Assembly (NCBI GenBank): GCA_947653375.1
Contig: CANTHA010000002.1
Location: 1-41,816 of the forward strand
Reading direction: 5' to 3'
Source of the DNA: an uncultured Clostridium sp.
GTDB lineage: Bacteria > Bacillota > Clostridia > TANB77 > CAG-508
Length of the DNA stretch: 41,816 nucleotides
In this document: positions 1 through 41,816 of the stretch, piece after piece
Layout: every line of letters begins with the position of its first letter
Numbering within the stretch: position 1 is the first letter of the stretch
Notes under the pieces: model-generated
Told to the model about the DNA's origin: nothing
The model's input: only the letters and a program-made list of their open reading frames with translations
Database searches by the model: none
Translations under genes and position numbers: made by a program

Positions 1-7
1 ATTGCTA

Positions 8-67
8 TTACTGATTTTTCCCACAACAGTTTTTGTATTTCTTCCCACTTCCACAAGTAGTGGATAT
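8..67 (-). pseudogene. Orphan 3' remnant of a SEC-C-motif gene (ISTTCGSGKKYKNCCGKNQ*)
   Basis: The minus-strand frame reads CGSGKKYKNCCG, the SecA-type SEC-C metal-binding motif, followed by TAA TAG. An in-frame TGA lies immediately upstream and there is no start codon. Confidence 0.45.
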
Positions 68-324
68 TCAAATATTATAAGTATTTATAGTATTTTCTAT
101 ATTATCTGTTTTTGTTGATATTACTAGACAATGCACTTTTATATTTAAAATATTTATCATACATATAATATTTATTGTATTTTAATTTCGCTGTCAAAAT
201 GATGTCATTGACATCCATCCTACTAAATATAATAATTTATTAAACATTTTTATAAGACATATTCTTATTTGCAAGACTATTATAATATAAAAAAAATAAA
301 ATTACAACGTTTACAATTAAATTT

Positions 325-359
325 TAAAAAATAGCTATTAAACTAATGTTAATAGCTAT
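325..359 (-). terminator. Rho-independent terminator after int
   Basis: Perfect 11-bp stem atagctattaa/ttaatagctat overlaps the int stop codon and is followed by a T-run on the minus strand. Confidence 0.6.
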
Positions 360-1620
360 AATTTGAAATTTTATTTATTATTTCTGAATGTGTTACACTT
401 TCAAATACATCATTTGCTTCTTTTCTTGATTCATTGGAACTAGATATATAATAATTTTCTGTTGTTTCTATATTTCTATGACCTAATAAGTCTGCAACAT
501 CTCGAATTTCAATGCCATTCTTCAATATCTTTGTAGCATAACTTCCTCGAAGATCATAGAATCTACATTTTTTTATTCCTAGCTCATAATGAATAATTTT
601 AAATGGGTATCTAGTTATATCTGTTCCAGAATATACACCATTTTCTCTTGTAAAAACTAGATTTAATGTATCTATTGTTAGTAAATTATTTTCATTTTCT
701 ACAATACGATGTTCTATAACTTTTCCATATTCATTTTTAACTTCTTCTAAATGATAATAATGATAATTTGAGCCATATAACTTTTTAAAAAATGATTGTT
801 TCTTTTTATAATTCTTTAATGCGTTTAATAATGTATTACTTATATGTATTACTCTATCTCCTGTTGATGTTTTGGTATTTCCTAAAAACCATTTTCCTTT
901 TTCATCTTTTTTCTTATCATAAACATTATGTTGAATATGTATAGTACCATTTTCTAAATCTATATTATTCCAAGTTAATGCAAATACTTCACCAGTTCTC
1001 ATTCCTGTATAGCAAGATGTTAAAAAGGCACAAGTAAAAGTATCATTATCTTTAAATCTAGTTAAAATTTTATCAATTTCTTCTTGACTATATATGTGTT
1101 TTGCATCTCTTTTTTCTTCTTCTATTTTAGGCAATCTTAATGTAATTGTAGGATTATATTTTATAAAACCATATACATCACAAGCCTCTCTAAATGATCC
1201 TTTTAATACTTTCAATATATTTGAGAAATATGTCCTAGAAAATGTATATTTGCAACATATATCTGTTATAAAAGAATGTAATTTCACACTTGTCAGAGCC
1301 GATAAACGATACATACCAATATTGGGTTTCAAGTATTTTTCTATTATAGTATTATATGATTGAATTGTATTATATCGCAGATTTACTTTACAATAATTTT
1401 GCATCCAATAATCTAAATAATCACTATATGAAATATTACTTTCTTTAAAATTTAGTCCTGTAGTTAAATATTCATTATATGCAATATTTCCCTCCTCTTG
1501 TGCCTCAACTTTTGTTCTAAATCCAGATTTACATATTTGTTTTCTTTTTCCATTTATAGGAGCAGCTTCAAAATAATATTGATATGTTTTTCCTCTTTTT
1601 CTTACATTTACTGTTCCCAT
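349..1620 (-). CDS. int: Tyrosine site-specific integrase
   Basis: N-terminal arm-binding-type region (VRKRGKTYQYYF). Catalytic region contains YTGMRTGE, YDLRGSYAT and LLGHRNIETTENYY. ATG start lies 2 nt after the xis stop. Confidence 0.9.
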   Translation of the reverse strand: MGTVNVRKRGKTYQYYFEAAPINGKRKQICKSGFRTKVEAQEEGNIAYNEYLTTGLNFKESNISYSDYLDYWMQNYCKVNLRYNTIQSYNTIIEKYLKPNIGMYRLSALTSVKLHSFITDICCKYTFSRTYFSNILKVLKGSFREACDVYGFIKYNPTITLRLPKIEEEKRDAKHIYSQEEIDKILTRFKDNDTFTCAFLTSCYTGMRTGEVFALTWNNIDLENGTIHIQHNVYDKKKDEKGKWFLGNTKTSTGDRVIHISNTLLNALKNYKKKQSFFKKLYGSNYHYYHLEEVKNEYGKVIEHRIVENENNLLTIDTLNLVFTRENGVYSGTDITRYPFKIIHYELGIKKCRFYDLRGSYATKILKNGIEIRDVADLLGHRNIETTENYYISSSNESRKEANDVFESVTHSEIINKISNYSY

Positions 1621-1622
1621 AG

Positions 1623-1895
1623 TTATCTAATCATCTCCAAATTCAATTTTTTGACATTGTTAATATCTGATAAGTCTTGTCCTTCATTATCAATTAAAAA
1701 ATTTTGTAATGATGTTTTTAAAATTTTAATACTTCCTAATTTTAATGCTGGTAAATATCCTTTTTCAATAAGTGTGTATATGTAGTTTGGACTTGAATGT
1801 AATAGAGATGCAACTTCTTGAACTGTATAAATCAATCTTTCGTTTTCAATGTTCTTATTCTTTTGTGGAAATACTTTTTCATTATTTTTTTCCAT
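1623..1895 (-). CDS. xis: Excisionase-family HTH DNA-binding protein
   Basis: YTVQEVASLLHSSPNYIYTLIEKGYLPALKLG matches the excisionase/MerR-like HTH pattern. It sits directly upstream of int. Confidence 0.75.
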   Translation of the reverse strand: MEKNNEKVFPQKNKNIENERLIYTVQEVASLLHSSPNYIYTLIEKGYLPALKLGSIKILKTSLQNFLIDNEGQDLSDINNVKKLNLEMIR

Positions 1896-1906
1896 TAGAA
1901 CATCTC

Positions 1907-2098
1907 CTACTCTTTATTTAATAGTCTATTTGCATATCCAACTACTCCTTCTTTTCCAAATGAAGTTTGTAATGGATCTAATTCTCTTTTAAACTTTTTC
2001 AAATCTATATTATTTTTATCTCCTGTTTTTAGTAAATTATTTAATCCAATTAAAGCATAAGCTCTAACTTGATCCCAATTATATAATTCTCTTGCCAT
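1907..2098 (-). CDS. Small hypothetical protein (63 aa) of the regulatory module
   Basis: ORF whose start overlaps the stop of the upstream gene at 2098, suggesting translational coupling. No recognisable motif. Confidence 0.5.
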   Translation of the reverse strand: MARELYNWDQVRAYALIGLNNLLKTGDKNNIDLKKFKRELDPLQTSFGKEGVVGYANRLLNKE

Positions 2099-2532
2099 TA
2101 TAATACCTCCACTTTTACATATTTAGGTACATCAAAACTGCGACCTAGTTCTTCTTTAAATTCAAATCTTTTTTTCTTTTCATTATAAGAATAAGCACTT
2201 TTATTCCAATTACGATATGCCATATTGGATAATCGTTTAGGTTGTGATAATTCCATACTTGCTTGATTGTGCATATTCTTCAAAATCAAATCATCTGCAT
2301 TATTCTTAAATTGTGTGATTTTTCTTTTTGCTTTTATATGATCCTTTGTTTCTTCAATATGTTTCTTTTGATTTTTAATTTTTCTTTCTTGTTTTATTTC
2401 AACATATCTTTTGTCTTTTTTTAATACTTGTGTTACTGCACTTTTTGAAATATCTAGTTTTTTTGCAATATCAACTGGTCTTAATTTTTCAATAAAGTAC
2501 ATACTTAAAATTACATCTTTTCGGTTTTTCAT
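2098..2532 (-). CDS. Sigma-70 region-4-like HTH regulator
   Basis: N-terminal LRPVDIAKKLDISKSAVTQVLKK HTH. It occupies the position upstream of xis-int seen in Tn916-type regulatory modules. Confidence 0.6.
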   Translation of the reverse strand: MKNRKDVILSMYFIEKLRPVDIAKKLDISKSAVTQVLKKDKRYVEIKQERKIKNQKKHIEETKDHIKAKRKITQFKNNADDLILKNMHNQASMELSQPKRLSNMAYRNWNKSAYSYNEKKKRFEFKEELGRSFDVPKYVKVEVL

Positions 2533-2563
2533 AAGTGCCTCACTTTCTTTACTTAACTTTTTG

Positions 2564-2692
2564 CTAACACTTTAATTGCTTGACAAAGCTAATAAGAAGT
2601 GAGCTTCTTATTTTAGATTTAGAACTATATAGATTAGGTATAAAGCCAATTCTATTTAGCTTTGAATGAGATTTGTTATTTATAATTTTCAT
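2564..2692 (-). CDS. Possible 42-codon leader/small ORF (MKIINNKSHSKLNRIGFIPNLYSSKSKIRSSLLISFVKQLKC)
   Basis: GGGAGG lies 10 nt upstream of the ATG. The ORF contains a perfect 9-bp hairpin (aataagaag tgag cttcttatt). It is below the ORF-track size cutoff. Confidence 0.25.
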   Translation of the reverse strand: MKIINNKSHSKLNRIGFIPNLYSSKSKIRSSLLISFVKQLKC

Positions 2693-2752
2693 ACTCTCAT
2701 TTCCTCCCTTCTATATATAAACCCACTTCTTATTAAAAACCGAAGCTACTTT

Positions 2753-3376
2753 TTATAATTTTTTTAAATTATTTCTAATTTGTTTTTTTGCTTTATTTAC
2801 ACTATCTCTTATTGCATCTGGTGTAGAGCCTTCTTCTATCGCTATTACAACAAGAGGAATATCTTGCATTTTATTTTTATAAAATCTGTCATTTTGTTTT
2901 TTAGAAAGAGTTTCTTGTAGAAATGTTTTTACTCGCTTTTCTTCGATTTTTCTTAACACTTCATTTTCGAGATTACATTTACTTGCAATATTGTCTATAT
3001 CTTCTTGTTTAAAAAAGCAATCTAAATGTCTTTCTCTTTCGTGCCTTCTCTTGTTTTTCTCATATTTCTGCGACTTATATAAGCAATAATATATTTCTTC
3101 ATCTACTGCTTGAATCACATAAGTTTCTGGATCTTTATGGAATCCAACAGCATAAGTAGCGAATACCTTAATCATTGAATCTTTAGAATTATTTAATTTT
3201 TGAATTAGGTCATTATATTCCTTTTTGCTTATCTTTACACAATTTTCAAATCTAGTTCCGATTGCATAGTGCATATAATATTTTGTATAGAAATCATATT
3301 TATTTGCTTGATCGTAATTTATTATTTTTTCTTTTGATTTTTCATATTTATCAATTTCTTTATATTTATTTTTCAT
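2753..3376 (-). CDS. Sigma-70 region-4-like protein (207 aa)
   Basis: C-terminal QDIPLVVIAIEEGSTPDAIRDSVNKAKKQIRNNLKK resembles sigma region 4. I moved the start to the ATG at 3376, which is preceded by GGAGG; the track ORF extends to 3412. Confidence 0.55.
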   Translation of the reverse strand: MKNKYKEIDKYEKSKEKIINYDQANKYDFYTKYYMHYAIGTRFENCVKISKKEYNDLIQKLNNSKDSMIKVFATYAVGFHKDPETYVIQAVDEEIYYCLYKSQKYEKNKRRHERERHLDCFFKQEDIDNIASKCNLENEVLRKIEEKRVKTFLQETLSKKQNDRFYKNKMQDIPLVVIAIEEGSTPDAIRDSVNKAKKQIRNNLKKL

Positions 3377-3680
3377 TTTAAACCTCCAACAATTAAATTT
3401 TTTAAAATTCAACTGTTTGGAGGTGGCGACTTGTTTCTAACAAATTCTACAGATAAAATAAAAAAGTTATTTATAGAAACACACAAAAGTCTTAAAGAAA
3501 TAAGAACAATATCATTTATTAAGTTATTTGTAATAAACAACTGCCCCATAATATACAACACTCCAAATCTTGCCTTTCAATTTCTTTGTCTGGAGTGTCT
3601 GTATAATTGATTTCATCTGATGTTAGGAGTTTTTAAACTCAATTTACGGACACTATAATCTGGATTTTGTATTTTGAACT

Positions 3681-3740
3681 AAAATGGGTAGATAAAAAGA
3701 AATATGTGTAGAAAAAAAGAAAAAAGGGTACAAAAAAAGA
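3681..3740. repeat. Three tandem, exactly phased 20-bp iteron-like repeats
   Basis: aaaatgggtagataaaaaga / aatatgtgtagaaaaaaaga / aaaaagggtacaaaaaaaga. The third copy recurs exactly at 11750-11769. Confidence 0.6.
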
Positions 3741-3784
3741 TGCAATTTGTACTAAAAACAAAATTGCATCTCTTTACAAATGAT

Positions 3785-3834
3785 TATAAAAAATCAAAGA
3801 CCTAAATTCTTTTTCAATTTTAGGTCTTTGATTT
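3785..3834 (-). terminator. Rho-independent terminator of the RHH gene
   Basis: Perfect 16-bp stem aaatcaaagacctaaa/tttaggtctttgattt followed by T6 on the minus strand. A second perfect 10-bp hairpin (gatgcaattt/aaattgcatc) lies at about 3740-3772. Confidence 0.7.
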
Positions 3835-4172
3835 TATTTATTATAATTATCTAAAAATTCTTTCATTGCAATATTCACTAATCTTGTTAATGAAATTCCT
3901 GTTTCTTTAGTTATCTTATTTAATGCTTCAACATTATCTTTTCGTATCATAATACTTCTGTATATAGTTATTTCTCCTTCTGGCTTGGCATAATACTTTA
4001 TATTTCCATTAGATATTAAATCTTCTATACAAACATTTATAACATCGCTAATTGTAGCGTCATATTCATTTTCTACTATTTGCTTTAGGTTTGTATATAA
4101 TTTATCTTCTAAATTTATACTTTTTTGAACAGTAGAATTATTCTTTTTATATAGTCTATCAATAGCACTCAT
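3834..4172 (-). CDS. Small protein with two ribbon-helix-helix-like units (112 aa), paralogue of 5172-5516
   Basis: Starts MSAIDRLY after GGAGGTG. Two units match the beta-strand-plus-two-helix RHH pattern (KSINLEDKLY..., YRSIMIRKDNVEALNKITKETGISLTRLVNIAMKEFL). The track ORF's 5' extension to 4385 is rejected. Confidence 0.6.
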   Translation of the reverse strand: MSAIDRLYKKNNSTVQKSINLEDKLYTNLKQIVENEYDATISDVINVCIEDLISNGNIKYYAKPEGEITIYRSIMIRKDNVEALNKITKETGISLTRLVNIAMKEFLDNYNK

Positions 4173-4255
4173 ATTACACCTCCTAGCTTTAAGTTCTAAC
4201 CTTTTCACGATTATTATACTTAAAAATTTTGTTGTATGTAACTCGATTGTTTCGT

Positions 4256-4267
4256 GTGTATATACAC
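4256..4267. promoter_or_regulatory. 12-bp perfect palindrome (gtgtatatacac) in a divergent promoter region
   Basis: Lies between the divergent starts at 4172 (-) and 4342 (+). Candidate operator. Confidence 0.35.
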
Positions 4268-4341
4268 GATAATAGGTTGTATATTGAATCTTTTTATTAT
4301 ATAATTGTTTTACTAATTTATGGAAGGAGGTAGAATCTATT

Positions 4342-4779
4342 ATGCAAATATCAGAAAAATGCGTAAAGTTATTGCACGATTGCAATATTCCTATGTTAAG
4401 GTCTAACTTTTTAATGGCTGATTTAGAAAAAATATTATATGGAGTAATAGATGAACAAAATAAAAAAGAACTTAAATATGATGATTACTGGCATAAGCCA
4501 TTAAGCAATGATATGTTAAATTTAGCAAATGAATGGAAAGATAAAACATTTTCAGAAGATTTATTTCTAATTTTAAATAACAACTTAAAACAAATAACAG
4601 AAAATGATACAACTAAATATTCTGCTCAAATGATATTTCCTTTTTTTGTTGAAAAAAAATTAACTGGATTTGCAATCTTCTTTAGGACTAATGGTGATTA
4701 TATTTCTAGTAGTGCTAAAGCACCAAAAACAATTAGAAATTTTATACAAAATGTTTTAAATGAAGAATCAGATTTTTAA
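4342..4779 (+). CDS. Hypothetical protein; possibly a SpoVT C-terminal (GAF-like) domain without an AbrB-type DNA-binding domain
   Basis: GGAAGGAGG RBS. C-terminal MIFPFFVEKKLTGFAIFFRTNGDYISSSAKAPKTIRNFIQNVL parallels the SpoVT tail (GPIVANGDPIGAVVIFSKD...AAGFLARQ) as recalled from memory. Confidence 0.4.
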   Translation: MQISEKCVKLLHDCNIPMLRSNFLMADLEKILYGVIDEQNKKELKYDDYWHKPLSNDMLNLANEWKDKTFSEDLFLILNNNLKQITENDTTKYSAQMIFPFFVEKKLTGFAIFFRTNGDYISSSAKAPKTIRNFIQNVLNEESDF

Positions 4780-4788
4780 GGAGGTTTT

Positions 4789-5091
4789 ATGAATAAGAAA
4801 AATAATATTTCATCAAAGATTGATAATGATTTATTTACTCAAATAGATCTGGACTTTATTGATGAAAAATTTGAGCAGAATCTTCCCCTATTACTTCAAT
4901 ATGGAAAGTATATAGAGATTGATAAAAAATTAGCAAAACTAAATTTGGAATTAGTATCTTCCTTGAATGAAAAACAAAGGGAACTTTTACGCAAATATCA
5001 AAATCTTTCGTTAGATGCTACATCCTATCAAAATTGTTTAGCATATTATATAGGTCTAAAAACTAAAAATGAGATAGAAAAATTAAAATAG
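4789..5091 (+). CDS. Hypothetical protein (100 aa)
   Basis: AGGAGG RBS, 9 nt after the previous stop. No recognisable motif. Confidence 0.6.
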   Translation: MNKKNNISSKIDNDLFTQIDLDFIDEKFEQNLPLLLQYGKYIEIDKKLAKLNLELVSSLNEKQRELLRKYQNLSLDATSYQNCLAYYIGLKTKNEIEKLK

Positions 5092-5173
5092 TTTATTACA
5101 TAAGTTATTACATAATAAACTATAAATACTTTTATAATATAAGGTAAGTTGATAAATGGCAAGTATTCAACTT
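5090..5173. terminator. Two hairpins between convergent genes
   Basis: agtttatta/taataaact (9 bp) and aagttga/tcaactt (7 bp) lie between the + cassette and the - strand RHH gene. Confidence 0.45.
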
Positions 5174-5516
5174 ATCTTTTATTATCATATTCTTCTAAAA
5201 ATTCCTTTATGGCACAATTTAATAATCTTGTTACTGTAATTCCAGTCTTTTTATACATTTTTTGCAAATTATTTAAGTTTTGTTTTCTTATCATTATACT
5301 TCTATATGTTACTGTTTCAAGTTTTGGCTTTTCGTAAAATGATGGAGCATTTGCCTCTATATATTCTTCGATACATACATTAACAATTTCACTAAAAGAA
5401 GCATCATAATTTTTATTGACAAATTTCATTAGTCTTTTATATAAACTATCATCAATATTAACAGTCTTTTTTATTGTTTTATTATCAATAGAATATAACC
5501 TATCTATTGCACTCAT
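5172..5516 (-). CDS. Double RHH-like small protein (114 aa), paralogue of 3834-4172
   Basis: Starts MSAIDRLY after GGGAGGTGT. By eye more than half of the residues are identical to the 3834-4172 product. Confidence 0.6.
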   Translation of the reverse strand: MSAIDRLYSIDNKTIKKTVNIDDSLYKRLMKFVNKNYDASFSEIVNVCIEEYIEANAPSFYEKPKLETVTYRSIMIRKQNLNNLQKMYKKTGITVTRLLNCAIKEFLEEYDNKR

Positions 5517-5674
5517 ATATACACCTCCCATTACTCATTTTACAACCATTTATATTATATAAAAAATAATAGGCAAATAATACTTGTTATCATTGCTCGT
5601 AAACGAATAATAATAGGTTAGATATATAAAAATAAGAGAGCCTAACACTCCCTTTAAATTCATAGATAGATATT

Positions 5675-6559
5675 CTATATAAATGATAATTGTTCTTCTT
5701 GTTTCATTTCTTTTTTATATGCTTTTACTATATCGTTCATTCTATAAAGTAATCCATATCTTTCACATTCTTCTTTAAATACTTTTCCTAAATTATTATT
5801 TAGTGGATAACAAAAATAATTATTTCCATAAGTTTTTATATACTTATCTTTTAATTTAGGAAATATCTTATCTAGTTGCTCATAAAAATATTCTCTTTGA
5901 TTTTCTCTTAATGTAACTCCTCCCATTGAGAATACAAATTTTGCTCCATTTTCATAAGATAATTTTATTACATTTCTAATATTTTCCTCCGAATCTGTTA
6001 TAAATGGAATAATTGGTGTTAGTAATGTTCCAATAAATAGTCCCTGTTTGGATAATTGTTTCATCGCTTTTAGCCTTTCAGAAGAAACACATACATTTGG
6101 CTCTATTTTTCTTGATAAATTATCATCTGCTGATGTAATTGTAAATTTAAGTATTACATCTGCTTTCCTGTTTATTTTCTTAAATATGTCTATATCTCTA
6201 ACTATCAAATTACTTTTTGTTTCTAGTGATACTCCAAAATTGTAATAGGAAATCAATTTTAATGCTTGTCTTGTTATTTCATATTGTTCTTCAAAAGGAT
6301 TGTATGTATCTGACATTGCTCCTATACCTATTACTCCTTTTTTTCTTTTTGATTTTAGTTCTTGACTTAATATTTCTATTTCATCTTTTTTGGCTCTTAC
6401 CCTATCAAAATCCTCTACTTGATAGCAATTACTTCTACTATCGCAATAAATACATTTATGACAGCAACCTTTATATAGATTCATATTATAATCAATTCCA
6501 AACCATTTTTCTCCGTGTGTTGCTCTTTGAAGTATTGTCTTTGCTTCTATAAATTCCAT
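5675..6559 (-). CDS. Radical SAM protein, SplB/DNA-photolyase-like family (COG1533-type)
   Basis: GCCHKCIYCDS cluster near the N-terminus. Size and layout are typical of SPL-family radical SAM proteins. Confidence 0.8.
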   Translation of the reverse strand: MEFIEAKTILQRATHGEKWFGIDYNMNLYKGCCHKCIYCDSRSNCYQVEDFDRVRAKKDEIEILSQELKSKRKKGVIGIGAMSDTYNPFEEQYEITRQALKLISYYNFGVSLETKSNLIVRDIDIFKKINRKADVILKFTITSADDNLSRKIEPNVCVSSERLKAMKQLSKQGLFIGTLLTPIIPFITDSEENIRNVIKLSYENGAKFVFSMGGVTLRENQREYFYEQLDKIFPKLKDKYIKTYGNNYFCYPLNNNLGKVFKEECERYGLLYRMNDIVKAYKKEMKQEEQLSFI

Positions 6560-6561
6560 AA

Positions 6562-7200
6562 CTATTTCCTTTTTCTTATTGGATGTCTTATAACTGTTTT
6601 TAATTTATTTACATCGCATCTTCTTGGATCACTTAAATAAATTTCGTGATGAAAACGAGTATCTGTAATATCTAGTTCATATCCATTTTCTATCATATAT
6701 TCGTGCATTAAACTAATAGTTTTAGGCTCATTATCATAAGAGCCTATGTGCATACATTGAATGCAGATCCCTTCATCATAAGTTAAAAATTCTACTTTTG
6801 AAAAATCTTGTTTCTTTTTCTTGGTAGCCTCATCAATAGCCCATTCAAAATCTTCTTTTGTTACAAAGTCTGGTAATCTAATAATTGAAATAAAGTTAAA
6901 TTTGTCTTTACTCTTATAATCTATACTACTTTTGTTTCCTTCTTGCCACCAGAATCCTTCAAGTGGTGGAACTACATATTCAAAATAGCCATTTATTTTA
7001 TATGTTCCTTTATAACTCATTTTTATAGTAAAAGCAATCGAATACAAAAGTCCTATTGAATCTTTATATTCACTATTTTCATCATTAGGATTTCCTTTTC
7101 CTCTAACTGCAATGTAATTCATTTTAGGAATTTCTACAATACTAGGTTTATTCTTTGGTATATAAAATTCCTTATATTCCTTTTTATAATCAAAAGCCAT
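6562..7200 (-). CDS. GyrI-like small-molecule-binding domain protein
   Basis: N-terminal DYKKEYKEFYIPKNKPSIVEIPKMNYIAVRGKGNPN pattern is typical of GyrI-like proteins. Confidence 0.75.
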   Translation of the reverse strand: MAFDYKKEYKEFYIPKNKPSIVEIPKMNYIAVRGKGNPNDENSEYKDSIGLLYSIAFTIKMSYKGTYKINGYFEYVVPPLEGFWWQEGNKSSIDYKSKDKFNFISIIRLPDFVTKEDFEWAIDEATKKKKQDFSKVEFLTYDEGICIQCMHIGSYDNEPKTISLMHEYMIENGYELDITDTRFHHEIYLSDPRRCDVNKLKTVIRHPIRKRK

Positions 7201-7219
7201 TTATCTTTATCCTTTCCCT

Positions 7220-7684
7220 TTAATCTTCTAATGCAATATAAATATGAATTTCTTGTTTTTGCATATCTTCGGAATTATTTTGATATTCTTCAAAATCACA
7301 AGTGTATTTTCTTTTTAAATCCATATTCCATATTTCTTGCCAAGCCTGCCCTACTGAATTCTGCACATCTCCTATTATTATGAATTTAGCATATTTTCCT
7401 TTTGGAATAATAATACTTTCTAATTCTTCGCCCCTTTGTACTTCCTTACTAACCTCTGCTCCTGCAATAAATGTATAAGGTTTTGTATAATCTCCCTCAT
7501 ATTTTGTATATAATCCTATTGTTTTATTATTTACCTTATTTTGTATCTTCTCATAAATCCCATCTGTAAATAATTTTTGCCAAGTTATTCCTATATCTTG
7601 CACAGCCTTTCCATCTTCATTAGTTGTATTTATTTTAATTCCTGCAACAACCTTTTCCTCTAATTCTACAATTTCATATTTCAT
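7220..7684 (-). CDS. GyrI-like / AraC-effector-binding domain protein
   Basis: MKYEIVELEEKVVAGIKINT... has the typical effector-binding-domain start and is 154 aa long. Confidence 0.75.
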   Translation of the reverse strand: MKYEIVELEEKVVAGIKINTTNEDGKAVQDIGITWQKLFTDGIYEKIQNKVNNKTIGLYTKYEGDYTKPYTFIAGAEVSKEVQRGEELESIIIPKGKYAKFIIIGDVQNSVGQAWQEIWNMDLKRKYTCDFEEYQNNSEDMQKQEIHIYIALED

Positions 7685-7725
7685 AATTTATACCTCCTAT
7701 AGATGAAGTATATAACACTTAACTT

Positions 7726-7743
7726 GACAACTGTATGTCATAT
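7726..7743. promoter_or_regulatory. Operator-like 18-mer gacaactgtatgtcatat upstream of the GyrI-like operon
   Basis: 16 of 18 positions are identical to the site at 8678-8695. Contains the inverted repeat tgaca/tgtca. Confidence 0.4.
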
Positions 7744-8657
7744 TATAAATAATTTTTTAAAGTTTTTTCTAATTTATCTTTTATAATATTTTTTGCTCTA
7801 TTTGGTGCTATAACTTTTATATGTTCTCCAAAAGATAAAATATAGCCATATACCCATTCATTCTCTGGATATTCTACTTTTACAATAAAGTTTCCATTTT
7901 CTTTTTTAGATATTTCGCTATTTTCAAATTCATCATATACTCTATAAGCCATCTCCTTACTTATTTCTAATTCAAGTAATATGTTCTTAAAATTATATTT
8001 TTCTTCTTTTTGCTCTTTTGGTAGTTCTTTTTCAAAATGTTCTTGTAATGTCTTAATTTCTTTTATTCTAGCAATTTTGAAGATTCTGTAATCTTCTTTA
8101 TTTCTACAATAACTTATTAAATACCATGATTTATCTTTAAACCATATTTGTAATGGCTCTACAATTCTTCTACTTTCTTCTCCATTAGAATTATAATAAG
8201 TAAATTTAATTAGTTTCTTGTTTAAAATTGCAGATTTAATAATCTCAAATCTATTTTCTTGTATATTATCTTTACTCCAGTTAGATAAATCTATTCTGAT
8301 CCAATCATTTATCTCTTTGTTAAATAATGTACTTAACTTCTCTAAAATATCTTTTTCATCTTGTCCTCTTACTTTTATCATCCCTTGCAAAGCAAACAAA
8401 ATTTGATTTTGTTCTTCTTCTGAAAGAATTGTTTTATTTAGTACATATTCATCTAAAAGCCCTATACCTCCATCTTTGCCCTTACTTGCATAAATTGGTA
8501 TGTTCGCACTACTCAATGCTTCTATATCTCTATATATAGTTCTAGTTGATACTTCAAATTTATCTGCTAGTTCTTTTGCTGTAACTTTTTTCTTTTGCAT
8601 TAGTATATACACTATTTCAAATAATCTATTATTTACTTGCATATTTTCCTCCTGCAA
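7743..8657 (-). CDS. YafY-family transcriptional regulator (HTH + WYL domain)
   Basis: N-terminal VTAKELADKFEVSTRTIYRDIEALSSANIPIYASKGKDGGIGL. Length and C-terminal region are consistent with a WYL domain. Confidence 0.85.
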   Translation of the reverse strand: MQEENMQVNNRLFEIVYILMQKKKVTAKELADKFEVSTRTIYRDIEALSSANIPIYASKGKDGGIGLLDEYVLNKTILSEEEQNQILFALQGMIKVRGQDEKDILEKLSTLFNKEINDWIRIDLSNWSKDNIQENRFEIIKSAILNKKLIKFTYYNSNGEESRRIVEPLQIWFKDKSWYLISYCRNKEDYRIFKIARIKEIKTLQEHFEKELPKEQKEEKYNFKNILLELEISKEMAYRVYDEFENSEISKKENGNFIVKVEYPENEWVYGYILSFGEHIKVIAPNRAKNIIKDKLEKTLKNYL

Positions 8658-8673
8658 GTATTATATCATATAA

Positions 8674-8695
8674 ATATGACATCTGTCTGTCATAT
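8674..8695. promoter_or_regulatory. Palindromic operator atatgaca-tctgtc-tgtcatat upstream of the YafY-like gene
   Basis: Perfect 8-bp inverted repeat about 20 nt upstream of the start codon. Related copy at 7726-7743. Confidence 0.45.
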
Positions 8696-8799
8696 TTTCA
8701 AAAAAGAAGATACTAATTTCTTAATATCTTCCTATAATTTTTTATTCTAATTCTTTCTTATGATTAAAGTGTATTCCAATATGACCGATTCCTAATATT

Positions 8800-9309
8800 T
8801 TAGATATTATATACAAATCCAACTTCCCAATAGTTTTGTTTTTCTATTTCAATTACTCTTTCTTTAATGATTTCTCCTCCCATCTTTTTATAAAACTCTT
8901 TAGATGGATCATTATCTTTTAAGCACCACAATATCATCTTTGTTTTATTTTTACTTTTAAATTCATCAATAACAAATTGAAATAGTTTTGTACCTATTCC
9001 ATTGTATTTTAATTCTGGCTTTACATATAAGGCTAATAGCTCACAATCTATATCTAGTATATCCTGTGTAAATTTATTGCTATCAATATATCTACAGAAT
9101 CCAACTACTTCTTTATCTGATTCTGCAACTATAAATCCATTATCTTTATAATCTTTGTTTCTTTTTTCTATTTTTTTATCCCTATTCATTGAATTTAAAA
9201 TAGAATCATCAATAATTCCCTTATATGCAGTTTTCCATCCATCTATTTGAATGTCAACAACTCTTGGAATGTCTTTTTCTTCAATACTTCTAATTATAAT
9301 ATTCTCCAT
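8800..9309 (-). CDS. GNAT family N-acetyltransferase
   Basis: YVKPELKYNGIGTKLF acetyl-CoA-binding-type motif; 169 aa. Confidence 0.85.
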   Translation of the reverse strand: MENIIIRSIEEKDIPRVVDIQIDGWKTAYKGIIDDSILNSMNRDKKIEKRNKDYKDNGFIVAESDKEVVGFCRYIDSNKFTQDILDIDCELLALYVKPELKYNGIGTKLFQFVIDEFKSKNKTKMILWCLKDNDPSKEFYKKMGGEIIKERVIEIEKQNYWEVGFVYNI

Positions 9310-9369
9310 TGTTTATCACTCTTTCAATTATTTATCAACTAATATTTTATAACAAATTCCTTTAAGTTG

Positions 9370-11040
9370 TCATATATTCTCTTTGTTATATCGCCAAATA
9401 AATCCACCTGCTGATTTTCTAGTTCCATTACAGGCACTTGAAATATGTTTTATCCCAGTTAGATTTATAGCTTCTGTAACACTATTATATGTATTAACAT
9501 ACACGCCATCTAAAGTATATTGATAAACTTTTTTTGATTTTTTATTTCCTATAACTTTTTTTGCACATTCTGGACACCCTTTGCCCTGACTTCTATTATA
9601 TGGTGTTGATTGCCATTCATATTCGCAATTTGAACATTTCCACCATACTTTTTTATTACTTTTCAATGTTATTTCATTAGGAGATATAGTATTTTTTTCA
9701 TAATTCCACTCTTTTAAAAATATAGGTTTTTTTTCAAATAGTGTTCCATTCTTTTTCAATAATACTTTTTCAAGAGTAGCAACCCTTCTTTTATGCGAAC
9801 ATTTTGGGCATTTACATCCAGCCATAATTTCATTTGGACTTCTAAAATATGCTTCTCCACATTTAGAACATTTCCACCATACTTTTTTCCCACTAGATAA
9901 ATATATCGTATCTGGAGTTATAGGATAATTTTTTTCATAATCCCATTCTTTTATTATTTCACTATTTAGACTTGATAAACTGCGTTCTTTCAAAGATTTT
10001 TGATAAGATTTATCTATTTCACTATAATCTCTTTTTACATCAATAAAGTTTTTATCATATATAATGTTTAGTTTATCTAATAATGTTTTTATTGCCTTTG
10101 TTAAATTATCACCTTTATCATATCCATATATTATCTTATTATCTTTCCAAAATACATTGTTGCTTTTTTCTTTTTTCTCAATTATTCTATATAATGTGAT
10201 TCCTCTTTTTTTGATTTCATTTTCTTTTTGTTTATCAGTAGTTTTCTTGTTTTTATGAAAGAAAAATCCATCATACTCAATACCTACTTTGAATTGTGGT
10301 AAAAATATATCAATTTCATATCTATTATCTAATTTATACCTATTATAGCATTCTATATTTAACTTTTTAATATAGTAGAAAATAGCCTGTTCTCCAAATG
10401 AAGTATTCTTTTCTGAATTACATTTTGGGCATCCTCTACCATTACTTCTACTAGATATAATTGCTTTCCAACTATTTTTACATCTTTTACATATCCAATA
10501 AGCATACTGATTAGAAAATTCACCAATTTTATGAGGATTCAACTTGTTTTTTTCATAATCCCATTCTTCTAATAATTTAGGTTGTTTTGTTGCAAAATCG
10601 TTATATCCTGTTAAAATTTTATTTCCATAACAATAAACACATCTAGGAAATTTTTTTATTGCATAGGAAGTAGCATATCGTTCGTGTCCACATTCAAACT
10701 TCCACCAATATTTTTTTGTAGCATTAAATATAACTTCTTCTGGTCTTTTGTTATTTTTATCATAGTTCCAAAATTGTAATATTTGAGAATCAGTTGTTTT
10801 TAGATCATTATATCCTTTTTTGACACATCTTCTATTACAATACGGACAGCCATTTTTTATATTATTTCTATCCTTTACAATTTTTTGATATATATGACCG
10901 TTTTGGCATTTCCACCATACTTCTTTATGGCTTCCACACGTCACTTTTTGAGGGAAAATATTTAATTTATTATTTTTTTCATAATACCATTCTTTTATTA
11001 AAAGTTCATTATCTATAACATACTTCTTATCTTTACTCAT
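9370..11040 (-). CDS. Multi-zinc-ribbon protein with central Vsr/DUF559-like nuclease core and C-terminal homing-endonuclease-type DNA-binding motif
   Basis: Five WWKC...CPxC treble-clef-like modules. The core reads EIDIFLPQFKVGIEYDGFFFH and the tail reads VTEAINLTGIKHISSACNGTRKSAGGFIWRY. Confidence 0.65.
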   Translation of the reverse strand: MSKDKKYVIDNELLIKEWYYEKNNKLNIFPQKVTCGSHKEVWWKCQNGHIYQKIVKDRNNIKNGCPYCNRRCVKKGYNDLKTTDSQILQFWNYDKNNKRPEEVIFNATKKYWWKFECGHERYATSYAIKKFPRCVYCYGNKILTGYNDFATKQPKLLEEWDYEKNKLNPHKIGEFSNQYAYWICKRCKNSWKAIISSRSNGRGCPKCNSEKNTSFGEQAIFYYIKKLNIECYNRYKLDNRYEIDIFLPQFKVGIEYDGFFFHKNKKTTDKQKENEIKKRGITLYRIIEKKEKSNNVFWKDNKIIYGYDKGDNLTKAIKTLLDKLNIIYDKNFIDVKRDYSEIDKSYQKSLKERSLSSLNSEIIKEWDYEKNYPITPDTIYLSSGKKVWWKCSKCGEAYFRSPNEIMAGCKCPKCSHKRRVATLEKVLLKKNGTLFEKKPIFLKEWNYEKNTISPNEITLKSNKKVWWKCSNCEYEWQSTPYNRSQGKGCPECAKKVIGNKKSKKVYQYTLDGVYVNTYNSVTEAINLTGIKHISSACNGTRKSAGGFIWRYNKENI

Positions 11041-11113
11041 TATTTCACCTATACAAATGTTATTTCTTTTCTGATTACTATAATAGCATAAAATTCTTAA
11101 TTATTCCACAAAT

Positions 11114-11148
11114 TTGACATTTTTCTTATTTTCGACAAATTTCAACAC
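11114..11148. promoter_or_regulatory. Three 0A-box-like heptamers upstream of the Spo0E-like ORF
   Basis: TTTGACA (11114), TTCGACA (11132; exact reverse complement of TGTCGAA) and TTCAACA (11142), each preceded by AATTT. Confidence 0.4.
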
Positions 11149-11197
11149 ACTATTTTATGTAAATATGATAAGATATATATGAAGGGAGTTGATATTT

Positions 11198-11362
11198 ATG
11201 GATTCTAAAACAATCTATTTAATTATGAAAAATACTGCTAAATTAGAAAAACTAATTGAAACCAATGCTCCTTATGAAAAGATCATCAAACAAAGTCAGA
11301 AATTAGACAAGTATATTATGATACAAATGAAACATATTAACAAAATAGGAGTTAGTTCTTAA
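11198..11362 (+). CDS. Spo0E-family aspartyl-phosphate phosphatase-like protein (54 aa)
   Basis: Not in the ORF track because it is under 60 aa. GAAGGGAG RBS. MDSKTIYLIMKNTAKLEKLIETNAPYEKIIKQSQKLDKYIMIQMKHINKIGVSS carries the SQxLDxxI signature. Confidence 0.6.
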   Translation: MDSKTIYLIMKNTAKLEKLIETNAPYEKIIKQSQKLDKYIMIQMKHINKIGVSS

Positions 11363-11376
11363 ACTATCTCCTATTT
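11343..11376. terminator. Bidirectional hairpin between convergent genes
   Basis: aaataggag/ctcctattt, a perfect 9-bp stem spanning both stop codons. Confidence 0.5.
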
Positions 11377-11635
11377 ATTCTTTTACTGCAATCAATAATT
11401 CGTTAGGTTGTACTGTCATATTTGCATTTCTATAAGTATATTTTGCTCCTGTAAAATATACATCATATCCATTGTTTTCAAAATAGTCTTTATTTATTTT
11501 TAAAAACTTATCTATCTCTAGTTCTGATAAATTGTTCTTAACTCTTAGCTCATAAAAAGTATATCTTATAAAATTCTTATCTTCGCTTTCATTTAATTTA
11601 TCATTTATATAGTTAATTACAAAAGCATCTGTCAT
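11375..11635 (-). CDS. Hypothetical small protein (86 aa)
   Basis: I prefer the start at ATG 11635 (GGAAGTGAG RBS, MTDAFVINY...) because a good promoter and tandem 0A boxes lie inside the longer track ORF (to 11731). Confidence 0.55.
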   Translation of the reverse strand: MTDAFVINYINDKLNESEDKNFIRYTFYELRVKNNLSELEIDKFLKINKDYFENNGYDVYFTGAKYTYRNANMTVQPNELLIAVKE

Positions 11636-11660
11636 TTTCTCACTTCCAATCTCAAATAGA

Positions 11661-11689
11661 ATTATATCATATTCTTGTTTTTCTGTATA
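11661..11689 (-). promoter_or_regulatory. Sigma-A-type promoter for the 86-aa gene
   Basis: On the minus strand: TATACA, 17-nt spacer, TGATATAAT (extended -10). Confidence 0.45.
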
Positions 11690-11711
11690 GATTTTTGATT
11701 GCATTTTGTTA

Positions 11712-11728
11712 TTCGACAACATTCGACA
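11712..11728. promoter_or_regulatory. Tandem consensus Spo0A boxes, 10-bp phased
   Basis: TTCGACA at 11712 and 11722 (TGTCGAAtgtTGTCGAA on the minus strand), between the divergent promoters. Confidence 0.5.
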
Positions 11729-11749
11729 CAATTCCTTATAAAAAGGGCT

Positions 11750-11769
11750 AAAAAGGGTACAAAAAAAGA
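11750..11769. repeat. Exact copy of the 20-mer aaaaagggtacaaaaaaaga (also at 3721-3740)
   Basis: Exact 20/20 match. It is preceded 10 bp upstream by the half-site aaaaagggct. Confidence 0.6.
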
Positions 11770-11780
11770 AGTTTACAGTA

Positions 11781-11809
11781 TTGAATTGACATAATTTTTG
11801 TGATATAAT
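11781..11809 (+). promoter_or_regulatory. Sigma-A-type promoter of the Spo0A-like gene
   Basis: TTGAAT, 17-nt spacer, TGATATAAT (extended -10). GAGG RBS lies 7 nt before the ATG at 11848. Confidence 0.5.
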
Positions 11810-11847
11810 GTGGAAAAAAATAGGAGAAACATTTGTGAGGCAAAATT

Positions 11848-12579
11848 ATGGTTAATGTACTTATCGGCAACAAGAATACTAGAGAAACTGATATTCTTTG
11901 CCACGAACTTGCAAATGATAAAAATTATAGGGTTGATAATGTTGTTACTGGAAAAGATGCAGTAACTATGTATTGGGATATGAATCCAGATATTTTAGTT
12001 TTAGATAATAACTTATCTGATATGTCTATTGAAGATATAGTAAATAGATTATCTTGTAATCCTTTAGAACAAAAACGATGTAATACTATTCTAACACTAT
12101 CGCCACACTATAGAATGAAATTGAATAATGTTGCAAAAATCAATGAGATTATATATAAACCTATTTTAAATAATGAGTTAGTTGAAACTATAAAAACAAT
12201 GTCTATTGATTATAATACTCCAGATTTAGAAGTTGGTGAAATTGATTGGCTGTTACAATCTCTAAACTTTAATTGTATGTCTGCTGGATATAAATATATG
12301 CGAGATGCTATTACCTACTGCTATTATAGACCAGATGAATTAGAATTTTTAACTACAGTATTGAAATATATTGCTTATAAATATGATGTTCCAGAATCAC
12401 GAGTTAGAGATTCATTAAAGAGTTGTATTAGACCATTTAATAATACCAATATATATAGTTGCCCAGATGATCTGTATAAGGTATTATACAATAGTGGTAA
12501 TAAATTATCCCTTAAAGATTTTATAGAAAGAATCGTTTTTTATTTGATTAGAGTTAAGAAAAAAGGTAGAATATTCTAG
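11848..12579 (+). CDS. Spo0A-family regulator paralogue (receiver + Spo0A_C DNA-binding domain) with degenerate acidic pocket
   Basis: NPDILVLDNNLSDMSIEDIVNRL and IIYKP align with the Spo0A receiver. GYKYMRDAITYCYY...VPESRVRDSLKSCI aligns with the Spo0A C-domain. The DD pair is replaced by N-K (VLIGNKN). Confidence 0.75.
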   Translation: MVNVLIGNKNTRETDILCHELANDKNYRVDNVVTGKDAVTMYWDMNPDILVLDNNLSDMSIEDIVNRLSCNPLEQKRCNTILTLSPHYRMKLNNVAKINEIIYKPILNNELVETIKTMSIDYNTPDLEVGEIDWLLQSLNFNCMSAGYKYMRDAITYCYYRPDELEFLTTVLKYIAYKYDVPESRVRDSLKSCIRPFNNTNIYSCPDDLYKVLYNSGNKLSLKDFIERIVFYLIRVKKKGRIF

Positions 12580-12602
12580 TTATTAGAAGTATCCTACCTT
12601 TT
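12561..12602. terminator. Bidirectional hairpin between convergent genes
   Basis: aaaaggtag/ctacctttt, a 9-bp stem with a partly self-paired loop and T-runs on both strands. Confidence 0.55.
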
Positions 12603-12606
12603 CTTT

Positions 12607-13812
12607 TTAAAACTGTGCATTTATGTATTCTTTATAAGAATCTATAATTCCTACATATCTTATTTGTGTTTGTTCTCTAATTACTGTATTCATCTTATCT
12701 CCAATAATCTTTTTAGCTTCCAAATATTCCTCTTTTGGAATGTCTAAAGCTATAAAATTAAATGCTGGTACATTTTCATTTAATGCTTTTTTAGATTGTT
12801 TAATTATATCAAGTCCATTCATATTAGTTCCAAAATCATATTTAGAAAACACCATTTCTGGCTTAAATTCAATAATTTTATTGTAAGTATCTTCTGGATT
12901 TTTTGTTGTAGCAACAATTTCAATATCCTCAATTCCTTTTAATATATTAACAATTTCATCCTTTGTTTTATCATCATCGTAAGCGATTAACGCCCTAATC
13001 TTTTTCATAATACTATCTCCATTCATATTTATATACTCATCAATATACTTGACTACATTATCATTTATTGCATTTCCAAGTAAGAAGTCTATACCATTTT
13101 CTGTTTTTATTATATCCCCATTTGCTAAAATCAAAATATTTTTCTCTAAATCTTCCTGTTTCTTAAAGGTTACACTACTTATATTTTCATACTTTTCATA
13201 TATTTTTCTTAATACACTATCAAATTCAAAGTTTGTAATTTCAAATATTTCTCTATTTTTTTCAGCCGATTCTCGTAATGGCATAAATTGATATAATTTC
13301 CAAATACCAATTTTATAATTATTTAAGAAATCACCTAATTCTTCAATTTCTTCAAGATTTTGTTTATTTACTACTGTATTTATATTCACTTTCAATTTCT
13401 TATAGTTTTCCAACTTTATATAGTTAAGTATATTGTGAATATTGGTAAAGTGTTTCTCTCCTCTACCTAATATATCATTAGTTTTACTTTTTATAGAATC
13501 TAATGATATTGTCAGATCATCTAAATAATTCAGTATTTCATAGTTTTGCTCTAACAATTTTCCATTTGTTATGATTCTATTATAGATTCCGTTCTCTTTT
13601 GATATTTTGATTAACTTATACAACTCTGGATATAATAGTGCCTCTCCACCAGTCCAGGTAATATGTGTTATTCCATCTCTTATTAGATTATATAGTATCT
13701 TTTCATTCTCTTTATAATCTAGTTCTCTTATGTTTATGAAACGATGACAATATTTGCAATTTTGATTGCATCTTGAAACAATATTCCAGCATACTTTCTT
13801 TTTAATTTTCAT
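12607..13812 (-). CDS. Radical SAM enzyme (viperin-like core) fused to a C-terminal CheY-like receiver domain
   Basis: Core motifs are CNQNCKYC, TGGEALL, ITNGKLL, LTISLDSIKSKTNDILGRG and IWKLYQFMPL. The C-terminal ~125 aa begin IRALIAYDDD and continue PEMVFSKYDFGTNMNGLDI. Confidence 0.75.
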   Translation of the reverse strand: MKIKKKVCWNIVSRCNQNCKYCHRFINIRELDYKENEKILYNLIRDGITHITWTGGEALLYPELYKLIKISKENGIYNRIITNGKLLEQNYEILNYLDDLTISLDSIKSKTNDILGRGEKHFTNIHNILNYIKLENYKKLKVNINTVVNKQNLEEIEELGDFLNNYKIGIWKLYQFMPLRESAEKNREIFEITNFEFDSVLRKIYEKYENISSVTFKKQEDLEKNILILANGDIIKTENGIDFLLGNAINDNVVKYIDEYINMNGDSIMKKIRALIAYDDDKTKDEIVNILKGIEDIEIVATTKNPEDTYNKIIEFKPEMVFSKYDFGTNMNGLDIIKQSKKALNENVPAFNFIALDIPKEEYLEAKKIIGDKMNTVIREQTQIRYVGIIDSYKEYINAQF

Positions 13813-13843
13813 AATTCATCCCTCTTTCATAAATTGTATCTGT

Positions 13844-13898
13844 ATTATATATTCATCAAAAATGAATGTAAATCAACATTTTCGAGGGTTATCCGACA
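13844..13898 (-). promoter_or_regulatory. Promoter of the radical SAM-REC gene with an upstream 0A-box-like site
   Basis: On the minus strand: TTTACA, 17-nt spacer, TATAAT. TGTCGGA (6/7 of TGTCGAA) lies about 20 nt upstream of the -35. Confidence 0.45.
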
Positions 13899-13910
13899 TT
13901 TTTTGTAGGT

Positions 13911-13939
13911 AAAAAAAAGAATATCCTTTTTGGATATTC
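13911..13939 (-). terminator. Rho-independent terminator after the LysR gene
   Basis: gaatatcc ttttt ggatattc, a perfect 8-bp stem followed by T8 on the minus strand. Confidence 0.7.
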
Positions 13940-13968
13940 GATATATATACTTATAAAATTTTATAGAT

Positions 13969-14871
13969 TTATTGTTTTTTTAAATAATTTTTAATAAATT
14001 GTTTATCTACTTTTGTCAACTGATTTTTTAAATATACTATTTTTATACTGCTCTTTGGTAACTTTATAGGAACTTTAACTTCATATAATTCATTATTTTC
14101 TATATATTTACAAGCAGTTTCTCTCATTACATAAGCGATTCCTATTCCATCTAATGCTGCATTTACTCTATCTTCTGTAGTAGGACATCTTAATATTGCA
14201 TTAAGAGAAATGTTGTGATCTTTCAATTTTTCGTTTAATTCTACAGTCGAAATTCTATCTTCATAATTCAAAATATATTTATAATTATTAAAATCTACTA
14301 TATCTTTTATTTCTATTTTTTTATTAGCTATAAAAACATTTTCAATAGTTTCTATTTCTTCTATCTCTAAATCTTCTTTATATTCTGGAGGAATAACATC
14401 TAAAATAATAAAGTCTATCTTATTACTTTTTAATGATTCTATTAGTTCTTTACTATTAGATTCTGTGTCTAAATTTATTTGAATATTTGGATAATCTTTT
14501 ACAAGATCAACAAGTTTTTTTCTTAAAAAGAATTTTGTTATATGCGAAGGGCATCCTACAGATATTTTTCCATTTTCTAAGCTATTTTTGCTTTCTATTA
14601 TTGTTGGTATAAAATCAAATAATCCGATTGATTTTTTAGCTTGAATGTATGTTTCTTTTCCAAACTCTGTTAGTTTTAGACCTTTGTTAGAGCCTTTATT
14701 TTTTCTATAAAATAGTTGTACTCCTAATTGATCTTCAAGCGAATTGATATTTGCACTAACAATCCTATCACTTATATTTAATTTTTCAGCAGCTTCAGCA
14801 AAACTGTCCGATTCTGCTACAGTTAAGAAAGTTCTATATAGATTTAGGTTTATATTATTTACATTAACCAT
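13969..14871 (-). CDS. LysR family transcriptional regulator
   Basis: N-terminal LNLYRTFLTVAESDSFAEAAEKLNISDRIVSANINSLEDQLGVQLF HTH; 300 aa. Confidence 0.9.
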   Translation of the reverse strand: MVNVNNINLNLYRTFLTVAESDSFAEAAEKLNISDRIVSANINSLEDQLGVQLFYRKNKGSNKGLKLTEFGKETYIQAKKSIGLFDFIPTIIESKNSLENGKISVGCPSHITKFFLRKKLVDLVKDYPNIQINLDTESNSKELIESLKSNKIDFIILDVIPPEYKEDLEIEEIETIENVFIANKKIEIKDIVDFNNYKYILNYEDRISTVELNEKLKDHNISLNAILRCPTTEDRVNAALDGIGIAYVMRETACKYIENNELYEVKVPIKLPKSSIKIVYLKNQLTKVDKQFIKNYLKKQ

Positions 14872-14877
14872 TATTCT

Positions 14878-15507
14878 CTATCTCCCCAATATCTTCTTTA
14901 ATTCCCTTTCAGCTTTTTTTACAAAAAAATCGCTTTCATCTATTGGTATTTCTAACTCTCTTATCATTTGTTTTAATTTATCTACTGTATCAAGTTGTTC
15001 ATTATTTTCTACTGTTTCAACTTCGATTAAGTTATCTCCGTTTTCTATATCTTTAATTGCAATTTCAAGTCCATTTTTGCCATATACTAAACTACTTTCT
15101 CTAATACTCATTATTTCTTTATATTCAATGGCTTTTATAAAACTTTTGCCCTGTTCTAAATTCTTTATTTCACAGTCAACCTTTTCTTGACCAATAATAT
15201 CTCCATTGGGTGCGATATCTTTATTTTTATATGTCATTTTAATAATATCATAACTACTTGTAAAATCACTTGGCTCATATTGTTTTATCTTTCTTATCAA
15301 GATATAGTGATTTAATACTTCTCTAGGAGATAATTTCGTTATATCTAAATCTTTTGAAATATAATATGTATCATCTAAAAAATATTTATCAACTATCTTA
15401 AATCCTTTGTTTTCTAGTATATTATACATTTCCTCTATACTACATTTTAGTTTGACTGTTATTTCATTACTCACCAAATATCTCTCCTTAAAAATATTAC
15501 TTTTCAA
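14878..15507 (-). CDS. CYTH domain protein (class IV adenylate cyclase / triphosphatase-like)
   Basis: NEITVKLK at the N-terminus, then IRKIKQ, MTYKNK, VDCEI and LIEVE beta-strand acidic/basic patterns. The second Glu of EXEXK is replaced by Thr. Confidence 0.6.
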   Translation of the reverse strand: MKSNIFKERYLVSNEITVKLKCSIEEMYNILENKGFKIVDKYFLDDTYYISKDLDITKLSPREVLNHYILIRKIKQYEPSDFTSSYDIIKMTYKNKDIAPNGDIIGQEKVDCEIKNLEQGKSFIKAIEYKEIMSIRESSLVYGKNGLEIAIKDIENGDNLIEVETVENNEQLDTVDKLKQMIRELEIPIDESDFFVKKAERELKKILGR

Positions 15508-15599
15508 TTATAACACATTATGTCAATTTTGTAAAGTCAAAAAAGTTCTAAAAAAAGCCACCATTTCAACAATAGCAGCTATTTTTCTTATATAAAATT

Positions 15600-15812
15600 T
15601 TATATACTGTCAATACATCTAAACACATTACTATATTGGTCTTGTAATTTGCTTATATCTCCGTTTTTAGAACTATGGCTCATTATATAATCTACAATTT
15701 GCATTTTACATCTTTTTAATTCTTCTTGATTATAATCCTTATCTTCAATAATTACTCCTGCTTTTTCTATTAGTTCTACATCTTTTTTAGTACATTCATT
15801 TAATATGTTCAT
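15600..15812 (-). CDS. Hypothetical protein (70 aa)
   Basis: ORF co-directional with its neighbours. No recognisable motif. Confidence 0.45.
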   Translation of the reverse strand: MNILNECTKKDVELIEKAGVIIEDKDYNQEELKRCKMQIVDYIMSHSSKNGDISKLQDQYSNVFRCIDSI

Positions 15813-15849
15813 TACTGCTACTTCCCTTCTTTGCTTTATATTACTCTCG

Positions 15850-16389
15850 TTAATTTATTCTCTTATGTTCTAAATAATATTCTAAAATTTTTCTATCTCT
15901 TAATACAACAAATCTAGTATCATATACATCATCATAGTCTGATGGTAATAATTTATCATAGCAATCTGTTACTAATTTTAATGCCTCTTTAGGCTCTACC
16001 CATAATAACTTTGCACCTTCACTTTTCTCTTTTTCAGTTAAATTTAATTTGTGCTTATCGTTTATAACTTTTGCAATAAAAATATTAGATATTTGTTTCA
16101 AATTTTGCAAACTCTTATATTCTTCTGTAGTTCCTAATTTCTCAATAATCTCTATTTCGCAACCTGCTTCTTCTAATACTTCTCTTTTGAAAGCAATGGT
16201 CGGATCTTCATTTTCTTCCATTCCTCCTCCGACAAGTTTATATTCATTTTTATTGCTTTTATTTTGTATTGCTATTTTTCCATCATCTCTAACAACAATT
16301 CCTCTAGCAGCTACTCGTAATCTATAATCTTTCATTTCTTGTGGCTCTATTCCAAAATCTTTATCTGTTATTTTAAATAATATATCCAT
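15850..16389 (-). CDS. NUDIX hydrolase
   Basis: Nudix box GGGMEENEDPTIAFKREVLEEAGCEI. Confidence 0.85.
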   Translation of the reverse strand: MDILFKITDKDFGIEPQEMKDYRLRVAARGIVVRDDGKIAIQNKSNKNEYKLVGGGMEENEDPTIAFKREVLEEAGCEIEIIEKLGTTEEYKSLQNLKQISNIFIAKVINDKHKLNLTEKEKSEGAKLLWVEPKEALKLVTDCYDKLLPSDYDDVYDTRFVVLRDRKILEYYLEHKRIN

Positions 16390-16414
16390 TTCTTCTCTTA
16401 CCTCTTTCTATAAA

Positions 16415-16759
16415 TTATTTTTCCATTTCCCAACTCTTGAAATATATACATTCATTGTTATCATTGAATTTTATCTCATATATACCATCAAATTCGGTAA
16501 TATCTCTTTGAAATATCCAATTTACAATTACTGTATTATCTTCTATTGCTAAAATTTTAAATTCTAACTTTTTTATATCTTGATTATCAATATTCTCCCA
16601 TTCTTTTGCAATTTCTTCATATTTAGTATAAGGTGTTAAAAATGGTGTTTCTTGATAAAAGTTTGTATTAGTAAATAATGATGCTGCTTTATTAGAATCT
16701 TTATTTAGCCAAGATTCTTTTAGAATATTTAACCAATTTTCTATATATTTTCTATCCAT
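16415..16759 (-). CDS. NTF2/SnoaL-like fold protein, paralogue of 22424-22789
   Basis: Size and pattern fit (WLNILKESWLNKD...VIVNWIFQ). Clear similarity to the 121-aa paralogue. Confidence 0.5.
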   Translation of the reverse strand: MDRKYIENWLNILKESWLNKDSNKAASLFTNTNFYQETPFLTPYTKYEEIAKEWENIDNQDIKKLEFKILAIEDNTVIVNWIFQRDITEFDGIYEIKFNDNNECIYFKSWEMEK

Positions 16760-16773
16760 AATATTTTCTCCTA

Positions 16774-17613
16774 TTATTTAATAACTCCTCCAGAACAATG
16801 AAGCTCATATATTAAATTATTATCTTTATATACTTGCTCAATTCCATCAAAATTTTCTATTGTTCCATTTGCTTTAAAAGTATAGACATATCCATTATTT
16901 TCAAACTTAATTGGTCCTCTAGCTGGAATTATATTTTTATCTTCACCAACTTTCATTAGTGCTGGTCTTAATGCGTTATCCATTGCTTCCTCGCCTAATG
17001 TATCATCATAAGTTATACCATAATAATTCATTCCCCATATTGGCTTGTTATCATCACAATATACAACTTCTTCACCCATAAATTTAATCCCACCAAAATA
17101 TGTATCGTGGTATGTATATTTTTTATTATCAATTATTTCCTCATAATTATAGTCTGATGATCCGACTCTACTTGCTATAACTTTTTCTATTGTACCATTG
17201 GCATAAGTGGATTTCTTCGCTCTAATTAAAAAATCAATAAATGTATTATCTATAATATTTCCTGCATAGTAAGTTTCTGCATAAAAGCTATTATCTCTTA
17301 ACATTTTGTCGATAGATTCAAATTCACATTCTGCAAATTCACAACATAATCTCAATATTTCTTTTTCATTATCTTTATTTAGTACATATTTCTTTATTTC
17401 GCCATTTCTAAATTTAAAGATAAATACCTTATCTTTACCTAGATATTCATTCCAAAATCCATTTTCAAGCGTTTCACATATATATTTTTCAAACAATTCA
17501 ATCTTGTTATCATCAAATATAACTCCATAATTATTCCCAAATGATTTTATTCTAAAATTATCTTGTTTAAGTGCATCAATATTGTTGATTCCCATTACAT
17601 AACTGTAGTTCAT
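16774..17613 (-). CDS. Protein with C-terminal DUF5680-like domain
   Basis: TYANGTIEKVIASRVGSSDYNYEE...YHDTYFGGIKFMGEEVVY...WGMNYYG pattern. Confidence 0.55.
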   Translation of the reverse strand: MNYSYVMGINNIDALKQDNFRIKSFGNNYGVIFDDNKIELFEKYICETLENGFWNEYLGKDKVFIFKFRNGEIKKYVLNKDNEKEILRLCCEFAECEFESIDKMLRDNSFYAETYYAGNIIDNTFIDFLIRAKKSTYANGTIEKVIASRVGSSDYNYEEIIDNKKYTYHDTYFGGIKFMGEEVVYCDDNKPIWGMNYYGITYDDTLGEEAMDNALRPALMKVGEDKNIIPARGPIKFENNGYVYTFKANGTIENFDGIEQVYKDNNLIYELHCSGGVIK

Positions 17614-17616
17614 ATC

Positions 17617-17994
17617 CTATTCCTCCAATTTAAAAAATGTATCTTTATTTCTATCAATAAGATTATGTGCCATCTCCATTTCTTCTGGCTTATTTATATA
17701 AATAATTTTAAACTTTCCAGATGTGGTTTTATTTATATAATCGTGATTTACTTCTAATATATGTACTTGTCCCCAATATAGCCATTTTCCATCAATATTC
17801 TCTACTAAAAAATTTCTAACTGGTGGCATTTGATAATTTCTAATACTAGGCTTATCTTTAAATTCAAATATTCTATCAGCAAATTGTTCTGTAGTATATG
17901 GAATTTTCAAATGTTTTTTCCAATCTAATTCTTTTGGAAATCCCTGTTCCTTTGTTATTTGTAATGTATCATTAATTTCAATATATGATCCCAT
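17617..17994 (-). CDS. Hypothetical protein (125 aa)
   Basis: ORF lies 3 nt upstream of the next gene. No recognisable motif. Confidence 0.55.
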   Translation of the reverse strand: MGSYIEINDTLQITKEQGFPKELDWKKHLKIPYTTEQFADRIFEFKDKPSIRNYQMPPVRNFLVENIDGKWLYWGQVHILEVNHDYINKTTSGKFKIIYINKPEEMEMAHNLIDRNKDTFFKLEE

Positions 17995-18019
17995 ATTTAT
18001 TTCCTCCTATTTCATTAAA

Positions 18020-18592
18020 TTATTTATCTATAAATAAAACCTTTAGTATATTCTTATACCTATCTTTTATTATTTCTCTTGTTTTATCACTTAATTTATT
18101 GTAATCTCGTTCCAATTTTTTCTTTAAATAATTTTCTCCATCTTTTACTGATGAATTCATTTCATTGTAAACTAGGTGGAATAACGAAGGGATGCAGTCA
18201 AAATGTGCAATAACATCTGCATCTGCTACACATTGTTCTTCTATTGTATTTCTTGGTAATTCTTTACTACCTCTATGTCTTAATACACATTCTTTAACTC
18301 TTTCTTTTCTATCTTCTGGATAGTTCAATTTTGTTAGTAATTCATCTGCAATTTTCACTCCATAAACATTGTGTTCTTCTCTAGGTCCAAATTCTGATGG
18401 CATTGCTATATCGTGTAATAATGCTCCTAACTCTACAATTTCAATATCTGCATTATATTCTTTTGCTAATTCTACTGCATTTTTTACAACATATTTAATA
18501 TGGTCATTCCAAAAATCATAGTTATACTTTTCATTATATATATTGCATCTTTTTATCAATTCTTCTTTAATATTCTCTACTATTTCATTCAT
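18020..18592 (-). CDS. HD domain phosphohydrolase
   Basis: GALLHDIA HD motif plus downstream His/Asp residues (RHRG, DADVIAH). Confidence 0.8.
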   Translation of the reverse strand: MNEIVENIKEELIKRCNIYNEKYNYDFWNDHIKYVVKNAVELAKEYNADIEIVELGALLHDIAMPSEFGPREEHNVYGVKIADELLTKLNYPEDRKERVKECVLRHRGSKELPRNTIEEQCVADADVIAHFDCIPSLFHLVYNEMNSSVKDGENYLKKKLERDYNKLSDKTREIIKDRYKNILKVLFIDK

Positions 18593-18607
18593 TGTTCGTA
18601 CTCCTTT

Positions 18608-19519
18608 TTAATTTAAGAAATTACTAACGATAATACTTTGTTCTTTTCCATTTATTTTTACTTCTGCTCCAATAGGAATAATGCTATTTCCGTGTTTATG
18701 TCCAAAATCATTAGTTTTTACTATTGGAACATCTGAATTTATCTTTCTTAATTCATCTACAATACTATATTTATTTTTTTCTACATCTTGAAGTTGATAT
18801 ATATAACCAAAAACAACAGCTCTATTAAACACATTCATTTGATTATATTGTTCTAGCATTGTATTCCATTGAATAATATCACTATGGAATCCTTCTAAAA
18901 ATAATACTGCATTTTTTAAATCTGGCATATATGGTGTTCCTAATAATTTCAATAAGCATCTTACATTAGTTCCATATATCTTACCATTGATTTCTTCATT
19001 TTTAAAATCAATAAATTGTCTTTCTTCATAAGGAATAATTGTTTTATTAGCATTAAATAATTTATCAATAATTTCATTTTTATCATATTCTGTAACTTCA
19101 TCTTTTCCAAACCAAACATAATCTTGACAATGAAAAGTTACAAGTCCAGTCATTTTATTTATAGCACAAAGTAAAACTGTAATATCACTCATACCTAGAA
19201 ATATTTTAGGATTGTTTTTTATATTTTCAAAATCTATATATGGAAGTATTCCATTTACCATATCTCCACCTTTTACAGTAAATATTGCTTTAACTTCTTT
19301 ATCGCTAAACATATCATTTAAGTCTTTTGCTCTTTCTTTAGGTGTTCCAGCACAGTAATTATCTTCTGAAAATAAATATTTACCATATTTTACTTTTAAT
19401 CCTAAACTTTCAAAATATTTAGTTGCATTTTCTAAAGGTTTTATATCTTTATTTTTTAATGCTTTATCTGGAGCAATAACTCCTATTGTATCTCCTACTT
19501 GTAATTTATTCGCTAACAT
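18608..19519 (-). CDS. S66 family LD-carboxypeptidase (MccF/LdcA-like)
   Basis: GDTIGVIAP and GMSDITVLL (nucleophile Ser), with a C-terminal GHKHGN His. Confidence 0.8.
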   Translation of the reverse strand: MLANKLQVGDTIGVIAPDKALKNKDIKPLENATKYFESLGLKVKYGKYLFSEDNYCAGTPKERAKDLNDMFSDKEVKAIFTVKGGDMVNGILPYIDFENIKNNPKIFLGMSDITVLLCAINKMTGLVTFHCQDYVWFGKDEVTEYDKNEIIDKLFNANKTIIPYEERQFIDFKNEEINGKIYGTNVRCLLKLLGTPYMPDLKNAVLFLEGFHSDIIQWNTMLEQYNQMNVFNRAVVFGYIYQLQDVEKNKYSIVDELRKINSDVPIVKTNDFGHKHGNSIIPIGAEVKINGKEQSIIVSNFLN

Positions 19520-19534
19520 TGTAATCTCCCTCTT

Positions 19535-20227
19535 TTAATTTCTTTCTATTATTAAATCTGCAACTGTTAAATTGCAATCACTTGTAACATTATCTATAAT
19601 TGTTTTTGCTACATCTTCTGCTTTCATAAAAGAATTAGATTTTTCTACAGATACATAATCTCTACTATTTTTATAAAATTCTGTATTTATTCCTCCTGGA
19701 TATACTCCAATTACTTTTACACTTGTACCTTTATATGCAACTTTTAAACTTTCTGTATATCCTCTTTCTCCCCATTTTGTAGCACAATAAACTGATTCTT
19801 GCTTATTACCTCTTAATGCTGCAGATGACATTATATTTACTATTTTCAAATTCTTTTCTTCTTTAATTTTTAATGTTTCTGTAGAGCATATTATCATTCC
19901 TTTTAAGCCTTTAAAACATTTTTCAATATCTGCATTTTCATAATTAGTTGGTAACTTAAATGATGGCTCTCCTGCATTATTAACTAAAATACTAATATTT
20001 CCAAGTTTTGAGATTTCGTTTATTGTATTTCTTATAAATTCTTCATCTGATATATCTCCAATAAAGCCTTTATAGTTGTCTGTATATATATTATTTAATT
20101 CATTCATTTTTGTAACATCTCTGTCTATATTACAAACAAATAATCCTTTTTCTATTGATTTTTTAACTAATGCTAATCCTAAACCATTAGCTCCACCAGT
20201 TATAATAATTATATCTTTCATACTCAA
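19535..20227 (-). CDS. SDR family oxidoreductase
   Basis: ITGGANGLGLA glycine motif and YCATK active-site motif. Confidence 0.85.
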   Translation of the reverse strand: MSMKDIIIITGGANGLGLALVKKSIEKGLFVCNIDRDVTKMNELNNIYTDNYKGFIGDISDEEFIRNTINEISKLGNISILVNNAGEPSFKLPTNYENADIEKCFKGLKGMIICSTETLKIKEEKNLKIVNIMSSAALRGNKQESVYCATKWGERGYTESLKVAYKGTSVKVIGVYPGGINTEFYKNSRDYVSVEKSNSFMKAEDVAKTIIDNVTSDCNLTVADLIIERN

Positions 20228-21159
20228 TAATTCTCCTTCAAATATTTTGCTATTTCATTTGATAACTCTAAATCCATTCTTTGTATAGCTTCTTGTGTTA
20301 CGCCTGCTATATGCGGTGTTACTATTACATTATTTCTTTCTGTACTTAATATATCTTTATAATTTTCGACATCAATATCTAATCCGACATTAAATGTTTT
20401 ATTTTCATCTGCATATTTTATTAGCTCATTTATATCTACTATTTCTGCTCTTGAGGTATTTATAAAAGTAGCTGTTTTTTTCATTAAACTAATTTTTTCT
20501 TTTGAAATTAGATTTTTATTTTCTTCATTTAATGGAATATTAACAGTAATAATATCTGAATTAGATAATAGTTCATCTAATTCCAAAAATTTCACACCTT
20601 CATCTAATAAATCTTTGTGTTTTTCTGGATTTAAAGTATTACAGTAAATTTTCATATTAAATATTTTTGCTATTTTTATAACTTCTCTTGATATTTTTCC
20701 AGCTCCAACAATTCCTATGGTACTGAAATTTATATCATTACTTCTTTTAGATAAATCTGTTTTATTTCCACCTCTCATAGAAATAGTATTTGCTTCTATA
20801 ATTCTTTTTTTCAAACTTAATATCAATGCAAATATATGCTCTGCTACTGATATTACATTGGATGTTTGACAGTTAATCACCTTAACTAGACTGGAATCAA
20901 AGAATTTTTTATCTATATGATCTATTCCAATAGATAATGTTGCTATTATCTTTTTATTATGTATTTGAGTTAGCATATCTTCTGTCATTCTTTCTTTAAC
21001 ACCAATTATTAAAATATCATAACATTTTAATAATCTTAATAGTTCTTCTTGGTTTGGTCTTTCTTTGGAATTGGATAAATCTAATTGAACTCCAGAATTA
21101 GTAATAATTTCACAAGCCTTTTTATCTAAATCTTTAAATATACTATATGCTTTTAACAT
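20224..21159 (-). CDS. D-isomer-specific 2-hydroxyacid dehydrogenase family protein
   Basis: GIVGAGKISREV NAD-binding motif and TPHIAGVT catalytic His. Overlaps the downstream gene by 4 nt. Confidence 0.85.
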   Translation of the reverse strand: MLKAYSIFKDLDKKACEIITNSGVQLDLSNSKERPNQEELLRLLKCYDILIIGVKERMTEDMLTQIHNKKIIATLSIGIDHIDKKFFDSSLVKVINCQTSNVISVAEHIFALILSLKKRIIEANTISMRGGNKTDLSKRSNDINFSTIGIVGAGKISREVIKIAKIFNMKIYCNTLNPEKHKDLLDEGVKFLELDELLSNSDIITVNIPLNEENKNLISKEKISLMKKTATFINTSRAEIVDINELIKYADENKTFNVGLDIDVENYKDILSTERNNVIVTPHIAGVTQEAIQRMDLELSNEIAKYLKENY

Positions 21160-21620
21160 AGTTTATCCCCCATTAAATAATTTACATTTTCCATTTGATA
21201 ATGTGTTTCTGTTTCTCCATATATTTTGAAACCTAATCTCTCATATAACCTCTTGGCTGGATTATCTTTAAATACTTGTAATATTGTTCTAATACCTTTT
21301 TCGTGATTTTCTTTCAATTGTTCTTCTAAAATTTTTCTTCCTATGCCTTTATTTTGATATTCTTTTAATATGCTTATTTCATTTATAAATAAATCACCAT
21401 CTTCTGTTGTATGTACCACATAAATTCCTGCCATTTCATTATTGATTATAATAATTCTTTTATGTTCTAAATGCTCATTCAAATCTTGTTTTAGTCTTTG
21501 TTTTTGTTTTTCATCTTTCCAACCCCAAATTTTATCAACATACCACTTAAAATTTTGTTTCTTTAAGTTAAATAAAAAATCGAAATCCTCTAAAGTACAC
21601 TTTCTAAATCTATATTCCAT
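21153..21620 (-). CDS. GNAT family N-acetyltransferase
   Basis: QNKGIGRKILEE motif. I moved the start to the ATG at 21620 (MEYRFRKCTLEDF) to avoid overlapping the upstream SDR gene. Confidence 0.8.
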   Translation of the reverse strand: MEYRFRKCTLEDFDFLFNLKKQNFKWYVDKIWGWKDEKQKQRLKQDLNEHLEHKRIIIINNEMAGIYVVHTTEDGDLFINEISILKEYQNKGIGRKILEEQLKENHEKGIRTILQVFKDNPAKRLYERLGFKIYGETETHYQMENVNYLMGDKLC

Positions 21621-21640
21621 CTTTTCACACTTTCTTATTT

Positions 21641-22402
21641 TTATATGCTCTTTCCACCATCCACTAAATATATAGCTCCAGTAGTCCATAAAGATTTGTC
21701 TGACAATAAAAATTCTATTGTTGGTGCTATATCCTTTTTTGCATCTCCAATTCTTCCTAGTGGATAAAGTTTTTCTTTGTCCTTAGACCATTTATCGTAA
21801 CCTTCTTGTGTATAATCTCCACTTGCTACATATATATTTGTATATACTGCTGCTGGATTTACACTATTTACTCTTATATTATATTTTCCAAGTTCTTGTC
21901 CCATATATTTTGTTAGCATATCTACTCCAGATTTACTTGCACAATAAGCTATTGAGCCTCCTGCTCTTTCTGATGACATAGAAGAAATATTTACAACTGA
22001 TGTATTTATACCTTTTTTTAATAATGGTAATAATGTTTTTGTTAATAAAAATATTCCTGTTAAATTTATGTTTATAGAATTATTCCATTCTTCTAATGTT
22101 TGTTCTTCAATTCCACCAAGTTTTATAATTCCTGCAGAATTAACTAACCCATCTAACTTACCATATCTACTATCTATTTCGTTATATATCTTTTTACAAT
22201 CTTCTTCATTGCTAATATCTCCCTGTAAAAAGATAACTTTATTTGCTTTATCTCCTAATTTTTCTTTTGCCATAGATAAGTTTTTATCTCCTCTTGAAAG
22301 TGAAATAACTTCGTAATTTTCTTGTTCTAACAGATATTCTATTGTTCCTAATCCGATCCCACTTGTTCCACCTGTTATTAAAACAACCTTCTTTTCTATC
22401 AT
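21641..22402 (-). CDS. SDR family oxidoreductase (3-oxoacyl-ACP reductase-like)
   Basis: ITGGTSGIGLG, NSAG and YCASK motifs. Confidence 0.9.
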   Translation of the reverse strand: MIEKKVVLITGGTSGIGLGTIEYLLEQENYEVISLSRGDKNLSMAKEKLGDKANKVIFLQGDISNEEDCKKIYNEIDSRYGKLDGLVNSAGIIKLGGIEEQTLEEWNNSININLTGIFLLTKTLLPLLKKGINTSVVNISSMSSERAGGSIAYCASKSGVDMLTKYMGQELGKYNIRVNSVNPAAVYTNIYVASGDYTQEGYDKWSKDKEKLYPLGRIGDAKKDIAPTIEFLLSDKSLWTTGAIYLVDGGKSI

Positions 22403-22423
22403 CTTCTTTTACCTCCAATTATA

Positions 22424-22789
22424 TTATCTTGTAAATCTCCATTGCTTAAAATATGTGCATTTACCTTCACTATTTAATGAAACTTGAAAAATTCCATCTA
22501 TTTCTTGTTTTGTATTTGTTTTTGCCATAGTTCTAGTCATCTGCCAATTTATAATACAATTATTTTCGTTAAAAGCTACTATTTTAAATTTATAACTTAT
22601 ATCTTTTTGATTGTCTGCAACTACATTCCATAAGTTAGTTACTTCTTCAAAATTTTCACAAGGTTTGTCTATTGGATTTTCATAATATTCAACATCTTTA
22701 CTTAAAGTTTCTAAAGTTCTTTTCCAATCTAATTCTTTCCAAGAATCCATAAATTCCTTTATCCATTTTTCATATTTTTCTTTATTCAC
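22424..22789 (-). CDS. NTF2/SnoaL-like fold protein, paralogue of 16415-16759
   Basis: Similar layout to its paralogue (KWIKEFMDSWKELD...CIINWQMTR). Confidence 0.5.
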   Translation of the reverse strand: MNKEKYEKWIKEFMDSWKELDWKRTLETLSKDVEYYENPIDKPCENFEEVTNLWNVVADNQKDISYKFKIVAFNENNCIINWQMTRTMAKTNTKQEIDGIFQVSLNSEGKCTYFKQWRFTR

Positions 22790-22809
22790 AACTATACCTC
22801 CTTAAATAC

Positions 22810-23982
22810 TTATAAACATTCTCTAAAAATTTTGATTATATCTTCTTTATTCATATCTATAAAACCTTTTACTGTACCATTACTACATATACGATTTGCC
22901 ATTTCTTCAAAATGTTTATCATCAATATTCAAATCAGATAAATTATTTGTTAATTCTAAATCCTTATAAAATAAATTTTCTAAACATTCTATTGATTTTT
23001 CTGCAACTTCCATTTTAGATAAACTTGAATCTATATTCCATACATTTACTCCAAATTGATAATATCTATCTACAGTATTTTCATTTAATGTATATCTTAA
23101 ATATCGTGGAGTTAAAATAGCTAATCCTAATCCGTGCGTAATATCATAAAAAGCTGATAATTGATGTTCTAATAGATGACAAACCCATATATTAGGTTGT
23201 CTATCCATTCTAGCAAATCCATTTATTGCCCAAGATGAAGTCCACATTAAATTTGCTCTTGCTTCATAATTTTTAGGATCATTATAAGCAATTTTAGAGT
23301 ATTTTATTACTGTTTTCATTAGTCCTTCCATCACAGTATCTAACATATATAATCCATTATTTCTTGAAAAGTATGTTTCTAATATATGTGATAAAATATC
23401 ACAACTTCCACAAGCAGTTTGGTATTTATTTACTGAATATGTAATAGTTGGATCTAAAAAAGATACCTTTGGTAAAGTTAATGGGCTTTTTACACCTTTT
23501 TTCTCATTTGTTTCTATATTTGAAATAATAGATGTTGTATTCATTTCAGATCCAGTCGCTGATAGTGTTAATATAGTAATTATAGGTAATGCTTTTTGTA
23601 TTTCAGCTTTTTTTGTTACAAAATCCCATATATCTCCATCATAATATCTTCCTGCTGCTATGATTTTGCAACTATCAATTACACTTCCTCCACCAACACC
23701 TAAAATAACATCTATATCTTTTTCTTTACAAATACTAGCAGCTTTGTTTATTGAAGTATGTCTTGGATTAGGCTCTATTCCAGAAAATTCATATACTTCT
23801 ATATTAGAATCTTGAAGTTCTTTTATAATTTCTTGATAAAGTCCTATTTTTTTAATAGTTCCTCCTCCATAAACTAGCAATACTTTATTACCATATTTTT
23901 TTATCTCTTGACTTAAATTTTTTTGTAACTGATTTTCTCCAAAATATACTTTTGTTGGAATCTCATAAATAAAATTATTCAT
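22810..23982 (-). CDS. Iron-containing alcohol dehydrogenase
   Basis: GVGGGSVIDSCK and His-rich metal-site motifs (HLLEHQLS, HGLG); 390 aa. Confidence 0.9.
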   Translation of the reverse strand: MNNFIYEIPTKVYFGENQLQKNLSQEIKKYGNKVLLVYGGGTIKKIGLYQEIIKELQDSNIEVYEFSGIEPNPRHTSINKAASICKEKDIDVILGVGGGSVIDSCKIIAAGRYYDGDIWDFVTKKAEIQKALPIITILTLSATGSEMNTTSIISNIETNEKKGVKSPLTLPKVSFLDPTITYSVNKYQTACGSCDILSHILETYFSRNNGLYMLDTVMEGLMKTVIKYSKIAYNDPKNYEARANLMWTSSWAINGFARMDRQPNIWVCHLLEHQLSAFYDITHGLGLAILTPRYLRYTLNENTVDRYYQFGVNVWNIDSSLSKMEVAEKSIECLENLFYKDLELTNNLSDLNIDDKHFEEMANRICSNGTVKGFIDMNKEDIIKIFRECL

Positions 23983-23988
23983 TTTTCC

Positions 23989-24531
23989 CTACCTTTCTTT
24001 TAAATCCACTCCATATTCAATAAGTGCTTCTGATAAATATTGTTTTGGTTTTATAATAATTTTTTCATAATTATCAGTAGTTGCTTTTTCAAATAGTTCA
24101 ATTAAAGAAGAAAATTCTTTTTTTCGCCTTAATATAAATTCTTCGTTATTTCCTCTTTTTTTAAATCTATCTACATACTCATCAAAATTATTTGACATTG
24201 GAAAAACTAAAATAATTCTAGTATTTTTTGCATTATTTTTAAAATTATCGCTATCAATAGCTTTAAAAACGTGTTCTATGAATGGAGATACCACAATTTT
24301 ATCTTTTTCTAGTTCATTTAGAATAGCATTGATAAAATTATTAGGATATTCTGGATTTTCAGTTCGCAATGAAGTTTTCCCTTTTCTTTGTTCTAGTGGT
24401 AAATCTCTTATTGTTTCATCATAAATATACTTATAATCTTGAAAATCTAGGTCTATAACATTATTATAGCGATATTCTAATTCTGTTTTTCCTGTTCCCA
24501 TATATGCTAATATTAGTAGTTTATTTTTCAT
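23989..24531 (-). CDS. P-loop NTPase/kinase-like protein
   Basis: Walker A-like AYMGTGKTE at the N-terminus; 180 aa. Confidence 0.55.
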   Translation of the reverse strand: MKNKLLILAYMGTGKTELEYRYNNVIDLDFQDYKYIYDETIRDLPLEQRKGKTSLRTENPEYPNNFINAILNELEKDKIVVSPFIEHVFKAIDSDNFKNNAKNTRIILVFPMSNNFDEYVDRFKKRGNNEEFILRRKKEFSSLIELFEKATTDNYEKIIIKPKQYLSEALIEYGVDLKER

Positions 24532-24543
24532 AGTTAAACCTTT

Positions 24544-25071
24544 CTACAATTCTATTTTATACCTTTTAATTTTCTTATTACTAACAGTTGAATCTATGCT
24601 ATTTGTATATTCTGCTCCTATTTTGCTAAATATTTTAGGAGAAATGATATTATCTTCATAATGGCATAATATTATATCTTTCATTCCTAACTCTTTACAT
24701 TTAACTACTAATTGCTCTGCTATTTTTGTTCCATATCCTCTTTTTCGTTGAGATGGTCTTACTCCATAAGCAATATTTCCCCAAATATCATAACCTTTTT
24801 TAGTTAAGTTATTTCTAATACACCCAATTCCAATTAAATCATTATTATCAAATGCTAAAAAGTAATAACTATCCTTATACTAATCTATATCTTCGTGTTT
24901 TCCTATTTTTCTATTAGTTAGTTCTACTAAAATATTTTTATAATCATTTTGTGTTCTACATTCTAATTCTAAAACATCTGGTATTAAATCACTTTTATTC
25001 TGTATAAATTCATTATACATTTTAATATATTCATTATAATTTTCTTCTTTAAATTTAGTTAGTTTTATTAT
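24544..25071 (-). pseudogene. GNAT acetyltransferase interrupted by an in-frame TAG and lacking an ATG start
   Basis: My translation reads IIKLTKFKEENYNEY...GKHEDID*YKDSYYFLAFDNNDLIGIGCIRN...RPSQRKRGYGTKIAEQL. The amber codon is at about 24880-24882, where Trp (TGG) would fit. Confidence 0.6.
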
Positions 25072-25088
25072 TGTATTTCTCCAATTTT

Positions 25089-25442
25089 TTATAAATCATT
25101 TTTTCTTGTATCAATATGAGTATTAGGATTAAAAGGTGGATTCATTATTTCTATCATCTTCAAATTTCCTTTAAAAGCAAATTCAGTATTTATAGGAATC
25201 TCTATTGTATCTCCTCTTGATATTTCATAAGTTTCACCATTTATATTAGCTGATCCTTTTCCTTCTAAAATGTAGTATATATGTATGCTTTCTGTTTCTT
25301 TTTGATAATATTGATGACCTATCATCATATCAATATAATCAACTTCTATTCCTAATTTTCCATCGCTTAAATAATATCCTTTAAAAAAGTCATTATGTTC
25401 AAAATCTGGCGATTGTGGAAACTTTTTTATATATTTATTCAT
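25089..25442 (-). CDS. Cupin domain protein
   Basis: HIYYILEGKGSANINGETYEISRGDTIEIP cupin motifs. Confidence 0.75.
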   Translation of the reverse strand: MNKYIKKFPQSPDFEHNDFFKGYYLSDGKLGIEVDYIDMMIGHQYYQKETESIHIYYILEGKGSANINGETYEISRGDTIEIPINTEFAFKGNLKMIEIMNPPFNPNTHIDTRKNDL

Positions 25443-25443
25443 T

Positions 25444-25959
25444 CTATTTCTCCTTTAATTTTTTATAATCAAATCTATACATACCAATTATTGTGGATAT
25501 TGTCATAAGAGAATCCGAAATTGCTGCAGTATATGCTTGACACACAATATCATATAAAATCCATAATATTATATTTATTAAAGATATTCTTCTTATGTTT
25601 TTTTCTTTATCTTGTATTATAGTTAAAGTATATAATATTGAACATATTATAGGAACAATATCTATATAGCCTTTGAATGTTATTACACCTAATATAATGG
25701 ATATAATAATATATATTCCAACAACAATCTTTGGTACTTGCTTATCTTTATTCTCAAAAACTTTATTTATAAATGTTTGCACTATTGCAAAAGTACAAAT
25801 TATCGCACCACTATAACTCTGTAATAAAACAAAATTTATTGCAGAAAATAAATTTGCTAATATAAACATAAGAATTATTTGTTTCTTTTTCTTCATTTGC
25901 ATTGAAAGAACATTTGCTATTATCACTAATATTCCAAAAATTTGAGCAGTTATAAACAT
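25444..25959 (-). CDS. YgjV-like integral membrane protein
   Basis: Five to six hydrophobic helices. The N-terminal AQIFGILVIIANVLSMQMKKK pattern is typical of YgjV-family proteins. Confidence 0.55.
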   Translation of the reverse strand: MFITAQIFGILVIIANVLSMQMKKKKQIILMFILANLFSAINFVLLQSYSGAIICTFAIVQTFINKVFENKDKQVPKIVVGIYIIISIILGVITFKGYIDIVPIICSILYTLTIIQDKEKNIRRISLINIILWILYDIVCQAYTAAISDSLMTISTIIGMYRFDYKKLKEK

Positions 25960-25962
25960 TAT

Positions 25963-26754
25963 TTATTTCCCTTCTATATACGCTTTTCCCAATAATCTTT
26001 CTATAAATCCCATATTTTTATAAACTTGTTCTGTATAAAATCCCTGTTCTGTTTGAACACAAATTTCATTTATATTTAACTGTATTAAATCTTTTATTAT
26101 ATCTGACATCATCTGTTTGCATACACCATTTCTTTGATATTTTTTATTTGTTGTAACATTGTATATAATTGCTTTATTCCCTTTATATACAACAGTTGCA
26201 GTAGAAATTGATTCTTGTTCTTTCTTTCCTAAATAATGAATAACCTTATATTCACTATCATTTTCATTAAAACTTTTTTCTAACGCAATTTTATATCCAT
26301 CTGATAAACTTTCATACGGATCTTCTGGATTATCTCCAGAGAATCCATCCATTATAGCTTGAATAAATTGTTCCTTTAATATTTCATCAACTTTATAAAC
26401 AGAAAAATCTATTTTGCTTTTATATGATTCAAATTGTTCTAAATTATCTAATGTCATCCAAACATCTGTATATAATGATTTTAATTTAGAATTTTTAATG
26501 TTTTCTTGTAGTTTTAAATCTATAATGCTAGATGGTATATAAATTATAGGTTTTCTATTTAATTCATTCATATTTAGTTTTATTTCATCAAAAATTTCAT
26601 TTAAAGAAACTTCTCTATTTTTGAGATAAGCAAAATTCCAATACTCATCATCTATTAAATTACTATAATAAATATCGTAATCTTGTTTTTGTATTTTATT
26701 TGACATATATAAATATAGTTGTCCGTTTAAATGAATATCAATTATATCTTCCAT
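25963..26754 (-). CDS. GNAT domain protein (C-terminal acetyltransferase domain)
   Basis: C-terminal NKKYQRNGVCKQMMSDI motif; 263 aa. Confidence 0.65.
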   Translation of the reverse strand: MEDIIDIHLNGQLYLYMSNKIQKQDYDIYYSNLIDDEYWNFAYLKNREVSLNEIFDEIKLNMNELNRKPIIYIPSSIIDLKLQENIKNSKLKSLYTDVWMTLDNLEQFESYKSKIDFSVYKVDEILKEQFIQAIMDGFSGDNPEDPYESLSDGYKIALEKSFNENDSEYKVIHYLGKKEQESISTATVVYKGNKAIIYNVTTNKKYQRNGVCKQMMSDIIKDLIQLNINEICVQTEQGFYTEQVYKNMGFIERLLGKAYIEGK

Positions 26755-26761
26755 AATTACC

Positions 26762-27532
26762 TCAATTCATATATTTTTTATTTATCAATTCCTCATATTC
26801 GTTTAATAAAGAATCTGCAATATCTAAATTTTTCTCAATATCATTAAAATTTGATACTTTGAATAATACTTCTAATTTGTCAACCTCATCTTTAGGTAAA
26901 TGATTTGATATATGGCATAATTTATAATCATAATGTCTAGGAGTATATATTAGTCTGCTAATTACTACTAAAGGATTAGCAATATTTTCTATATATTTCA
27001 TATATGCTTCTAAATATTGATTTCTTTTTATGTATTTTTGAACTCTGCTTTTTTGCTTTATTCTATATTTATTGTTTTCAAATACTTTTTTTATCAAATC
27101 TATATCTAATTCATCGTTTTCTTTAAAAGTAATTACATTATTTTTATCGAATATAACTAAAGGTAGTTCTGCTATATCATTTTTAATATAACAAGTTGCA
27201 GATCTATCTCTATTATGTGATTGAACACATATATCTAAAGTTAAATATTCGGATGTATTTTGTAAATGAATATTACTTTGAGCAATTTCTTCTCTTATAT
27301 CATCTACTCTCGAATCAATTTTTCCTAATTCTTGCAATTTTTCTATACAATCATATAAAAAGGTAGTCATCTTATCTTTATCAACATCAAACCAGAAATC
27401 AATATCAGAATATTCATCAACTTTATTTATACCATCTGCACCTTCAAGCCACATAGCATACACATATTCTTTATCTTTGCTATATATTTTTAAAAAGTCA
27501 ATTATTTCTTCTCTTTGAATCACTGCATCCAC
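26762..27532 (-). CDS. Nucleotidyltransferase domain protein (ANT(6)-like layout)
   Basis: LEGADGINKVDEYSDIDFWFDV matches the G-x...DxD polymerase-beta-type NTase motif. Confidence 0.6.
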   Translation of the reverse strand: MDAVIQREEIIDFLKIYSKDKEYVYAMWLEGADGINKVDEYSDIDFWFDVDKDKMTTFLYDCIEKLQELGKIDSRVDDIREEIAQSNIHLQNTSEYLTLDICVQSHNRDRSATCYIKNDIAELPLVIFDKNNVITFKENDELDIDLIKKVFENNKYRIKQKSRVQKYIKRNQYLEAYMKYIENIANPLVVISRLIYTPRHYDYKLCHISNHLPKDEVDKLEVLFKVSNFNDIEKNLDIADSLLNEYEELINKKYMN

Positions 27533-27546
27533 CTCTTTTATATCTT

Positions 27547-28281
27547 TTACAATATTTGTATTAGTTCTTTTAAATTATTTATAGTCATAGTTGGCTTATA
27601 TTCATCACATAATTTTTCATTGTTTCTATTAAACCAACAACTATCGAAATTACATCTCATAGCAAATCCCACATCTGACTTCAATGAATCACCTATCATT
27701 AAATATTCTTTAATATTGTAATTATTTAAAGTTTTTTCTATTCCTTCAAAAAACTCTTTATTAGGTTTCATATAACCAAACATATCAGCAGATAGTATTT
27801 CATTTACAAAATCTATGCAGTTTATTTTCAATAGCTTATCTCTTGTAGCGACTTTAGGTCCATTAGTAGCAATTATAATATAATAGTTTTTATTTGATAA
27901 ATACTTTAATGTTTCATAGGCTCCATCTATTGCAATAACATTTTCAGTTAAAGCATTCATATAAATATTATTCAAGTTAATTGCCTCATTCAAAGAAATT
28001 TCATTATTAAAATATATTAAAACTCTTTGTGCTCTTAACCAATTTAAAAATTCATCACTTTTTTTGCCTGTTTCATTCTTTAAATGTTCTGGTAATTCAA
28101 TTAGTCCATCTTGCCAGTCTTTCCAAAATTGCTTATCTATTTCATACCATACTTTAAAACTGTCATTGCTATATTTTTCATTTTTTGATTCAATCATTTT
28201 TTTAAAAGCATATTTAACATTTTCCAAATTATCTATTAAAGTATCATCTAAATCAAATATCAATATTTTATATTTATTCAC
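27547..28281 (-). CDS. HAD family hydrolase (YjjG-like nucleotidase candidate)
   Basis: ILIFDLDDTLID motif I, ATNG and GDSLKSDVGFA motifs. Confidence 0.8.
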   Translation of the reverse strand: MNKYKILIFDLDDTLIDNLENVKYAFKKMIESKNEKYSNDSFKVWYEIDKQFWKDWQDGLIELPEHLKNETGKKSDEFLNWLRAQRVLIYFNNEISLNEAINLNNIYMNALTENVIAIDGAYETLKYLSNKNYYIIIATNGPKVATRDKLLKINCIDFVNEILSADMFGYMKPNKEFFEGIEKTLNNYNIKEYLMIGDSLKSDVGFAMRCNFDSCWFNRNNEKLCDEYKPTMTINNLKELIQIL

Positions 28282-28295
28282 TAGCTTACCTTTCC

Positions 28296-28718
28296 CTATC
28301 TATTTCTTTTTAGATATTCCTCTATAAACTTTTTAGCAGGAGAATATAAATTTTCTGGTAAATCATTTATATCAAACCATTTCCATTCACTATGCTTTGT
28401 TGGCTCTAAATTTTTCAACTCTCCATTAAATTTATTTGCAACTAATTGAATAGTTACAAAATGCTTATTAGGTTGAATATCATCTGTCGCACCAAAAATT
28501 GATAATTCTGAAATATCTAAATTAGTTTCTTCTTTAACTTCTCTTATAGCTCCTTCTATCATTGTTTCGTTGTATTCTTGTTTACCACCAGGAATTGTCC
28601 AACTTCCAGGCTCATAAATTCCTCCAGTATCTTTATAATTATCGCATCTATGTCCTAAAAGAATTTTGTTACCATCTCTAATTACAATTCCTAAACCAAC
28701 TTTAATTATATTTTCCAT
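28296..28718 (-). CDS. NUDIX hydrolase (MutT-like)
   Basis: Nudix box GGKQEYNETMIEGAIREVKEETNLDI. Confidence 0.85.
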   Translation of the reverse strand: MENIIKVGLGIVIRDGNKILLGHRCDNYKDTGGIYEPGSWTIPGGKQEYNETMIEGAIREVKEETNLDISELSIFGATDDIQPNKHFVTIQLVANKFNGELKNLEPTKHSEWKWFDINDLPENLYSPAKKFIEEYLKRNR

Positions 28719-28733
28719 ATTAGCTCCTCCAGT

Positions 28734-29135
28734 TTATATTTTTTCTTTTAATTTAGATAAGTTTTTAGATAAACTTATTACTTCTAATGGTATTTCAATC
28801 AATTTATTATCAACTGCTACATAGTTTGTTATTTCAATATTGCTTATATCAATAGCATTTTCTAATTCTTTAATAATATAATGAAGTTGTATGCAATGAG
28901 GTGATTTATCTACAGTAGCAAAAATCATTTTTTTTATTTTGCCTCTTGCTATCATACCAATTATTTTTGTTACCACCATATTTAAGTGTTCTTTCTCTAG
29001 GCATACATCATAAATGCTCGTAGAAATTTGTTCTAACTGTTTATATGCTTTAGGTTGCATACTTTCTAAACAACTTCCTACAATAATCATTGTTTCTTGA
29101 ATGTCAAAGCAATTTATTTTTAATAAATCTTTCAT
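28734..29135 (-). CDS. Hypothetical protein (133 aa)
   Basis: I prefer the start at ATG 29135 (GGAG RBS, MKDLLKINCF...), 16 nt after the deaminase stop. The track ORF extends to 29162. Confidence 0.55.
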   Translation of the reverse strand: MKDLLKINCFDIQETMIIVGSCLESMQPKAYKQLEQISTSIYDVCLEKEHLNMVVTKIIGMIARGKIKKMIFATVDKSPHCIQLHYIIKELENAIDISNIEITNYVAVDNKLIEIPLEVISLSKNLSKLKEKI

Positions 29136-29151
29136 TTTTTGTTCTCCATTT

Positions 29152-29601
29152 CTATTTTGCATTTTTTAACACTTCAACTGCCTTATCTCTATGTACTTCT
29201 TTAACAATTTCTATCTTTCTATTTTTACAATTATCTGCAACAACTTGTGCTTTTACTAATATATCATTTACACATTCTTTTGAATCTTCTAAAGTTGCAC
29301 CATATACTAATTTTTCGATTCCAGTATAAAGAATTGCTCCCATACACATTGCACAAGGCTCACAAGAAGAATAAATTACACAATCTTTTCCACCCTCTGC
29401 ACATAGGTGTCCTCCTAAATGTTCCATTGCATCTTCTATTGCTCTTAATTCTGCGTGAGAAAATGCTGTTTTAGAAACTGGAACATCTTTATCACTTCTA
29501 CCAATAATTTCTCCATTTTTCACAATTATAGCTCCATAAGGATATATTGCTTTTTTACTTAATTCTATTGCAATATCAATAAATTTTTCATCTTCATTCA
29601 T
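29152..29601 (-). CDS. CMP/dCMP-type zinc deaminase (TadA/guanine deaminase-like)
   Basis: HAELRAIEDA and PCAMCMGAI zinc-binding motifs. Confidence 0.85.
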   Translation of the reverse strand: MNEDEKFIDIAIELSKKAIYPYGAIIVKNGEIIGRSDKDVPVSKTAFSHAELRAIEDAMEHLGGHLCAEGGKDCVIYSSCEPCAMCMGAILYTGIEKLVYGATLEDSKECVNDILVKAQVVADNCKNRKIEIVKEVHRDKAVEVLKNAK

Positions 29602-29667
29602 TGTAAATCCTCCTACTTAATTATTCTCCATTAAGATTTTATTCCCTCTATTTTCTAAATTGCCCTT

Positions 29668-29696
29668 ATTGTATCATAAAAGTTAATTTTTGTCTT
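29668..29696 (-). promoter_or_regulatory. Candidate promoter of the long cargo operon
   Basis: On the minus strand: AAGACA, 17-nt spacer, TGATACAAT (extended -10), about 65 nt upstream of the deaminase ATG. Confidence 0.35.
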
Positions 29697-29734
29697 TATT
29701 TTTGCGACTTTTATTTTGAAAATGACATAAAAGG

Positions 29735-29774
29735 CAAAAAAAATAGCAAGAGCCAATTTTGAACTCTTGCTATT
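29735..29774 (-). terminator. Rho-independent terminator after the C5 methyltransferase
   Basis: aatagcaagag/ctcttgctatt, a perfect 11-bp stem followed by T8 on the minus strand. Confidence 0.75.
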
Positions 29775-29780
29775 TGCTAA

Positions 29781-31241
29781 TTACATATCTTTTAATAAAT
29801 TCTTAAATATCGCTTCTAAAACATTAACAACTATACTATTTCCAGCTTGTCTATATAATTGTGTATCTGATATTCCTACAGATCTTACTTTGTTAAAGTC
29901 TGTATCTTCGAATCCCATCAATCTCCAACATTCAAGAGGAGTTAATTTTCGTATTTTCATAAAATGATTTCCATCTTCTGAAATCAATACTGCTGCACTC
30001 GAACTTGTAATTCCACAAGTTGTTGTCTGTGTTGGAGCAATATCTTTAATCTCTTTTTGATTATATGGATTAAACATTTTTCTTTCTGCAATACTTGGTC
30101 TAAACTGACTAGCAGTAACTGCTGTTGCAATTCCTTCTGTATCATATATTCTATCTTGTAAACTAGGTTGTTTCTTTTGATTATTTAAACATATAGGTTT
30201 AGGTGTTTCAATAACTGTAGCCATACTAGGTGATGTTAGAATTGTCTGTGATACCTCTTTTCCAACTCTCCCTCGTTTTGTTGTACTATTAGGATAAGAA
30301 TAATTTATTGAATCTCCTTCTCTTGCTTCTGTGTATCCTTTTTTAGTACCTTCTTTAACAAGAATATAAGGTTGTTTATGTCCTCCATTATCCATAGTAG
30401 TTAGTGTAGGCGATATTCCATTTGGATTATATACACTTCCTGCTTGATGCTTTGATTTCTCTGCATCAAATAATCCTGCTACTCTTTCAACATTATTAGA
30501 TTCTGCAATATATTGATTTTGACTTCCACTCATTTTGTGATAACCTGCTATAAGACAAGAACTTATATTAGGATTTTGACAATCTTTTAATAGTTTGTTG
30601 TTTTTCTTTATTAACCTTCCTATTCCATTTTCCGTTAAATAAAATTTGTCATCTACTTTATCTTCTAAAATATCTTTAAGTTTTAAATTTAATGTTATTG
30701 GAGATGGAAAAGTAAAATTGTTTTTATCAATATCTTTACGAATGGAAACAATAAATACTCTTTCTCTATTTTGTGGAACTCCATAATCTTTTGCATTTAA
30801 TACTTTCCAATAATTATTATATCCTAGTTCTGATATATCATTTAATATTGAATTAAATTGTTCTTTAAATCTTTGACTTGTTAAATTTTTAACATTCTCA
30901 ATTATGCTATATTTAGGCATTTTTTCTTTTAATATTTTATATCCTTCATAATATAATCCGCTTCTAGTTCCCTCTTTTATTCCTTCCATTCTACCAGCTA
31001 TTGAAATATCTTGACACGGAAATCCCCAACTCATAAGATCAAAATCTGGTATTTTATCAATTTCTATCTTTGTTACATCTCCTAAATTTTTATTTTCTGG
31101 TACATTATGAATAGTACAATAACTCTTAATAGCATATTTATCTATTTCTGAAAATCCTACTAATTCATAATCTATATTTAATCTCTCTAATGCTTTTTCA
31201 AAAGCTCCAATTCCTGTAAATAAACTTAATAATTTTAACAT
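29781..31241 (-). CDS. DNA (cytosine-5)-methyltransferase, orphan
   Basis: Motifs LFTGIGAFE (I), GFPCQDIS (IV), ENVKNL (VI), QNRERVFIV (VIII) and QAGNSIVVNVL (X), with a long variable region. The ATG at 31241 follows AAGGAGG; the track start at 31262 is GTG. Confidence 0.9.
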   Translation of the reverse strand: MLKLLSLFTGIGAFEKALERLNIDYELVGFSEIDKYAIKSYCTIHNVPENKNLGDVTKIEIDKIPDFDLMSWGFPCQDISIAGRMEGIKEGTRSGLYYEGYKILKEKMPKYSIIENVKNLTSQRFKEQFNSILNDISELGYNNYWKVLNAKDYGVPQNRERVFIVSIRKDIDKNNFTFPSPITLNLKLKDILEDKVDDKFYLTENGIGRLIKKNNKLLKDCQNPNISSCLIAGYHKMSGSQNQYIAESNNVERVAGLFDAEKSKHQAGSVYNPNGISPTLTTMDNGGHKQPYILVKEGTKKGYTEAREGDSINYSYPNSTTKRGRVGKEVSQTILTSPSMATVIETPKPICLNNQKKQPSLQDRIYDTEGIATAVTASQFRPSIAERKMFNPYNQKEIKDIAPTQTTTCGITSSSAAVLISEDGNHFMKIRKLTPLECWRLMGFEDTDFNKVRSVGISDTQLYRQAGNSIVVNVLEAIFKNLLKDM

Positions 31242-31265
31242 AATAAAATTCCTCCTTTGCACACG

Positions 31266-31293
31266 AAAAAAGCCCCAGAATTTAATCTGGAGC
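31266..31293 (-). terminator. Hairpin + T6 after the relaxase gene (possibly a partial terminator)
   Basis: On the minus strand: GCTCCAGA ttaaat TCTGGGGC TTTTTT. Confidence 0.4.
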
Positions 31294-31308
31294 GAATTTT
31301 GTATTTAA

Positions 31309-32940
31309 TTATTTACTATATAATGAATCAATCTCTTTTTTCTTTTCCAAAACAAGTTTTTCTAAATCTGTTCCCTTTGCGATTCCAATTTTTTGATTGT
31401 CTTTATCATATAGTTCGTATTCTTTATCATCTACTAAATATAATGTATAAAACTGATATTTTTCATTATAGGCAGTAAATTTTTTATCTATATGTATTTT
31501 AAAGTTTGTATAAGGTAAATTTATACAATACTCTTTATCATTTGAATTTTTGTAGTCTATTTTATTTCCACCAAATTTAATATTGTGTATATATAAACCA
31601 CTACTTGATAATTTTTCTTCTTTTATAGTTTCTAAATGATTAAGTTCCCTTTGAAGTTCTAATATTTCGTTTCTTTTTTTATTTATTTTAATTCGTTCTG
31701 ATCTTGAATCTTTAATTAACTGCTTTGCTTCATCAATAGAAGTTATATTCAAATCATTTTGTAATTTTATAAATATATCAACTTCTGTTGGAAATACATA
31801 ATCCTCATCTATTTCTTTATAAGACATAGCATACTCATATAATTCATAAAGTCTAATATAATCATTTGCCATCTCTGTAGTTTTAAGAATCTTATTAAAT
31901 TTTTCTTGATTCTTTTTCACTTCAATATTTTTATCTTTTATCTGCCCTCTTTTAATTGATATTTCTGTTTCAATATCATTGAAATCTCGGATATTATATT
32001 TATCTAAATATTCTAATTGTTGTTTTAATTTATAATATCGTTGTATTTCTTGATATTTTGTTTTTTGATATTCATTATAAACTTTTCCTTTAGTTTGCAA
32101 CTGACTTTTTTCTATAGCAATTTTAGATTCATTTGCTTTTTGAAATAATATAGAATTAAATTCTGTTTTATTTGTTTTTATTGCTAGTAATTTAATGTTT
32201 GTCCTATCTCTATAAAATTTATATAAATTGTTAGTAGCATACTTTGAACTTATTGTATCTATTCTTGCATATCTTTGCATACCTAAACATCTAACTGAAA
32301 TATGCTTTCCTCTCCTTATCTCATATCCTTTAATAGATAATTCATCTAATAGTTCATCAATACTATTACATTTAGAAATAACCTTTTCAATATCATCTTG
32401 TATTTGTTCTTTCCAAGTCTGTCTTTTATATTGGTAATAGTAATCTCTTTCTCTCGATTTATGATAAATTTTTTTAGGCATAATAAAACAACCATACTCT
32501 GCTGCAATTTTATCACTTGTATCGCTTAATCCATACAAACCTTCTTTTTGATTTGCAAGTCTATCTTCTAATTTCTTTCCAGACAAGTTTATTGCATTTA
32601 CAGATATATGATTGTGTATATGTCCTTTATCAATATGAGTGGATATTACACATTGATAATTCGGATATAGTTCTTTGCATAATTTCAAGCCAATTTCATT
32701 TGCTTGTTCTACAGTTATTTTATCCTTTGGAGAAAAACTTTGTATAATATGATATGCTGATCTAGTTCCTGTCATTTTAAATTTGTTTTGAACATCTTTA
32801 AATTCATAATATGCAGTATTTATATTGCAATTTAAGCTACTTGTAAATCCAACTTTTGCTCCATCATTTTTTTCATCCAAAATATATTCAATTAAATTTT
32901 TCGCAGTTCCTAAATGTGCTAATCTTTTTGTAACTGGCAT
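31309..32940 (-). CDS. Relaxase/mobilization nuclease (MobA/VirD2-type, PF03432-like)
   Basis: YHIIQSFSP and HIDKGHIHNHISVNAINL histidine triad, followed by a long Lys/Glu-rich C-terminal region. Confidence 0.85.
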   Translation of the reverse strand: MPVTKRLAHLGTAKNLIEYILDEKNDGAKVGFTSSLNCNINTAYYEFKDVQNKFKMTGTRSAYHIIQSFSPKDKITVEQANEIGLKLCKELYPNYQCVISTHIDKGHIHNHISVNAINLSGKKLEDRLANQKEGLYGLSDTSDKIAAEYGCFIMPKKIYHKSRERDYYYQYKRQTWKEQIQDDIEKVISKCNSIDELLDELSIKGYEIRRGKHISVRCLGMQRYARIDTISSKYATNNLYKFYRDRTNIKLLAIKTNKTEFNSILFQKANESKIAIEKSQLQTKGKVYNEYQKTKYQEIQRYYKLKQQLEYLDKYNIRDFNDIETEISIKRGQIKDKNIEVKKNQEKFNKILKTTEMANDYIRLYELYEYAMSYKEIDEDYVFPTEVDIFIKLQNDLNITSIDEAKQLIKDSRSERIKINKKRNEILELQRELNHLETIKEEKLSSSGLYIHNIKFGGNKIDYKNSNDKEYCINLPYTNFKIHIDKKFTAYNEKYQFYTLYLVDDKEYELYDKDNQKIGIAKGTDLEKLVLEKKKEIDSLYSK

Positions 32941-33356
32941 TGCTTATTATCCTCCACTCCTTCGACTTTTGTATGATTTATTTGTTTCCATACATCTAAA
33001 TCTAATTTTTCATCAATAAGTTTAATCATTGATTTTTGATTCCTTAATATTCCATACATAGTGTTCGTTAAGTTTTTTAATTCCTCACTTGATAACTGTG
33101 TTGCATATCTACTTATATGCCTTATTTCTTTTGCGATTTTTTTTAGTTGTTCTGTATTATCAGAATATGCTTTATATAGTTCCTCTTTGCTCTTTAAATC
33201 AACATAAGTAACATTTTCATAAATGACTGCATCTCTAACATAAGGTGCAAGTCTTTTATATCCATAATATTCTGCTTTTGCTTCTACTAATATTCGTTCT
33301 TCTTTTGATAACCAAACTTTTATACTTTCCCTTCTTTGTTTTGAATTCAATTCCAT
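32919..33356 (-). CDS. MobC-like relaxosome accessory protein
   Basis: RRESIKVWLSKEERILVEAKAE is RHH-like. The gene sits directly upstream of the relaxase and overlaps it. The ATG at 33356 follows GAGGAG. Confidence 0.55.
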   Translation of the reverse strand: MELNSKQRRESIKVWLSKEERILVEAKAEYYGYKRLAPYVRDAVIYENVTYVDLKSKEELYKAYSDNTEQLKKIAKEIRHISRYATQLSSEELKNLTNTMYGILRNQKSMIKLIDEKLDLDVWKQINHTKVEGVEDNKQCQLQKD

Positions 33357-33377
33357 TACAATCACTCCTCTCAATTT

Positions 33378-33989
33378 TCAATTTAGATAAAAAAAGTTAT
33401 CATATATGTAACCTGCTACAATATATTTTTCAGTTAATTCCATTTTATATTGTTCTAATAATTCTAAATATTTTTGTTTAAAACAGTTTTTGCATAACCA
33501 CTTAATTCCTTCTTTAGAAATTACAAATTCATTATCTTTAATATATCTATAACTTGTGTTTACTTTTATCATTTTATAAATGGCTCTTTTTATAGTTGGC
33601 TTTGATCTATTAAAATACAATTCTAATTTCTTCACATACATATCTTCATTAAATAGACTTTTAGAATTTATATTTAATACTTTTTCATATTCCTTAATTC
33701 GAGTTTCAAAAAATTCAATGTCAGCATCAATTAAAGGTTTTTCTTTTTGAAAATATACATATCTGATCCACAAATATCCTTCTATTAAAATAAAATACCT
33801 TTTACTTTTAATCTTATTGCTTTGCCATCTACAATTAGGATGCTTTCTTAACATAGTTGATACAGCCAATCTTAAATCTTTGTGTGTAATTTCATTATTG
33901 TTTTTAGTTGTAATATTATTGATTTTTAATCGCTTTAATATTTTGTTATACGATAGAAAAAAATTATCTAATTGATTTTGACTATCCAT
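33378..33989 (-). CDS. Hypothetical protein (203 aa)
   Basis: AGAGGA RBS. Basic protein upstream of mobC. No recognisable motif. Confidence 0.55.
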   Translation of the reverse strand: MDSQNQLDNFFLSYNKILKRLKINNITTKNNNEITHKDLRLAVSTMLRKHPNCRWQSNKIKSKRYFILIEGYLWIRYVYFQKEKPLIDADIEFFETRIKEYEKVLNINSKSLFNEDMYVKKLELYFNRSKPTIKRAIYKMIKVNTSYRYIKDNEFVISKEGIKWLCKNCFKQKYLELLEQYKMELTEKYIVAGYIYDNFFYLN

Positions 33990-34007
33990 AAATATATTCC
34001 TCTTTTC

Positions 34008-34391
34008 TTATATTTCATTTTCATAGTCAATTACTTCATTATCCGAATGTACTATTTCGTGTTGTATGTTACTATTATCCAAATTATTTGTTAATTCTTT
34101 CATTGTGATTCCTAAATCATAAAGTTTGTTTAGCATAGTTTGTTTACTTGATTCTATATGCCTATTAGATAATACCCTATCTGTAAAATCTTCTAATGCT
34201 TCCTTAAATTCTTCATAATAGCTGCCAAAATTCCAAGATTTACTTTTTATATCAAATCCATTTACTATAATATATTTTTCTGGTGTATCATACATTTTCT
34301 CAATTAAAGCATAATTATCTACTAATGCTAAAATTTTTAAATCGCCTAATGACTTTGTTTTAAAATACATATTATTTTCTTTATTATCCAT
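34008..34391 (-). CDS. Hypothetical protein (127 aa)
   Basis: The ATG at 34391 follows AAGGAGG. This is the first gene downstream of the structured island. Confidence 0.55.
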   Translation of the reverse strand: MDNKENNMYFKTKSLGDLKILALVDNYALIEKMYDTPEKYIIVNGFDIKSKSWNFGSYYEEFKEALEDFTDRVLSNRHIESSKQTMLNKLYDLGITMKELTNNLDNSNIQHEIVHSDNEVIDYENEI

Positions 34392-34444
34392 AACAATTTT
34401 CCTCCTTAACTTCAATTTTTTAACTCTTATATATTCTATTTCTA

Positions 34445-34640
34445 TATTAAAAATATTCTTGTACTAGCGAAGCGTAGGACAAGAAATCCAGAGCAATTTA
34501 TTTGCTCCGAATATTGAGGATTATTTTTAATGCCCAATATTCGCCAGCTTGGTGTTTTGACACCCTTTTCGCTGTTTAGGGCAAAAGCCCTAAAACCCAT
34601 TTTGCCCGCTGGGAGATAATTTTTTTGTTTTAATTTTTGA
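34445..34640 (-). other. GC-rich, hairpin-dense non-coding island (candidate oriT, ssDNA element or structured RNA)
   Basis: At least six stems sit in about 160 nt: ttcttgt/acaagaa, cagagcaa/ttgctccg, gaatattgagg/cccaatattc, ccagc/gctgg enclosing ggtgt/acacc, and tttagggc/gccctaaa. GC content is far above the flanks. Confidence 0.55.
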
Positions 34641-34669
34641 AAAAAGTGGAGCATTTTCTACTCCACTTT
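34640..34669 (-). terminator. Rho-independent terminator of the leading-region operon
   Basis: On the minus strand: AAAGTGGAG tagaaaatg CTCCACTTT followed by a T-run, 12 nt after the stop at 34681. Confidence 0.75.
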
Positions 34670-34680
34670 CGTTCAAATTT

Positions 34681-36066
34681 TTAATTAAGATCATACTCAA
34701 ATTCGTTTTCATTTTTAGTAACATTTTGTTTTAATTTTTCTCTTAAATTTTCATAAGTTTCATAAATTGATAACACATTTTCTGTTACAGCTTTTATACC
34801 ATTCCAAGCACTTGTATCTACTTGTATTGAAGAATTATTTTCAAAAGTAATTGTTGTTAAATATTTGCCATCTGATATATCTTCTGTATAAAGATTAGAA
34901 TATTTTATACCTAATTTATCCATTATTTCTTGATACATAGAAGATAAATGATATAAACCTTCATCACCATCACTTCCATATTCCATCAAGTTTTTTATCT
35001 CATTTATTCTAAAATAATCAATAACTTTTGAAAGAGCCAATTCATAATAATTTGCAGATTTTTCTTTATAATCTTCTAAAAAATCTTCAAGTGATTCAGC
35101 TCCTTCTGCTAGACAAATTATATCAGAATTAAAATAATTATTTGATTTTGAATATAATTCTAAAGTATCTTTATCATATTCTATATCATTTGTTTCAAAA
35201 TATAAATGTAAAGTTTCTTCAAAGTCTTTAAGTTGCTCTAATGAAAAATAATCAAAAAATTCAAATATTTTATCTTCTGGTACTGCATATTTTTCTATCA
35301 ATGGAAATTGGTCTTTTACCATATATCCATATCCTACTTTTTTCAATTCTTCAAAAGTAATATAGAAATTCCATTTACCATTTGAATCAAATAATTCTAA
35401 ATCATTTAGATCATAAGCAATTTCATTTTTTATTACAGAATTATATAATTCTTGATAAAAATTATATTCATATACTTCAAAATTTCCATCTAAATAATCT
35501 TTATAATTTTTGCTATTTATCTTGCCTTTTTCTTTTAAGTCTATATACTCATCTTCAATAAAAATATGTAATATCTTATTATCAATTTCAAGCAACATTT
35601 CTTTTGACATTGTACCTACATATTTTTTACAAACACTTTTGTAAAACTTCTCATCTTCATCAAGTATTTCTATAATATCTTGCATTTCAAATTTTTCTTT
35701 TTTACTTATAAAATCAATATATTCTTTTGTATGAATCTCGCTTAATACTTCTGCTACTGTATCACTTTCAATATACCTTTTTGTAACTAAATCCCAATCA
35801 TCTTTTTGTAGTTTTACATTATCATCTTGTTTCATTTCTAGTGGATTATAAACATAGTCTTGATGATATGAATCTAATCGTTCCATAATATCTGCCAATG
35901 TATAAAATTCTTCTTGTTCTATTCCATTTAGATTTCCTTTTTGAATATCATTTAGTCTAAATACATTTTCTAAATCTTTGTTAATATCAATTACTAATTG
36001 AAAGTCATATACATTTAACATTTGTCTAAAATATTTTACGATTTTTTCTTTCTTTTTTTCATCCAT
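34681..36066 (-). CDS. Acidic hypothetical protein (461 aa)
   Basis: The ATG at 36066 follows GAGGGGAG; the track start at 36096 is GTG. Visibly Asp/Glu/Tyr-rich. Confidence 0.65.
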   Translation of the reverse strand: MDEKKKEKIVKYFRQMLNVYDFQLVIDINKDLENVFRLNDIQKGNLNGIEQEEFYTLADIMERLDSYHQDYVYNPLEMKQDDNVKLQKDDWDLVTKRYIESDTVAEVLSEIHTKEYIDFISKKEKFEMQDIIEILDEDEKFYKSVCKKYVGTMSKEMLLEIDNKILHIFIEDEYIDLKEKGKINSKNYKDYLDGNFEVYEYNFYQELYNSVIKNEIAYDLNDLELFDSNGKWNFYITFEELKKVGYGYMVKDQFPLIEKYAVPEDKIFEFFDYFSLEQLKDFEETLHLYFETNDIEYDKDTLELYSKSNNYFNSDIICLAEGAESLEDFLEDYKEKSANYYELALSKVIDYFRINEIKNLMEYGSDGDEGLYHLSSMYQEIMDKLGIKYSNLYTEDISDGKYLTTITFENNSSIQVDTSAWNGIKAVTENVLSIYETYENLREKLKQNVTKNENEFEYDLN

Positions 36067-36092
36067 TTTAGTAACTCCCCTCTTAAAATTTT

Positions 36093-36869
36093 TCACATAT
36101 CATTGTTGATTTCAATAGTGTCTTTTAATTCATTTTCTTTCATAATTTCTTGAAACCACTCTGTATAATGTTTCTTATTTTCTTCATCTAATAGATGTAG
36201 TTTTTCTCCAGTTTTCATATAACTTTCGTATTTCTTTTTTACATATTCAGAATCTTCTTTCATAAGATCTTCAATATCTTCTTCATCTGTAAAATAGTCA
36301 AACATTCTAAAGTAAACTCTATCAATAATTTCATTAAGTGTAGTGTTTTCATCAAATTTAAAAGTATTACATTGTTCATCTTTTATGTTATATTTCCCAT
36401 CTGGATATTTTGTAATAGACCACTCATAAAAATCTAAAAAGCCATCTAAATCAGATGCACTTTCTTTATCTTGTAATTCTTTTCCAAAGTTTGTATATTC
36501 ATAATTCATTTTGAATAAATATTCTTTATTACAAGCTCTTATAAGTTCATCTACATTTAATATTTTCATTTCACTATCGTAATTCAAATAATCTTTTCTA
36601 TCTCCCCAAGTAAAGCCTTTACTCCATTGAAATTCAATACAAGTATCATTTCTATTTCCATTATTTAGTTCTACATAGTGCCAAAATTTACTTTCCGAAA
36701 ATTCATTGAACTCTTTATCATAGCAACAACTTTTTTCAAAATATTCAGCATATTCTTTTAAGAATCCAACACTTTTCATAAGTTCAATAAACTTAAAAAG
36801 ATCATCATCATAACTTCGCCTTAATTTTATAACTGCACTAAAAGTTAAAAATTCTTCCATTTCATTCAT
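36093..36869 (-). CDS. Acidic hypothetical protein (258 aa)
   Basis: AAGGAG RBS. Asp/Glu-rich with no recognisable motif. Confidence 0.65.
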   Translation of the reverse strand: MNEMEEFLTFSAVIKLRRSYDDDLFKFIELMKSVGFLKEYAEYFEKSCCYDKEFNEFSESKFWHYVELNNGNRNDTCIEFQWSKGFTWGDRKDYLNYDSEMKILNVDELIRACNKEYLFKMNYEYTNFGKELQDKESASDLDGFLDFYEWSITKYPDGKYNIKDEQCNTFKFDENTTLNEIIDRVYFRMFDYFTDEEDIEDLMKEDSEYVKKKYESYMKTGEKLHLLDEENKKHYTEWFQEIMKENELKDTIEINNDM

Positions 36870-36901
36870 TGTAATTATTTCTCCTTTCCAAATAAAAAAA
36901 A

Positions 36902-37369
36902 CTAGACATAATTTACATCCAAGTCATCAGATTTATCGTTTTGAATCTCAACTTGATTTGCAATTTGTCTAGTATTTTCATTTTCTAAATTTTTTCCTAT
37001 TTGTATATCTAAATTAAGTAAGTTTTCTGCTAATTCTTGTAATGTAGTATAACGATTACTTCCACCAGTCCAATCTTTATCGTGTTGCATAGTTCTATAC
37101 AAAATATTATTGGCCCACTCATTTTTCCAATACCTAACATCTGATATAGAAATATAATAAAATTGATTTGTAGTATTACTTTTTACTACTGCTGAAAACT
37201 CATAATGATTTTTATTAAATGAATGTAATTGCATACCAATATCATTACAAAAGTCCTTTATCACACTTCTATAATTTGTTTGAAAATTTCGATATTCTGG
37301 TGATGTTTCTCCACCCCAATCTTCAATTTCTTTGTCATACCATTTATTTAAAAACTTATTTATTGTCAT
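36902..37369 (-). CDS. Hypothetical protein (155 aa)
   Basis: GGGGGA RBS. No recognisable motif. Confidence 0.65.
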   Translation of the reverse strand: MTINKFLNKWYDKEIEDWGGETSPEYRNFQTNYRSVIKDFCNDIGMQLHSFNKNHYEFSAVVKSNTTNQFYYISISDVRYWKNEWANNILYRTMQHDKDWTGGSNRYTTLQELAENLLNLDIQIGKNLENENTRQIANQVEIQNDKSDDLDVNYV

Positions 37370-37430
37370 TTTATTTTCCCCCTAACAGATTAAATTTTGC
37401 ATAAAAAAAGACATTAAACTCCTTTAATAT

Positions 37431-37850
37431 CTAGTCAAACATTTCATCAGTAATATCCTTTGAAATTTCATTTTTCTCAATTTGATTATACTTTTCTAAC
37501 ATATATTCTGGTGGCTTTATACCTGTTCGTTTCATTGCTTGAATCAAATCACAATCCTTTGACATATATAAATCTCGTTCTATTCCTAATCCAAAGTTTC
37601 CTTTAAACTTTTCTAAATCTGACAACATTACATATCCAAGTTCAGCCATTTCATCATCTCCAAGATGACAGTAACCAAACATTTCATAATCTCCATTTTC
37701 TAGTTTGTTGCCCTCTGTAATAAGCCAAGTTCCTACTCCTGTTGGATTAAAAAATTTTGCAATTACTTTTGCTTTTCCACCTAATCCATCTTGACTACCT
37801 AATGGATATTTTTCAAATATTTTTGCTAATTCTTTTGTCATAAGTTTCAT
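37431..37850 (-). CDS. DUF2958 domain protein
   Basis: PLGSQDGLGGKAKVIAKFFNPTGVGTWLITEG...MFGYCHLGDDEMAELGYVMLSDLE...GIERDLY matches the DUF2958 pattern common on conjugative elements. ATGA start/stop overlap. Confidence 0.7.
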   Translation of the reverse strand: MKLMTKELAKIFEKYPLGSQDGLGGKAKVIAKFFNPTGVGTWLITEGNKLENGDYEMFGYCHLGDDEMAELGYVMLSDLEKFKGNFGLGIERDLYMSKDCDLIQAMKRTGIKPPEYMLEKYNQIEKNEISKDITDEMFD

Positions 37851-38809
37851 ATCTGCATCTCCTCCTTTTCTAATTCATTATTCATAAATTTTTTTAAAAT
37901 TATCTCGTGGTATTTTGTTGTAAAATTTTCTGCTAAATCTTCTAATCTTTTTTCATATTCAGTAAAATCTTCTAATGACTGACTAATTGTAAAATTACTT
38001 TTATAGTTTTTGTCTTGCCTATAAACATCAATTTCATCATCTATTGAAAAGTTATCTGCTATTTCTTGAAGTTGTTTTTTTACATTATCCTTATCATATA
38101 CATCTTGAAAATCATCACAAAAATAAAAAGTATGTATCATATCCACTCCACCATTGGTCCAAGTTTCAATTTCCATACCACTAATCATTCCATTTTCATA
38201 TATAAGATTAACATTATAATTAAATGATTCTATTGTTTTTATAATATTATCTAGTATAATTTCCTGCTTTCTAGTAGGAATATAATCTTTTGTTCTTAAT
38301 TCATCAATCTCTATTTTTTTATCTCTTTCCTCGCTAAATGTTATTCTAGTATTATTTACACATTCGCTATAATCAGTAATTAAAATTTGATTTGGTTTTA
38401 AAACATAATTTCCATTACTACATACTACTGTTATATCTTCATTTGACATATTCTTTATATAGTTACTATCGCTTGTATCAATATATTCTCCATTGTCATC
38501 TTTGAAAAACTTAAATTGGTTTTCATTTTGAACATACTCAAAATACTCATTGCCATCATCATCAATATAAGGAGTTTTTTGTTCATCTGGATAATAAGTC
38601 ATAACCTCATCAAAATATTTGAAGTATCTATCATCAAAATCTCTAATCATTGCATCAAATAGTAATGGCTCTTTAAAATCCTTTAGCATATCATAGATTG
38701 CTCTCCCAAAATTATCTAAGCCCATTCCTCCATTAAATTCTGTTGATTTTTGTACTTCAAATTTGTTATCTTTATTTTTAGTTATAATAAAAACTGTTCC
38801 TCTGTGCAT
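37847..38809 (-). CDS. Acidic hypothetical protein (320 aa)
   Basis: I prefer the ATG (MHRGTVFII) preceded by AGGAGG; the track start at 38833 is TTG. Asp/Glu-rich. Confidence 0.65.
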   Translation of the reverse strand: MHRGTVFIITKNKDNKFEVQKSTEFNGGMGLDNFGRAIYDMLKDFKEPLLFDAMIRDFDDRYFKYFDEVMTYYPDEQKTPYIDDDGNEYFEYVQNENQFKFFKDDNGEYIDTSDSNYIKNMSNEDITVVCSNGNYVLKPNQILITDYSECVNNTRITFSEERDKKIEIDELRTKDYIPTRKQEIILDNIIKTIESFNYNVNLIYENGMISGMEIETWTNGGVDMIHTFYFCDDFQDVYDKDNVKKQLQEIADNFSIDDEIDVYRQDKNYKSNFTISQSLEDFTEYEKRLEDLAENFTTKYHEIILKKFMNNELEKEEMQI

Positions 38810-38822
38810 TTCTTTGTACCTC

Positions 38823-39689
38823 CTATATATCAATATCGTTTTCTAATTCATTTTCTGTCTTTTCAAATTCAATTCTTAAATTTGTATATTCTTCTATCAA
38901 TTCTTCTTGTTGTTTAGAATAAGGAGATTTTTCCATCGCACCTTCTAAATTTCCATCTTTTCTTTGTTCATTTCTAACTGCTATTCCAGCTAAATAAGTA
39001 CCTGCAAATGATATGTTTGAAAATCTATTATCCTTACTAAAAAATTGAAGTAGTTTCGGATCTTGTTTTGTTATTTCTTTAAATTTCAAAGCTATATCTC
39101 TCATTTTCTCTAATAAATTCTCTTGTTTTATTATATATGGTCTTTGTAAATCTTTTTCTAATTCACTAATATTTAATTGGTATTGTAAATAGTCAATTAC
39201 ATCTTCCATAGAATATCCTGTATCTTCACACAAATATCCAGATACCCAAATGAATACAGTATTATTACCTAATTTTCCATCTTTTACTTTTCCAAAAATA
39301 CCATCAGATAAAGTTTGCAAAGAACATTCTGGCTGCCATTCTTCTTGTAGTTCAATAATTTCTTTTGCTTTATCATTTATTCCCAATGCAACACAAGCTG
39401 TATCTATGCCAATCTCTGTTTCACTAATTTTAATACCTTTTAATGTTCTTATTGTACCTTCATTTTCTAATTGACATAGCTTTCTATTTCTATACATACA
39501 TAAAAAGAATTCTGTGCCTTTTATTGTTATTTCTTCAAATTTATCTTCAACTGGATGTATATCTATATCAACTTTCCAATTCTTTTCATTTAGGTCATCT
39601 TTTTCATATCTGCACCACACATCTTTTTTATAGGTAGGATCAGATATTACAATATGATTTAATTCTTTAATTTTTCCTTTATATCTCAA
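38823..39689 (-). CDS. Hypothetical protein (288 aa)
   Basis: Only a TTG start is available. It overlaps the ardA stop and GAGAGG lies upstream. No recognisable motif. Confidence 0.6.
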   Translation of the reverse strand: MRYKGKIKELNHIVISDPTYKKDVWCRYEKDDLNEKNWKVDIDIHPVEDKFEEITIKGTEFFLCMYRNRKLCQLENEGTIRTLKGIKISETEIGIDTACVALGINDKAKEIIELQEEWQPECSLQTLSDGIFGKVKDGKLGNNTVFIWVSGYLCEDTGYSMEDVIDYLQYQLNISELEKDLQRPYIIKQENLLEKMRDIALKFKEITKQDPKLLQFFSKDNRFSNISFAGTYLAGIAVRNEQRKDGNLEGAMEKSPYSKQQEELIEEYTNLRIEFEKTENELENDIDI

Positions 39690-40353
39690 TTTCTTCTACC
39701 TCTCTTTCTTTTGAATTCTTTTGTAATATTTCATTAACTTTTTCATCAATTTCTTCTCTTGAATAATAATTTAAGTCTATACTTGAATCTTCTATTAAGT
39801 AACCATTTTCAAGTAATTGATGATTATAACTATAACTTTCTCCATATTTTTCAAAATCAAAATAATTTGTAGCACCTAGTTTTTCCAATTCATAATATAA
39901 ACCAATTTCTTCTGCCATTGTATATCCCATTTTCACATCTGGAGAACAATCTTTGCTATATTCGATCCCCTCAAAATTATACTGATAATAATTTATATCA
40001 TCAGATTGTAAGCAAATATTTAATAATTCATCTATTCCATACTGGTCTGCTCCTTCGGTTTCTAAATATGCCTCAACAGCTTCTTTTTGAAATTCATTCA
40101 ATGAACTGTATATTATTGCAAGATTATTTATATCTTTTATACTAGACCATTGAATTGAACTATATGGAAAAGGTCCTATATCATCAACATCTGCAATTTC
40201 ATATTCTTCGTGCTCATCATCAACCTTTACTACTTCTTTTAAATATCTATCTATAATTTCTGGAGATTGTGGTAAATCTATCCAATCTCCCTCAATACTA
40301 CCTTCATTATAGTAAGCTAAATTTTGAGCAAAGATACTAAATACTTTTTGCAT
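39679..40353 (-). CDS. ardA: ArdA-type antirestriction protein (DNA mimic)
   Basis: FAQNLAYYNEGSIEGDWIDLP, DEHEEYEIADVDD and YFDFEKYGESY parallel Tn916 Orf18/ArdA. Strongly acidic. Confidence 0.85.
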   Translation of the reverse strand: MQKVFSIFAQNLAYYNEGSIEGDWIDLPQSPEIIDRYLKEVVKVDDEHEEYEIADVDDIGPFPYSSIQWSSIKDINNLAIIYSSLNEFQKEAVEAYLETEGADQYGIDELLNICLQSDDINYYQYNFEGIEYSKDCSPDVKMGYTMAEEIGLYYELEKLGATNYFDFEKYGESYSYNHQLLENGYLIEDSSIDLNYYSREEIDEKVNEILQKNSKEREVEEIEI

Positions 40354-40377
40354 ATCAATCCCTTCTTTCTTTTTTAT

Positions 40378-41412
40378 TTAATTCATTTCTATTTCATCAA
40401 ATTCAATACCTAAATTTTCTTCAACATTATCTTTCATCTTTTCAAACATTTCTTTATCTTTTTCAATAGCAATTCCATTTCTATTTTTGTTATAACAAGC
40501 AATTATAAAACTACCACTTCCTGCATATTGATCCAATAAAGTTTCATAAGGTTTAGAAATATATTCAATTATTTCTTCAATTAACTCTACTGGCTTTTCT
40601 GCTTCCATAATTTTGTCTTTTGAATTTTTAGGTTGATAATCAAATGCAGTTGGAAGCATCCTCGCAGTTCCTTTCATATAATAAACATCAAGATTATTTT
40701 CTTGTAGTATATCTCTGACCTCATAGGATGATTTTCCCTTTACATCTAAATTATTTTCATTTGCTATTGCTAGATTTTTCTTTGCATCTAACTTTAAACT
40801 TCTAGGCTCCCCATTACTAAAAATCATAACATCTTCAACATTCTTGCTTTTTCTTCCAGTATTAGAAATAAAGTTGCCCTTTTTCCAAGCAACTTTAGCA
40901 AAATATTTGAATCCATTTTCTTGTGCCATTTTCTTAATTTCATATAAGTAGTCAAAATTTACTTCCGATTCCTCTGGTAGAAACTCAACAAGAAAAGCAC
41001 CATCTTTTAATACTCTTTGTTTTTCTTTAAAGTCATTACTCTCATATCTAAATAACTCAAATGTAGCAAATTTTCTATTTCCTCCAGTTAAAGCCTTTTG
41101 TAAATCGTATGGATGATCTGTAATTATACCATCAATGGATTTATCCTTTATCATTGATAAATCCCTACCATCTCCATTTATAAGTAAACAAGTATTATCT
41201 TTTCCTTCGATTTGACTTGTTACTTTATATACACCTCTCGTTATTTTAGTAAATATTCCTTTTTCTACTCCCTCATAAATACGGGCTCGGATTGATTCGT
41301 TATTCACTTGCATATTCTTAATATTCTTAACAAGATTCGTTGCATCTTGTATAGAAAATTTTTCTTCATCTAAAAAATATTCAAATAAATTCATCTGTAT
41401 TGTATTATCCAT
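40378..41412 (-). CDS. Orphan N6/N4 DNA methyltransferase (beta class, PF01555-like) with N-terminal HTH-like region
   Basis: GIITDHPYDL (motif IV, DPPY-like) precedes DQYAGSGSFIIAC (motif I). GGAGGG RBS. Confidence 0.8.
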   Translation of the reverse strand: MDNTIQMNLFEYFLDEEKFSIQDATNLVKNIKNMQVNNESIRARIYEGVEKGIFTKITRGVYKVTSQIEGKDNTCLLINGDGRDLSMIKDKSIDGIITDHPYDLQKALTGGNRKFATFELFRYESNDFKEKQRVLKDGAFLVEFLPEESEVNFDYLYEIKKMAQENGFKYFAKVAWKKGNFISNTGRKSKNVEDVMIFSNGEPRSLKLDAKKNLAIANENNLDVKGKSSYEVRDILQENNLDVYYMKGTARMLPTAFDYQPKNSKDKIMEAEKPVELIEEIIEYISKPYETLLDQYAGSGSFIIACYNKNRNGIAIEKDKEMFEKMKDNVEENLGIEFDEIEMN

Positions 41413-41416
41413 AGGT

Positions 41417-41776
41417 CTATCCCTCCATTTCTATTTCATCTACAGATAAAGATTCATATATTGTTGGTGGAGCATCAATAGACATTACTGGAGGATTTTT
41501 AGAAATAACTTGAATAATATAATCCATTTCTTCATCTTTTAATGCTAGATTTGAAAAGACTTCCCATTTATGACTTGCATCTCTATCATTGTACTTTTTT
41601 TCTAATGTTACATATTCTTTTTTTCCATTCAATGATAGTTCTACATTATAAACTGTAGTATCATTATAATTTCCAACATATTCAGCAGAAACAACTTCTA
41701 ATGAGTTATATTTTCCTATTTCTTTTTGCAATTCATTTATTTTTTGTTTTAGCCTTTCGTTTTCTTCTAATAACAT
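41417..41776 (-). CDS. Hypothetical protein (119 aa), first visible gene of the leading-region operon
   Basis: ORF with a coiled-coil-like N-terminus. Weak RBS. The upstream region is cut by the window end. Confidence 0.5.
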   Translation of the reverse strand: MLLEENERLKQKINELQKEIGKYNSLEVVSAEYVGNYNDTTVYNVELSLNGKKEYVTLEKKYNDRDASHKWEVFSNLALKDEEMDYIIQVISKNPPVMSIDAPPTIYESLSVDEIEMEG

Positions 41777-41816
41777 TCCTTTTTGTAAATTATTTATAGA
41801 TTTTATATTTTTTTCT

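Follow-up and report, generated by a model that had tools for sequence, protein, structure and literature searches.

The window, a 41,816-nucleotide stretch of contig CANTHA010000002.1 from an uncultured Clostridium sp., carries at 11848–15535 four genes that recur together in other genomes (Table 1). In cassette order, they encode a CYTH-like (triphosphate tunnel) protein, a LysR-type regulator, a viperin-like radical-SAM enzyme with a C-terminal receiver (REC) fold (rSAM) and a transcription factor in which a receiver is joined to a Spo0A_C domain (Spo0A-like protein); both receivers are aspartate-less (REC*). The CYTH-like and LysR genes share an operon; a hairpin closes it, and its promoter is included in the interval given above. 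The rSAM gene lies 3' of this operon and has a separate promoter, and the Spo0A-like gene is convergent to it. A Spo0E-like gene and a gene for an 86-aa protein lie to the left. The original prediction, made from the letters of the window, had combined these two genes with the Spo0A-like and rSAM genes into one module. All four ORFs are located where it placed them, each unit has a promoter-like site upstream, as it proposed, and the folding z-scores of the three hairpins range from -3.9 to -5.0.

Table 1. Genes and predicted sites of the cassette and its left-hand neighbours, in window positions.
Feature	Position	Strand	Remarks
Tandem 0A boxes, TTCGACA-N3-TTCAACA on + strand	11131..11147	-	Overlap -35 of Spo0E-like promoter
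Promoter-like site of Spo0E-like gene	11142..11169		
Spo0E-like gene, 54 aa	11198..11362	+	Sub-threshold Pfam match, SQKLD
Bidirectional terminator-like hairpin, convergent Spo0E-like and 86-aa genes	11343..11376	.	-14.9, -14.4 kcal/mol; z -5.0, -4.4
86-aa gene	11375..11635	-	Accessory neighbour, one sub-lineage
Two perfect tandem 0A boxes, TGTCGAA-N3-TGTCGAA	11712..11728	-	Divergent 86-aa/Spo0A-like promoter region
Sigma-A-type promoter of Spo0A-like gene, TTGAAT-17-TGnTATAAT	11781..11809	+	Sequence highly conserved across all lineages
REC*::Spo0A_C transcription factor, 243 aa	11848..12579	+	Pfam Spo0A_C, PDB profile, AF2
Bidirectional terminator-like hairpin, convergent Spo0A-like and rSAM genes	12555..12610	.	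-16.1, -19.8 kcal/mol; z -3.9, -4.7
rSAM gene, 401 aa	12607..13812	-	Radical-SAM domain and C-terminal REC fold
Aspartate-less receiver REC* of rSAM, aa ~270-401	12607..13005	-	Profile match to REC domains
Viperin-like radical-SAM domain, aa 1 to ~262	13027..13812	-	CX3CX2C at aa 15-22; pVip, PDB, Foldseek matches
rSAM promoter, TTTACA-17-TATAAT	13844..13872	-	Promoter-like site
Hairpin and T-run closing CYTH-LysR operon	13919..13939	-	Stem GAATATYC/GRRTATTC kept in divergent loci
LysR-type regulator, cassette gene 2	13969..14871	-	HTH_1 and LysR_substrate
CYTH-like protein, cassette gene 1	14878..15474	-	cyaB and PDB profile matches
Promoter of CYTH-LysR operon, TTTACA-17-TGnTATAAT	15507..15535	-	Promoter-like site

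A recurrent cassette carried by mobile elements

Among 49 loci from uncultured Clostridia that encode a full-length rSAM::REC protein, the Spo0A-like gene accompanies it in 47, the LysR gene in 45 and the CYTH-like gene in 44. Gene order is constant across the 49 loci, and identities among the relatives go down to 43 per cent (rSAM) and 24 per cent (Spo0A-like). No further conserved gene was found around these loci. Specifically, the Spo0E-like gene is present only in near-identical copies of the window's locus and is absent from all divergent cassette loci, and its family occurs on other conjugative (ICE-like) elements that lack the cassette. The 86-aa gene belongs to one sub-lineage: a homologue (73 per cent identity) adjoins the Spo0A-like gene in locus L062, and another (59 per cent) is found about 6.5 kb away in L018/L019. 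Both genes are lineage-specific neighbours that lie outside the conserved cassette. The single four-unit module of the original prediction does not hold up, as two of its four genes fail to co-occur with the others, and the partners that are conserved, the LysR and CYTH-like genes, fall beyond the region it had delimited. The right edge of that region, at 13939, excludes these two true cassette genes.

The 86-aa protein matches no Pfam or NCBIfam family, in agreement with its earlier description as an unknown; gene callers sometimes lengthen its ORF to 115 aa.

The cassette is very widespread in gut metagenomes; in the assembly index, about 1,190 data blocks contain an entry for one version of the Spo0A-like protein. 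We found no published description of the cassette in the literature, consistent with the earlier view that the combination had not been described. A mobile-element setting, also anticipated, is borne out by the flanks: among low-GC gut Clostridia, the cassette travels as cargo on Tn916-like and serine-recombinase elements, and is bordered by Tn916-like sigma/HTH/xis/int modules, by a relaxase with a methyltransferase or by paired serine recombinases. Additionally, one element was found inserted at differing chromosomal sites. The 150 neighbouring ORFs from 13 loci include few known defence families, and therefore the cassette is not located in classical defence islands. A search of 2.9 million viral contigs returned one relative only, which is neutral with respect to defence.

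The viperin-like enzyme and its CYTH-like and LysR partners

The CX3CX2C cluster motif and the GGE SAM-binding motif are both present in the rSAM protein, and the sequences CNQNCKYC (aa 15–22) and WTGGEA are invariant in its family. The PADLOC pVip profile matches with 130 bits and covers positions 2–248 of 257, that is, the whole catalytic domain. The NCBIfam viperin model (NF038283) scores 116.7 bits, below its curated cut-off of 180, and is nonetheless the top NCBIfam match (MoaA, 79). When the family profile is compared to solved structures, viperins score 88 bits and MoaA 57, and in a Foldseek search ranks 1–30 are all viperins (E = 1e-10; MoaA, 4e-7). On these comparisons of sequence and fold, the enzyme is viperin-like, as originally called. 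It has VCW at the place where the aligned solved viperin has VNYH, and its substrate may therefore differ.

The enzyme thus resembles pVips, the radical-SAM nucleotide dehydratases that make ddhNTP chain terminators, in its cysteine core, its profile match and its carriage on mobile DNA, and viperins are its nearest solved neighbours. It departs from them in the sub-cut-off NCBIfam score, the VCW motif and the C-terminal aspartate-less receiver, and it is partnered by a CYTH protein, a LysR regulator and a Spo0A_C factor, not by nucleotide kinases. Ophion, a defence system composed of a pVip-related radical-SAM enzyme, a PHP protein and a PRTase (bioRxiv 10.1101/2025.09.30.679545), is likewise a multi-gene system centred on a viperin-related, phylogenetically distinct radical-SAM enzyme, but its partner genes and hosts are different and it has no receiver, CYTH or Spo0A_C components.

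The LysR protein exceeds the Pfam thresholds for both of its domains (HTH_1, 63.4 bits; LysR_substrate, 69 bits). LysR-type inverted repeats are situated just upstream of the rSAM promoter in most relatives, and the sub-lineage of the window has a short direct repeat only.

The CYTH-like protein matches TIGR00318 (cyaB; E = 1.2e-8), and its profile recovers 2een, 1yem, class IV cyclases and a triphosphate tunnel protein (TTM) from the PDB (E = 3.8e-7). Residues E15, I16, T17, R72, K94, E162, E164 and K198 are invariant in the family, so that the C-terminal ExE (E162, E164) is present. The first motif reads E-I-T-x-K/E instead of ExExK and lacks the second Glu, which suggests that the protein may bind its ligand rather than hydrolyse it. 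In about 19 loci (the L008 group), the first cassette gene opens with a complete ToxN toxin domain joined to CYTH, and 36-nt tandem repeats resembling ToxI stand ahead of it; in L008, the ToxN match (PF13958) has 146 bits and the repeats number 2.8 copies. These loci resemble ToxIN type III toxin–antitoxin and abortive-infection systems in having a ToxN domain and upstream tandem repeats, and differ from them in that ToxN is fused to CYTH inside the cassette. In the window's copy, CYTH stands alone, with neither a ToxN domain nor ToxI-like repeats.

Stand-alone relatives of the rSAM protein (50 per cent identity), from Bacilli and Muribaculaceae MAGs, are encoded in an operon that closes with a canonical ExExK CYTH gene and has the order U32-family protein, (DAHP-synthase-like), methyltransferase, rSAM, (rSAM-SPASM), methyltransferase and CYTH. 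Shomar et al. (bioRxiv 10.1101/2023.09.13.557418) reported eukaryotic viperins fused to a triphosphatase or cyclase domain, COG1437 (CyaB/CYTH) being one member of this class of domains. In both settings, a viperin-type enzyme is tied to a triphosphatase/cyclase-type (possibly CYTH) domain, in bacteria in two operon types; unlike the eukaryotic fusions, the cassette consists of separate bacterial genes on mobile elements, accompanied by regulators. Coupling of the radical-SAM enzyme to CYTH recurs independently three times: in the ToxN::CYTH group, in the stand-alone rSAM operons and in the eukaryotic fusions.

Aspartate-less receivers, the Spo0A_C factor and 0A boxes

A profile of the C-terminal ~130 aa of the rSAM protein matches VraR, CheY and Spo0A-N (E = 1e-7 to 1e-5), and its phospho-acceptor column is occupied by K, E or Q. 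The Spo0A-like protein matches Pfam Spo0A_C (PF08769) with 28.2 bits (gathering cut-off, 25), and the best solved structure for its family profile is the Spo0A C-domain (1lq1; E = 1.4e-8), together with 1fc3 (E of ~1e-8). Its AF2 model (pLDDT 84.7) has a REC fold with a TM score of about 0.8. In the window, the acidic pair of this receiver is replaced by N-K, and the acceptor position is not conserved in the family (D, N or G). The earlier calls of a REC fold on the radical-SAM enzyme, of a Spo0A_C paralogue with a pseudo-receiver and of two atypical receivers are consequently sustained. An assignment of the 243-aa protein as a Spo0A orthologue was rejected (TIGR02875, 33.9 bits versus a cut-off of 200), and its recognition helix, ESRVRDSLKSCIR versus ASRVERAIRHAIE in Spo0A, departs from SRVERAIRHAIE.

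Neither receiver has the conserved set of acidic pair, phospho-acceptor Asp, Thr/Ser and Lys that is found in phosphorylatable receivers, and no kinase or phosphotransferase is linked to the cassette. Because both receivers are degenerate and a linked kinase is missing, the originally envisaged wiring into the sporulation phosphorelay is unlikely for the cassette, at least by phosphotransfer. The receivers resemble aspartate-less receiver (ALR) domains, exemplified by the pseudo-receiver of FrzS (PMC4395418): the REC fold is there, but a phosphorylatable Asp or an acidic pocket is not. For the Spo0A-like model, the top fold matches include the FrzS receiver. We found no report in the literature of an ALR joined with either a radical-SAM enzyme or a Spo0A_C output domain.

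The locus shares with the Spo0A/Spo0E phosphorelay a Spo0A_C-type DNA-binding domain, a Spo0E-like peptide with an SQxLD motif and canonical 0A boxes, but the receiver is degenerate and the genes reside on a mobile element instead of at the spo0A locus. The Spo0E-like peptide scores 19.8 bits for Pfam SpoOE-like (PF09388) against a gathering cut-off of 23, with SQKLD in place of SQELD. Among the about 100 clusters of its family, five carry PF09388, some of these homologues being 65–72 per cent identical; no match to solved structures was obtained for the peptide.

The word TGTCGAA occurs four times in the whole window (1.17 expected), with three copies within 11131–11728, so the 0A boxes noted earlier are real, and they are enriched. 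One perfect copy, at 11131–11137, belongs to the tandem boxes at the Spo0E-like promoter, a layout that recurs ahead of the promoters or genes of Spo0E-like homologues carried by other elements (L078, L080/81). With these conserved boxes, the Spo0E-like gene makes up an ICE-borne unit of its own. Tandem 0A-like boxes at about -95 from the Spo0A-like promoter, the first perfect and the second a one-mismatch variant, are kept in L003, L062, L004 and L061 regardless of the divergent neighbour. The relaxed word TGNCRAA is found 20 times upstream of the Spo0A-like gene, in the shared divergent intergenic region, in 21 loci (1.6 expected). Lineage-specific boxes cluster upstream of the Spo0A-like gene only, and not at the rSAM or CYTH promoters. 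The part of the earlier claim that extended shared boxes to the rSAM promoter does not stand: the 0A-like words there are degenerate, and a relative with a 94 per cent identical rSAM protein has already lost them.

Possible functions of the cassette

Viperin-type enzymes are one of the rare instances in which bacteria and animals share a form of immunity, and, to our knowledge, their partners and regulation in native bacterial hosts are poorly known. In the cassette, a viperin-like enzyme is combined with a CYTH protein and two unusual regulators, and some lineages add a toxin. It offers a concrete, testable system for the role of the viperin–CYTH pairing hinted at in eukaryotic fusions, and for asking how aspartate-less receivers control an enzyme. 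It also raises the question of whether Spo0A-type factors and Spo0E-like genes serve the mobile elements of spore-formers as a means of reading or manipulating the development of the host.

We favour, tentatively and with somewhat less than even confidence, the reading that rSAM and CYTH form a transcriptionally controlled pair that makes a modified nucleotide or processes one. Its most likely purpose would be defence or abortive infection, directed at phages or at competing elements. Viperins dehydrate NTPs to ddhNTPs, and the radical-SAM domain would similarly act on a nucleoside triphosphate, whose triphosphate, or that of the product, would be bound or cleaved by the CYTH tunnel protein. 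The LysR protein would turn on the rSAM gene upon a small-molecule cue, and the two aspartate-less receivers would work via protein–protein contact instead of phosphorylation. A modified nucleotide was also the product originally proposed, and for a viperin-like enzyme it is a plausible prediction. A more far-reaching version strikes us as improbable: the cassette would give mobile elements a nucleotide-based system for immunity or signalling, whose product would be both a chain terminator and a ligand read by CYTH, directly gating the fused ToxN RNase in one lineage, and the two receivers would couple the enzyme to the Spo0A-type factor, linking infection or stress to host developmental control through Spo0A boxes.

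Less likely than defence, though still to be reckoned with, is a non-defence pathway whose product, a modified nucleoside or nucleotide made by rSAM and CYTH, functions as a metabolite, signal or antagonistic compound. LysR would be an activator that is specific to the pathway and senses a ligand. Of the rSAM relatives that stand alone, the closest are in a biosynthetic-looking operon, control by LysR is more usual in metabolic operons, and defence families are scarce among the neighbours. The sub-cut-off viperin score, the VCW motif and the altered first CYTH motif also count against the favoured reading. However, the cassette contains just two enzymes and no transporter, and moves as mobile-element cargo; moreover, a large sub-lineage fuses CYTH to an abortive-infection toxin, and the pVip profile spans the entire catalytic domain.

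We regard as improbable a role centred on the element itself, in which the cassette would stabilise the element by addiction or regulate excision, transfer or host development, with the Spo0A_C factor controlling a divergent recombination or regulation operon. In many loci, the Spo0A-like gene is indeed divergent from a small-ORF operon that leads to recombinases, 0A-like boxes are repeated in the shared intergenic region and ToxIN modules double as addiction systems, but the recombination module does not adjoin the cassette in the window or in L062, it is not obvious what a radical-SAM enzyme and a CYTH protein would do in excision control, and the repeats could be mere phased A-tracts.

Least probable is the original sensor/decoy/effector model, in which the Spo0E-like protein, the 86-aa protein, the Spo0A paralogue and rSAM-REC would couple the Spo0A~P state to a modified nucleotide within the phosphorelay: the three perfect 0A boxes in 600 bp, the Spo0E-like motif, the Spo0A_C domain, a Spo0E-like/86-aa/cassette block that stays intact in near-identical copies while the left flank differs (L072 versus L068) and a different element that pairs a Spo0E-like gene with another REC and Spo0A_C gene are outweighed by the absence of the Spo0E-like gene from every divergent cassette locus, by receivers that lack a conserved acceptor and a linked kinase and by an rSAM promoter with LysR-type repeats in place of conserved 0A boxes. 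In this element only, perfect 0A boxes probably link the Spo0E-like gene, the 86-aa gene and the Spo0A-like promoter to host Spo0A~P.

Composition and conservation of the cassette

Scanning a single genome for each species yielded 56 loci, nearly all of them in MAGs of uncultured gut Clostridia, and conservation was assessed by tblastn and ORF clustering on 49 loci with a full-length enzyme (a radical-SAM [rSAM] protein fused to a receiver [REC] domain). The fixed block comprises the enzyme (49/49), a convergently transcribed Spo0A-like regulator (REC::Spo0A_C; 47/49), a LysR gene (45/49) and a CYTH-like gene (44/49), and no further conserved gene was found around it among these loci. Identities across the 49 loci fall to 43 per cent for the enzyme and to ~24 per cent for the regulator.

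The original prediction had joined a Spo0E-like gene, an 86-aa gene, the Spo0A paralogue and the rSAM-REC gene into one module. All four ORFs are in place, the 86-aa product matches no family, as had been noted, a promoter-like site lies 5' of each gene, and three hairpins within positions 11114–13939 fold far better than shuffled sequences; given these ORFs and signals, and the domains and boxes described below, the predicted anatomy is largely real. The co-occurrence pattern nevertheless means that the module was mis-bounded: it missed the LysR and CYTH-like genes, which lie beyond those positions, and it took in the Spo0E-like and 86-aa genes, which are lineage-specific neighbours. The former is confined to copies near-identical to the window (L001–L003 and L068–L075), and homologues of the latter adjoin the regulator in one locus (L062; 73 per cent identity) and lie ~6.5 kb away in two others (L018/L019). 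Overall, the observation is partly confirmed and its interpretation partly supported.

The rSAM::REC fusion shows little diversity, yet is abundant: full-length proteins form only about four 50-per-cent-identity clusters among 1.84 billion representatives, and the assembly index lists one version of the regulator (P0145) in ~1,190 data blocks. A search of 2.9 million viral contigs returned a single relative. Decayed copies also occur: in one locus (L071) the enzyme is broken into 226 and 104 aa, and many assemblies hold frameshift-truncated Spo0A-like genes (P0222/P0227, 160–185 aa), which indicates frequent natural loss of function.

Features of the window and of related loci (coordinates are those of the window unless a locus is named)
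Feature	Position	Strand	Remarks
Tyrosine integrase	349–1620		
HTH_17 excisionase-like gene	1623–1895		
Other cargo block	5675–8657		PA0069/Rv2578c-type radical-SAM (SPL-like), two GyrI-like/Cass2 ligand-binding proteins, WYL-HTH-WCX regulator
556-aa protein	9370–11040		five DUF4379 treble-clef zinc fingers, NUMOD1 domain
Spo0E-like gene	11198–11362	+	54 aa
86-aa gene	11375–11635	-	
Regulator promoter region	11740–11809		
Spo0A-like regulator gene	11848–12579	+	243 aa
Enzyme gene	12607–13812	-	401 aa
Enzyme gene promoter	13844–13872	-	near-consensus
CYTH-LysR operon terminator hairpin	13919–13939	-	
LysR gene	13969–14871		
CYTH-like gene	14878–15474		
CYTH-LysR operon promoter	15507–15535	-	
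NUDIX hydrolase adjoining cassette	15850–16389		weak PADLOC PDC-S07 match, 35.7 bits
MobA/VirD2 relaxase	31309–32940		
ToxI-like repeats and ToxN::CYTH gene	L008 5632–5732 and 5711–6865		also ~18 other loci
Stand-alone rSAM operon	L048–L052		e.g. L049 4397–11126
Extra single-domain receiver	L059 5734–6219		
Broken enzyme gene	L071 4011–5240		
Spo0E-like gene on other elements	L076–L081, 6001–6165		tandem-0A region within 200 nt upstream
229-aa REC + Spo0A_C paralogue	L079–L081, 6486–7175		

The viperin-like enzyme, its CYTH-like partner and a possible function

The radical-SAM core of the enzyme is nearest to viperins: the PADLOC pVip model covers it over the whole profile (130 bits), viperins outscore MoaA among solved structures (88 versus 57 bits in a profile search), and Foldseek ranks 1–30 are all viperins. 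The score against NCBIfam viperin_w_prok is 116.7 bits, with a cut-off of 180, compared with 79 for MoaA. The last ~130 residues match receiver domains, in agreement with the rSAM-REC architecture originally proposed. Three other assignments were discarded. MoaA scores lower, and the family alignments contain no extra conserved Cys cluster; the profile matches of the C-terminal domain are to response regulators instead of flavodoxins; and Cfr-like resistance, considered because the cassette sits where Tn916-type elements carry tet(M)-like cargo, was dropped because the enzyme is viperin-like.

Family and structure-profile searches assign the CYTH/triphosphate-tunnel fold to the ~200-aa partner, which has invariant residues E15, T17, R72, K94, E162, E164 and K198 and carries E-x-T-x-K where ExExK is usual. 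A link between the enzyme and the CYTH-like protein is supported by three separate lines. In ~19 loci (the L008 group), a complete N-terminal ToxN half (146 bits) is fused to a C-terminal CYTH domain, and a 36-nt tandem repeat (2.8 copies) lies 5' of the gene; a tandem repeat upstream of a toxin gene is a hallmark of ToxI antitoxin RNA. We know of no description of this type III toxin architecture. The nearest stand-alone relatives of the enzyme (50 per cent identity, ~257 aa, in Bacilli and Muribaculaceae MAGs) belong to an operon for a U32-family protein, (a DAHP-synthase-like protein), a methyltransferase, the rSAM protein, (an rSAM-SPASM protein), a methyltransferase and a canonical ExExK CYTH protein, which looks like a pathway to a hydroxylated or methylated nucleotide; it seems not to have been described before. 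Shomar et al. (10.1101/2023.09.13.557418) report eukaryotic viperins with a fused triphosphatase/cyclase domain, of a class that includes COG1437 (CyaB/CYTH).

A modified nucleotide as product, part of the original prediction, stays plausible. With a confidence somewhat short of even, we tentatively favour a regulated nucleotide-modifying system that would serve defence or abortive infection. In its favour are the likeness of the enzyme to viperins, the fusion to ToxIN and carriage on mobile elements. Against it count the few known defence families (PADLOC on 150 neighbouring ORFs gave no defence-island signal), the biosynthetic-looking stand-alone operon, LysR control and the sub-threshold viperin score. 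A nucleotide or nucleoside pathway unconnected with defence is rather unlikely. Literature searches gave no description of the cassette, and nothing specific on viperins with CYTH, LysR or receiver partners; the original prediction had likewise known of no description of its combination, and the cassette is read as a viperin-type system with unusual partners.

Mobile elements carrying the cassette and the Spo0E-like gene

The window (G+C ~25 per cent, with almost every gene on the minus strand) encodes an integrase, an HTH_17 protein and a relaxase, along with two DNA methyltransferases, which makes it an integrative element, mobilisable or conjugative; the four predicted genes are part of its cargo. 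Neither plasmid nor phage collections gave a near-identical DNA match to the window, Rfam found no RNA family in it, and a repeat scan of 10.9–16 kb returned only chance-level pairs. The 556-aa cargo protein has a sub-threshold MTES_1575/DUF559-like restriction-endonuclease core and probably acts as a homing or defence nuclease; the NUDIX hydrolase accompanies the cassette in close relatives only. Elsewhere, the cassette adjoins a Tn916-type sigma70_r4/HTH_16/HTH_17/integrase module (L059–61), lies 3' of a relaxase and a C5-methyltransferase (L062), or adjoins paired serine recombinases in one element with differing chromosomal neighbour genes (L064–67). A role of the cassette centred on the element itself is improbable.

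The product of the Spo0E-like gene scores 19.8 bits against Pfam SpoOE-like, below the threshold of 23; it has a variant of the family motif (SQKLD), and some homologues do pass. The homologues (~100 clusters, 64–96 per cent identity) ride other elements, conjugative or integrative, that lack the cassette, some encoding a T4SS coupling protein (L076–78) and others with serine recombinases next to a 229-aa REC + Spo0A_C paralogue (L079–81). Tandem 0A boxes overlap the -35 of the Spo0E-like promoter in the window, L078 and L080/81, with one-mismatch variants in L076 and L079. We read the gene as an independent, recurrent ICE-borne unit putatively under Spo0A-box control, which suggests that mobile elements may commonly carry such a gene. 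ICEBs1 delays sporulation, and the Spo0E-like unit would be analogous to it in spirit. Nothing specific came out of literature searches on the carriage of Spo0A-like or Spo0E-like genes by conjugative elements.

The 229-aa paralogue is unrelated by BLAST to the regulator of the cassette, carries an E-D pair and, where the acceptor is expected, an Asp (motifs read by eye), and adjoins a Spo0E-like gene and a tyrosine recombinase. A viral family, phrog_37855, aligns end to end with the 243-aa protein of the window. There may be a broader class of mobile Spo0A_C paralogues.

Receivers, promoters and boxes

The call of a Spo0A paralogue with a pseudo-receiver is borne out: the regulator passes Pfam Spo0A_C (28.2 versus 25 bits), a profile of its family has its best matches in structures of the Spo0A C-terminal domain (E 1.4e-8), followed by receiver domains, and a REC fold is seen in its AF2 model (pLDDT 84.7). 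Its acidic pair in the window is N-K, which we take to resemble the CheY D13K change (non-phosphorylatable, activating); family members have D, N or G at the acceptor position and have frequently lost the conserved Lys. In the enzyme, K, E or Q occupies the column matching the phospho-acceptor Asp; the AF2 model is poor in its REC part (pLDDT below 50), and acceptor-site claims are therefore based on profile alignments alone. Both fall into the aspartate-less class of receivers that PMC4395418 reviews. They are not close paralogues of each other (13 per cent identity, hhalign probability 80 per cent). One abundant element lineage (L059) encodes, just 5' of the cassette, an additional single-domain receiver of canonical type (DD, D, T and K present), the sole such case among the loci examined and not conserved across lineages.

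The 0A-type boxes, predicted to be shared by the units, are real near the Spo0E-like and regulator genes: TGTCGAA occurs 4 times in 41.8 kb (1.17 expected), and 3 of these perfect boxes lie inside 11131–11728. The sharing does not extend to the enzyme, where no 0A box 5' of the promoter is conserved across the lineages compared and the TGTCGGA/CCTCGAA words of the window are changed already in a relative with a 94 per cent identical rSAM protein; neither 0A-like nor lineage-specific boxes were found at the rSAM and CYTH promoters. Just 5' of the enzyme promoter, most lineages have LysR-type inverted repeats, e.g. TTGAAAAAATC-N12-GATTTTTTCAA. The regulator promoter, TATTGnnTTtACATAAT-N7-TGnTATAAT, is extremely conserved across all loci. 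Direct repeats, two to four in number, precede it at a period of 10–11 bp, and the phased GGnnA + A-tract repeats there may be either operators or DNA with an intrinsic bend. The direct repeats include tandem 0A-type boxes in the sub-lineage of the window (both perfect in the window) and GGCGAAA, GGTCAAA, TGTCAAA and similar words elsewhere. The relaxed word TGNCRAA occurs 20 times versus 1.6 expected in 21 non-redundant, mutually related loci. Such boxes cluster upstream of the regulator gene only, which suggests possible autoregulation, or host Spo0A control, of that gene and not of the enzyme gene.

Wiring of the cassette into the sporulation phosphorelay, the core of the original interpretation, is unlikely to run by phosphotransfer, the acceptor sites being degenerate and the cassette containing neither kinase nor phosphotransferase, and we give that model very little credence.

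The hairpin 3' of the LysR gene retains the stem AGAATATYC ... GRRTATTCT and a T-run in almost all lineages (L003–L062), and the stem is constant though the loop varies and the flanking proteins are ~40–45 per cent identical. It looks to be conserved in sequence, not in structure alone, and may serve as a recognition element for RNA or protein.

Follow-up and report, generated by a model that had tools for sequence, protein, structure and literature searches.

A Spo0A-like gene for a predicted atypical response regulator, preceded by tandem 0A boxes, on a mobilizable element of an uncultured gut Clostridium

In Firmicutes, the decision to sporulate is made by Spo0A, and the transmission of gut Clostridia is driven by sporulation. 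A 41,816-nt stretch of DNA from an uncultured Clostridium sp. (the whole stretch analyzed here is called the window) contains a Spo0A-like open reading frame among accessory genes, and its receiver appears to lack part of the acidic pocket. This raises the question of what such a gene is, whether its product can still be phosphorylated, and whether it acts at 0A boxes or elsewhere.

As the initial annotation had claimed, the product of the ORF aligns with Spo0A over its whole length. Both MAFFT and hhalign yielded one colinear alignment with canonical Spo0A (database-derived reference set; n = 6 proteins), covering both domains in 224 columns (hhalign probability 97.8%, E 9e-13, ~20–22% identity). 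In this alignment, the receiver elements GNKN, PDILVLD, ILTLS, and YKP of the paralogue correspond to the canonical ADDN, PDILILD, VLSAV, and VKP, while the C-terminal elements GYKYMRDAI, ESRVRDSLKSCI, and DFIERIV correspond to GYLYLREAI, SRVERAIRHAIE, and EFIAMIA, respectively. The two-domain architecture of Spo0A, i.e., a receiver plus Spo0A_C, is present according to both hhalign and fold matches. Specifically, Pfam Spo0A_C (PF08769) scored 28.2 bits over aa 135–232, above the gathering threshold (25), and Response_reg, with 22.6 bits, stayed under its threshold of 30.2. In the AF2 model (pLDDT 90), the N-terminal domain resembles receiver structures (Foldseek TM about 0.8), with the alpha-4 helix absent according to DSSP. 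The C-terminal domain was modelled separately, the whole-protein fold search being dominated by receiver matches, and its only significant PDB fold matches (E ≤ 0.0015) were the Spo0A effector-domain structures 1LQ1 and 1FC3 (TM 0.72–0.82, rmsd 2.3–2.5 Å), which were also the sole matches below E 0.01 when the sequence of this domain was used in a PDB profile search.

The gene differs from spo0A in its score and its surroundings. The protein reached 33.9 bits against TIGR02875, for which the equivalog cut-off is 200, and so fell short of what is expected of an orthologue. Canonical reference loci, used as the control for the neighborhood test, showed the order recN-spoIVB-spo0A; neither spoIVB nor recN was found within 10 kb of the Spo0A-like gene or of any relative, and tblastn across all fetched loci revealed no canonical copy of Spo0A, SpoIVB, or RecN within 10 kb of the family loci. 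When a canonical Spo0A profile was searched against a set of 5.8 billion proteins, none of the matches listed could be linked to a host genome of the family. The conserved spoIVB-spo0A neighborhood, which the initial annotation had named as the setting of a genuine spo0A, is thus seen in the canonical controls and absent from both the window and the family loci. In addition, some MAGs carry two copies of the Spo0A-like gene. Based on the low TIGR02875 score, the missing neighborhood, and these double copies, the product is a Spo0A paralogue, not the spo0A orthologue.

Table 1. Features of the window around the Spo0A-like gene and on the element that carries it
Feature	Position	Strand	Evidence or remark
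Tyrosine integrase	349..1620	-	Pfam Phage_integrase 75.8 bits, plus Arm-DNA-binding domain
Second tandem 0A-like site, TGTTGAA-ATT-TGTCGAA	11131..11147	-	~45 bp upstream of the candidate Spo0E-like ORF
Candidate Spo0E-like small ORF, 54–57 aa, SQKLD motif	11189..11362	+	Pfam PF09388
Divergent small ORF, probably ~86 aa with start near 11635	11375..11731	-	Frequent upstream neighbor in the family
Tandem perfect 0A boxes, TGTCGAA-TGT-TGTCGAA, 10-bp phasing	11712..11728	-	Consensus match
Promoter of the Spo0A-like gene, TTGAAT-17-TGnTATAAT (extended -10)	11781..11809	+	Alignment; nearly invariant in the family
5'UTR/RBS block ACATTTGTGAGG	11830..11840	+	10 of 12 positions invariant in all 14 aligned loci (A7)
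Spo0A-like gene (predicted atypical response regulator), ATG start, 243 aa	11848..12579	+	Pfam, NCBIfam, hhalign
Predicted pseudo-receiver domain, aa 1–123	11848..12216	+	Residue counts, AF2 secondary structure, Foldseek
Spo0A_C-type DNA-binding domain, aa 125–243	12220..12576	+	Recognition helix ESRVRDSLKSCIR
Hairpin between convergent genes, flanked by A-run and U-run	12562..12608	.	RNA fold -14.7 kcal/mol, z = -2.8
Radical-SAM enzyme, viperin-like, 401 aa	12607..13812	-	PADLOC pVip, NCBIfam
C-terminal pseudo-receiver tail of the radical-SAM enzyme	about 12610-13002	-	hhalign, PDB matches
LysR-family regulator	13969..14871	-	Pfam HTH_1 and LysR_substrate; in every related locus
CYTH/CyaB-like protein, 198 aa (listed ORF runs to 15507)	14878..15474	-	TIGR00318, synteny
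MobA/VirD2-type relaxase	31309..32940	-	Pfam Relaxase 112.9 bits

At the position of the Asp-Asp pair, the Spo0A-like protein reads N8-K9, with D53, T83, and K104 kept, leaving the pocket incomplete. The initial annotation had described this replacement (GNKN, with the acceptor Asp, the Ser/Thr, and the Lys retained) in the single protein, and it proved to hold across the family. Among 81 full-length relatives, position 8 is N in 63, S in 15, T in 2, and Y in 1, with D or E in none, and position 9 is K in 61 and R in 10, with E in 2; the acceptor D53 is present in all 81, T83 in 69, and K104 in 75. Because MAFFT and hhalign give the identical register, re-alignment does not rescue the acidic pocket, which disposes of a misaligned register as its explanation. 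In the wider family, the pocket grades from an intact ADDN/LLDL form to degenerate forms, indicating that its loss is derived. A pseudo-receiver is defined by a receiver fold in which at least one of five catalytic residues is missing (PMC12632262), and both features are found here. With the Asp-Asp pair lost in 81 relatives and the acceptor Asp invariant, we class the protein as a predicted pseudo-receiver, i.e., an "atypical response regulator." Loss of the second Asp of the pair (DD2) is the commonest defect of pseudo-receivers and affects about 80% of them (PMC12632262).

The location in accessory DNA proposed at the outset is borne out by the integrase and relaxase genes (Table 1), together with an HTH_17 excisionase-type protein, ArdA, and two methylases, all encoded in the window. 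In a 70%-identical relative (P0025), the element is inserted at at least three chromosomal sites with different flanking host genes. Reading the translated ORFs of the window by eye revealed no type IV secretion genes, and Rfam returned no RNA family match in it. An origin from a phage or plasmid was considered and rejected: megablast and tblastn gave no matches in phage and plasmid collections, and IMG/VR viral contigs contained no family members. We therefore prefer an integrative mobilizable element to a phage, and the Spo0A-like gene is carried on such an element of an uncultured gut Clostridium.

The family to which the gene belongs comprises 160 clusters at 50% identity (E ≤ 1e-10), and the length of 243 aa is conserved in 81 members. 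Comparison with relatives yielded dN/dS values of 0.11–0.32, which indicate purifying selection on a functional gene rather than chance or decay, at dS values of 0.8–1.3, yet the boxes and the promoter upstream are conserved. For some relatives, the annotation gives a truncated product of 160 aa, although the downstream frame is intact, and a receiver-only product of 160 aa is possible in one subclade. In the frameshift subclade, [A/C]CU-CGG-N is a putative site of +1 frameshifting. The description of the gene as unusual, lone cargo does not stand, given a family of this size that always occurs within a four-gene cassette. The claim is further reduced by published work, as Spo0A_C (PF08769) is enriched on mobile elements of gut Firmicutes (PMC6907783) and multiple spo0A-like genes per genome occur in Clostridiales (bioRxiv 10.1101/2022.02.25.481979), although the ~240-aa family, its degenerate pocket, the 0A boxes, and the cassette are not described in these two studies.

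Within this cassette, the Spo0A-like gene is accompanied by a convergent radical-SAM gene, a LysR regulator, and a CYTH/CyaB-like protein, and the synteny extends to >30 loci and to a distant member (P0134). The hairpin between the two convergent genes is likely a bidirectional terminator. The radical-SAM enzyme matched the PADLOC pVip models with 130 bits and full-length coverage and scored 116.7 bits against NCBIfam NF038283 (cut-off 180). Its C-terminal tail aligned with the Spo0A receiver (hhalign 96.3%) and had PDB matches to CheB, VraR, and CheY; here the acceptor Asp is changed to K, Q, or G, and the DD pair is retained. The two pockets of the cassette thus have complementary defects, with the regulator lacking DD and keeping D and the enzyme tail keeping DD and having K for D. 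In many relatives, the radical-SAM protein adjoining the Spo0A-like gene is a longer, different enzyme, and the same tail is found on both catalytic domains. The CYTH/CyaB-like assignment comes from TIGR00318 (35.3 bits, E 1e-8, below the cut-off of 58). Nucleotide-processing neighbors include the CYTH-like and a NUDIX protein in the window and UMPH-1 in a related locus (L053). On the other side, the candidate Spo0E-like ORF, 490 bp upstream of the Spo0A-like gene and limited to its closest relatives, scored 19.7 bits against PF09388 (E 9e-4, cut-off 23) with the motif SQKLD, to be compared with the SQELD-type motif of Spo0E-like phosphatases, and had no PDB sequence match and no NCBIfam match. 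The second tandem 0A-like site, which precedes this ORF, is conserved in one related locus (L010).

Next, we asked what the DNA-binding domain would recognize. The recognition helix SRVERAIRHAIEVAW is invariant in the six canonical Spo0A proteins, whereas the Spo0A-like protein has SRVRDSLKSCIRPFN instead, so that 9 of the 15 residues differ. S184 and V186 are retained, and the helix of the family follows the pattern S-[RQK]-V-R-D, in which R187 and D188 are family invariants standing in place of the canonical central E-R. The base-contacting residues of Spo0A are reportedly E213, R214, and R217, according to the 1LQ1 paper. Bacillus and C. difficile Spo0A, despite their distance, have every DNA-contact residue in common, and the 0A box has likewise been described (PMC3485338). 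The domain as a whole is conserved to the same degree as the receiver, with Y159, Y160, D188, K223, and F225 invariant. Competition at 0A boxes, one of the roles initially envisaged, is weakened by the replacement of a canonically invariant helix with one that has its own family invariants, R187 and D188. In the promoters of the neighboring operons, we found no operator that could represent a target motif of the paralogue itself. Within their spacers, the promoters of the Spo0A-like gene and of CYTH-like/LysR share a TT[GT]ACATAAT element, which is too weak for an operator.

The window contains 4 perfect 0A boxes against 1.17 expected, and only 0.06 perfect tandem boxes would be expected in it. 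The tandem boxes at 11712–11728 lie about 90–105 bp upstream of the promoter of the Spo0A-like gene, whose ribosome-binding site, GAGG, is at 11837–11840. Across 29 loci (506 kb), 39 of the 65 perfect boxes share one orientation and the 10-bp phasing and are located between -126 and -154 relative to the ATG. They stand out as a conserved block of alignment A7 and keep their position in most relatives, being missing in 4 of ~20 distinct relatives. The canonical spo0A genes of the control loci also have a TGTCGAA box upstream. In a distant member, whose recognition helix is different, the tandem TGTCGA boxes have been kept, and boxes that stay constant while the helix differs favor a constant binder. 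The 0A boxes of relevance are the conserved tandem upstream of the gene itself, which points to its control by Spo0A rather than to the competition initially envisaged. In the window, a promoter-like site for the divergent small ORF points leftward, with the same boxes ~60–70 bp upstream of it, and they may serve this ORF as well or instead.

The best explanation, to which we assign a probability of about one half, is a phosphorylation-independent regulator of the Spo0A family that is carried on mobile elements and whose synthesis is under the control of host Spo0A~P. Without its metal site, the receiver could not, as judged from the sequence, be phosphorylated normally; the protein would then be active as made, and regulation would act on its amount. 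Through the tandem TGTCGAA boxes with their 10-bp phasing, transcription would come under Spo0A~P, the host protein being the assumed binder, and through this control the element would read the entry of its host into stationary phase or sporulation. With its changed recognition helix, the protein is predicted to bind a motif distinct from the 0A box and to control genes of the element, most plausibly those of the adjoining radical-SAM/LysR/CYTH-like nucleotide-modifying cassette, although the convergent layout with the radical-SAM gene is unusual for a regulator and its target and counts against this last step. The element probably reads the host sporulation signal and does not replace it.

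The state proposed for the receiver has counterparts. In CheY D13K, as in the paralogue, the second residue of the acidic pair is a Lys and the acceptor Asp is intact. This variant has been employed as a constitutively active CheY (bioRxiv 10.1101/781468), but it was obtained by engineering a point mutation into a single-domain protein, whereas the predicted state of the paralogue is natural and family-wide. The retained Asp may serve dimer formation, as in GlnR and RamR, where it functions in dimerization and not in phosphorylation (PMC12632262). For the constitutively active pseudo-receiver CmrT of C. difficile, a two-component system has been proposed to act by changing its expression (PMC12632262); in line with this proposal, the activity of the Spo0A-like protein is probably set by its expression level.

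A different use of the same parts would be for the paralogue to bind its own and host 0A boxes, with no need of phosphorylation, and thereby to force or block the Spo0A regulon. The Spo0A fold of its DNA-binding domain, the retained S184 and V186, and the perfect boxes preceding its own gene, as at the autoregulated canonical spo0A, would fit such a competitor or autoregulator. We regard this as unlikely, however, with 9 of 15 helix residues changed, the central E-R turned into a family-invariant R-D, DNA contacts that the Spo0A proteins of Bacillus and C. difficile still share in full (PMC3485338), and boxes that remain TGTCGA in subfamilies with differing helices. A competitor or decoy role is less likely than a regulator governed by Spo0A~P. 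It is also conceivable, if rather improbable, that the protein is chiefly an interaction module whose pseudo-receiver pairs with the radical-SAM tail, or acts as a decoy for the receiver or the kinases of host Spo0A, so that pairing would gate the activity of the enzyme or titrate the sporulation signal. The complementary defects of the two cassette pseudo-receivers speak for this, as do the single tail type on two radical-SAM catalytic domains that always adjoin the Spo0A-like gene and the receiver-only product possible in a subclade; against it, the DNA-binding domain, with its five invariant residues, is conserved like the receiver, and alpha-4 of the usual dimer surface is missing in the AF2 model.

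Phosphorylation that relies on a dedicated kinase or on metal binding at a non-canonical site, which would make the protein an extra endpoint of the phosphorelay or a phosphate sink, could account for the invariant D53, the mostly kept T83 and K104, the intact DD pocket of more distant members, and the candidate phosphatase gene 490 bp upstream. This is very unlikely, given that acidic residues are missing from both positions of the pair in essentially all 81 relatives, with Lys/Arg second in 71, and that the DD pair binds the Mg2+ required for phosphotransfer (PMC12632262); moreover, T83 is replaced in 12 members and K104 in 6, and no histidine kinase gene was recognized among the translated ORFs of the window, which were read by eye, a minority of them also being scanned for domains. 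Decay into a functionless spo0A relic, which the lost catalytic residues and the truncated 160-aa annotations of some relatives might suggest, is effectively refuted by the selection analysis. A pseudogene is rejected on dN/dS (0.11–0.32), and the 243 aa kept across 81 members, the near-invariant promoter and RBS, and the intact downstream frame of the "truncated" forms likewise contradict it.

The reading as a Spo0A~P-governed, phosphorylation-independent regulator can be extended, doubtfully, to a "sporulation-gated" module, in which Spo0A~P acting on the tandem boxes would produce the paralogue, which would in turn switch on the viperin-like radical-SAM/CYTH system through a new DNA motif and/or by direct pairing of its pseudo-receiver with the complementary one in the tail of the enzyme. 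That system could be antiviral or make a signaling nucleotide, and the candidate Spo0E-like phosphatase, itself behind 0A boxes, would feed back on the host phosphorelay. If true, such a module would be previously undescribed, and a mobile element would both read and tune the sporulation decision of its host. More generally, Spo0A-derived regulators with Spo0A boxes on mobile elements would mean that these elements plug into that decision.

Compared with Spo0A itself (TIGR02875; 1LQ1, 1FC3, and 1QMP), the paralogue has the same two-domain architecture, the unique effector fold, and an upstream 0A box, but it is only 20–22% identical, has a short linker, has lost DD, has a changed recognition helix, and is found on a mobile element without spoIVB-spo0A synteny. 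With the pseudo-receivers CmrT, GlnR, RamR, HP1043, and ChxR, it shares a receiver fold without catalytic residues; unlike them, it has a Spo0A_C output rather than one of the OmpR or NarL type, is borne on a mobile element, and has as its partner a radical-SAM enzyme to which a second pseudo-receiver is fused. The family represents a natural and family-wide conversion of a receiver into a pseudo-receiver (Asp-Asp to Asn-Lys, with the acceptor Asp invariant), and its distant relatives, as graded intermediates, are useful material for the question of what turns pseudo-receivers on and off, which the field has flagged as open (PMC12632262). The radical-SAM core matches the models of prokaryotic viperins (pVips) over the full length and likewise has nucleotide-processing neighbors, but the enzyme falls below the NCBIfam viperin cut-off, is fused to the pseudo-receiver tail, and is replaced in many relatives. 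The combination of a viperin-like radical-SAM domain with a second pseudo-receiver constitutes a new architecture, which may link nucleotide-based defense or signaling to growth phase.

The Spo0A-like protein matched the Pfam Spo0A_C domain barely over threshold (28.2 bits vs 25; aa 135–232), its receiver domain remained sub-threshold in Pfam (22.6 bits vs 30.2), and the NCBIfam Spo0A equivalog model gave 33.9 bits (cut-off 200). We compared the protein and its family with six canonical Spo0A proteins taken from fetched loci, all six of which carry ADDN, IIMPHLDG, LSAVG, KPF and SRVERAIRHAIEVAW. Both domains aligned with canonical Spo0A by MAFFT and hhalign (probability 97.8%, E = 9e-13, 224 columns, ~20–22% identity), and both methods returned the register proposed by the initial annotation: in the receiver, GNKN falls opposite ADDN, PDILVLD opposite PDILILD, ILTLS opposite VLSAV and YKP opposite VKP, and in the C-domain GYKYMRDAI falls opposite GYLYLREAI and ESRVRDSLKSCI opposite SRVERAIRHAIE. 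The initial annotation was right to describe a Spo0A paralogue. Four defining tests of a Spo0A orthologue came out negative, and the membership tests of the Spo0A_C domain family and of atypical response regulators came out positive, activity independent of phosphorylation being predicted. In a full-length AlphaFold2 model built from 81 homologues (pLDDT 90), the N-terminal half resembles receiver structures (TM about 0.8), and DSSP found no alpha-4 helix in this half. For a separate model of the C-domain (pLDDT 87), the only significant PDB fold matches were the Spo0A effector domains 1LQ1 and 1FC3 (TM 0.72–0.82, rmsd 2.3–2.5 Å; next match at E > 0.5), which were also the only PDB entries below E = 0.01 for the C-domain sequence profile.

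A search of 5.8 billion proteins retrieved 115 clusters of relatives, most exactly 243 aa long and all from metagenomes or uncultured Clostridia MAGs. Among the 81 full-length members, the first Mg-binding position is never Asp or Glu (N63/S15/T2/Y1), and no alternative register restores the acidic pocket, which was correctly described as disabled. The second position is Lys in 61 and Arg in 10, and the acceptor Asp53 is present in 81/81, Thr83 in 69/81 and Lys104 in 75/81. Searching 1.84 billion cluster representatives with a profile gave 160 clusters at E ≤ 1e-10, nearly all of 230–250 aa and matched over their full length. The pockets of the 95 that were aligned form a gradient, with distant members canonical (MIADDN..., VLLLDL..., VS-G, KP), intermediate members reading LVANEN or LVADEN and the window's clade GNKN, so the degenerate pocket is a derived state within a large family of Spo0A paralogues that have short linkers and are uncharacterised. 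By published definitions, the N-terminal domain is predicted to be a pseudo-receiver and the protein an atypical response regulator; the second acidic residue (DD2) is the one most often lost, in ~80% of pseudo-receivers, and ~65% keep D, T and K (PMC12632262).

The window (GC ~25%) encodes, along with an integrase and a relaxase, an HTH_17 excisionase-type protein, a C5 methylase, an N6/N4 methylase and ArdA, a gene set that marks it as an integrative mobilizable or conjugative element and fits the accessory DNA recognised initially. A 70%-identical relative (P0025), found on 679 contigs, has two paired large serine recombinases ~2.4 kb away, and the left flank of its element varies by assembly (murT/murJ, purC or ffh/thyX). 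At least 30 family loci occur in GTDB representative genomes, all of uncultured gut Clostridia (human, mouse, rabbit), with two copies each in two MAGs; the family had no match in phage collections, plasmid collections or IMG/VR. The initial annotation had set a sole spo0A in the conserved spoIVB-spo0A neighbourhood against its own reading, and on the neighbourhood this objection falls away. In the reference loci that served as a control, canonical spo0A follows immediately after spoIVB and recN; both genes are absent from the window and lie nowhere within 10 kb of a family member. Also in the window are a 556-aa protein (9370–11040), which combines five DUF4379 treble-clef zinc-finger repeats (252 bits) with NUMOD1 and weakly matches a REase/DUF559-like nuclease core, and a long co-directional cargo block (16400–29600). 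Read from translations by eye, the block appears to encode short-chain dehydrogenases, an iron-type alcohol dehydrogenase, GNAT acetyltransferases, an HD-domain protein, an LD-carboxypeptidase-like protein, a HAD hydrolase, a second NUDIX and a deaminase; a domain-library match placed DUF5680 at 16774–17613.

Features of the window bearing on the Spo0A-like gene and its element
Feature	Position	Strand	Remarks
Tyrosine integrase	349–1620		
Second tandem 0A-like site	11131–11147		TGTTGAA-ATT-TGTCGAA; includes third perfect box; ~45 bp upstream of Spo0E-like ORF
Perfect tandem 0A boxes	11712–11728	−	TGTCGAA-TGT-TGTCGAA; two of the window's four perfect boxes
Predicted promoter of Spo0A-like gene	11781–11809	+	Extended −10, TTGAAT-17-TGnTATAAT
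RBS of Spo0A-like gene	11837–11840	+	GAGG
Spo0A-like ORF	11848–12579	+	243 aa, ATG start
Radical-SAM enzyme, viperin-like	12607–13812		Convergent on Spo0A-like gene
CyaB/CYTH-like protein	14878–15474		198 aa; TIGR00318 35 bits, E 1e-8, below cut-off
MobA/VirD2 relaxase	31309–32940		

The gene had been taken for an isolated, unusual one; instead, it belongs to a conserved cassette that mobile elements carry. In every related locus, the Spo0A-like gene (+) is followed by a convergent radical-SAM gene and a LysR regulator, with a ~195-aa protein after LysR in most, and the distant member P0134 keeps this order with an inserted UMPH-1 pyrimidine nucleotidase. The window's radical-SAM enzyme matched the PADLOC pVip model at 130 bits with full-length coverage and stayed under the 180-bit cut-off of the NCBIfam viperin model (116.7 bits); in many relatives, the viperin-like enzyme (~400 aa) is replaced by a longer, unrelated radical-SAM enzyme (~500 aa). 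Both enzyme types share a C-terminal tail of ~130 aa (window ~12610–13002), and equivalents of the resulting fusion are found in loci L005, L016, L022 and L040. This tail resembles a receiver (hhalign 96.3% with that of Spo0A; PDB matches to CheB, VraR and CheY; Pfam Response_reg 22.7 bits on the long form). It keeps the DD pair and has Lys, Gln or Gly at the acceptor Asp position, the converse of the regulator, so the cassette is predicted to contain two pseudo-receivers with complementary defects. In several MAG copies, the radical-SAM/pseudo-receiver gene is split by frameshifts.

A NUDIX gene follows the CYTH-like gene (a nucleotide-processing pair at 14878–16389), and the distant locus L053 has a UMPH-1 pyrimidine 5′-nucleotidase at 6093–6899; beside a viperin-like enzyme, these three genes suggest a modified-nucleotide pathway. 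Promoter-like and terminator-like sites suggest three transcription units (CYTH-like plus LysR, radical-SAM, and Spo0A-like), and a hairpin with A-run and U-run flanks lies between the convergent Spo0A-like and radical-SAM genes. The sequence TT[G/T]ACATAAT occurs in the −35/−10 spacer of both the Spo0A-like promoter (11786–11795) and the CYTH-like/LysR promoter (15516–15525). Kept across many loci at differing offsets (8 nt vs 4 nt before TATAAT), it may serve both promoters as an operator or be an AT-rich promoter sequence by coincidence. Homologues of the small ORFs at 11375–11731 (~86 aa) and 15600–15812 (~70 aa), which in the window lie on opposite sides of the cassette, are often paired immediately upstream of the Spo0A-like gene (L015, L019, L035–L037).

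Perfect copies of TGTCGAA, the experimentally defined Spo0A box of Bacillus and C. difficile (PMC3485338), number four in the window vs 1.17 expected. The perfect tandem lies ~90–105 bp upstream of the predicted Spo0A-like transcript start; 0.06 such tandems are expected with ≤2 mismatches allowed. The 1LQ1 crystal reportedly has this arrangement of tandem boxes with a 3-bp spacer. The second tandem precedes a candidate Spo0E-like ORF of 54–57 aa (11131–11362 region) with an SQKLD motif and a Pfam score of 19.7 bits, below the cut-off of 23; this arrangement is kept in the 97%-identical locus L010 and was not found in the other family loci. Over 29 related loci (506 kb), 39 of 65 perfect boxes fall between −126 and −154 relative to the Spo0A-like ATG, in one orientation throughout, with exact 10-bp phasing and mostly in two or three copies. 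Boxes are present in ~15 of 20 distinct upstream sequences and absent from four. Fourteen aligned upstream regions revealed four conserved blocks, namely the boxes, a AAATGTGTACAAAAAAAGA block, a near-invariant core promoter and a ACATTTGTGAGG leader/RBS block (10/12 positions invariant), all conserved despite a synonymous divergence of 0.8–1.3 between the genes. The distant P0134 locus has tandem TGTCGAt/TGTCGtt boxes at a similar distance in inverted orientation, and 6 of 7 canonical spo0A genes, used as a control, have a perfect TGTCGAA 46–173 bp upstream, often the sole one of the locus. The cassette appears to be wired to the host's Spo0A signal.

The recognition helix SRVERAIRHAIEVAW is invariant among the canonical proteins (n = 6), and Bacillus and C. 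difficile share its DNA-contacting residues (PMC3485338). In the family, the helix reads S-[R/Q/K]-V-R187-D188-[S/A]-[L/M]-[N/K], with R187 in 79/81 and D188 in 81/81. This Arg-Asp takes the place of the Glu-Arg pair of Spo0A that reportedly contacts bases in 1LQ1. Because canonical boxes persist in subfamilies with differing helices, the more economical reading is that a constant binder, probably host Spo0A~P, occupies the paralogue's promoter and that the paralogue itself would bind another site.

Putting together the boxes, helix, pocket and pseudo-receiver precedents, we infer three regulatory steps from the observed anatomy and assign this best-supported mechanism a probability of about 0.5: host Spo0A~P would control transcription of the Spo0A-like gene, its product would be a constitutively active Spo0A-like regulator, and this regulator would control element genes, most plausibly the adjoining nucleotide-modifying cassette. 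The pocket, with Lys at DD2 beside an intact Asp, mirrors that of CheY D13K, a phosphorylation-independent active form. In the CmrT model, a two-component system acts by altering the expression of a constitutively active pseudo-receiver, and GlnR and RamR use their retained Asp for dimerisation (PMC12632262). Among the functions initially suggested, a constitutive regulator is still plausible, and a competitor at 0A boxes has become less likely with the changed helix; we regard an autoregulator or competitor at these boxes as rather unlikely. It is quite unlikely that the pseudo-receiver mediates protein interactions, whether its partner is the receiver-like enzyme tail, host Spo0A or a Spo0A kinase, and residual phosphorylation, with the acceptor Asp retained and the acidic pair lost, is very unlikely. 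The dN/dS of 0.11–0.32 against relatives shows that the gene is functional; this selection contradicts a decaying relic, which is scarcely credible.

Extra spo0A paralogues in Clostridiales have already been reported (bioRxiv 10.1101/2022.02.25.481979), mobile elements of gut Firmicutes have been described as enriched in PF08769 (PMC6907783), and pseudo-receivers are a recognised class (PMC12632262). Our literature search found no description of the family, its 0A-box-bearing promoter or a radical-SAM enzyme that is fused to a pseudo-receiver and partnered by a CYTH-like protein.

More look-alikes of transition-state or sporulation regulators are present on related elements (L016 4965–5417; L021 14084–14569 and 15346–15765; L022 14025–14522; L053 271–2523), among them double AbrB/SpoVT-type proteins, small sigma-70-region-4-like proteins, a serine recombinase with a SpoVT_C domain and a stand-alone canonical receiver whose third-best NCBIfam match is the Spo0A N-terminus. 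In one subclade of the family (P0099–P0115; L035 7298–8024, L036/L038 10001–10727, L039 3457–4186), one additional base lies at the junction of the receiver and DNA-binding domains ([A/C]CU-C-GGN, where the 0 frame reads the rare codon CGG). Translation in the 0 frame stops after 160 aa, and in three diverged lineages the DNA-binding domain is intact and conserved in the +1 frame; the junction looks like a conserved programmed +1 frameshift, which would give receiver-only and full-length products.

Follow-up and report, generated by a model that had tools for sequence, protein, structure and literature searches.

A viperin-like radical SAM enzyme with a pseudo-receiver tail in a candidate four-gene conflict module of gut Clostridia

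On the DNA of an uncultured gut Clostridium sp. a gene was analysed whose product joins a viperin-like radical SAM enzyme to a pseudo-receiver. Judged from comparative sequence analysis, this protein (hereafter rSAM-REC) may be the centre of a four-gene conflict module carried on elements of gut Clostridia, a reading that is favoured here tentatively and with somewhat less than even confidence. The whole stretch of DNA analysed, referred to as the window, has a length of 41,816 nucleotides and is an integrative mobile element with an integrase, a relaxase and two methylases. In the searchable literature no description was found of a module that combines a radical SAM enzyme or viperin with REC, LysR, CYTH or pseudo-receiver components, nor a prior account of the fused architecture, which agrees with an earlier note on this DNA, whose author knew of no prokaryotic viperin with a fused receiver (REC) domain. 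The module is regarded as an undescribed candidate for a nucleotide-based defence or signalling system. The positions of its features are given in Table 1.

Table 1. Positions and strands of the features of the rSAM-REC module in the window.
Feature	Position	Strand	Remarks
Spo0A paralog, divergent, 243 aa	11848..12579	+	convergent to rSAM-REC; degenerate receiver and Spo0A_C
Bidirectional terminator hairpin	~12559..12604		lies between rSAM-REC and the convergent Spo0A-like gene
rSAM-REC gene	12607..13812	-	ATG start; 401-aa viperin-like radical SAM enzyme with fused pseudo-receiver
Pseudo-receiver, residues 272-400, (beta-alpha)5	12613..12999	-	AF2, hhalign, PF00072 in relatives
Lys324 codon	12841..12843	-	end of beta3, phospho-acceptor (CheY D57) position
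Radical SAM core, residues 1-262	13027..13812	-	viperin-like partial barrel with short C-terminal hairpin extension
CxxxCxxC [4Fe-4S] motif, C15/C19/C22	13747..13770	-	invariant in 52/52 homologs
Promoter-like site TTTACA-17-TATAAT	13844..13872	-	sigma-70-like, 11/12; for the rSAM-REC gene
Operator-like TGTCGGA ... CCTCGAA	13881..13898	-	just upstream of the -35; like Spo0A 0A boxes
Intrinsic terminator	13911..13939	-	8-bp stem and T8, z -4.7; ends the p209-LysR transcript
LysR-family regulator	13969..14871	-	Pfam HTH_1 and LysR_substrate; directly upstream of rSAM-REC
p209, probable CYTH-like	14878..15507	-	triphosphate-tunnel / class IV cyclase-like; profile matches to CYTH structures

The two-domain protein

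The translation of the open reading frame holds every peptide block quoted in the earlier note, i.e. CNQNCKYC, TGGEALL, ITNGKLL, LTISLDSIKSKTNDILGRG and IWKLYQFMPL as well as IRALIAYDDD and PEMVFSKYDF. The parallels to viperin which had been drawn there were recovered by HMMER alignment, in which TISLDSIKSKTNDILGRG pairs with AISCDSFDEQVNALIGRG of mouse viperin and IWKLYQF with RWKVFQC. Since full-length homologs with 41-100% identity were found in more than 100 protein clusters and at ~70 genomic loci, the gene is not a chance open reading frame. At E<=0.001 the homologs number ~1,000. The proposed split into an enzyme and a tail is reproduced by the AF2 model (mean pLDDT 84.8), which consists of a core (residues 1-262), a disordered linker (261-269) and a (beta-alpha)5 domain (272-400). 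Identity among 52 distinct fused proteins is 63% in the core and 47% in the tail, which rules out that the tail is the better conserved part; an early appearance of higher tail conservation was due to the exchange of the tail together with a partner gene described below.

The core was matched by the Pfam Radical_SAM profile (1e-19). Besides the cysteine motif, the SAM-binding GGE motif (G55-G56-E57) and residues N145 and K172, which correspond to N222 and K247 of viperin, are unchanged in 52/52 homologs, and Cys8 is an extra invariant cysteine. In searches by profile and by structure, the best matches were all viperin models or structures: viperin_w_prok was the best NCBIfam match, the PADLOC pVip HMM PDLC02903 was matched at 2e-38 over profile positions 2-248 of 257 (as an HMM match alone), the best PDB sequence matches were viperins, and a Foldseek search with the predicted model returned viperins as its top 11 matches (E ~1e-12, TM ~0.70 on target), with the mouse and fungal viperin structures as best fold matches. 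However, the score against NF038283 was 116.7 bits and lies under the curated cutoff of 180 bits, the score against TIGR04278 was 48 bits at a cutoff of 450 bits, and ten close relatives reached 109-166 bits, all under the viperin cutoff.

The substrate pocket was compared with the residues of mouse viperin which are reported to contact the NTP (Fenwick et al. 2020), namely N77, H79, K120, S124, K220, N222, R245, K247, Y302, K319 and R347; the numbering of this list was confirmed on the PDB sequence. rSAM-REC carries C8, N10, H50 and T54 at the positions of N77, H79, K120 and S124, and N143, N145, I170, K172 and I226 at those of K220, N222, R245, K247 and Y302. Only the equivalents of S124, N222 and K247, plus R194, are retained; those of N77, H79, K120, K220, R245 and Y302 are replaced, so that about half of these contacts are substituted. 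With viperin and the pVips (NF038283, TIGR04278, PADLOC pVip) the protein shares, in addition to these four positions, CxxxCxxC, GGE and the blocks ...SxDS...N..LGRG and.WK..Q. Unlike viperin, its core ends at about residue 262, the last ~30 viperin residues have no counterpart, and the linker and receiver-fold domain stand where the absent R347-bearing C-terminal segment would be. Of the claim of a viperin enzyme, the likeness has been borne out, whereas membership at family level is contradicted by the score under the cutoff, the replaced contacts and the missing segment. On these comparisons rSAM-REC is a viperin-like protein of a distinct clade, not a family-level viperin, and apparently an active enzyme from a sister clade of viperin-like proteins that are associated with CYTH.

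For the tail, a first AF2 run with 22 close homologs gave a pLDDT <50, and a usable model was obtained after stand-alone relatives of the tail had been added; its secondary structure elements, from beta1 (272-277) through alpha5 (383-400), were predicted with a pLDDT of 87-94. As the core dominates the Foldseek matches when the whole model is used, the fold of the tail was assessed by hhalign and by Pfam scans of individual family members. The tail family was matched to the receivers of CheY, Spo0F, PhoB, Spo0A and NarL by hhalign (98.6%, E 1.2e-15), and PF00072 was found in 19 of the 25 members of the tail-family alignment, mostly stand-alone relatives, with a best value of 1.3e-17; in the isolated tail of rSAM-REC itself PF00072 was not matched, even at E<=10. 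The receiver-type tail of the earlier note is upheld by these data.

A bona fide prokaryotic viperin, i.e. a ddhNTP synthase, which is switched by phosphorylation of Asp326 in a canonical CheY-like receiver would be in accordance with the viperin and pVip models as best matches, the receiver fold of the tail and its acidic cluster (D279-D281). The residues of the phosphorylation site argue against it. HMMER, MAFFT, hhalign and AF2 agree in placing Lys324 at the position of CheY D57, where the 52 homologs carry Lys in 40, Glu in 7, Arg in 3 and Gln and Gly in one case each, but never Asp. Asp326, which had been proposed as the phospho-Asp in PEMVFSKYDF, pairs with CheY N59, where Asn is found in most homologs and Asn, Glu or Ala in 41/52. 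The acidic pair D279/D280 is N-rich in most homologs (N35 D15 S2 and D28 N19 S4 K1 in the family), the position of T87 is Ile, Phe or Leu, and that of K109 is Arg in rSAM-REC and varies across the family, as fits the remark in the earlier note that no T/S or K positions were clear. Moreover, the ORFs of the window that were scanned did not yield a histidine kinase, and the 116.7 bits of the core stand against the 180 bits expected of a viperin. Because Lys occupies the acceptor position, Asp is found there in 0/52 homologs and Asp326 shows no conservation, the tail is classified from its sequence as a pseudo-receiver that is not phosphorylatable, and phospho-gating is unlikely; the phospho-switched viperin, very improbable in our estimate, is already largely refuted. 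The fused architecture itself was confirmed by full-length homologs at ~70 loci, with a tail that has no Asp at the acceptor position in any of 52 homologs, and from the proposed signal control phosphotransfer has to be dropped while control through the Spo0A-like partner and the LysR regulator stays plausible. As the (beta-alpha)5 topology is common to flavodoxin and CheY and radical SAM enzymes require a reductant, the tail might also be thought of as a flavodoxin-like or other redox or cofactor domain that passes electrons to the [4Fe-4S] cluster and has no part in signalling. This appears scarcely credible, as the profile and HMM matches are specifically to receivers, AYDDD is found after beta1 where an FMN-binding loop would be expected, and such a domain would not account for the tail's strict co-occurrence with a partner that contains a receiver.

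Transcriptional organization, partner genes and distribution of the module

The rSAM-REC gene forms a transcription unit of its own, gated apart from its neighbours. As stated in the earlier note, it has its own promoter (11/12, read from 13872 to 13844) and terminators on both sides, upstream a hairpin with T8 at 13939..13919 and downstream the bidirectional hairpin, for which -19.8 kcal/mol (z -4.9) was calculated on the minus strand and -14.7 kcal/mol (z -3.0) on the plus strand. The gated promoter architecture is conserved, and an extended -10 equivalent to that of the rSAM-REC promoter was found conserved in other loci. Spo0A 0A boxes as the conserved operator were ruled out, as TCGAA cores are present in only a subset of loci and two distinct dyad types occur; for this reason the 0A-box-like operator upstream of the -35 is kept as a lead only.

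The divergent Spo0A paralog was matched by Spo0A_C (PF08769) with 28.2 bits, over the cutoff of 25 bits, and its profile matched the Spo0A DNA-binding domain structures 1FC3 (1.8e-7) and 1LQ1 (2.2e-7) and the Spo0A REC (4e-6), whereas its 33.9 bits against TIGR02875 are under the equivalog cutoff of 200 bits. The loop after beta1 reads LIGNKN and is devoid of an acidic pair; D53, T83 and K104-P105 are, by inspection, seemingly kept. The remnants in the two receivers may be complementary: the tail has acidic residues and a Lys at the acceptor position, and the Spo0A-like protein seemingly has Asp, Thr and Lys and no acidic pair.

The protein p209, whose start is probably located ~12 codons 3' of the listed TTG, is a probable CYTH-like protein. 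Four of five matches in a profile search were CYTH structures (1YEM, 2DC4, 3N0Y and 2FJT), all of them weak (E 0.004-0.18), and Pfam, including PF01928 CYTH, was not matched. The signature E15-I-T17-V-K19 has the form ExTxK in place of ExExK. A homolog with 54% identity is named 'adenylate cyclase class IV' by JGI, and a Pfam CYTH gene occupies the slot of p209 at two loci (L086, L069). The assignment is worded as probable because hhalign against one Pfam-positive CYTH sequence was weak (E 0.03, probability 1.6%).

The module of p209, LysR, rSAM-REC and the convergent Spo0A-like gene was found at ~70 loci of uncultured gut Clostridia, with order and orientation of the four genes fixed in ~65 loci at 41-94% identity. 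LysR is present at 69/81 loci. The Spo0A-like partner accompanies the tail at 69 of 72 tail-bearing loci (66/69 fused, 3/3 split) and is found at 0/12 tail-less ones; in the split form rSAM, a PfkB kinase and a stand-alone pseudo-receiver are separate genes next to the same Spo0A-like partner. At four loci (L001, L003-5) the identity to the window is much higher for the tail (75-78%) and the partner (67-74%) than for the core (~50%) and LysR (44%), which indicates that tail and partner were exchanged as one block. A mirror-tree comparison of tail and partner gave a Pearson coefficient of 0.95 and a Spearman coefficient of 0.07; as five loci drive the correlation, the signal is ascribed to the block swap and not to co-evolution. 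The co-inheritance could reflect mere physical adjacency.

Variants of the module were found in relatives. Two loci (L084/85) retain the pseudo-receiver, the Spo0A-like gene and LysR without rSAM, and fusions of rSAM::LysR and rSAM::PfkB occur; the rSAM::LysR fusion adjoins a CYTH gene as well as NUDIX, acetate kinase and oxidoreductase genes. An AbiQ/ToxN RNase is joined to a p209-like domain at 21 loci, preceded by 36-nt ToxI-like tandem repeats, and a PemK-like toxin lies within the module at 3 loci; the window's own module contains no toxin domain. Tail-less relatives with ~50% identity are encoded in operons with a U32 peptidase, a DAHP/KDO8P-synthase-like gene, methyltransferases, a second rSAM and a CYTH gene. 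In the REC-fused clade only the CYTH-like gene and the two regulators are conserved, and no further biosynthetic genes.

The distribution of the module is patchy and sometimes duplicated, with two copies in each of four MAGs, and a serine recombinase was found at one locus (L082). No match was obtained when the region was searched by megablast against plasmids and the right half against phages, or when the window was scanned with Rfam. Among 2.9 million viral contigs only one carries a relative, a result that is neutral with regard to a role in defence.

Proposed mechanism and alternative explanations

In the arrangement of the module, p209 and LysR share one transcript up to the terminator, followed by the operator-like dyad and promoter, rSAM-REC and the convergent Spo0A-like pseudo-response regulator. 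In the mechanism proposed for it, LysR and/or the Spo0A-like protein would probably control rSAM-REC through the conserved dyad that overlies the -35. By radical SAM chemistry rSAM-REC would act on a nucleotide-like substrate, most likely converting an NTP to a modified nucleotide; the nucleotide substrate is suggested by the viperin homology and by recurrent linkage to CYTH, NUDIX and PfkB genes. The CYTH-like p209 may bind or process the triphosphate product, and where an AbiQ/ToxN domain is joined to it, as in a third of the loci, the fusion may act as a ligand-controlled effector. The pseudo-receiver tail may bind the Spo0A-like protein at its degenerate receiver, so that the enzyme would be coupled to transcription without phosphorylation, as the near-perfect co-occurrence and the block co-inheritance suggest. 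The most likely role would be in inter-genome conflict, either as anti-phage defence or abortive infection or in maintenance of the element. An antiviral role is not transferable by homology, because the nearest tail-less relatives are found in biosynthesis-like operons.

A bolder form of radical SAM immune signalling, in which all of the following parts hold together, is decidedly improbable. Upon a trigger the modified NTP would be a second messenger and not a chain terminator; it would be read by the CYTH-like domain, switching on the AbiQ RNase in the fusions, and by LysR; and the two complementary degenerate receivers would form a phosphorylation-independent heterodimer that relays the state of the enzyme to DNA.

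A real, if unlikely, possibility is an ordinary biosynthetic or metabolic enzyme without any role in conflict, which would modify a nucleoside, nucleotide sugar or cofactor precursor, with LysR and the Spo0A-like protein as pathway regulators and the tail as a regulator-docking or oligomerisation domain. The operons of the tail-less relatives, the genes beside the rSAM::LysR fusion, the PfkB kinase fusions and a pocket remodelled in comparison to viperin would all fit such an enzyme, but the REC-fused clade has kept only the CYTH-like gene and two regulators, the module is a patchy and at times duplicated cargo of mobile elements, and the AbiQ-joined CYTH-like domains with their ToxI-like repeats (21 loci) and the PemK-like toxin (3 loci) also speak against it. 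Those same toxin variants point to an effector and not to pure regulation. That the module serves the mobile element as a regulatory device is distinctly unlikely. In such a device the enzyme and the CYTH-like protein would make or destroy a nucleotide-derived signal that is read by LysR, and the pseudo-receiver would sequester or activate the Spo0A mimic in order to reprogramme genes of the host, e.g. for sporulation or stationary phase, or of the element, for excision or transfer. It would explain well why a module of only four genes has retained two transcription factors, one of them with a real Spo0A_C DNA-binding domain, why rSAM::LysR fusions exist and why the regulators and pseudo-receiver persist without rSAM (L084/85), and it would suit the ICE context and the 0A-box-like sequences upstream of the -35; however, the 0A-like boxes vary across loci, and many of the hosts are reduced-genome gut MAGs.

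Relation to known systems and significance

The proposed conflict module resembles several known systems in part. In the rSAM-REC family, as in the pVips, which adjoin HicA/RelE RNases (PMC10865869), links to RNase toxins and to genes of nucleotide metabolism recur. Its CYTH-like, LysR and Spo0A-like partners are not those described for pVips, and unlike viperin it has the invariant Cys8 and tail-less sister enzymes in biosynthetic operons. Fusions of eukaryotic viperins to COG1437/PF00211 cyclase/triphosphatase domains have been reported (Shomar et al. 2023, bioRxiv 10.1101/2023.09.13.557418) and likewise bring a viperin-type enzyme into genetic linkage with a domain of the CYTH/class IV cyclase type; in the bacterial module the link to the probable CYTH-like protein is an operon, and two transcription factors are conserved as well. 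With ToxIN/AbiQ type III systems the 21 related loci share a full AbiQ/ToxN domain after a 36-nt repeat array (ToxI geometry), but the toxin is joined to a p209 domain inside the rSAM module, and the window's copy is p209 alone. The Ophion rSAM system of Pseudomonas (PHP and PRTase) was rejected as the same module, since its composition is unrelated.

The tail of rSAM-REC is comparable to atypical response regulators and pseudo-receivers in its (beta-alpha)5 fold with degenerate catalytic residues and no kinase found, and probably works through protein-protein contacts. Unlike pseudo-receivers on DNA-binding or clock proteins, it is a C-terminal appendage of a radical SAM enzyme, and unlike other atypical receivers it has a Lys at the acceptor position and is paired with the degenerate receiver of a Spo0A-type factor. 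This partner shares the receiver and Spo0A_C domains and the profile matches 1FC3 and 1LQ1 with Spo0A. It is not the host's Spo0A; it is located on a mobile element and convergent to the rSAM gene, with 33.9 versus 200 bits and no acidic pair after beta1.

Viperins are among the few immune enzymes common to bacteria and humans, and the known prokaryotic ones have been described as stand-alone or kinase-linked effectors. The module presented here suggests that a viperin-like enzyme has been built into a regulatory and effector circuit of its own on mobile elements of abundant uncultured gut Clostridia. For annotation, caution is advised, since HMMs of the PADLOC type may call rSAM-REC proteins pVip, whereas the curated cutoff and the pocket indicate a distinct clade. 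If the proposed reading is true, the nucleotide chemistry of radical SAM enzymes would have transcription factors and toxin domains as its regulators or as its readout, and receiver domains that signal by mutual pairing without phosphorylation would be represented by a natural case. Moreover, the candidate defence or addiction systems of the gut microbiome of humans and animals would gain a further member.

Gene organization and the radical SAM core

The protein rSAM-REC*, a radical SAM core followed by a receiver-like tail, is encoded on the minus strand, which carries nearly all genes of the window (about 25% G+C). Its ORF starts with ATG and is translated into 401 aa containing all peptide blocks quoted in the earlier note. 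The promoter of its own and the terminators on both sides described there were borne out by a TTTACA-17-TATAAT promoter, a T8 hairpin and a bidirectional hairpin; an Rfam scan of the window revealed no RNA families. The 0A-box-like sequences TGTCGGA and CCTCGAA are located just upstream of the promoter −35. The region preceding the rSAM gene is laid out alike in all loci, in the order terminator, operator-like dyad over the −35 and extended −10, and in the upstream regions of about 37 loci the dyads belong to two sequence types, 'TTAA..TTAAGAATAG' or 'GAAAAAATCGAAT-N8-GATTTTTTCAA'. The dyads are probably operators for the LysR regulator and/or the convergently encoded Spo0A-like protein.

Features of the window and of related loci
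Feature	Location	Strand	Details
Tyrosine integrase	349..1620
RHH/VapB-like antitoxin gene	5172..5531
Second, unrelated radical SAM gene	5675..6559		294 aa
GyrI-like/Cass2 effector-binding genes	6562..7200; 7220..7684
WYL/HTH/WCX regulator	7743..8657		PADLOC WYL 1.6e-65
Zinc-finger/nuclease-like protein	9370..11040		556 aa
Spo0A-like partner	11848..12579	+	243 aa
Bidirectional hairpin	between convergent stop codons		−19.8 kcal/mol, z −4.9 on coding strand
rSAM-REC*	12607..13812	-	401 aa
Tail receiver	12613..12999
rSAM-REC* promoter	13872..13844	-	TTTACA-17-TATAAT, 11/12
0A-box-like sequences	13881..13898	-
Terminator after upstream LysR gene	13939..13919	-	8-bp hairpin + T8
LysR regulator gene	13969..14871	-
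p209	14878..15507	-
NUDIX hydrolase	15850..16389		179 aa
HD-domain protein	18020..18592		190 aa
C5 methylase	29781..31262
MobA/VirD2 relaxase	31309..32940
N6/N4 methylase	40378..41412
Metabolic cargo			LD-carboxypeptidase, 2-hydroxyacid dehydrogenase, Fe-ADH
AbiQ/ToxN::p209-like fusion	L009:3632-4865		20 similar loci, e.g. L010-L027, L029, L036
Split module	L082:127-4945		also L083, L062
rSAM::LysR fusion with CYTH gene	L086:91-4229		also L087
Variant without rSAM	L084:2352-6234		also L085
Tail-less operons	L066:2397-9126; L069:3162-10147

The core was matched in Pfam by Radical_SAM only (residues 10-163). The best NCBIfam model was NF038283 viperin_w_prok with 116.7 bits, MoaA ranking behind it with 79 bits, and the PADLOC pVip model matched at 2e-38 with 96% of the profile covered. 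All best PDB sequence matches of rSAM-REC* were viperins. With the AF2 model (mean pLDDT 84.8), the top Foldseek matches were also viperins (E ~1e-12, TM ~0.70 on target), ranked before SkfB, SuiB, PqqE and MoaA. The parallels to viperin drawn in the earlier note were recovered in the HMMER alignment with mouse viperin (5VSL), where TISLDSIKSKTNDILGRG pairs with AISCDSFDEQVNALIGRG and IWKLYQF with RWKVFQC. The 52 distinct homologs do not vary at the Cys triad, in the GGE motif, at an extra Cys8 or at N145 and K172.

The viperin identity proposed earlier thus held for the fold and the best-scoring models, but not in full: the NF038283 score is below the curated cutoff of 180 bits, viperin contacts are replaced and a C-terminal segment is absent. 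The list of NTP-contact residues of mouse viperin, reportedly from Fenwick et al. 2020, was mapped onto the core with its numbering checked against the PDB sequence. Equivalents of S124, R194, N222 and K247 are kept, and six contacts are replaced (N77 to C8, H79 to N10, K120 to H50, K220 to N143, R245 to I170, Y302 to I226); at position 170 most homologs carry K. The core ends at about residue 262 and has no counterpart of the R347-bearing C-terminal segment of viperin. For ten close relatives the viperin model was likewise the best, with 109-166 bits, all below its cutoff. The core therefore has a viperin-like fold and probably viperin-like chemistry as well, but it belongs to a distinct clade and is not a curated-family viperin.

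The receiver-fold tail and its Spo0A-like partner

The isolated tail gave no Pfam match even at E ≤ 10, and its profile matched only receiver domains in the PDB with marginal E-values (3B2N, CheB, VraR, Spo0A). A database search with this profile yielded stand-alone proteins of 128-134 aa with 41-77% identity. In an alignment of the tail and 24 relatives, most of them stand-alone, PF00072 was matched by 19 of the 25 members (best 1.3e-17), and hhalign of the tail family against canonical receivers gave 98.6% probability (E 1.2e-15). With a deeper alignment, AF2 placed residues 272-400 as beta1-alpha1 to beta5-alpha5 (pLDDT 87-94), with a disordered linker between them and the core. The receiver fold assigned to the tail was thereby confirmed.

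The candidate phospho-Asp of the earlier note, Asp326, did not stand, as it aligns with CheY N59. HMMER, MAFFT, hhalign and the AF2 model agree in placing Lys324, at the end of beta3, at the CheY D57 position, and Ile354 occupies that of T87. Across the 52 homologs the D57 position holds K40 E7 R3 Q1 G1, the Asp326 position N29 D11 E8 A4, and Asn predominates at the acidic pair. Among the window ORFs scanned, no histidine kinase was found. Due to Lys324, the non-canonical catalytic residues and the lack of a kinase among these ORFs, the tail is assigned as a pseudo-receiver and phospho-gating of rSAM-REC* is very unlikely.

The Spo0A_C match of the partner exceeded the Pfam cutoff. In the PDB, the partner profile matched 1FC3 at 1.8e-7 and, at 1e-5 to 1e-6, receivers of Spo0A and CheY. 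Against the Spo0A equivalog model it reached 33.9 bits (cutoff 200 bits), and in its receiver the acidic pair is replaced by Gly-Asn-Lys-Asn; it is a divergent Spo0A paralog. The partner gene accompanies 66 of 69 fused loci and all three split ones; the 12 tail-less loci that had sufficient flank all lack it. In the loci L001 and L003-5, identity to the window is much higher for the tail (75-78%) and the partner (67-74%) than for the core (~50%) and LysR (44%), and therefore tail and partner travel as a single block. The two receivers look complementary: the window tail keeps the acidic residues after beta1 and has Lys at the acceptor site, and the partner keeps Asp53, Thr83 and Lys104-Pro105 without an acidic pair.

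Distribution, neighboring genes and other architectures

Scanning one genome per species, 80 loci were found, about 65 of them with the full-length fusion, all of the latter in uncultured gut Clostridia MAGs (human, mouse, rabbit, chicken); four MAGs have two copies. Gene order and orientation are fixed, with p209, LysR and rSAM-REC* in the same direction and the 243-aa gene convergent. The window appears to be an integrative element, either conjugative or mobilisable, and no near match to it was present in PLSDB or INPHARED. It additionally contains a second radical SAM gene, which has the two GyrI-like/Cass2 genes and the WYL regulator as neighbours. A 556-aa protein with five DUF4379 treble-clef zinc-finger repeats, a REase_MTES_1575/DUF559-like nuclease region and a NUMOD1 domain at the C-terminus had no PADLOC match; it resembles a homing endonuclease or a nuclease of defence. 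The NUDIX and HD genes, a few genes upstream of the module, fit a nucleotide-metabolism theme and are not conserved elsewhere, Nudix recurring in L064 only.

Of five PDB matches of the p209 profile, four were to structures of CYTH or class IV cyclase proteins, and all of these were weak. The p209 motif is ExTxK, not ExExK, and a 54%-identical homolog is named 'adenylate cyclase class IV' by JGI. Pfam-positive CYTH genes occur beside the rSAM::LysR fusion in L086 and within the tail-less operons. p209 is thus probably CYTH-like. In 21 of the 58 loci with enough upstream flank, a p209-like domain (hhalign to p209, 97.4%) makes up the C-terminal half of a protein of 384 aa whose N-terminal half is AbiQ/ToxN (Pfam 1e-42, PADLOC 4e-45), encoded directly upstream of LysR and rSAM-REC*. 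This gene is preceded by a tandem repeat (unit 36 nt, 2.8 copies) that resembles a ToxI antitoxin RNA array.

The split module encodes LysR, a PemK/MazF-like toxin (217 aa), rSAM (257 aa), a PfkB kinase (282 aa) and a stand-alone REC* (134 aa) facing the convergent Spo0A-like partner; it is adjoined by a large serine recombinase and RhuM and lies inside the fused clade in a rough NJ tree. Other relatives show direct rSAM::LysR and rSAM::PfkB fusions. In L086 and L087, a 182-aa CYTH gene overlaps the start of a 564-aa rSAM::LysR fusion, followed by NUDIX and acetate kinase, a third architecture tying the clade to a transcription factor and nucleotide-phosphate enzymes. A common mouse-gut variant lacks rSAM. 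It combines a 238-aa Spo0A-like gene with a short LysR (232 aa), an ORF of 75 aa and a REC-like protein that is extended at its N-terminus by ~75 Cys-rich residues (P0158; 168 collection blocks), opposite a convergent 195-aa gene.

Proposed role of the module

A role in conflict, as a defence or addiction system, is favoured by the mobile-element context and the toxin fusions, and by published work in which true pVips lie next to HicA/RelE RNases (PMC10865869). A separately gated radical SAM enzyme would act on an NTP-like substrate, and its triphosphate product may be bound or processed by the CYTH-like protein, which in a third of loci shares one polypeptide with an abortive-infection RNase. 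The pseudo-receiver would dock on the degenerate receiver of the Spo0A-type DNA-binding protein and so link the enzyme with transcription in a phosphorylation-independent way, and the promoter would probably be gated by LysR.

One rival reading is that of an ordinary biosynthetic enzyme under regulation. Among the tail-less relatives, those nearest to the core (~50% identity) lie in operons with a U32 peptidase, a DAHP/KDO8P-synthase-like protein, two methyltransferases, a second rSAM/SPASM-like protein and a CYTH-domain protein, which look like small-molecule biosynthetic clusters; an antiviral function is therefore not transferable from the name 'viperin'. Another is an element-encoded regulatory switch, with the 243-aa protein as a Spo0A mimic. 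The phospho-gated viperin of the earlier note is largely refuted by the tail residues. Its statement that no prokaryotic viperin with a REC domain had been described agrees with PMC and bioRxiv, where no viperin-type enzyme with receiver, LysR, Spo0A-like or CYTH partners was found in prokaryotes; the viperin fusions of Shomar et al. 2023 are eukaryotic only, COG1437/cyclase domains among them. The module has an established anatomy and a function that we infer.

Follow-up and report, generated by a model that had tools for sequence, protein, structure and literature searches.

What function does a compact, densely folded stretch of non-coding DNA serve when it lies between the transfer operon and the relaxosome genes of a conjugative element? 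The question is raised by a locus in an uncultured Clostridium sp., for which the whole stretch of DNA analysed (41,816 nucleotides; hereafter, the window) has a G+C content of 25.4%, compared with 42.9% in the island at 34456-34616. The island is situated in an intergenic gap of 265 nt (34416-34680), bounded by a 471-codon open reading frame (ORF; 34681-36096) and by a small gene with a likely ATG at 34391, in a part of the window where all genes are carried on the - strand. Folded as RNA, the - strand of 34440-34680 reached -80.9 kcal/mol, with a z-score of -8.6 against dinucleotide shuffles, and the + strand had a z-score of -5.9; the DNA folds gave z-scores of -7.6 (- strand) and -8.7 (+ strand), and zero shuffles were as stable in any of the four runs. 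The GC-rich, hairpin-saturated island with six stems that an earlier note had described is thus confirmed in composition, in stability (z about -6 to -9), and in stem number.

The operon upstream of the island encodes components of a type IV secretion system (T4SS), namely PrgI, a VirB4-like P-loop_TraG protein, and an NlpC/P60 hydrolase, together with RadC, an N6/N4 methyltransferase, ArdA, DUF2958, and several unknown genes. ArdA and the orphan methyltransferase are located 6-7 kb from the island and point towards it. This operon (T4SS, RadC, methyltransferase, ArdA, DUF2958, and p471) is closed by an intrinsic terminator at 34641-34670 on the - strand, GAAAGTGGAG-TAGAAAATG-CTCCACTTTTT, which folds. 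Downstream of the island, the gene order is p127, p203, a NikA-like protein, the relaxase, and a Dcm-type methyltransferase. The NikA-like protein (32919-33374, - strand), a ribbon-helix-helix relaxosome accessory protein, matches Pfam PF21983 with an E value of 2.5e-5 and 24.8 bits, slightly below the curated cut-off of 27 bits, and the precomputed annotation of locus L020 likewise reads "weak". The relaxase (31309-32940, - strand, 543 residues) has a MobA/VirD2-type nuclease domain with the HxDxxHxH motif (Pfam PF03432, E 1.7e-32); among NCBIfam relaxase families it resembles SAG1250 and TraI/MobA(P) weakly, far below cut-offs, and it is less than 30% identical to the nearest PLSDB plasmid relaxase. 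Both the strong terminator before the island and the flanking genes (ArdA, methyltransferase, and DUF2958 upstream, NikA-like protein and PF03432 relaxase downstream) are therefore as the earlier note had stated. Elsewhere in the window are metabolic genes that look like cargo, as well as a tyrosine integrase (349-1620), on account of which the conjugative element, one of low-G+C gut Clostridia, is probably integrative.

Read along the - strand, the terminator is followed by an A-rich spacer, Ha, H2, H3, a linker, H4, H5, and H6, the six hairpins being separate stems of 3-11 bp. The spacer (TCAAAAATTAAAACAAAAAAATTATCT, 34614-34640) contains an A-tract before TCTCCC that is common to all three genomic contexts described below, as judged from alignments. 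Ha (34605-34613) is a mini-hairpin of 3 bp, CCC-AGC-GGG, and H2 (34576-34593) reads TTAGGGC-TTTT-GCCCTAA. The next linker, ACAGCGAAAAG (34565-34575), contributes its 5' part, together with the 3' arm of H2, to the near-invariant CCCTAAACAGC. H3 (34551-34564) has the form GGTGT-CAAA-ACACC, replaced in some relatives by TGGTCC-nnn-GGACCA, and is separated from H4 by a linker A(A/C/T)GCTGG (AAGCTGG in the window; 34544-34550), which is a candidate nick region. The long hairpin H4 (CGAATATTGGG...CCTCAATATTCG, 34508-34543) marks the 3' limit of what is common to all contexts, and both H5 (GAGCAA-ATAAA-TTGCTC, 34491-34507) and H6 (34456-34485), which has a variable stem and the conserved loop (C)TwCGCTwyGCTAG, are present only where p203 comes next. 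A T-run follows H6, which lies 20-60 nt 5' of the start codon. From sequence comparison, the unit under selection is a core of ~109 nt (34508-34616) comprising the A-tract, Ha, H2, H3, the A-N-GCTGG linker, and H4, and H5 and H6 make up a separate accessory module that travels with the p203 gene.

The first gene after the island in the window, p127 (34008-34391, - strand), encodes a small protein of unknown function and is an insertion limited to the window's sub-lineage; it is missing in most relatives, where p203 stands directly after H6. In the window, p203 (33378-33989, - strand) has 203 residues and belongs to an uncharacterised family with ~1988 clusters in the protein collection. No Pfam domain and no informative name was found among the 120 clusters listed, and the window's own p203 gave zero matches to Pfam and NCBIfam. 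An AlphaFold model based on 38 sequences is confident (pLDDT 88.4) and has no significant neighbour in the PDB; its weak matches are mostly winged-helix regulators, a likeness of the predicted fold that may be taken as a hint only. The p203 gene starts 95-170 nt past the core in most p203-bearing loci and co-occurs with H5 and H6. The protein is probably DNA binding, and its strict linkage to H5 and H6 suggests an oriT-binding or regulatory accessory role.

Relatives of the island were found by several routes and come from metagenome-assembled genomes named uncultured Clostridium or Clostridia and from Clostridium sp. CAG:440. In loci reached via the p127 protein, the island is 82-100% identical. 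A search with the relaxase only returned 12 loci (65-97% protein identity), in all of which the island could be aligned; the core is intact in 11 of them, with an island DNA identity of 67-98%, and in the twelfth (L036) the alignment is limited to the island's 3' part. Gene order around the island is retained in dozens of loci, with relaxase identities of 49-100%. Public metagenome contigs, mostly from the gut, yielded at least 120 matches to a three-block core pattern, and viral contigs yielded 0. This pattern fixes TTAGGG, CCCTAAACAGC, and GCTGGCGAA, so that their conservation in the metagenome set is not evidence; the same three blocks are also invariant in the loci found by protein searches, with L030 and L036 as single exceptions. 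The linker ACAGCGAAAAG is likewise invariant in protein-found loci except for L030, which has CCCTAACCAGC, and the H3-H4 linker has one variable position there and is otherwise invariant. No PLSDB plasmid or INPHARED phage matched the island in a blastn search, and a literature string search with the conserved motifs returned chance primer matches only. Contig breaks inside the island were considered as element ends or nick sites, but they fall at varying positions, and this was rejected; the breaks are attributed to the core, a repeat common to several elements in one metagenome.

The earlier note had proposed looking for covariation in homologues, and compensatory changes were indeed seen. 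A covariance model covering all six hairpins (R1) found exactly one copy per source in 90 sources. In the alignment based on this model (A4), where fitting to the model biases pair counts and scores towards the structure, 90.9% of cells were paired, compared with 79.4% in column shuffles, and 25 of 39 pairs had changed on both sides; the covariation score was 0.270 versus 0.094 in shuffles (0/500 reached 0.270) and did not exceed 0.076 when partners were slid by 1-3 columns. The raw, unfitted sequences and alignments made by hand have the same compensatory pattern, and RNAalifold applied to 24 sequences of ≤96% similarity recovered Ha, H2, H4, and H6. Covariation alone does not separate single-stranded DNA from RNA.

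Compensatory changes occur in five of the six hairpins. All 10 pairs of H6 have changed on both sides, giving 29 distinct versions around a conserved loop (TTCTTGT/ACAAGAA becomes TACATAT/ATATGTA, CTTAATGC/GCATTAAG, and others), as have all six pairs of H5, where GAGCAA/TTGCTC is replaced by AAGCA/TGCTT or GCAAAAT/ATTTTGC. In H4, four of the eight outer pairs have changed on both sides, for example from GAATATTG/CAATATTC to GAATAATG/CATTATTC, and all 51 distinct versions fold. Three of the five pairs of H3 have done so (GGTGT/ACACC to TGGTCC/GGACCA), and the alternative form of this hairpin tracks the clade of the NikA-like protein. The innermost pair of H2 is A-U in 40 sequences and C-G in 30; its outer six pairs are set by the search pattern in the metagenome set and are also invariant in the protein-found loci. 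Of 89 distinct sequences, 62 have C-G and 25 have U-A as the middle pair of Ha, and covariation support for this helix is weak because it is very short. Two further pairings put forward in the earlier note fared less well. The complement of the CCAGC/GCTGG junction is present, but its 3' side is invariant (fixed by the search pattern) and its 5' side becomes TCGGA in 25-27 sequences; covariation is not measurable. Similarly, the mutually exclusive folds proposed via GGGCAAAA and TTTTGCCC have the necessary complement but do no better than shuffles or slid partners.

When loci were oriented by the core, homologues of the window's proteins mapped, ORFs listed, and a Pfam scan run, three genomic contexts became apparent. 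Class 1 is conjugative, like the window, and consists of p471 or its relatives, a terminator, the core with H5 and H6, p203, the NikA-like protein, the relaxase, and the Dcm methyltransferase. In class b, the upstream side is occupied by a phage replisome organiser and an IstB/DnaC-like ATPase, the core with H5 and H6 is followed by p203 and then by restriction-modification or other cargo, and a tyrosine integrase is found a few kilobases off; neither a relaxase nor a NikA homologue was found in these elements. Class 2 elements have HTH_36 and Abi_2 proteins and then a terminator upstream, followed by the core alone (without H5), DUF1653, an HD protein, and a large serine recombinase, and neither p203 nor a relaxase was found in them. 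Several class-2 groups are unrelated to one another, and their similarity stops exactly after the ATTCG that closes H4. The orientation of the core relative to the flanking genes is identical in all contexts.

A core that is kept in cis by elements without transfer genes, and that adjoins the relaxosome genes in a conjugative element, points to a transfer origin (oriT), and this reading best fits the conserved position, the single orientation, the covarying hairpins, and the invariant unpaired linkers. We therefore consider that the island is most likely the oriT of the conjugative element, with oriT-only or oriT-plus-p203 copies on mobilizable elements. Of the earlier note's three options, namely oriT, single-strand promoter/origin, and unclassified structured RNA, the first is thus the best fit; RNA is disfavoured, and promoter boxes are absent from 34450-34640. 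As is expected of an oriT, the island is a cis-acting type of non-coding site linked to relaxase and accessory genes, and its inverted repeats lie beside a conserved unpaired stretch, H3 and H4 flanking A-N-GCTGG. We infer protein binding, nicking, and mobilisation in trans along the following lines. By analogy with R64 nikA-nikB and with RP4, the NikA-like ribbon-helix-helix protein, probably together with p203, would bind the repeats, and the relaxase would nick one strand in or beside the invariant H3-H4 linker and stay on the 5' end. The nicked strand would then be exported by the T4SS encoded upstream, and the hairpin 5' of the nick would reform in single-stranded DNA, where it may be recognised for termination and rejoining. 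For small integrated elements with the core only, or with the core and p203, a conjugative element in the same cell would supply the relaxase that mobilises them in trans (oriT mimicry).

As a nick region, the near-invariant A-N-GCTGG linker between H3 and H4 is the strongest candidate. In the oriTs of RP4, R64, R388, and RSF1010, an inverted repeat is followed by ~8 conserved nucleotides, and here this layout fits either strand because the linker sits between two hairpins. Neither strand of 34441-34680 matched the MOBP nick core YATCCTG/Y (here and below, a slash marks the nick), nor was there a match on either strand to the cores of MOBQ (GTGCGCC/C), ColE1 (CTGG/CTTA), MOBV (GTGTG/T), or MOBF (GGTGT/(N)G); the scan found only a short CTGGC, on the - strand. 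A further point against the oriT reading is that the six hairpins, and the ~75 nt that are very strongly conserved to one side of the candidate nick, go beyond the requirements of a minimal oriT.

As for the transferred strand, the arguments point both ways, and the + strand is only slightly the likelier. In MOBP systems, the relaxase operon enters last, which favours the + strand. The ArdA and methyltransferase genes are aimed at the island, and in leading regions such genes are oriented towards the transfer origin (PMC11541004), which likewise fits transfer of the + strand. At L036, where p203, the NikA-like protein, and the relaxase are intact, the island is reduced to H4-H6; on the + strand these run up to ...ATTCGCCAG, where they meet a MOBV (Mob_Pre) module, and family homology begins exactly at CTGGCGAAT. 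The retention of H4-H6 next to the MOBV module again favours the + strand. Firmicutes integrative and conjugative elements (ICEs) that replicate by rolling circle from oriT have co-oriented genes and replicate in the direction of transcription, and because nearly all genes of the present element are co-oriented, the - strand is favoured on this count. The same holds for three other observations: (i) the most conserved block, Ha-H3, would then sit on the recognition (5') side of the nick, (ii) the type of H3 follows the NikA-like clade, as expected if NikA binds the nick-adjacent repeat as in R64, and (iii) the Dcm methyltransferase lies directly downstream. In strand tests based on folding energies (RNA and DNA parameters) and on counts of G-T versus A-C cells, the hairpins contradict each other: with sequences folded singly, RNA parameters make the + strand version of H4 the more stable one, while H3 slightly favours the - strand, and the alignment favours G-U pairs.

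Instead of, or besides, serving as an oriT, the island may be a single-strand origin or priming site (sso or ssi), whose hairpins would fold in the single strand that is transferred or displaced by rolling-circle replication and would recruit RNA polymerase or primase for the complementary strand; we regard this, the main rival reading, as unlikely. It resembles known ssos (ssoA with its RSB and CS-6, and sso1 of ICEBs1) in being a densely folded non-coding region of ~150-200 nt with covarying stems that would act as single-stranded DNA. Stems that covary while loops and linkers stay fixed are what would be expected of a structure read in that form, the DNA-parameter z-scores of -7.6 and -8.7 are in line with it, and the window's H6 loop reads CTAGCGAAGCGTAGG on the + strand, where TAGCGA and AGCGTA come near the ssoA CS-6 sequence TAGCGT. 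ICEs are known to carry ssos, ICEBs1 sso1 being an example, and mobilisable elements would gain from carrying one too. The CS-6-like loop lacks conservation, however: in a large group of homologues its place is taken by TTCGTAAACTAG, which is CTAGTTTACGAA on the other strand, and H6 is missing from class-2 elements and from the shared core. Unlike the known ssos, moreover, the island is tied to relaxosome genes and not to a Rep gene, and an sso alone would leave both this fixed position and the tracking of H3 type with the NikA clade unexplained. The relaxase-less elements would still require an oriT, for which no other candidate was seen. In a variant of this explanation, Ha-H2-H3 could be the sso and H4 with the linker the nick region. 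An Frpo-like single-strand promoter, in which a long imperfect hairpin in the incoming strand rebuilds -35 and -10 boxes and drives early transcription, seems very improbable. As with Frpo and ssi of F and ColIb-P9, the island borders an ArdA-type region with anti-defence genes (ArdA, methyltransferase) aimed at it, as in leading regions (PMC11541004), and its DNA folds are strong. Yet no -35/-10 pair was found inside 34450-34640 on either strand, the short, separate stems (3-11 bp) do not form one long duplex, and, if the + strand is transferred, the island would lie downstream of the anti-defence genes, on the wrong side to drive them.

Covariation is equally compatible with RNA, and the island might be the 5' leader of a p203/NikA/relaxase mRNA, or a cis-antisense RNA made from a + strand site at 34420-34448, that controls the mobilisation genes. 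The - strand RNA fold (z -8.6), the T-run after H6 at 20-60 nt before the start codon, and promoter-like hexamers on the + strand at 34406-34448 would suit such a function, to which we give a low probability. The Rfam scan suggested in the earlier note matched no family: Rfam 15 at gathering thresholds gave 0 hits in the whole window, at E≤10 the stretch 34300-34800 gave nothing beyond chance-level matches and no plausible family, and the cores of five related loci gave nothing. A tRNA/tmRNA scan found none present. No conserved sigma-70 promoter was found upstream of the core, where 9 of 88 distinct regions scored ≥9/12, at scattered positions, and in 71 of the 88 the 70 nt upstream of the core contain a stable hairpin that we read as a terminator; in the window, the terminator stands directly before the core. 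What the contexts have in common cannot be a role as leader or antisense RNA, because class 2 lacks p203 and its core leads into unrelated sequence and genes; class-2 elements also have no T-run after H4, and hairpin energies give no consistent strand. Given the lack of a conserved promoter, the usual upstream terminator, and the unrelated sequence after the class-2 core, a function at the DNA level is favoured over one in RNA. That the island is instead a gene for a small protein, the 70-codon ORF at 34442-34654 on the - strand, has a negligible probability. This ORF is open in the window, and gene callers annotated ORFs of 87 and 98 amino acids over the island in close relatives. Among 24 diverse homologues, however, almost every frame on both strands contains 1-6 stops, and the sense frame is open in only three; indels of 1-2 nt occur in the loops, and the stem substitutions are compensatory and not synonymous. 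The earlier note had named a conserved and translated ORF here as a finding that would count against it, and the observed lack of conservation of the frame favours its account.

Among known systems, the island taken as an oriT is closest in kind to the MOBP oriTs (R64 oriT-nikA-nikB, RP4 oriT-traJ-traI, and the Tn1549-family ICEs of Firmicutes), which are also intergenic cis sites directly upstream of accessory and relaxase genes. The likeness extends to an inverted repeat separated by 7-8 conserved nucleotides from the next element, an A/T-rich flank, a PF03432 relaxase with HxDxxHxH, a NikA-like accessory protein, and an anti-restriction side that faces the site. In contrast to these systems, the island lacks YATCCTG/Y on either strand, its relaxase falls below 30% identity to any PLSDB plasmid relaxase, it has six hairpins where they have one or two, and the element has an extra gene, p203, that is linked to two of the hairpins. 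We are most probably dealing with a new family of Clostridial conjugative elements that has an oriT of a known kind. A counterpart for the relaxase-less elements can be found in oriT mimics, which are well documented on staphylococcal plasmids as copies of the pWBG749-family site (PMC8136818), and gut Faecalibacterium has been reported to harbour integrated elements that lack a relaxase and bear putative copies of an oriT (PMC12084326). In both cases, as here, carriers without a relaxase have a structured multi-hairpin site, which is the sole thing they have in common with a conjugative element. The present carriers differ in that they are integrated in uncultured Clostridia and have either a serine recombinase or a tyrosine integrase, and in that one class keeps the accessory gene p203; their mobilisation is putative.

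Should the island be an oriT, the transfer origin would be defined for a widespread family of conjugative elements that has so far gone uncharacterised, one with a divergent MOBP-like relaxase and with uncultured gut Clostridia of very low G+C as hosts. Small integrated elements of at least two kinds would then carry only the oriT, or the oriT and p203, with Abi as cargo in one kind and restriction-modification in the other. Such elements would escape surveys of the gut mobilome that rely on the relaxase, and the covariance model R1 offers a direct means of finding those that bear the core. The oriT reading would matter mainly for the annotation of the gut mobilome, and also because the strongly conserved block of three hairpins exceeds what a minimal oriT needs.

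This block, Ha-H2-H3 (34551-34616), may have no part in nick recognition and instead be an element in its own right, active in single-stranded DNA at the extreme end of the transferred strand and fused to a minimal oriT of H4 and the linker, an arrangement that we consider rather doubtful. Such an element might be a new type of signal for priming or establishment, or a structure that acts as a shield or decoy against nucleases or defence systems of the recipient. Ha-H2-H3 surpasses the relaxase gene in conservation and persists even in elements that have lost every transfer gene.

In one relative (locus L036, positions 2764-3942 on the minus strand and 4300-4460), the half of the putative oriT island that carries hairpins Ha to H3 has been swapped for a module with a Mob_Pre (MOBV) relaxase, which lies on the opposite strand and was matched in Pfam with an E value of 3.3e-39. 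The junction reads AAAGTGTTAATCTGG/CGAAT and falls precisely at the linker between H3 and H4, the candidate nick region; it could be a recombination product that arose at the nick.

Variation was also seen within H4 itself, as one copy from the elements with p203 and without a relaxase (L149:105-326) carries an insertion of about 45 nt in the 3' arm of this hairpin (ACGCATATAATCATAGACACGAAATCAAAGATTTCGACTATGATTTA). The inserted stretch is palindromic in its own right and has the look of a duplication or a miniature inserted element within the putative oriT. Many metagenome contigs that begin within the island, at differing positions, were found as well (L002, L005, L006, L007, L012, L013, L018, L019, L022, and L023), which is consistent with assemblies breaking there because the core of the island is a repeat common to several elements in one sample.

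On the plus strand of the window, two overlapping sigma-70-like sites (TTAACT-17/18-TATATT, 34406-34448) are directed into the island from the side of the downstream gene p127, and they could drive an antisense transcript across H6 to Ha that would stop at the bidirectional terminator. These sites are not kept in relatives in which H6 abuts the ribosome-binding site. Hairpins H5 and H6 are tightly linked to the p203 gene (window 33378-33989), the product of which belongs to a large family that forms about 1988 clusters at 90% identity; neither Pfam nor NCBIfam offers a model for it, and it bears no informative name. The p203 structural model was confident, and its weak structural neighbours were nearly all winged-helix regulators.

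In the close relative L028 (region ~1900-4400), similarity to the relaxase gene begins only at residue 114, and the distance from nikA to the relaxase exceeds that of the window by 2.8 kb. Rfam detects the group II intron family RF00029 (a domain hit of 61 bits) at L028:5905-6001; the relaxase gene has probably been split by an intron.

Immediately past the relaxase in the window, a block encoding a Dcm-type methyltransferase and dCMP/cytidine deaminase-like, AF_0155-like, NUDIX hydrolase, and HAD hydrolase proteins (27547-31262) is kept in relatives L002 and L008, and may serve in nucleotide modification or anti-defence on the other side of the putative oriT. Elsewhere, amid cargo genes, a 556-residue protein (window 9370-11040) contains the DUF4379 treble-clef zinc finger repeated five times (E 2.9e-76), together with NUMOD1 and a weak match to REase_MTES_1575, and may represent a nuclease or defence gene.
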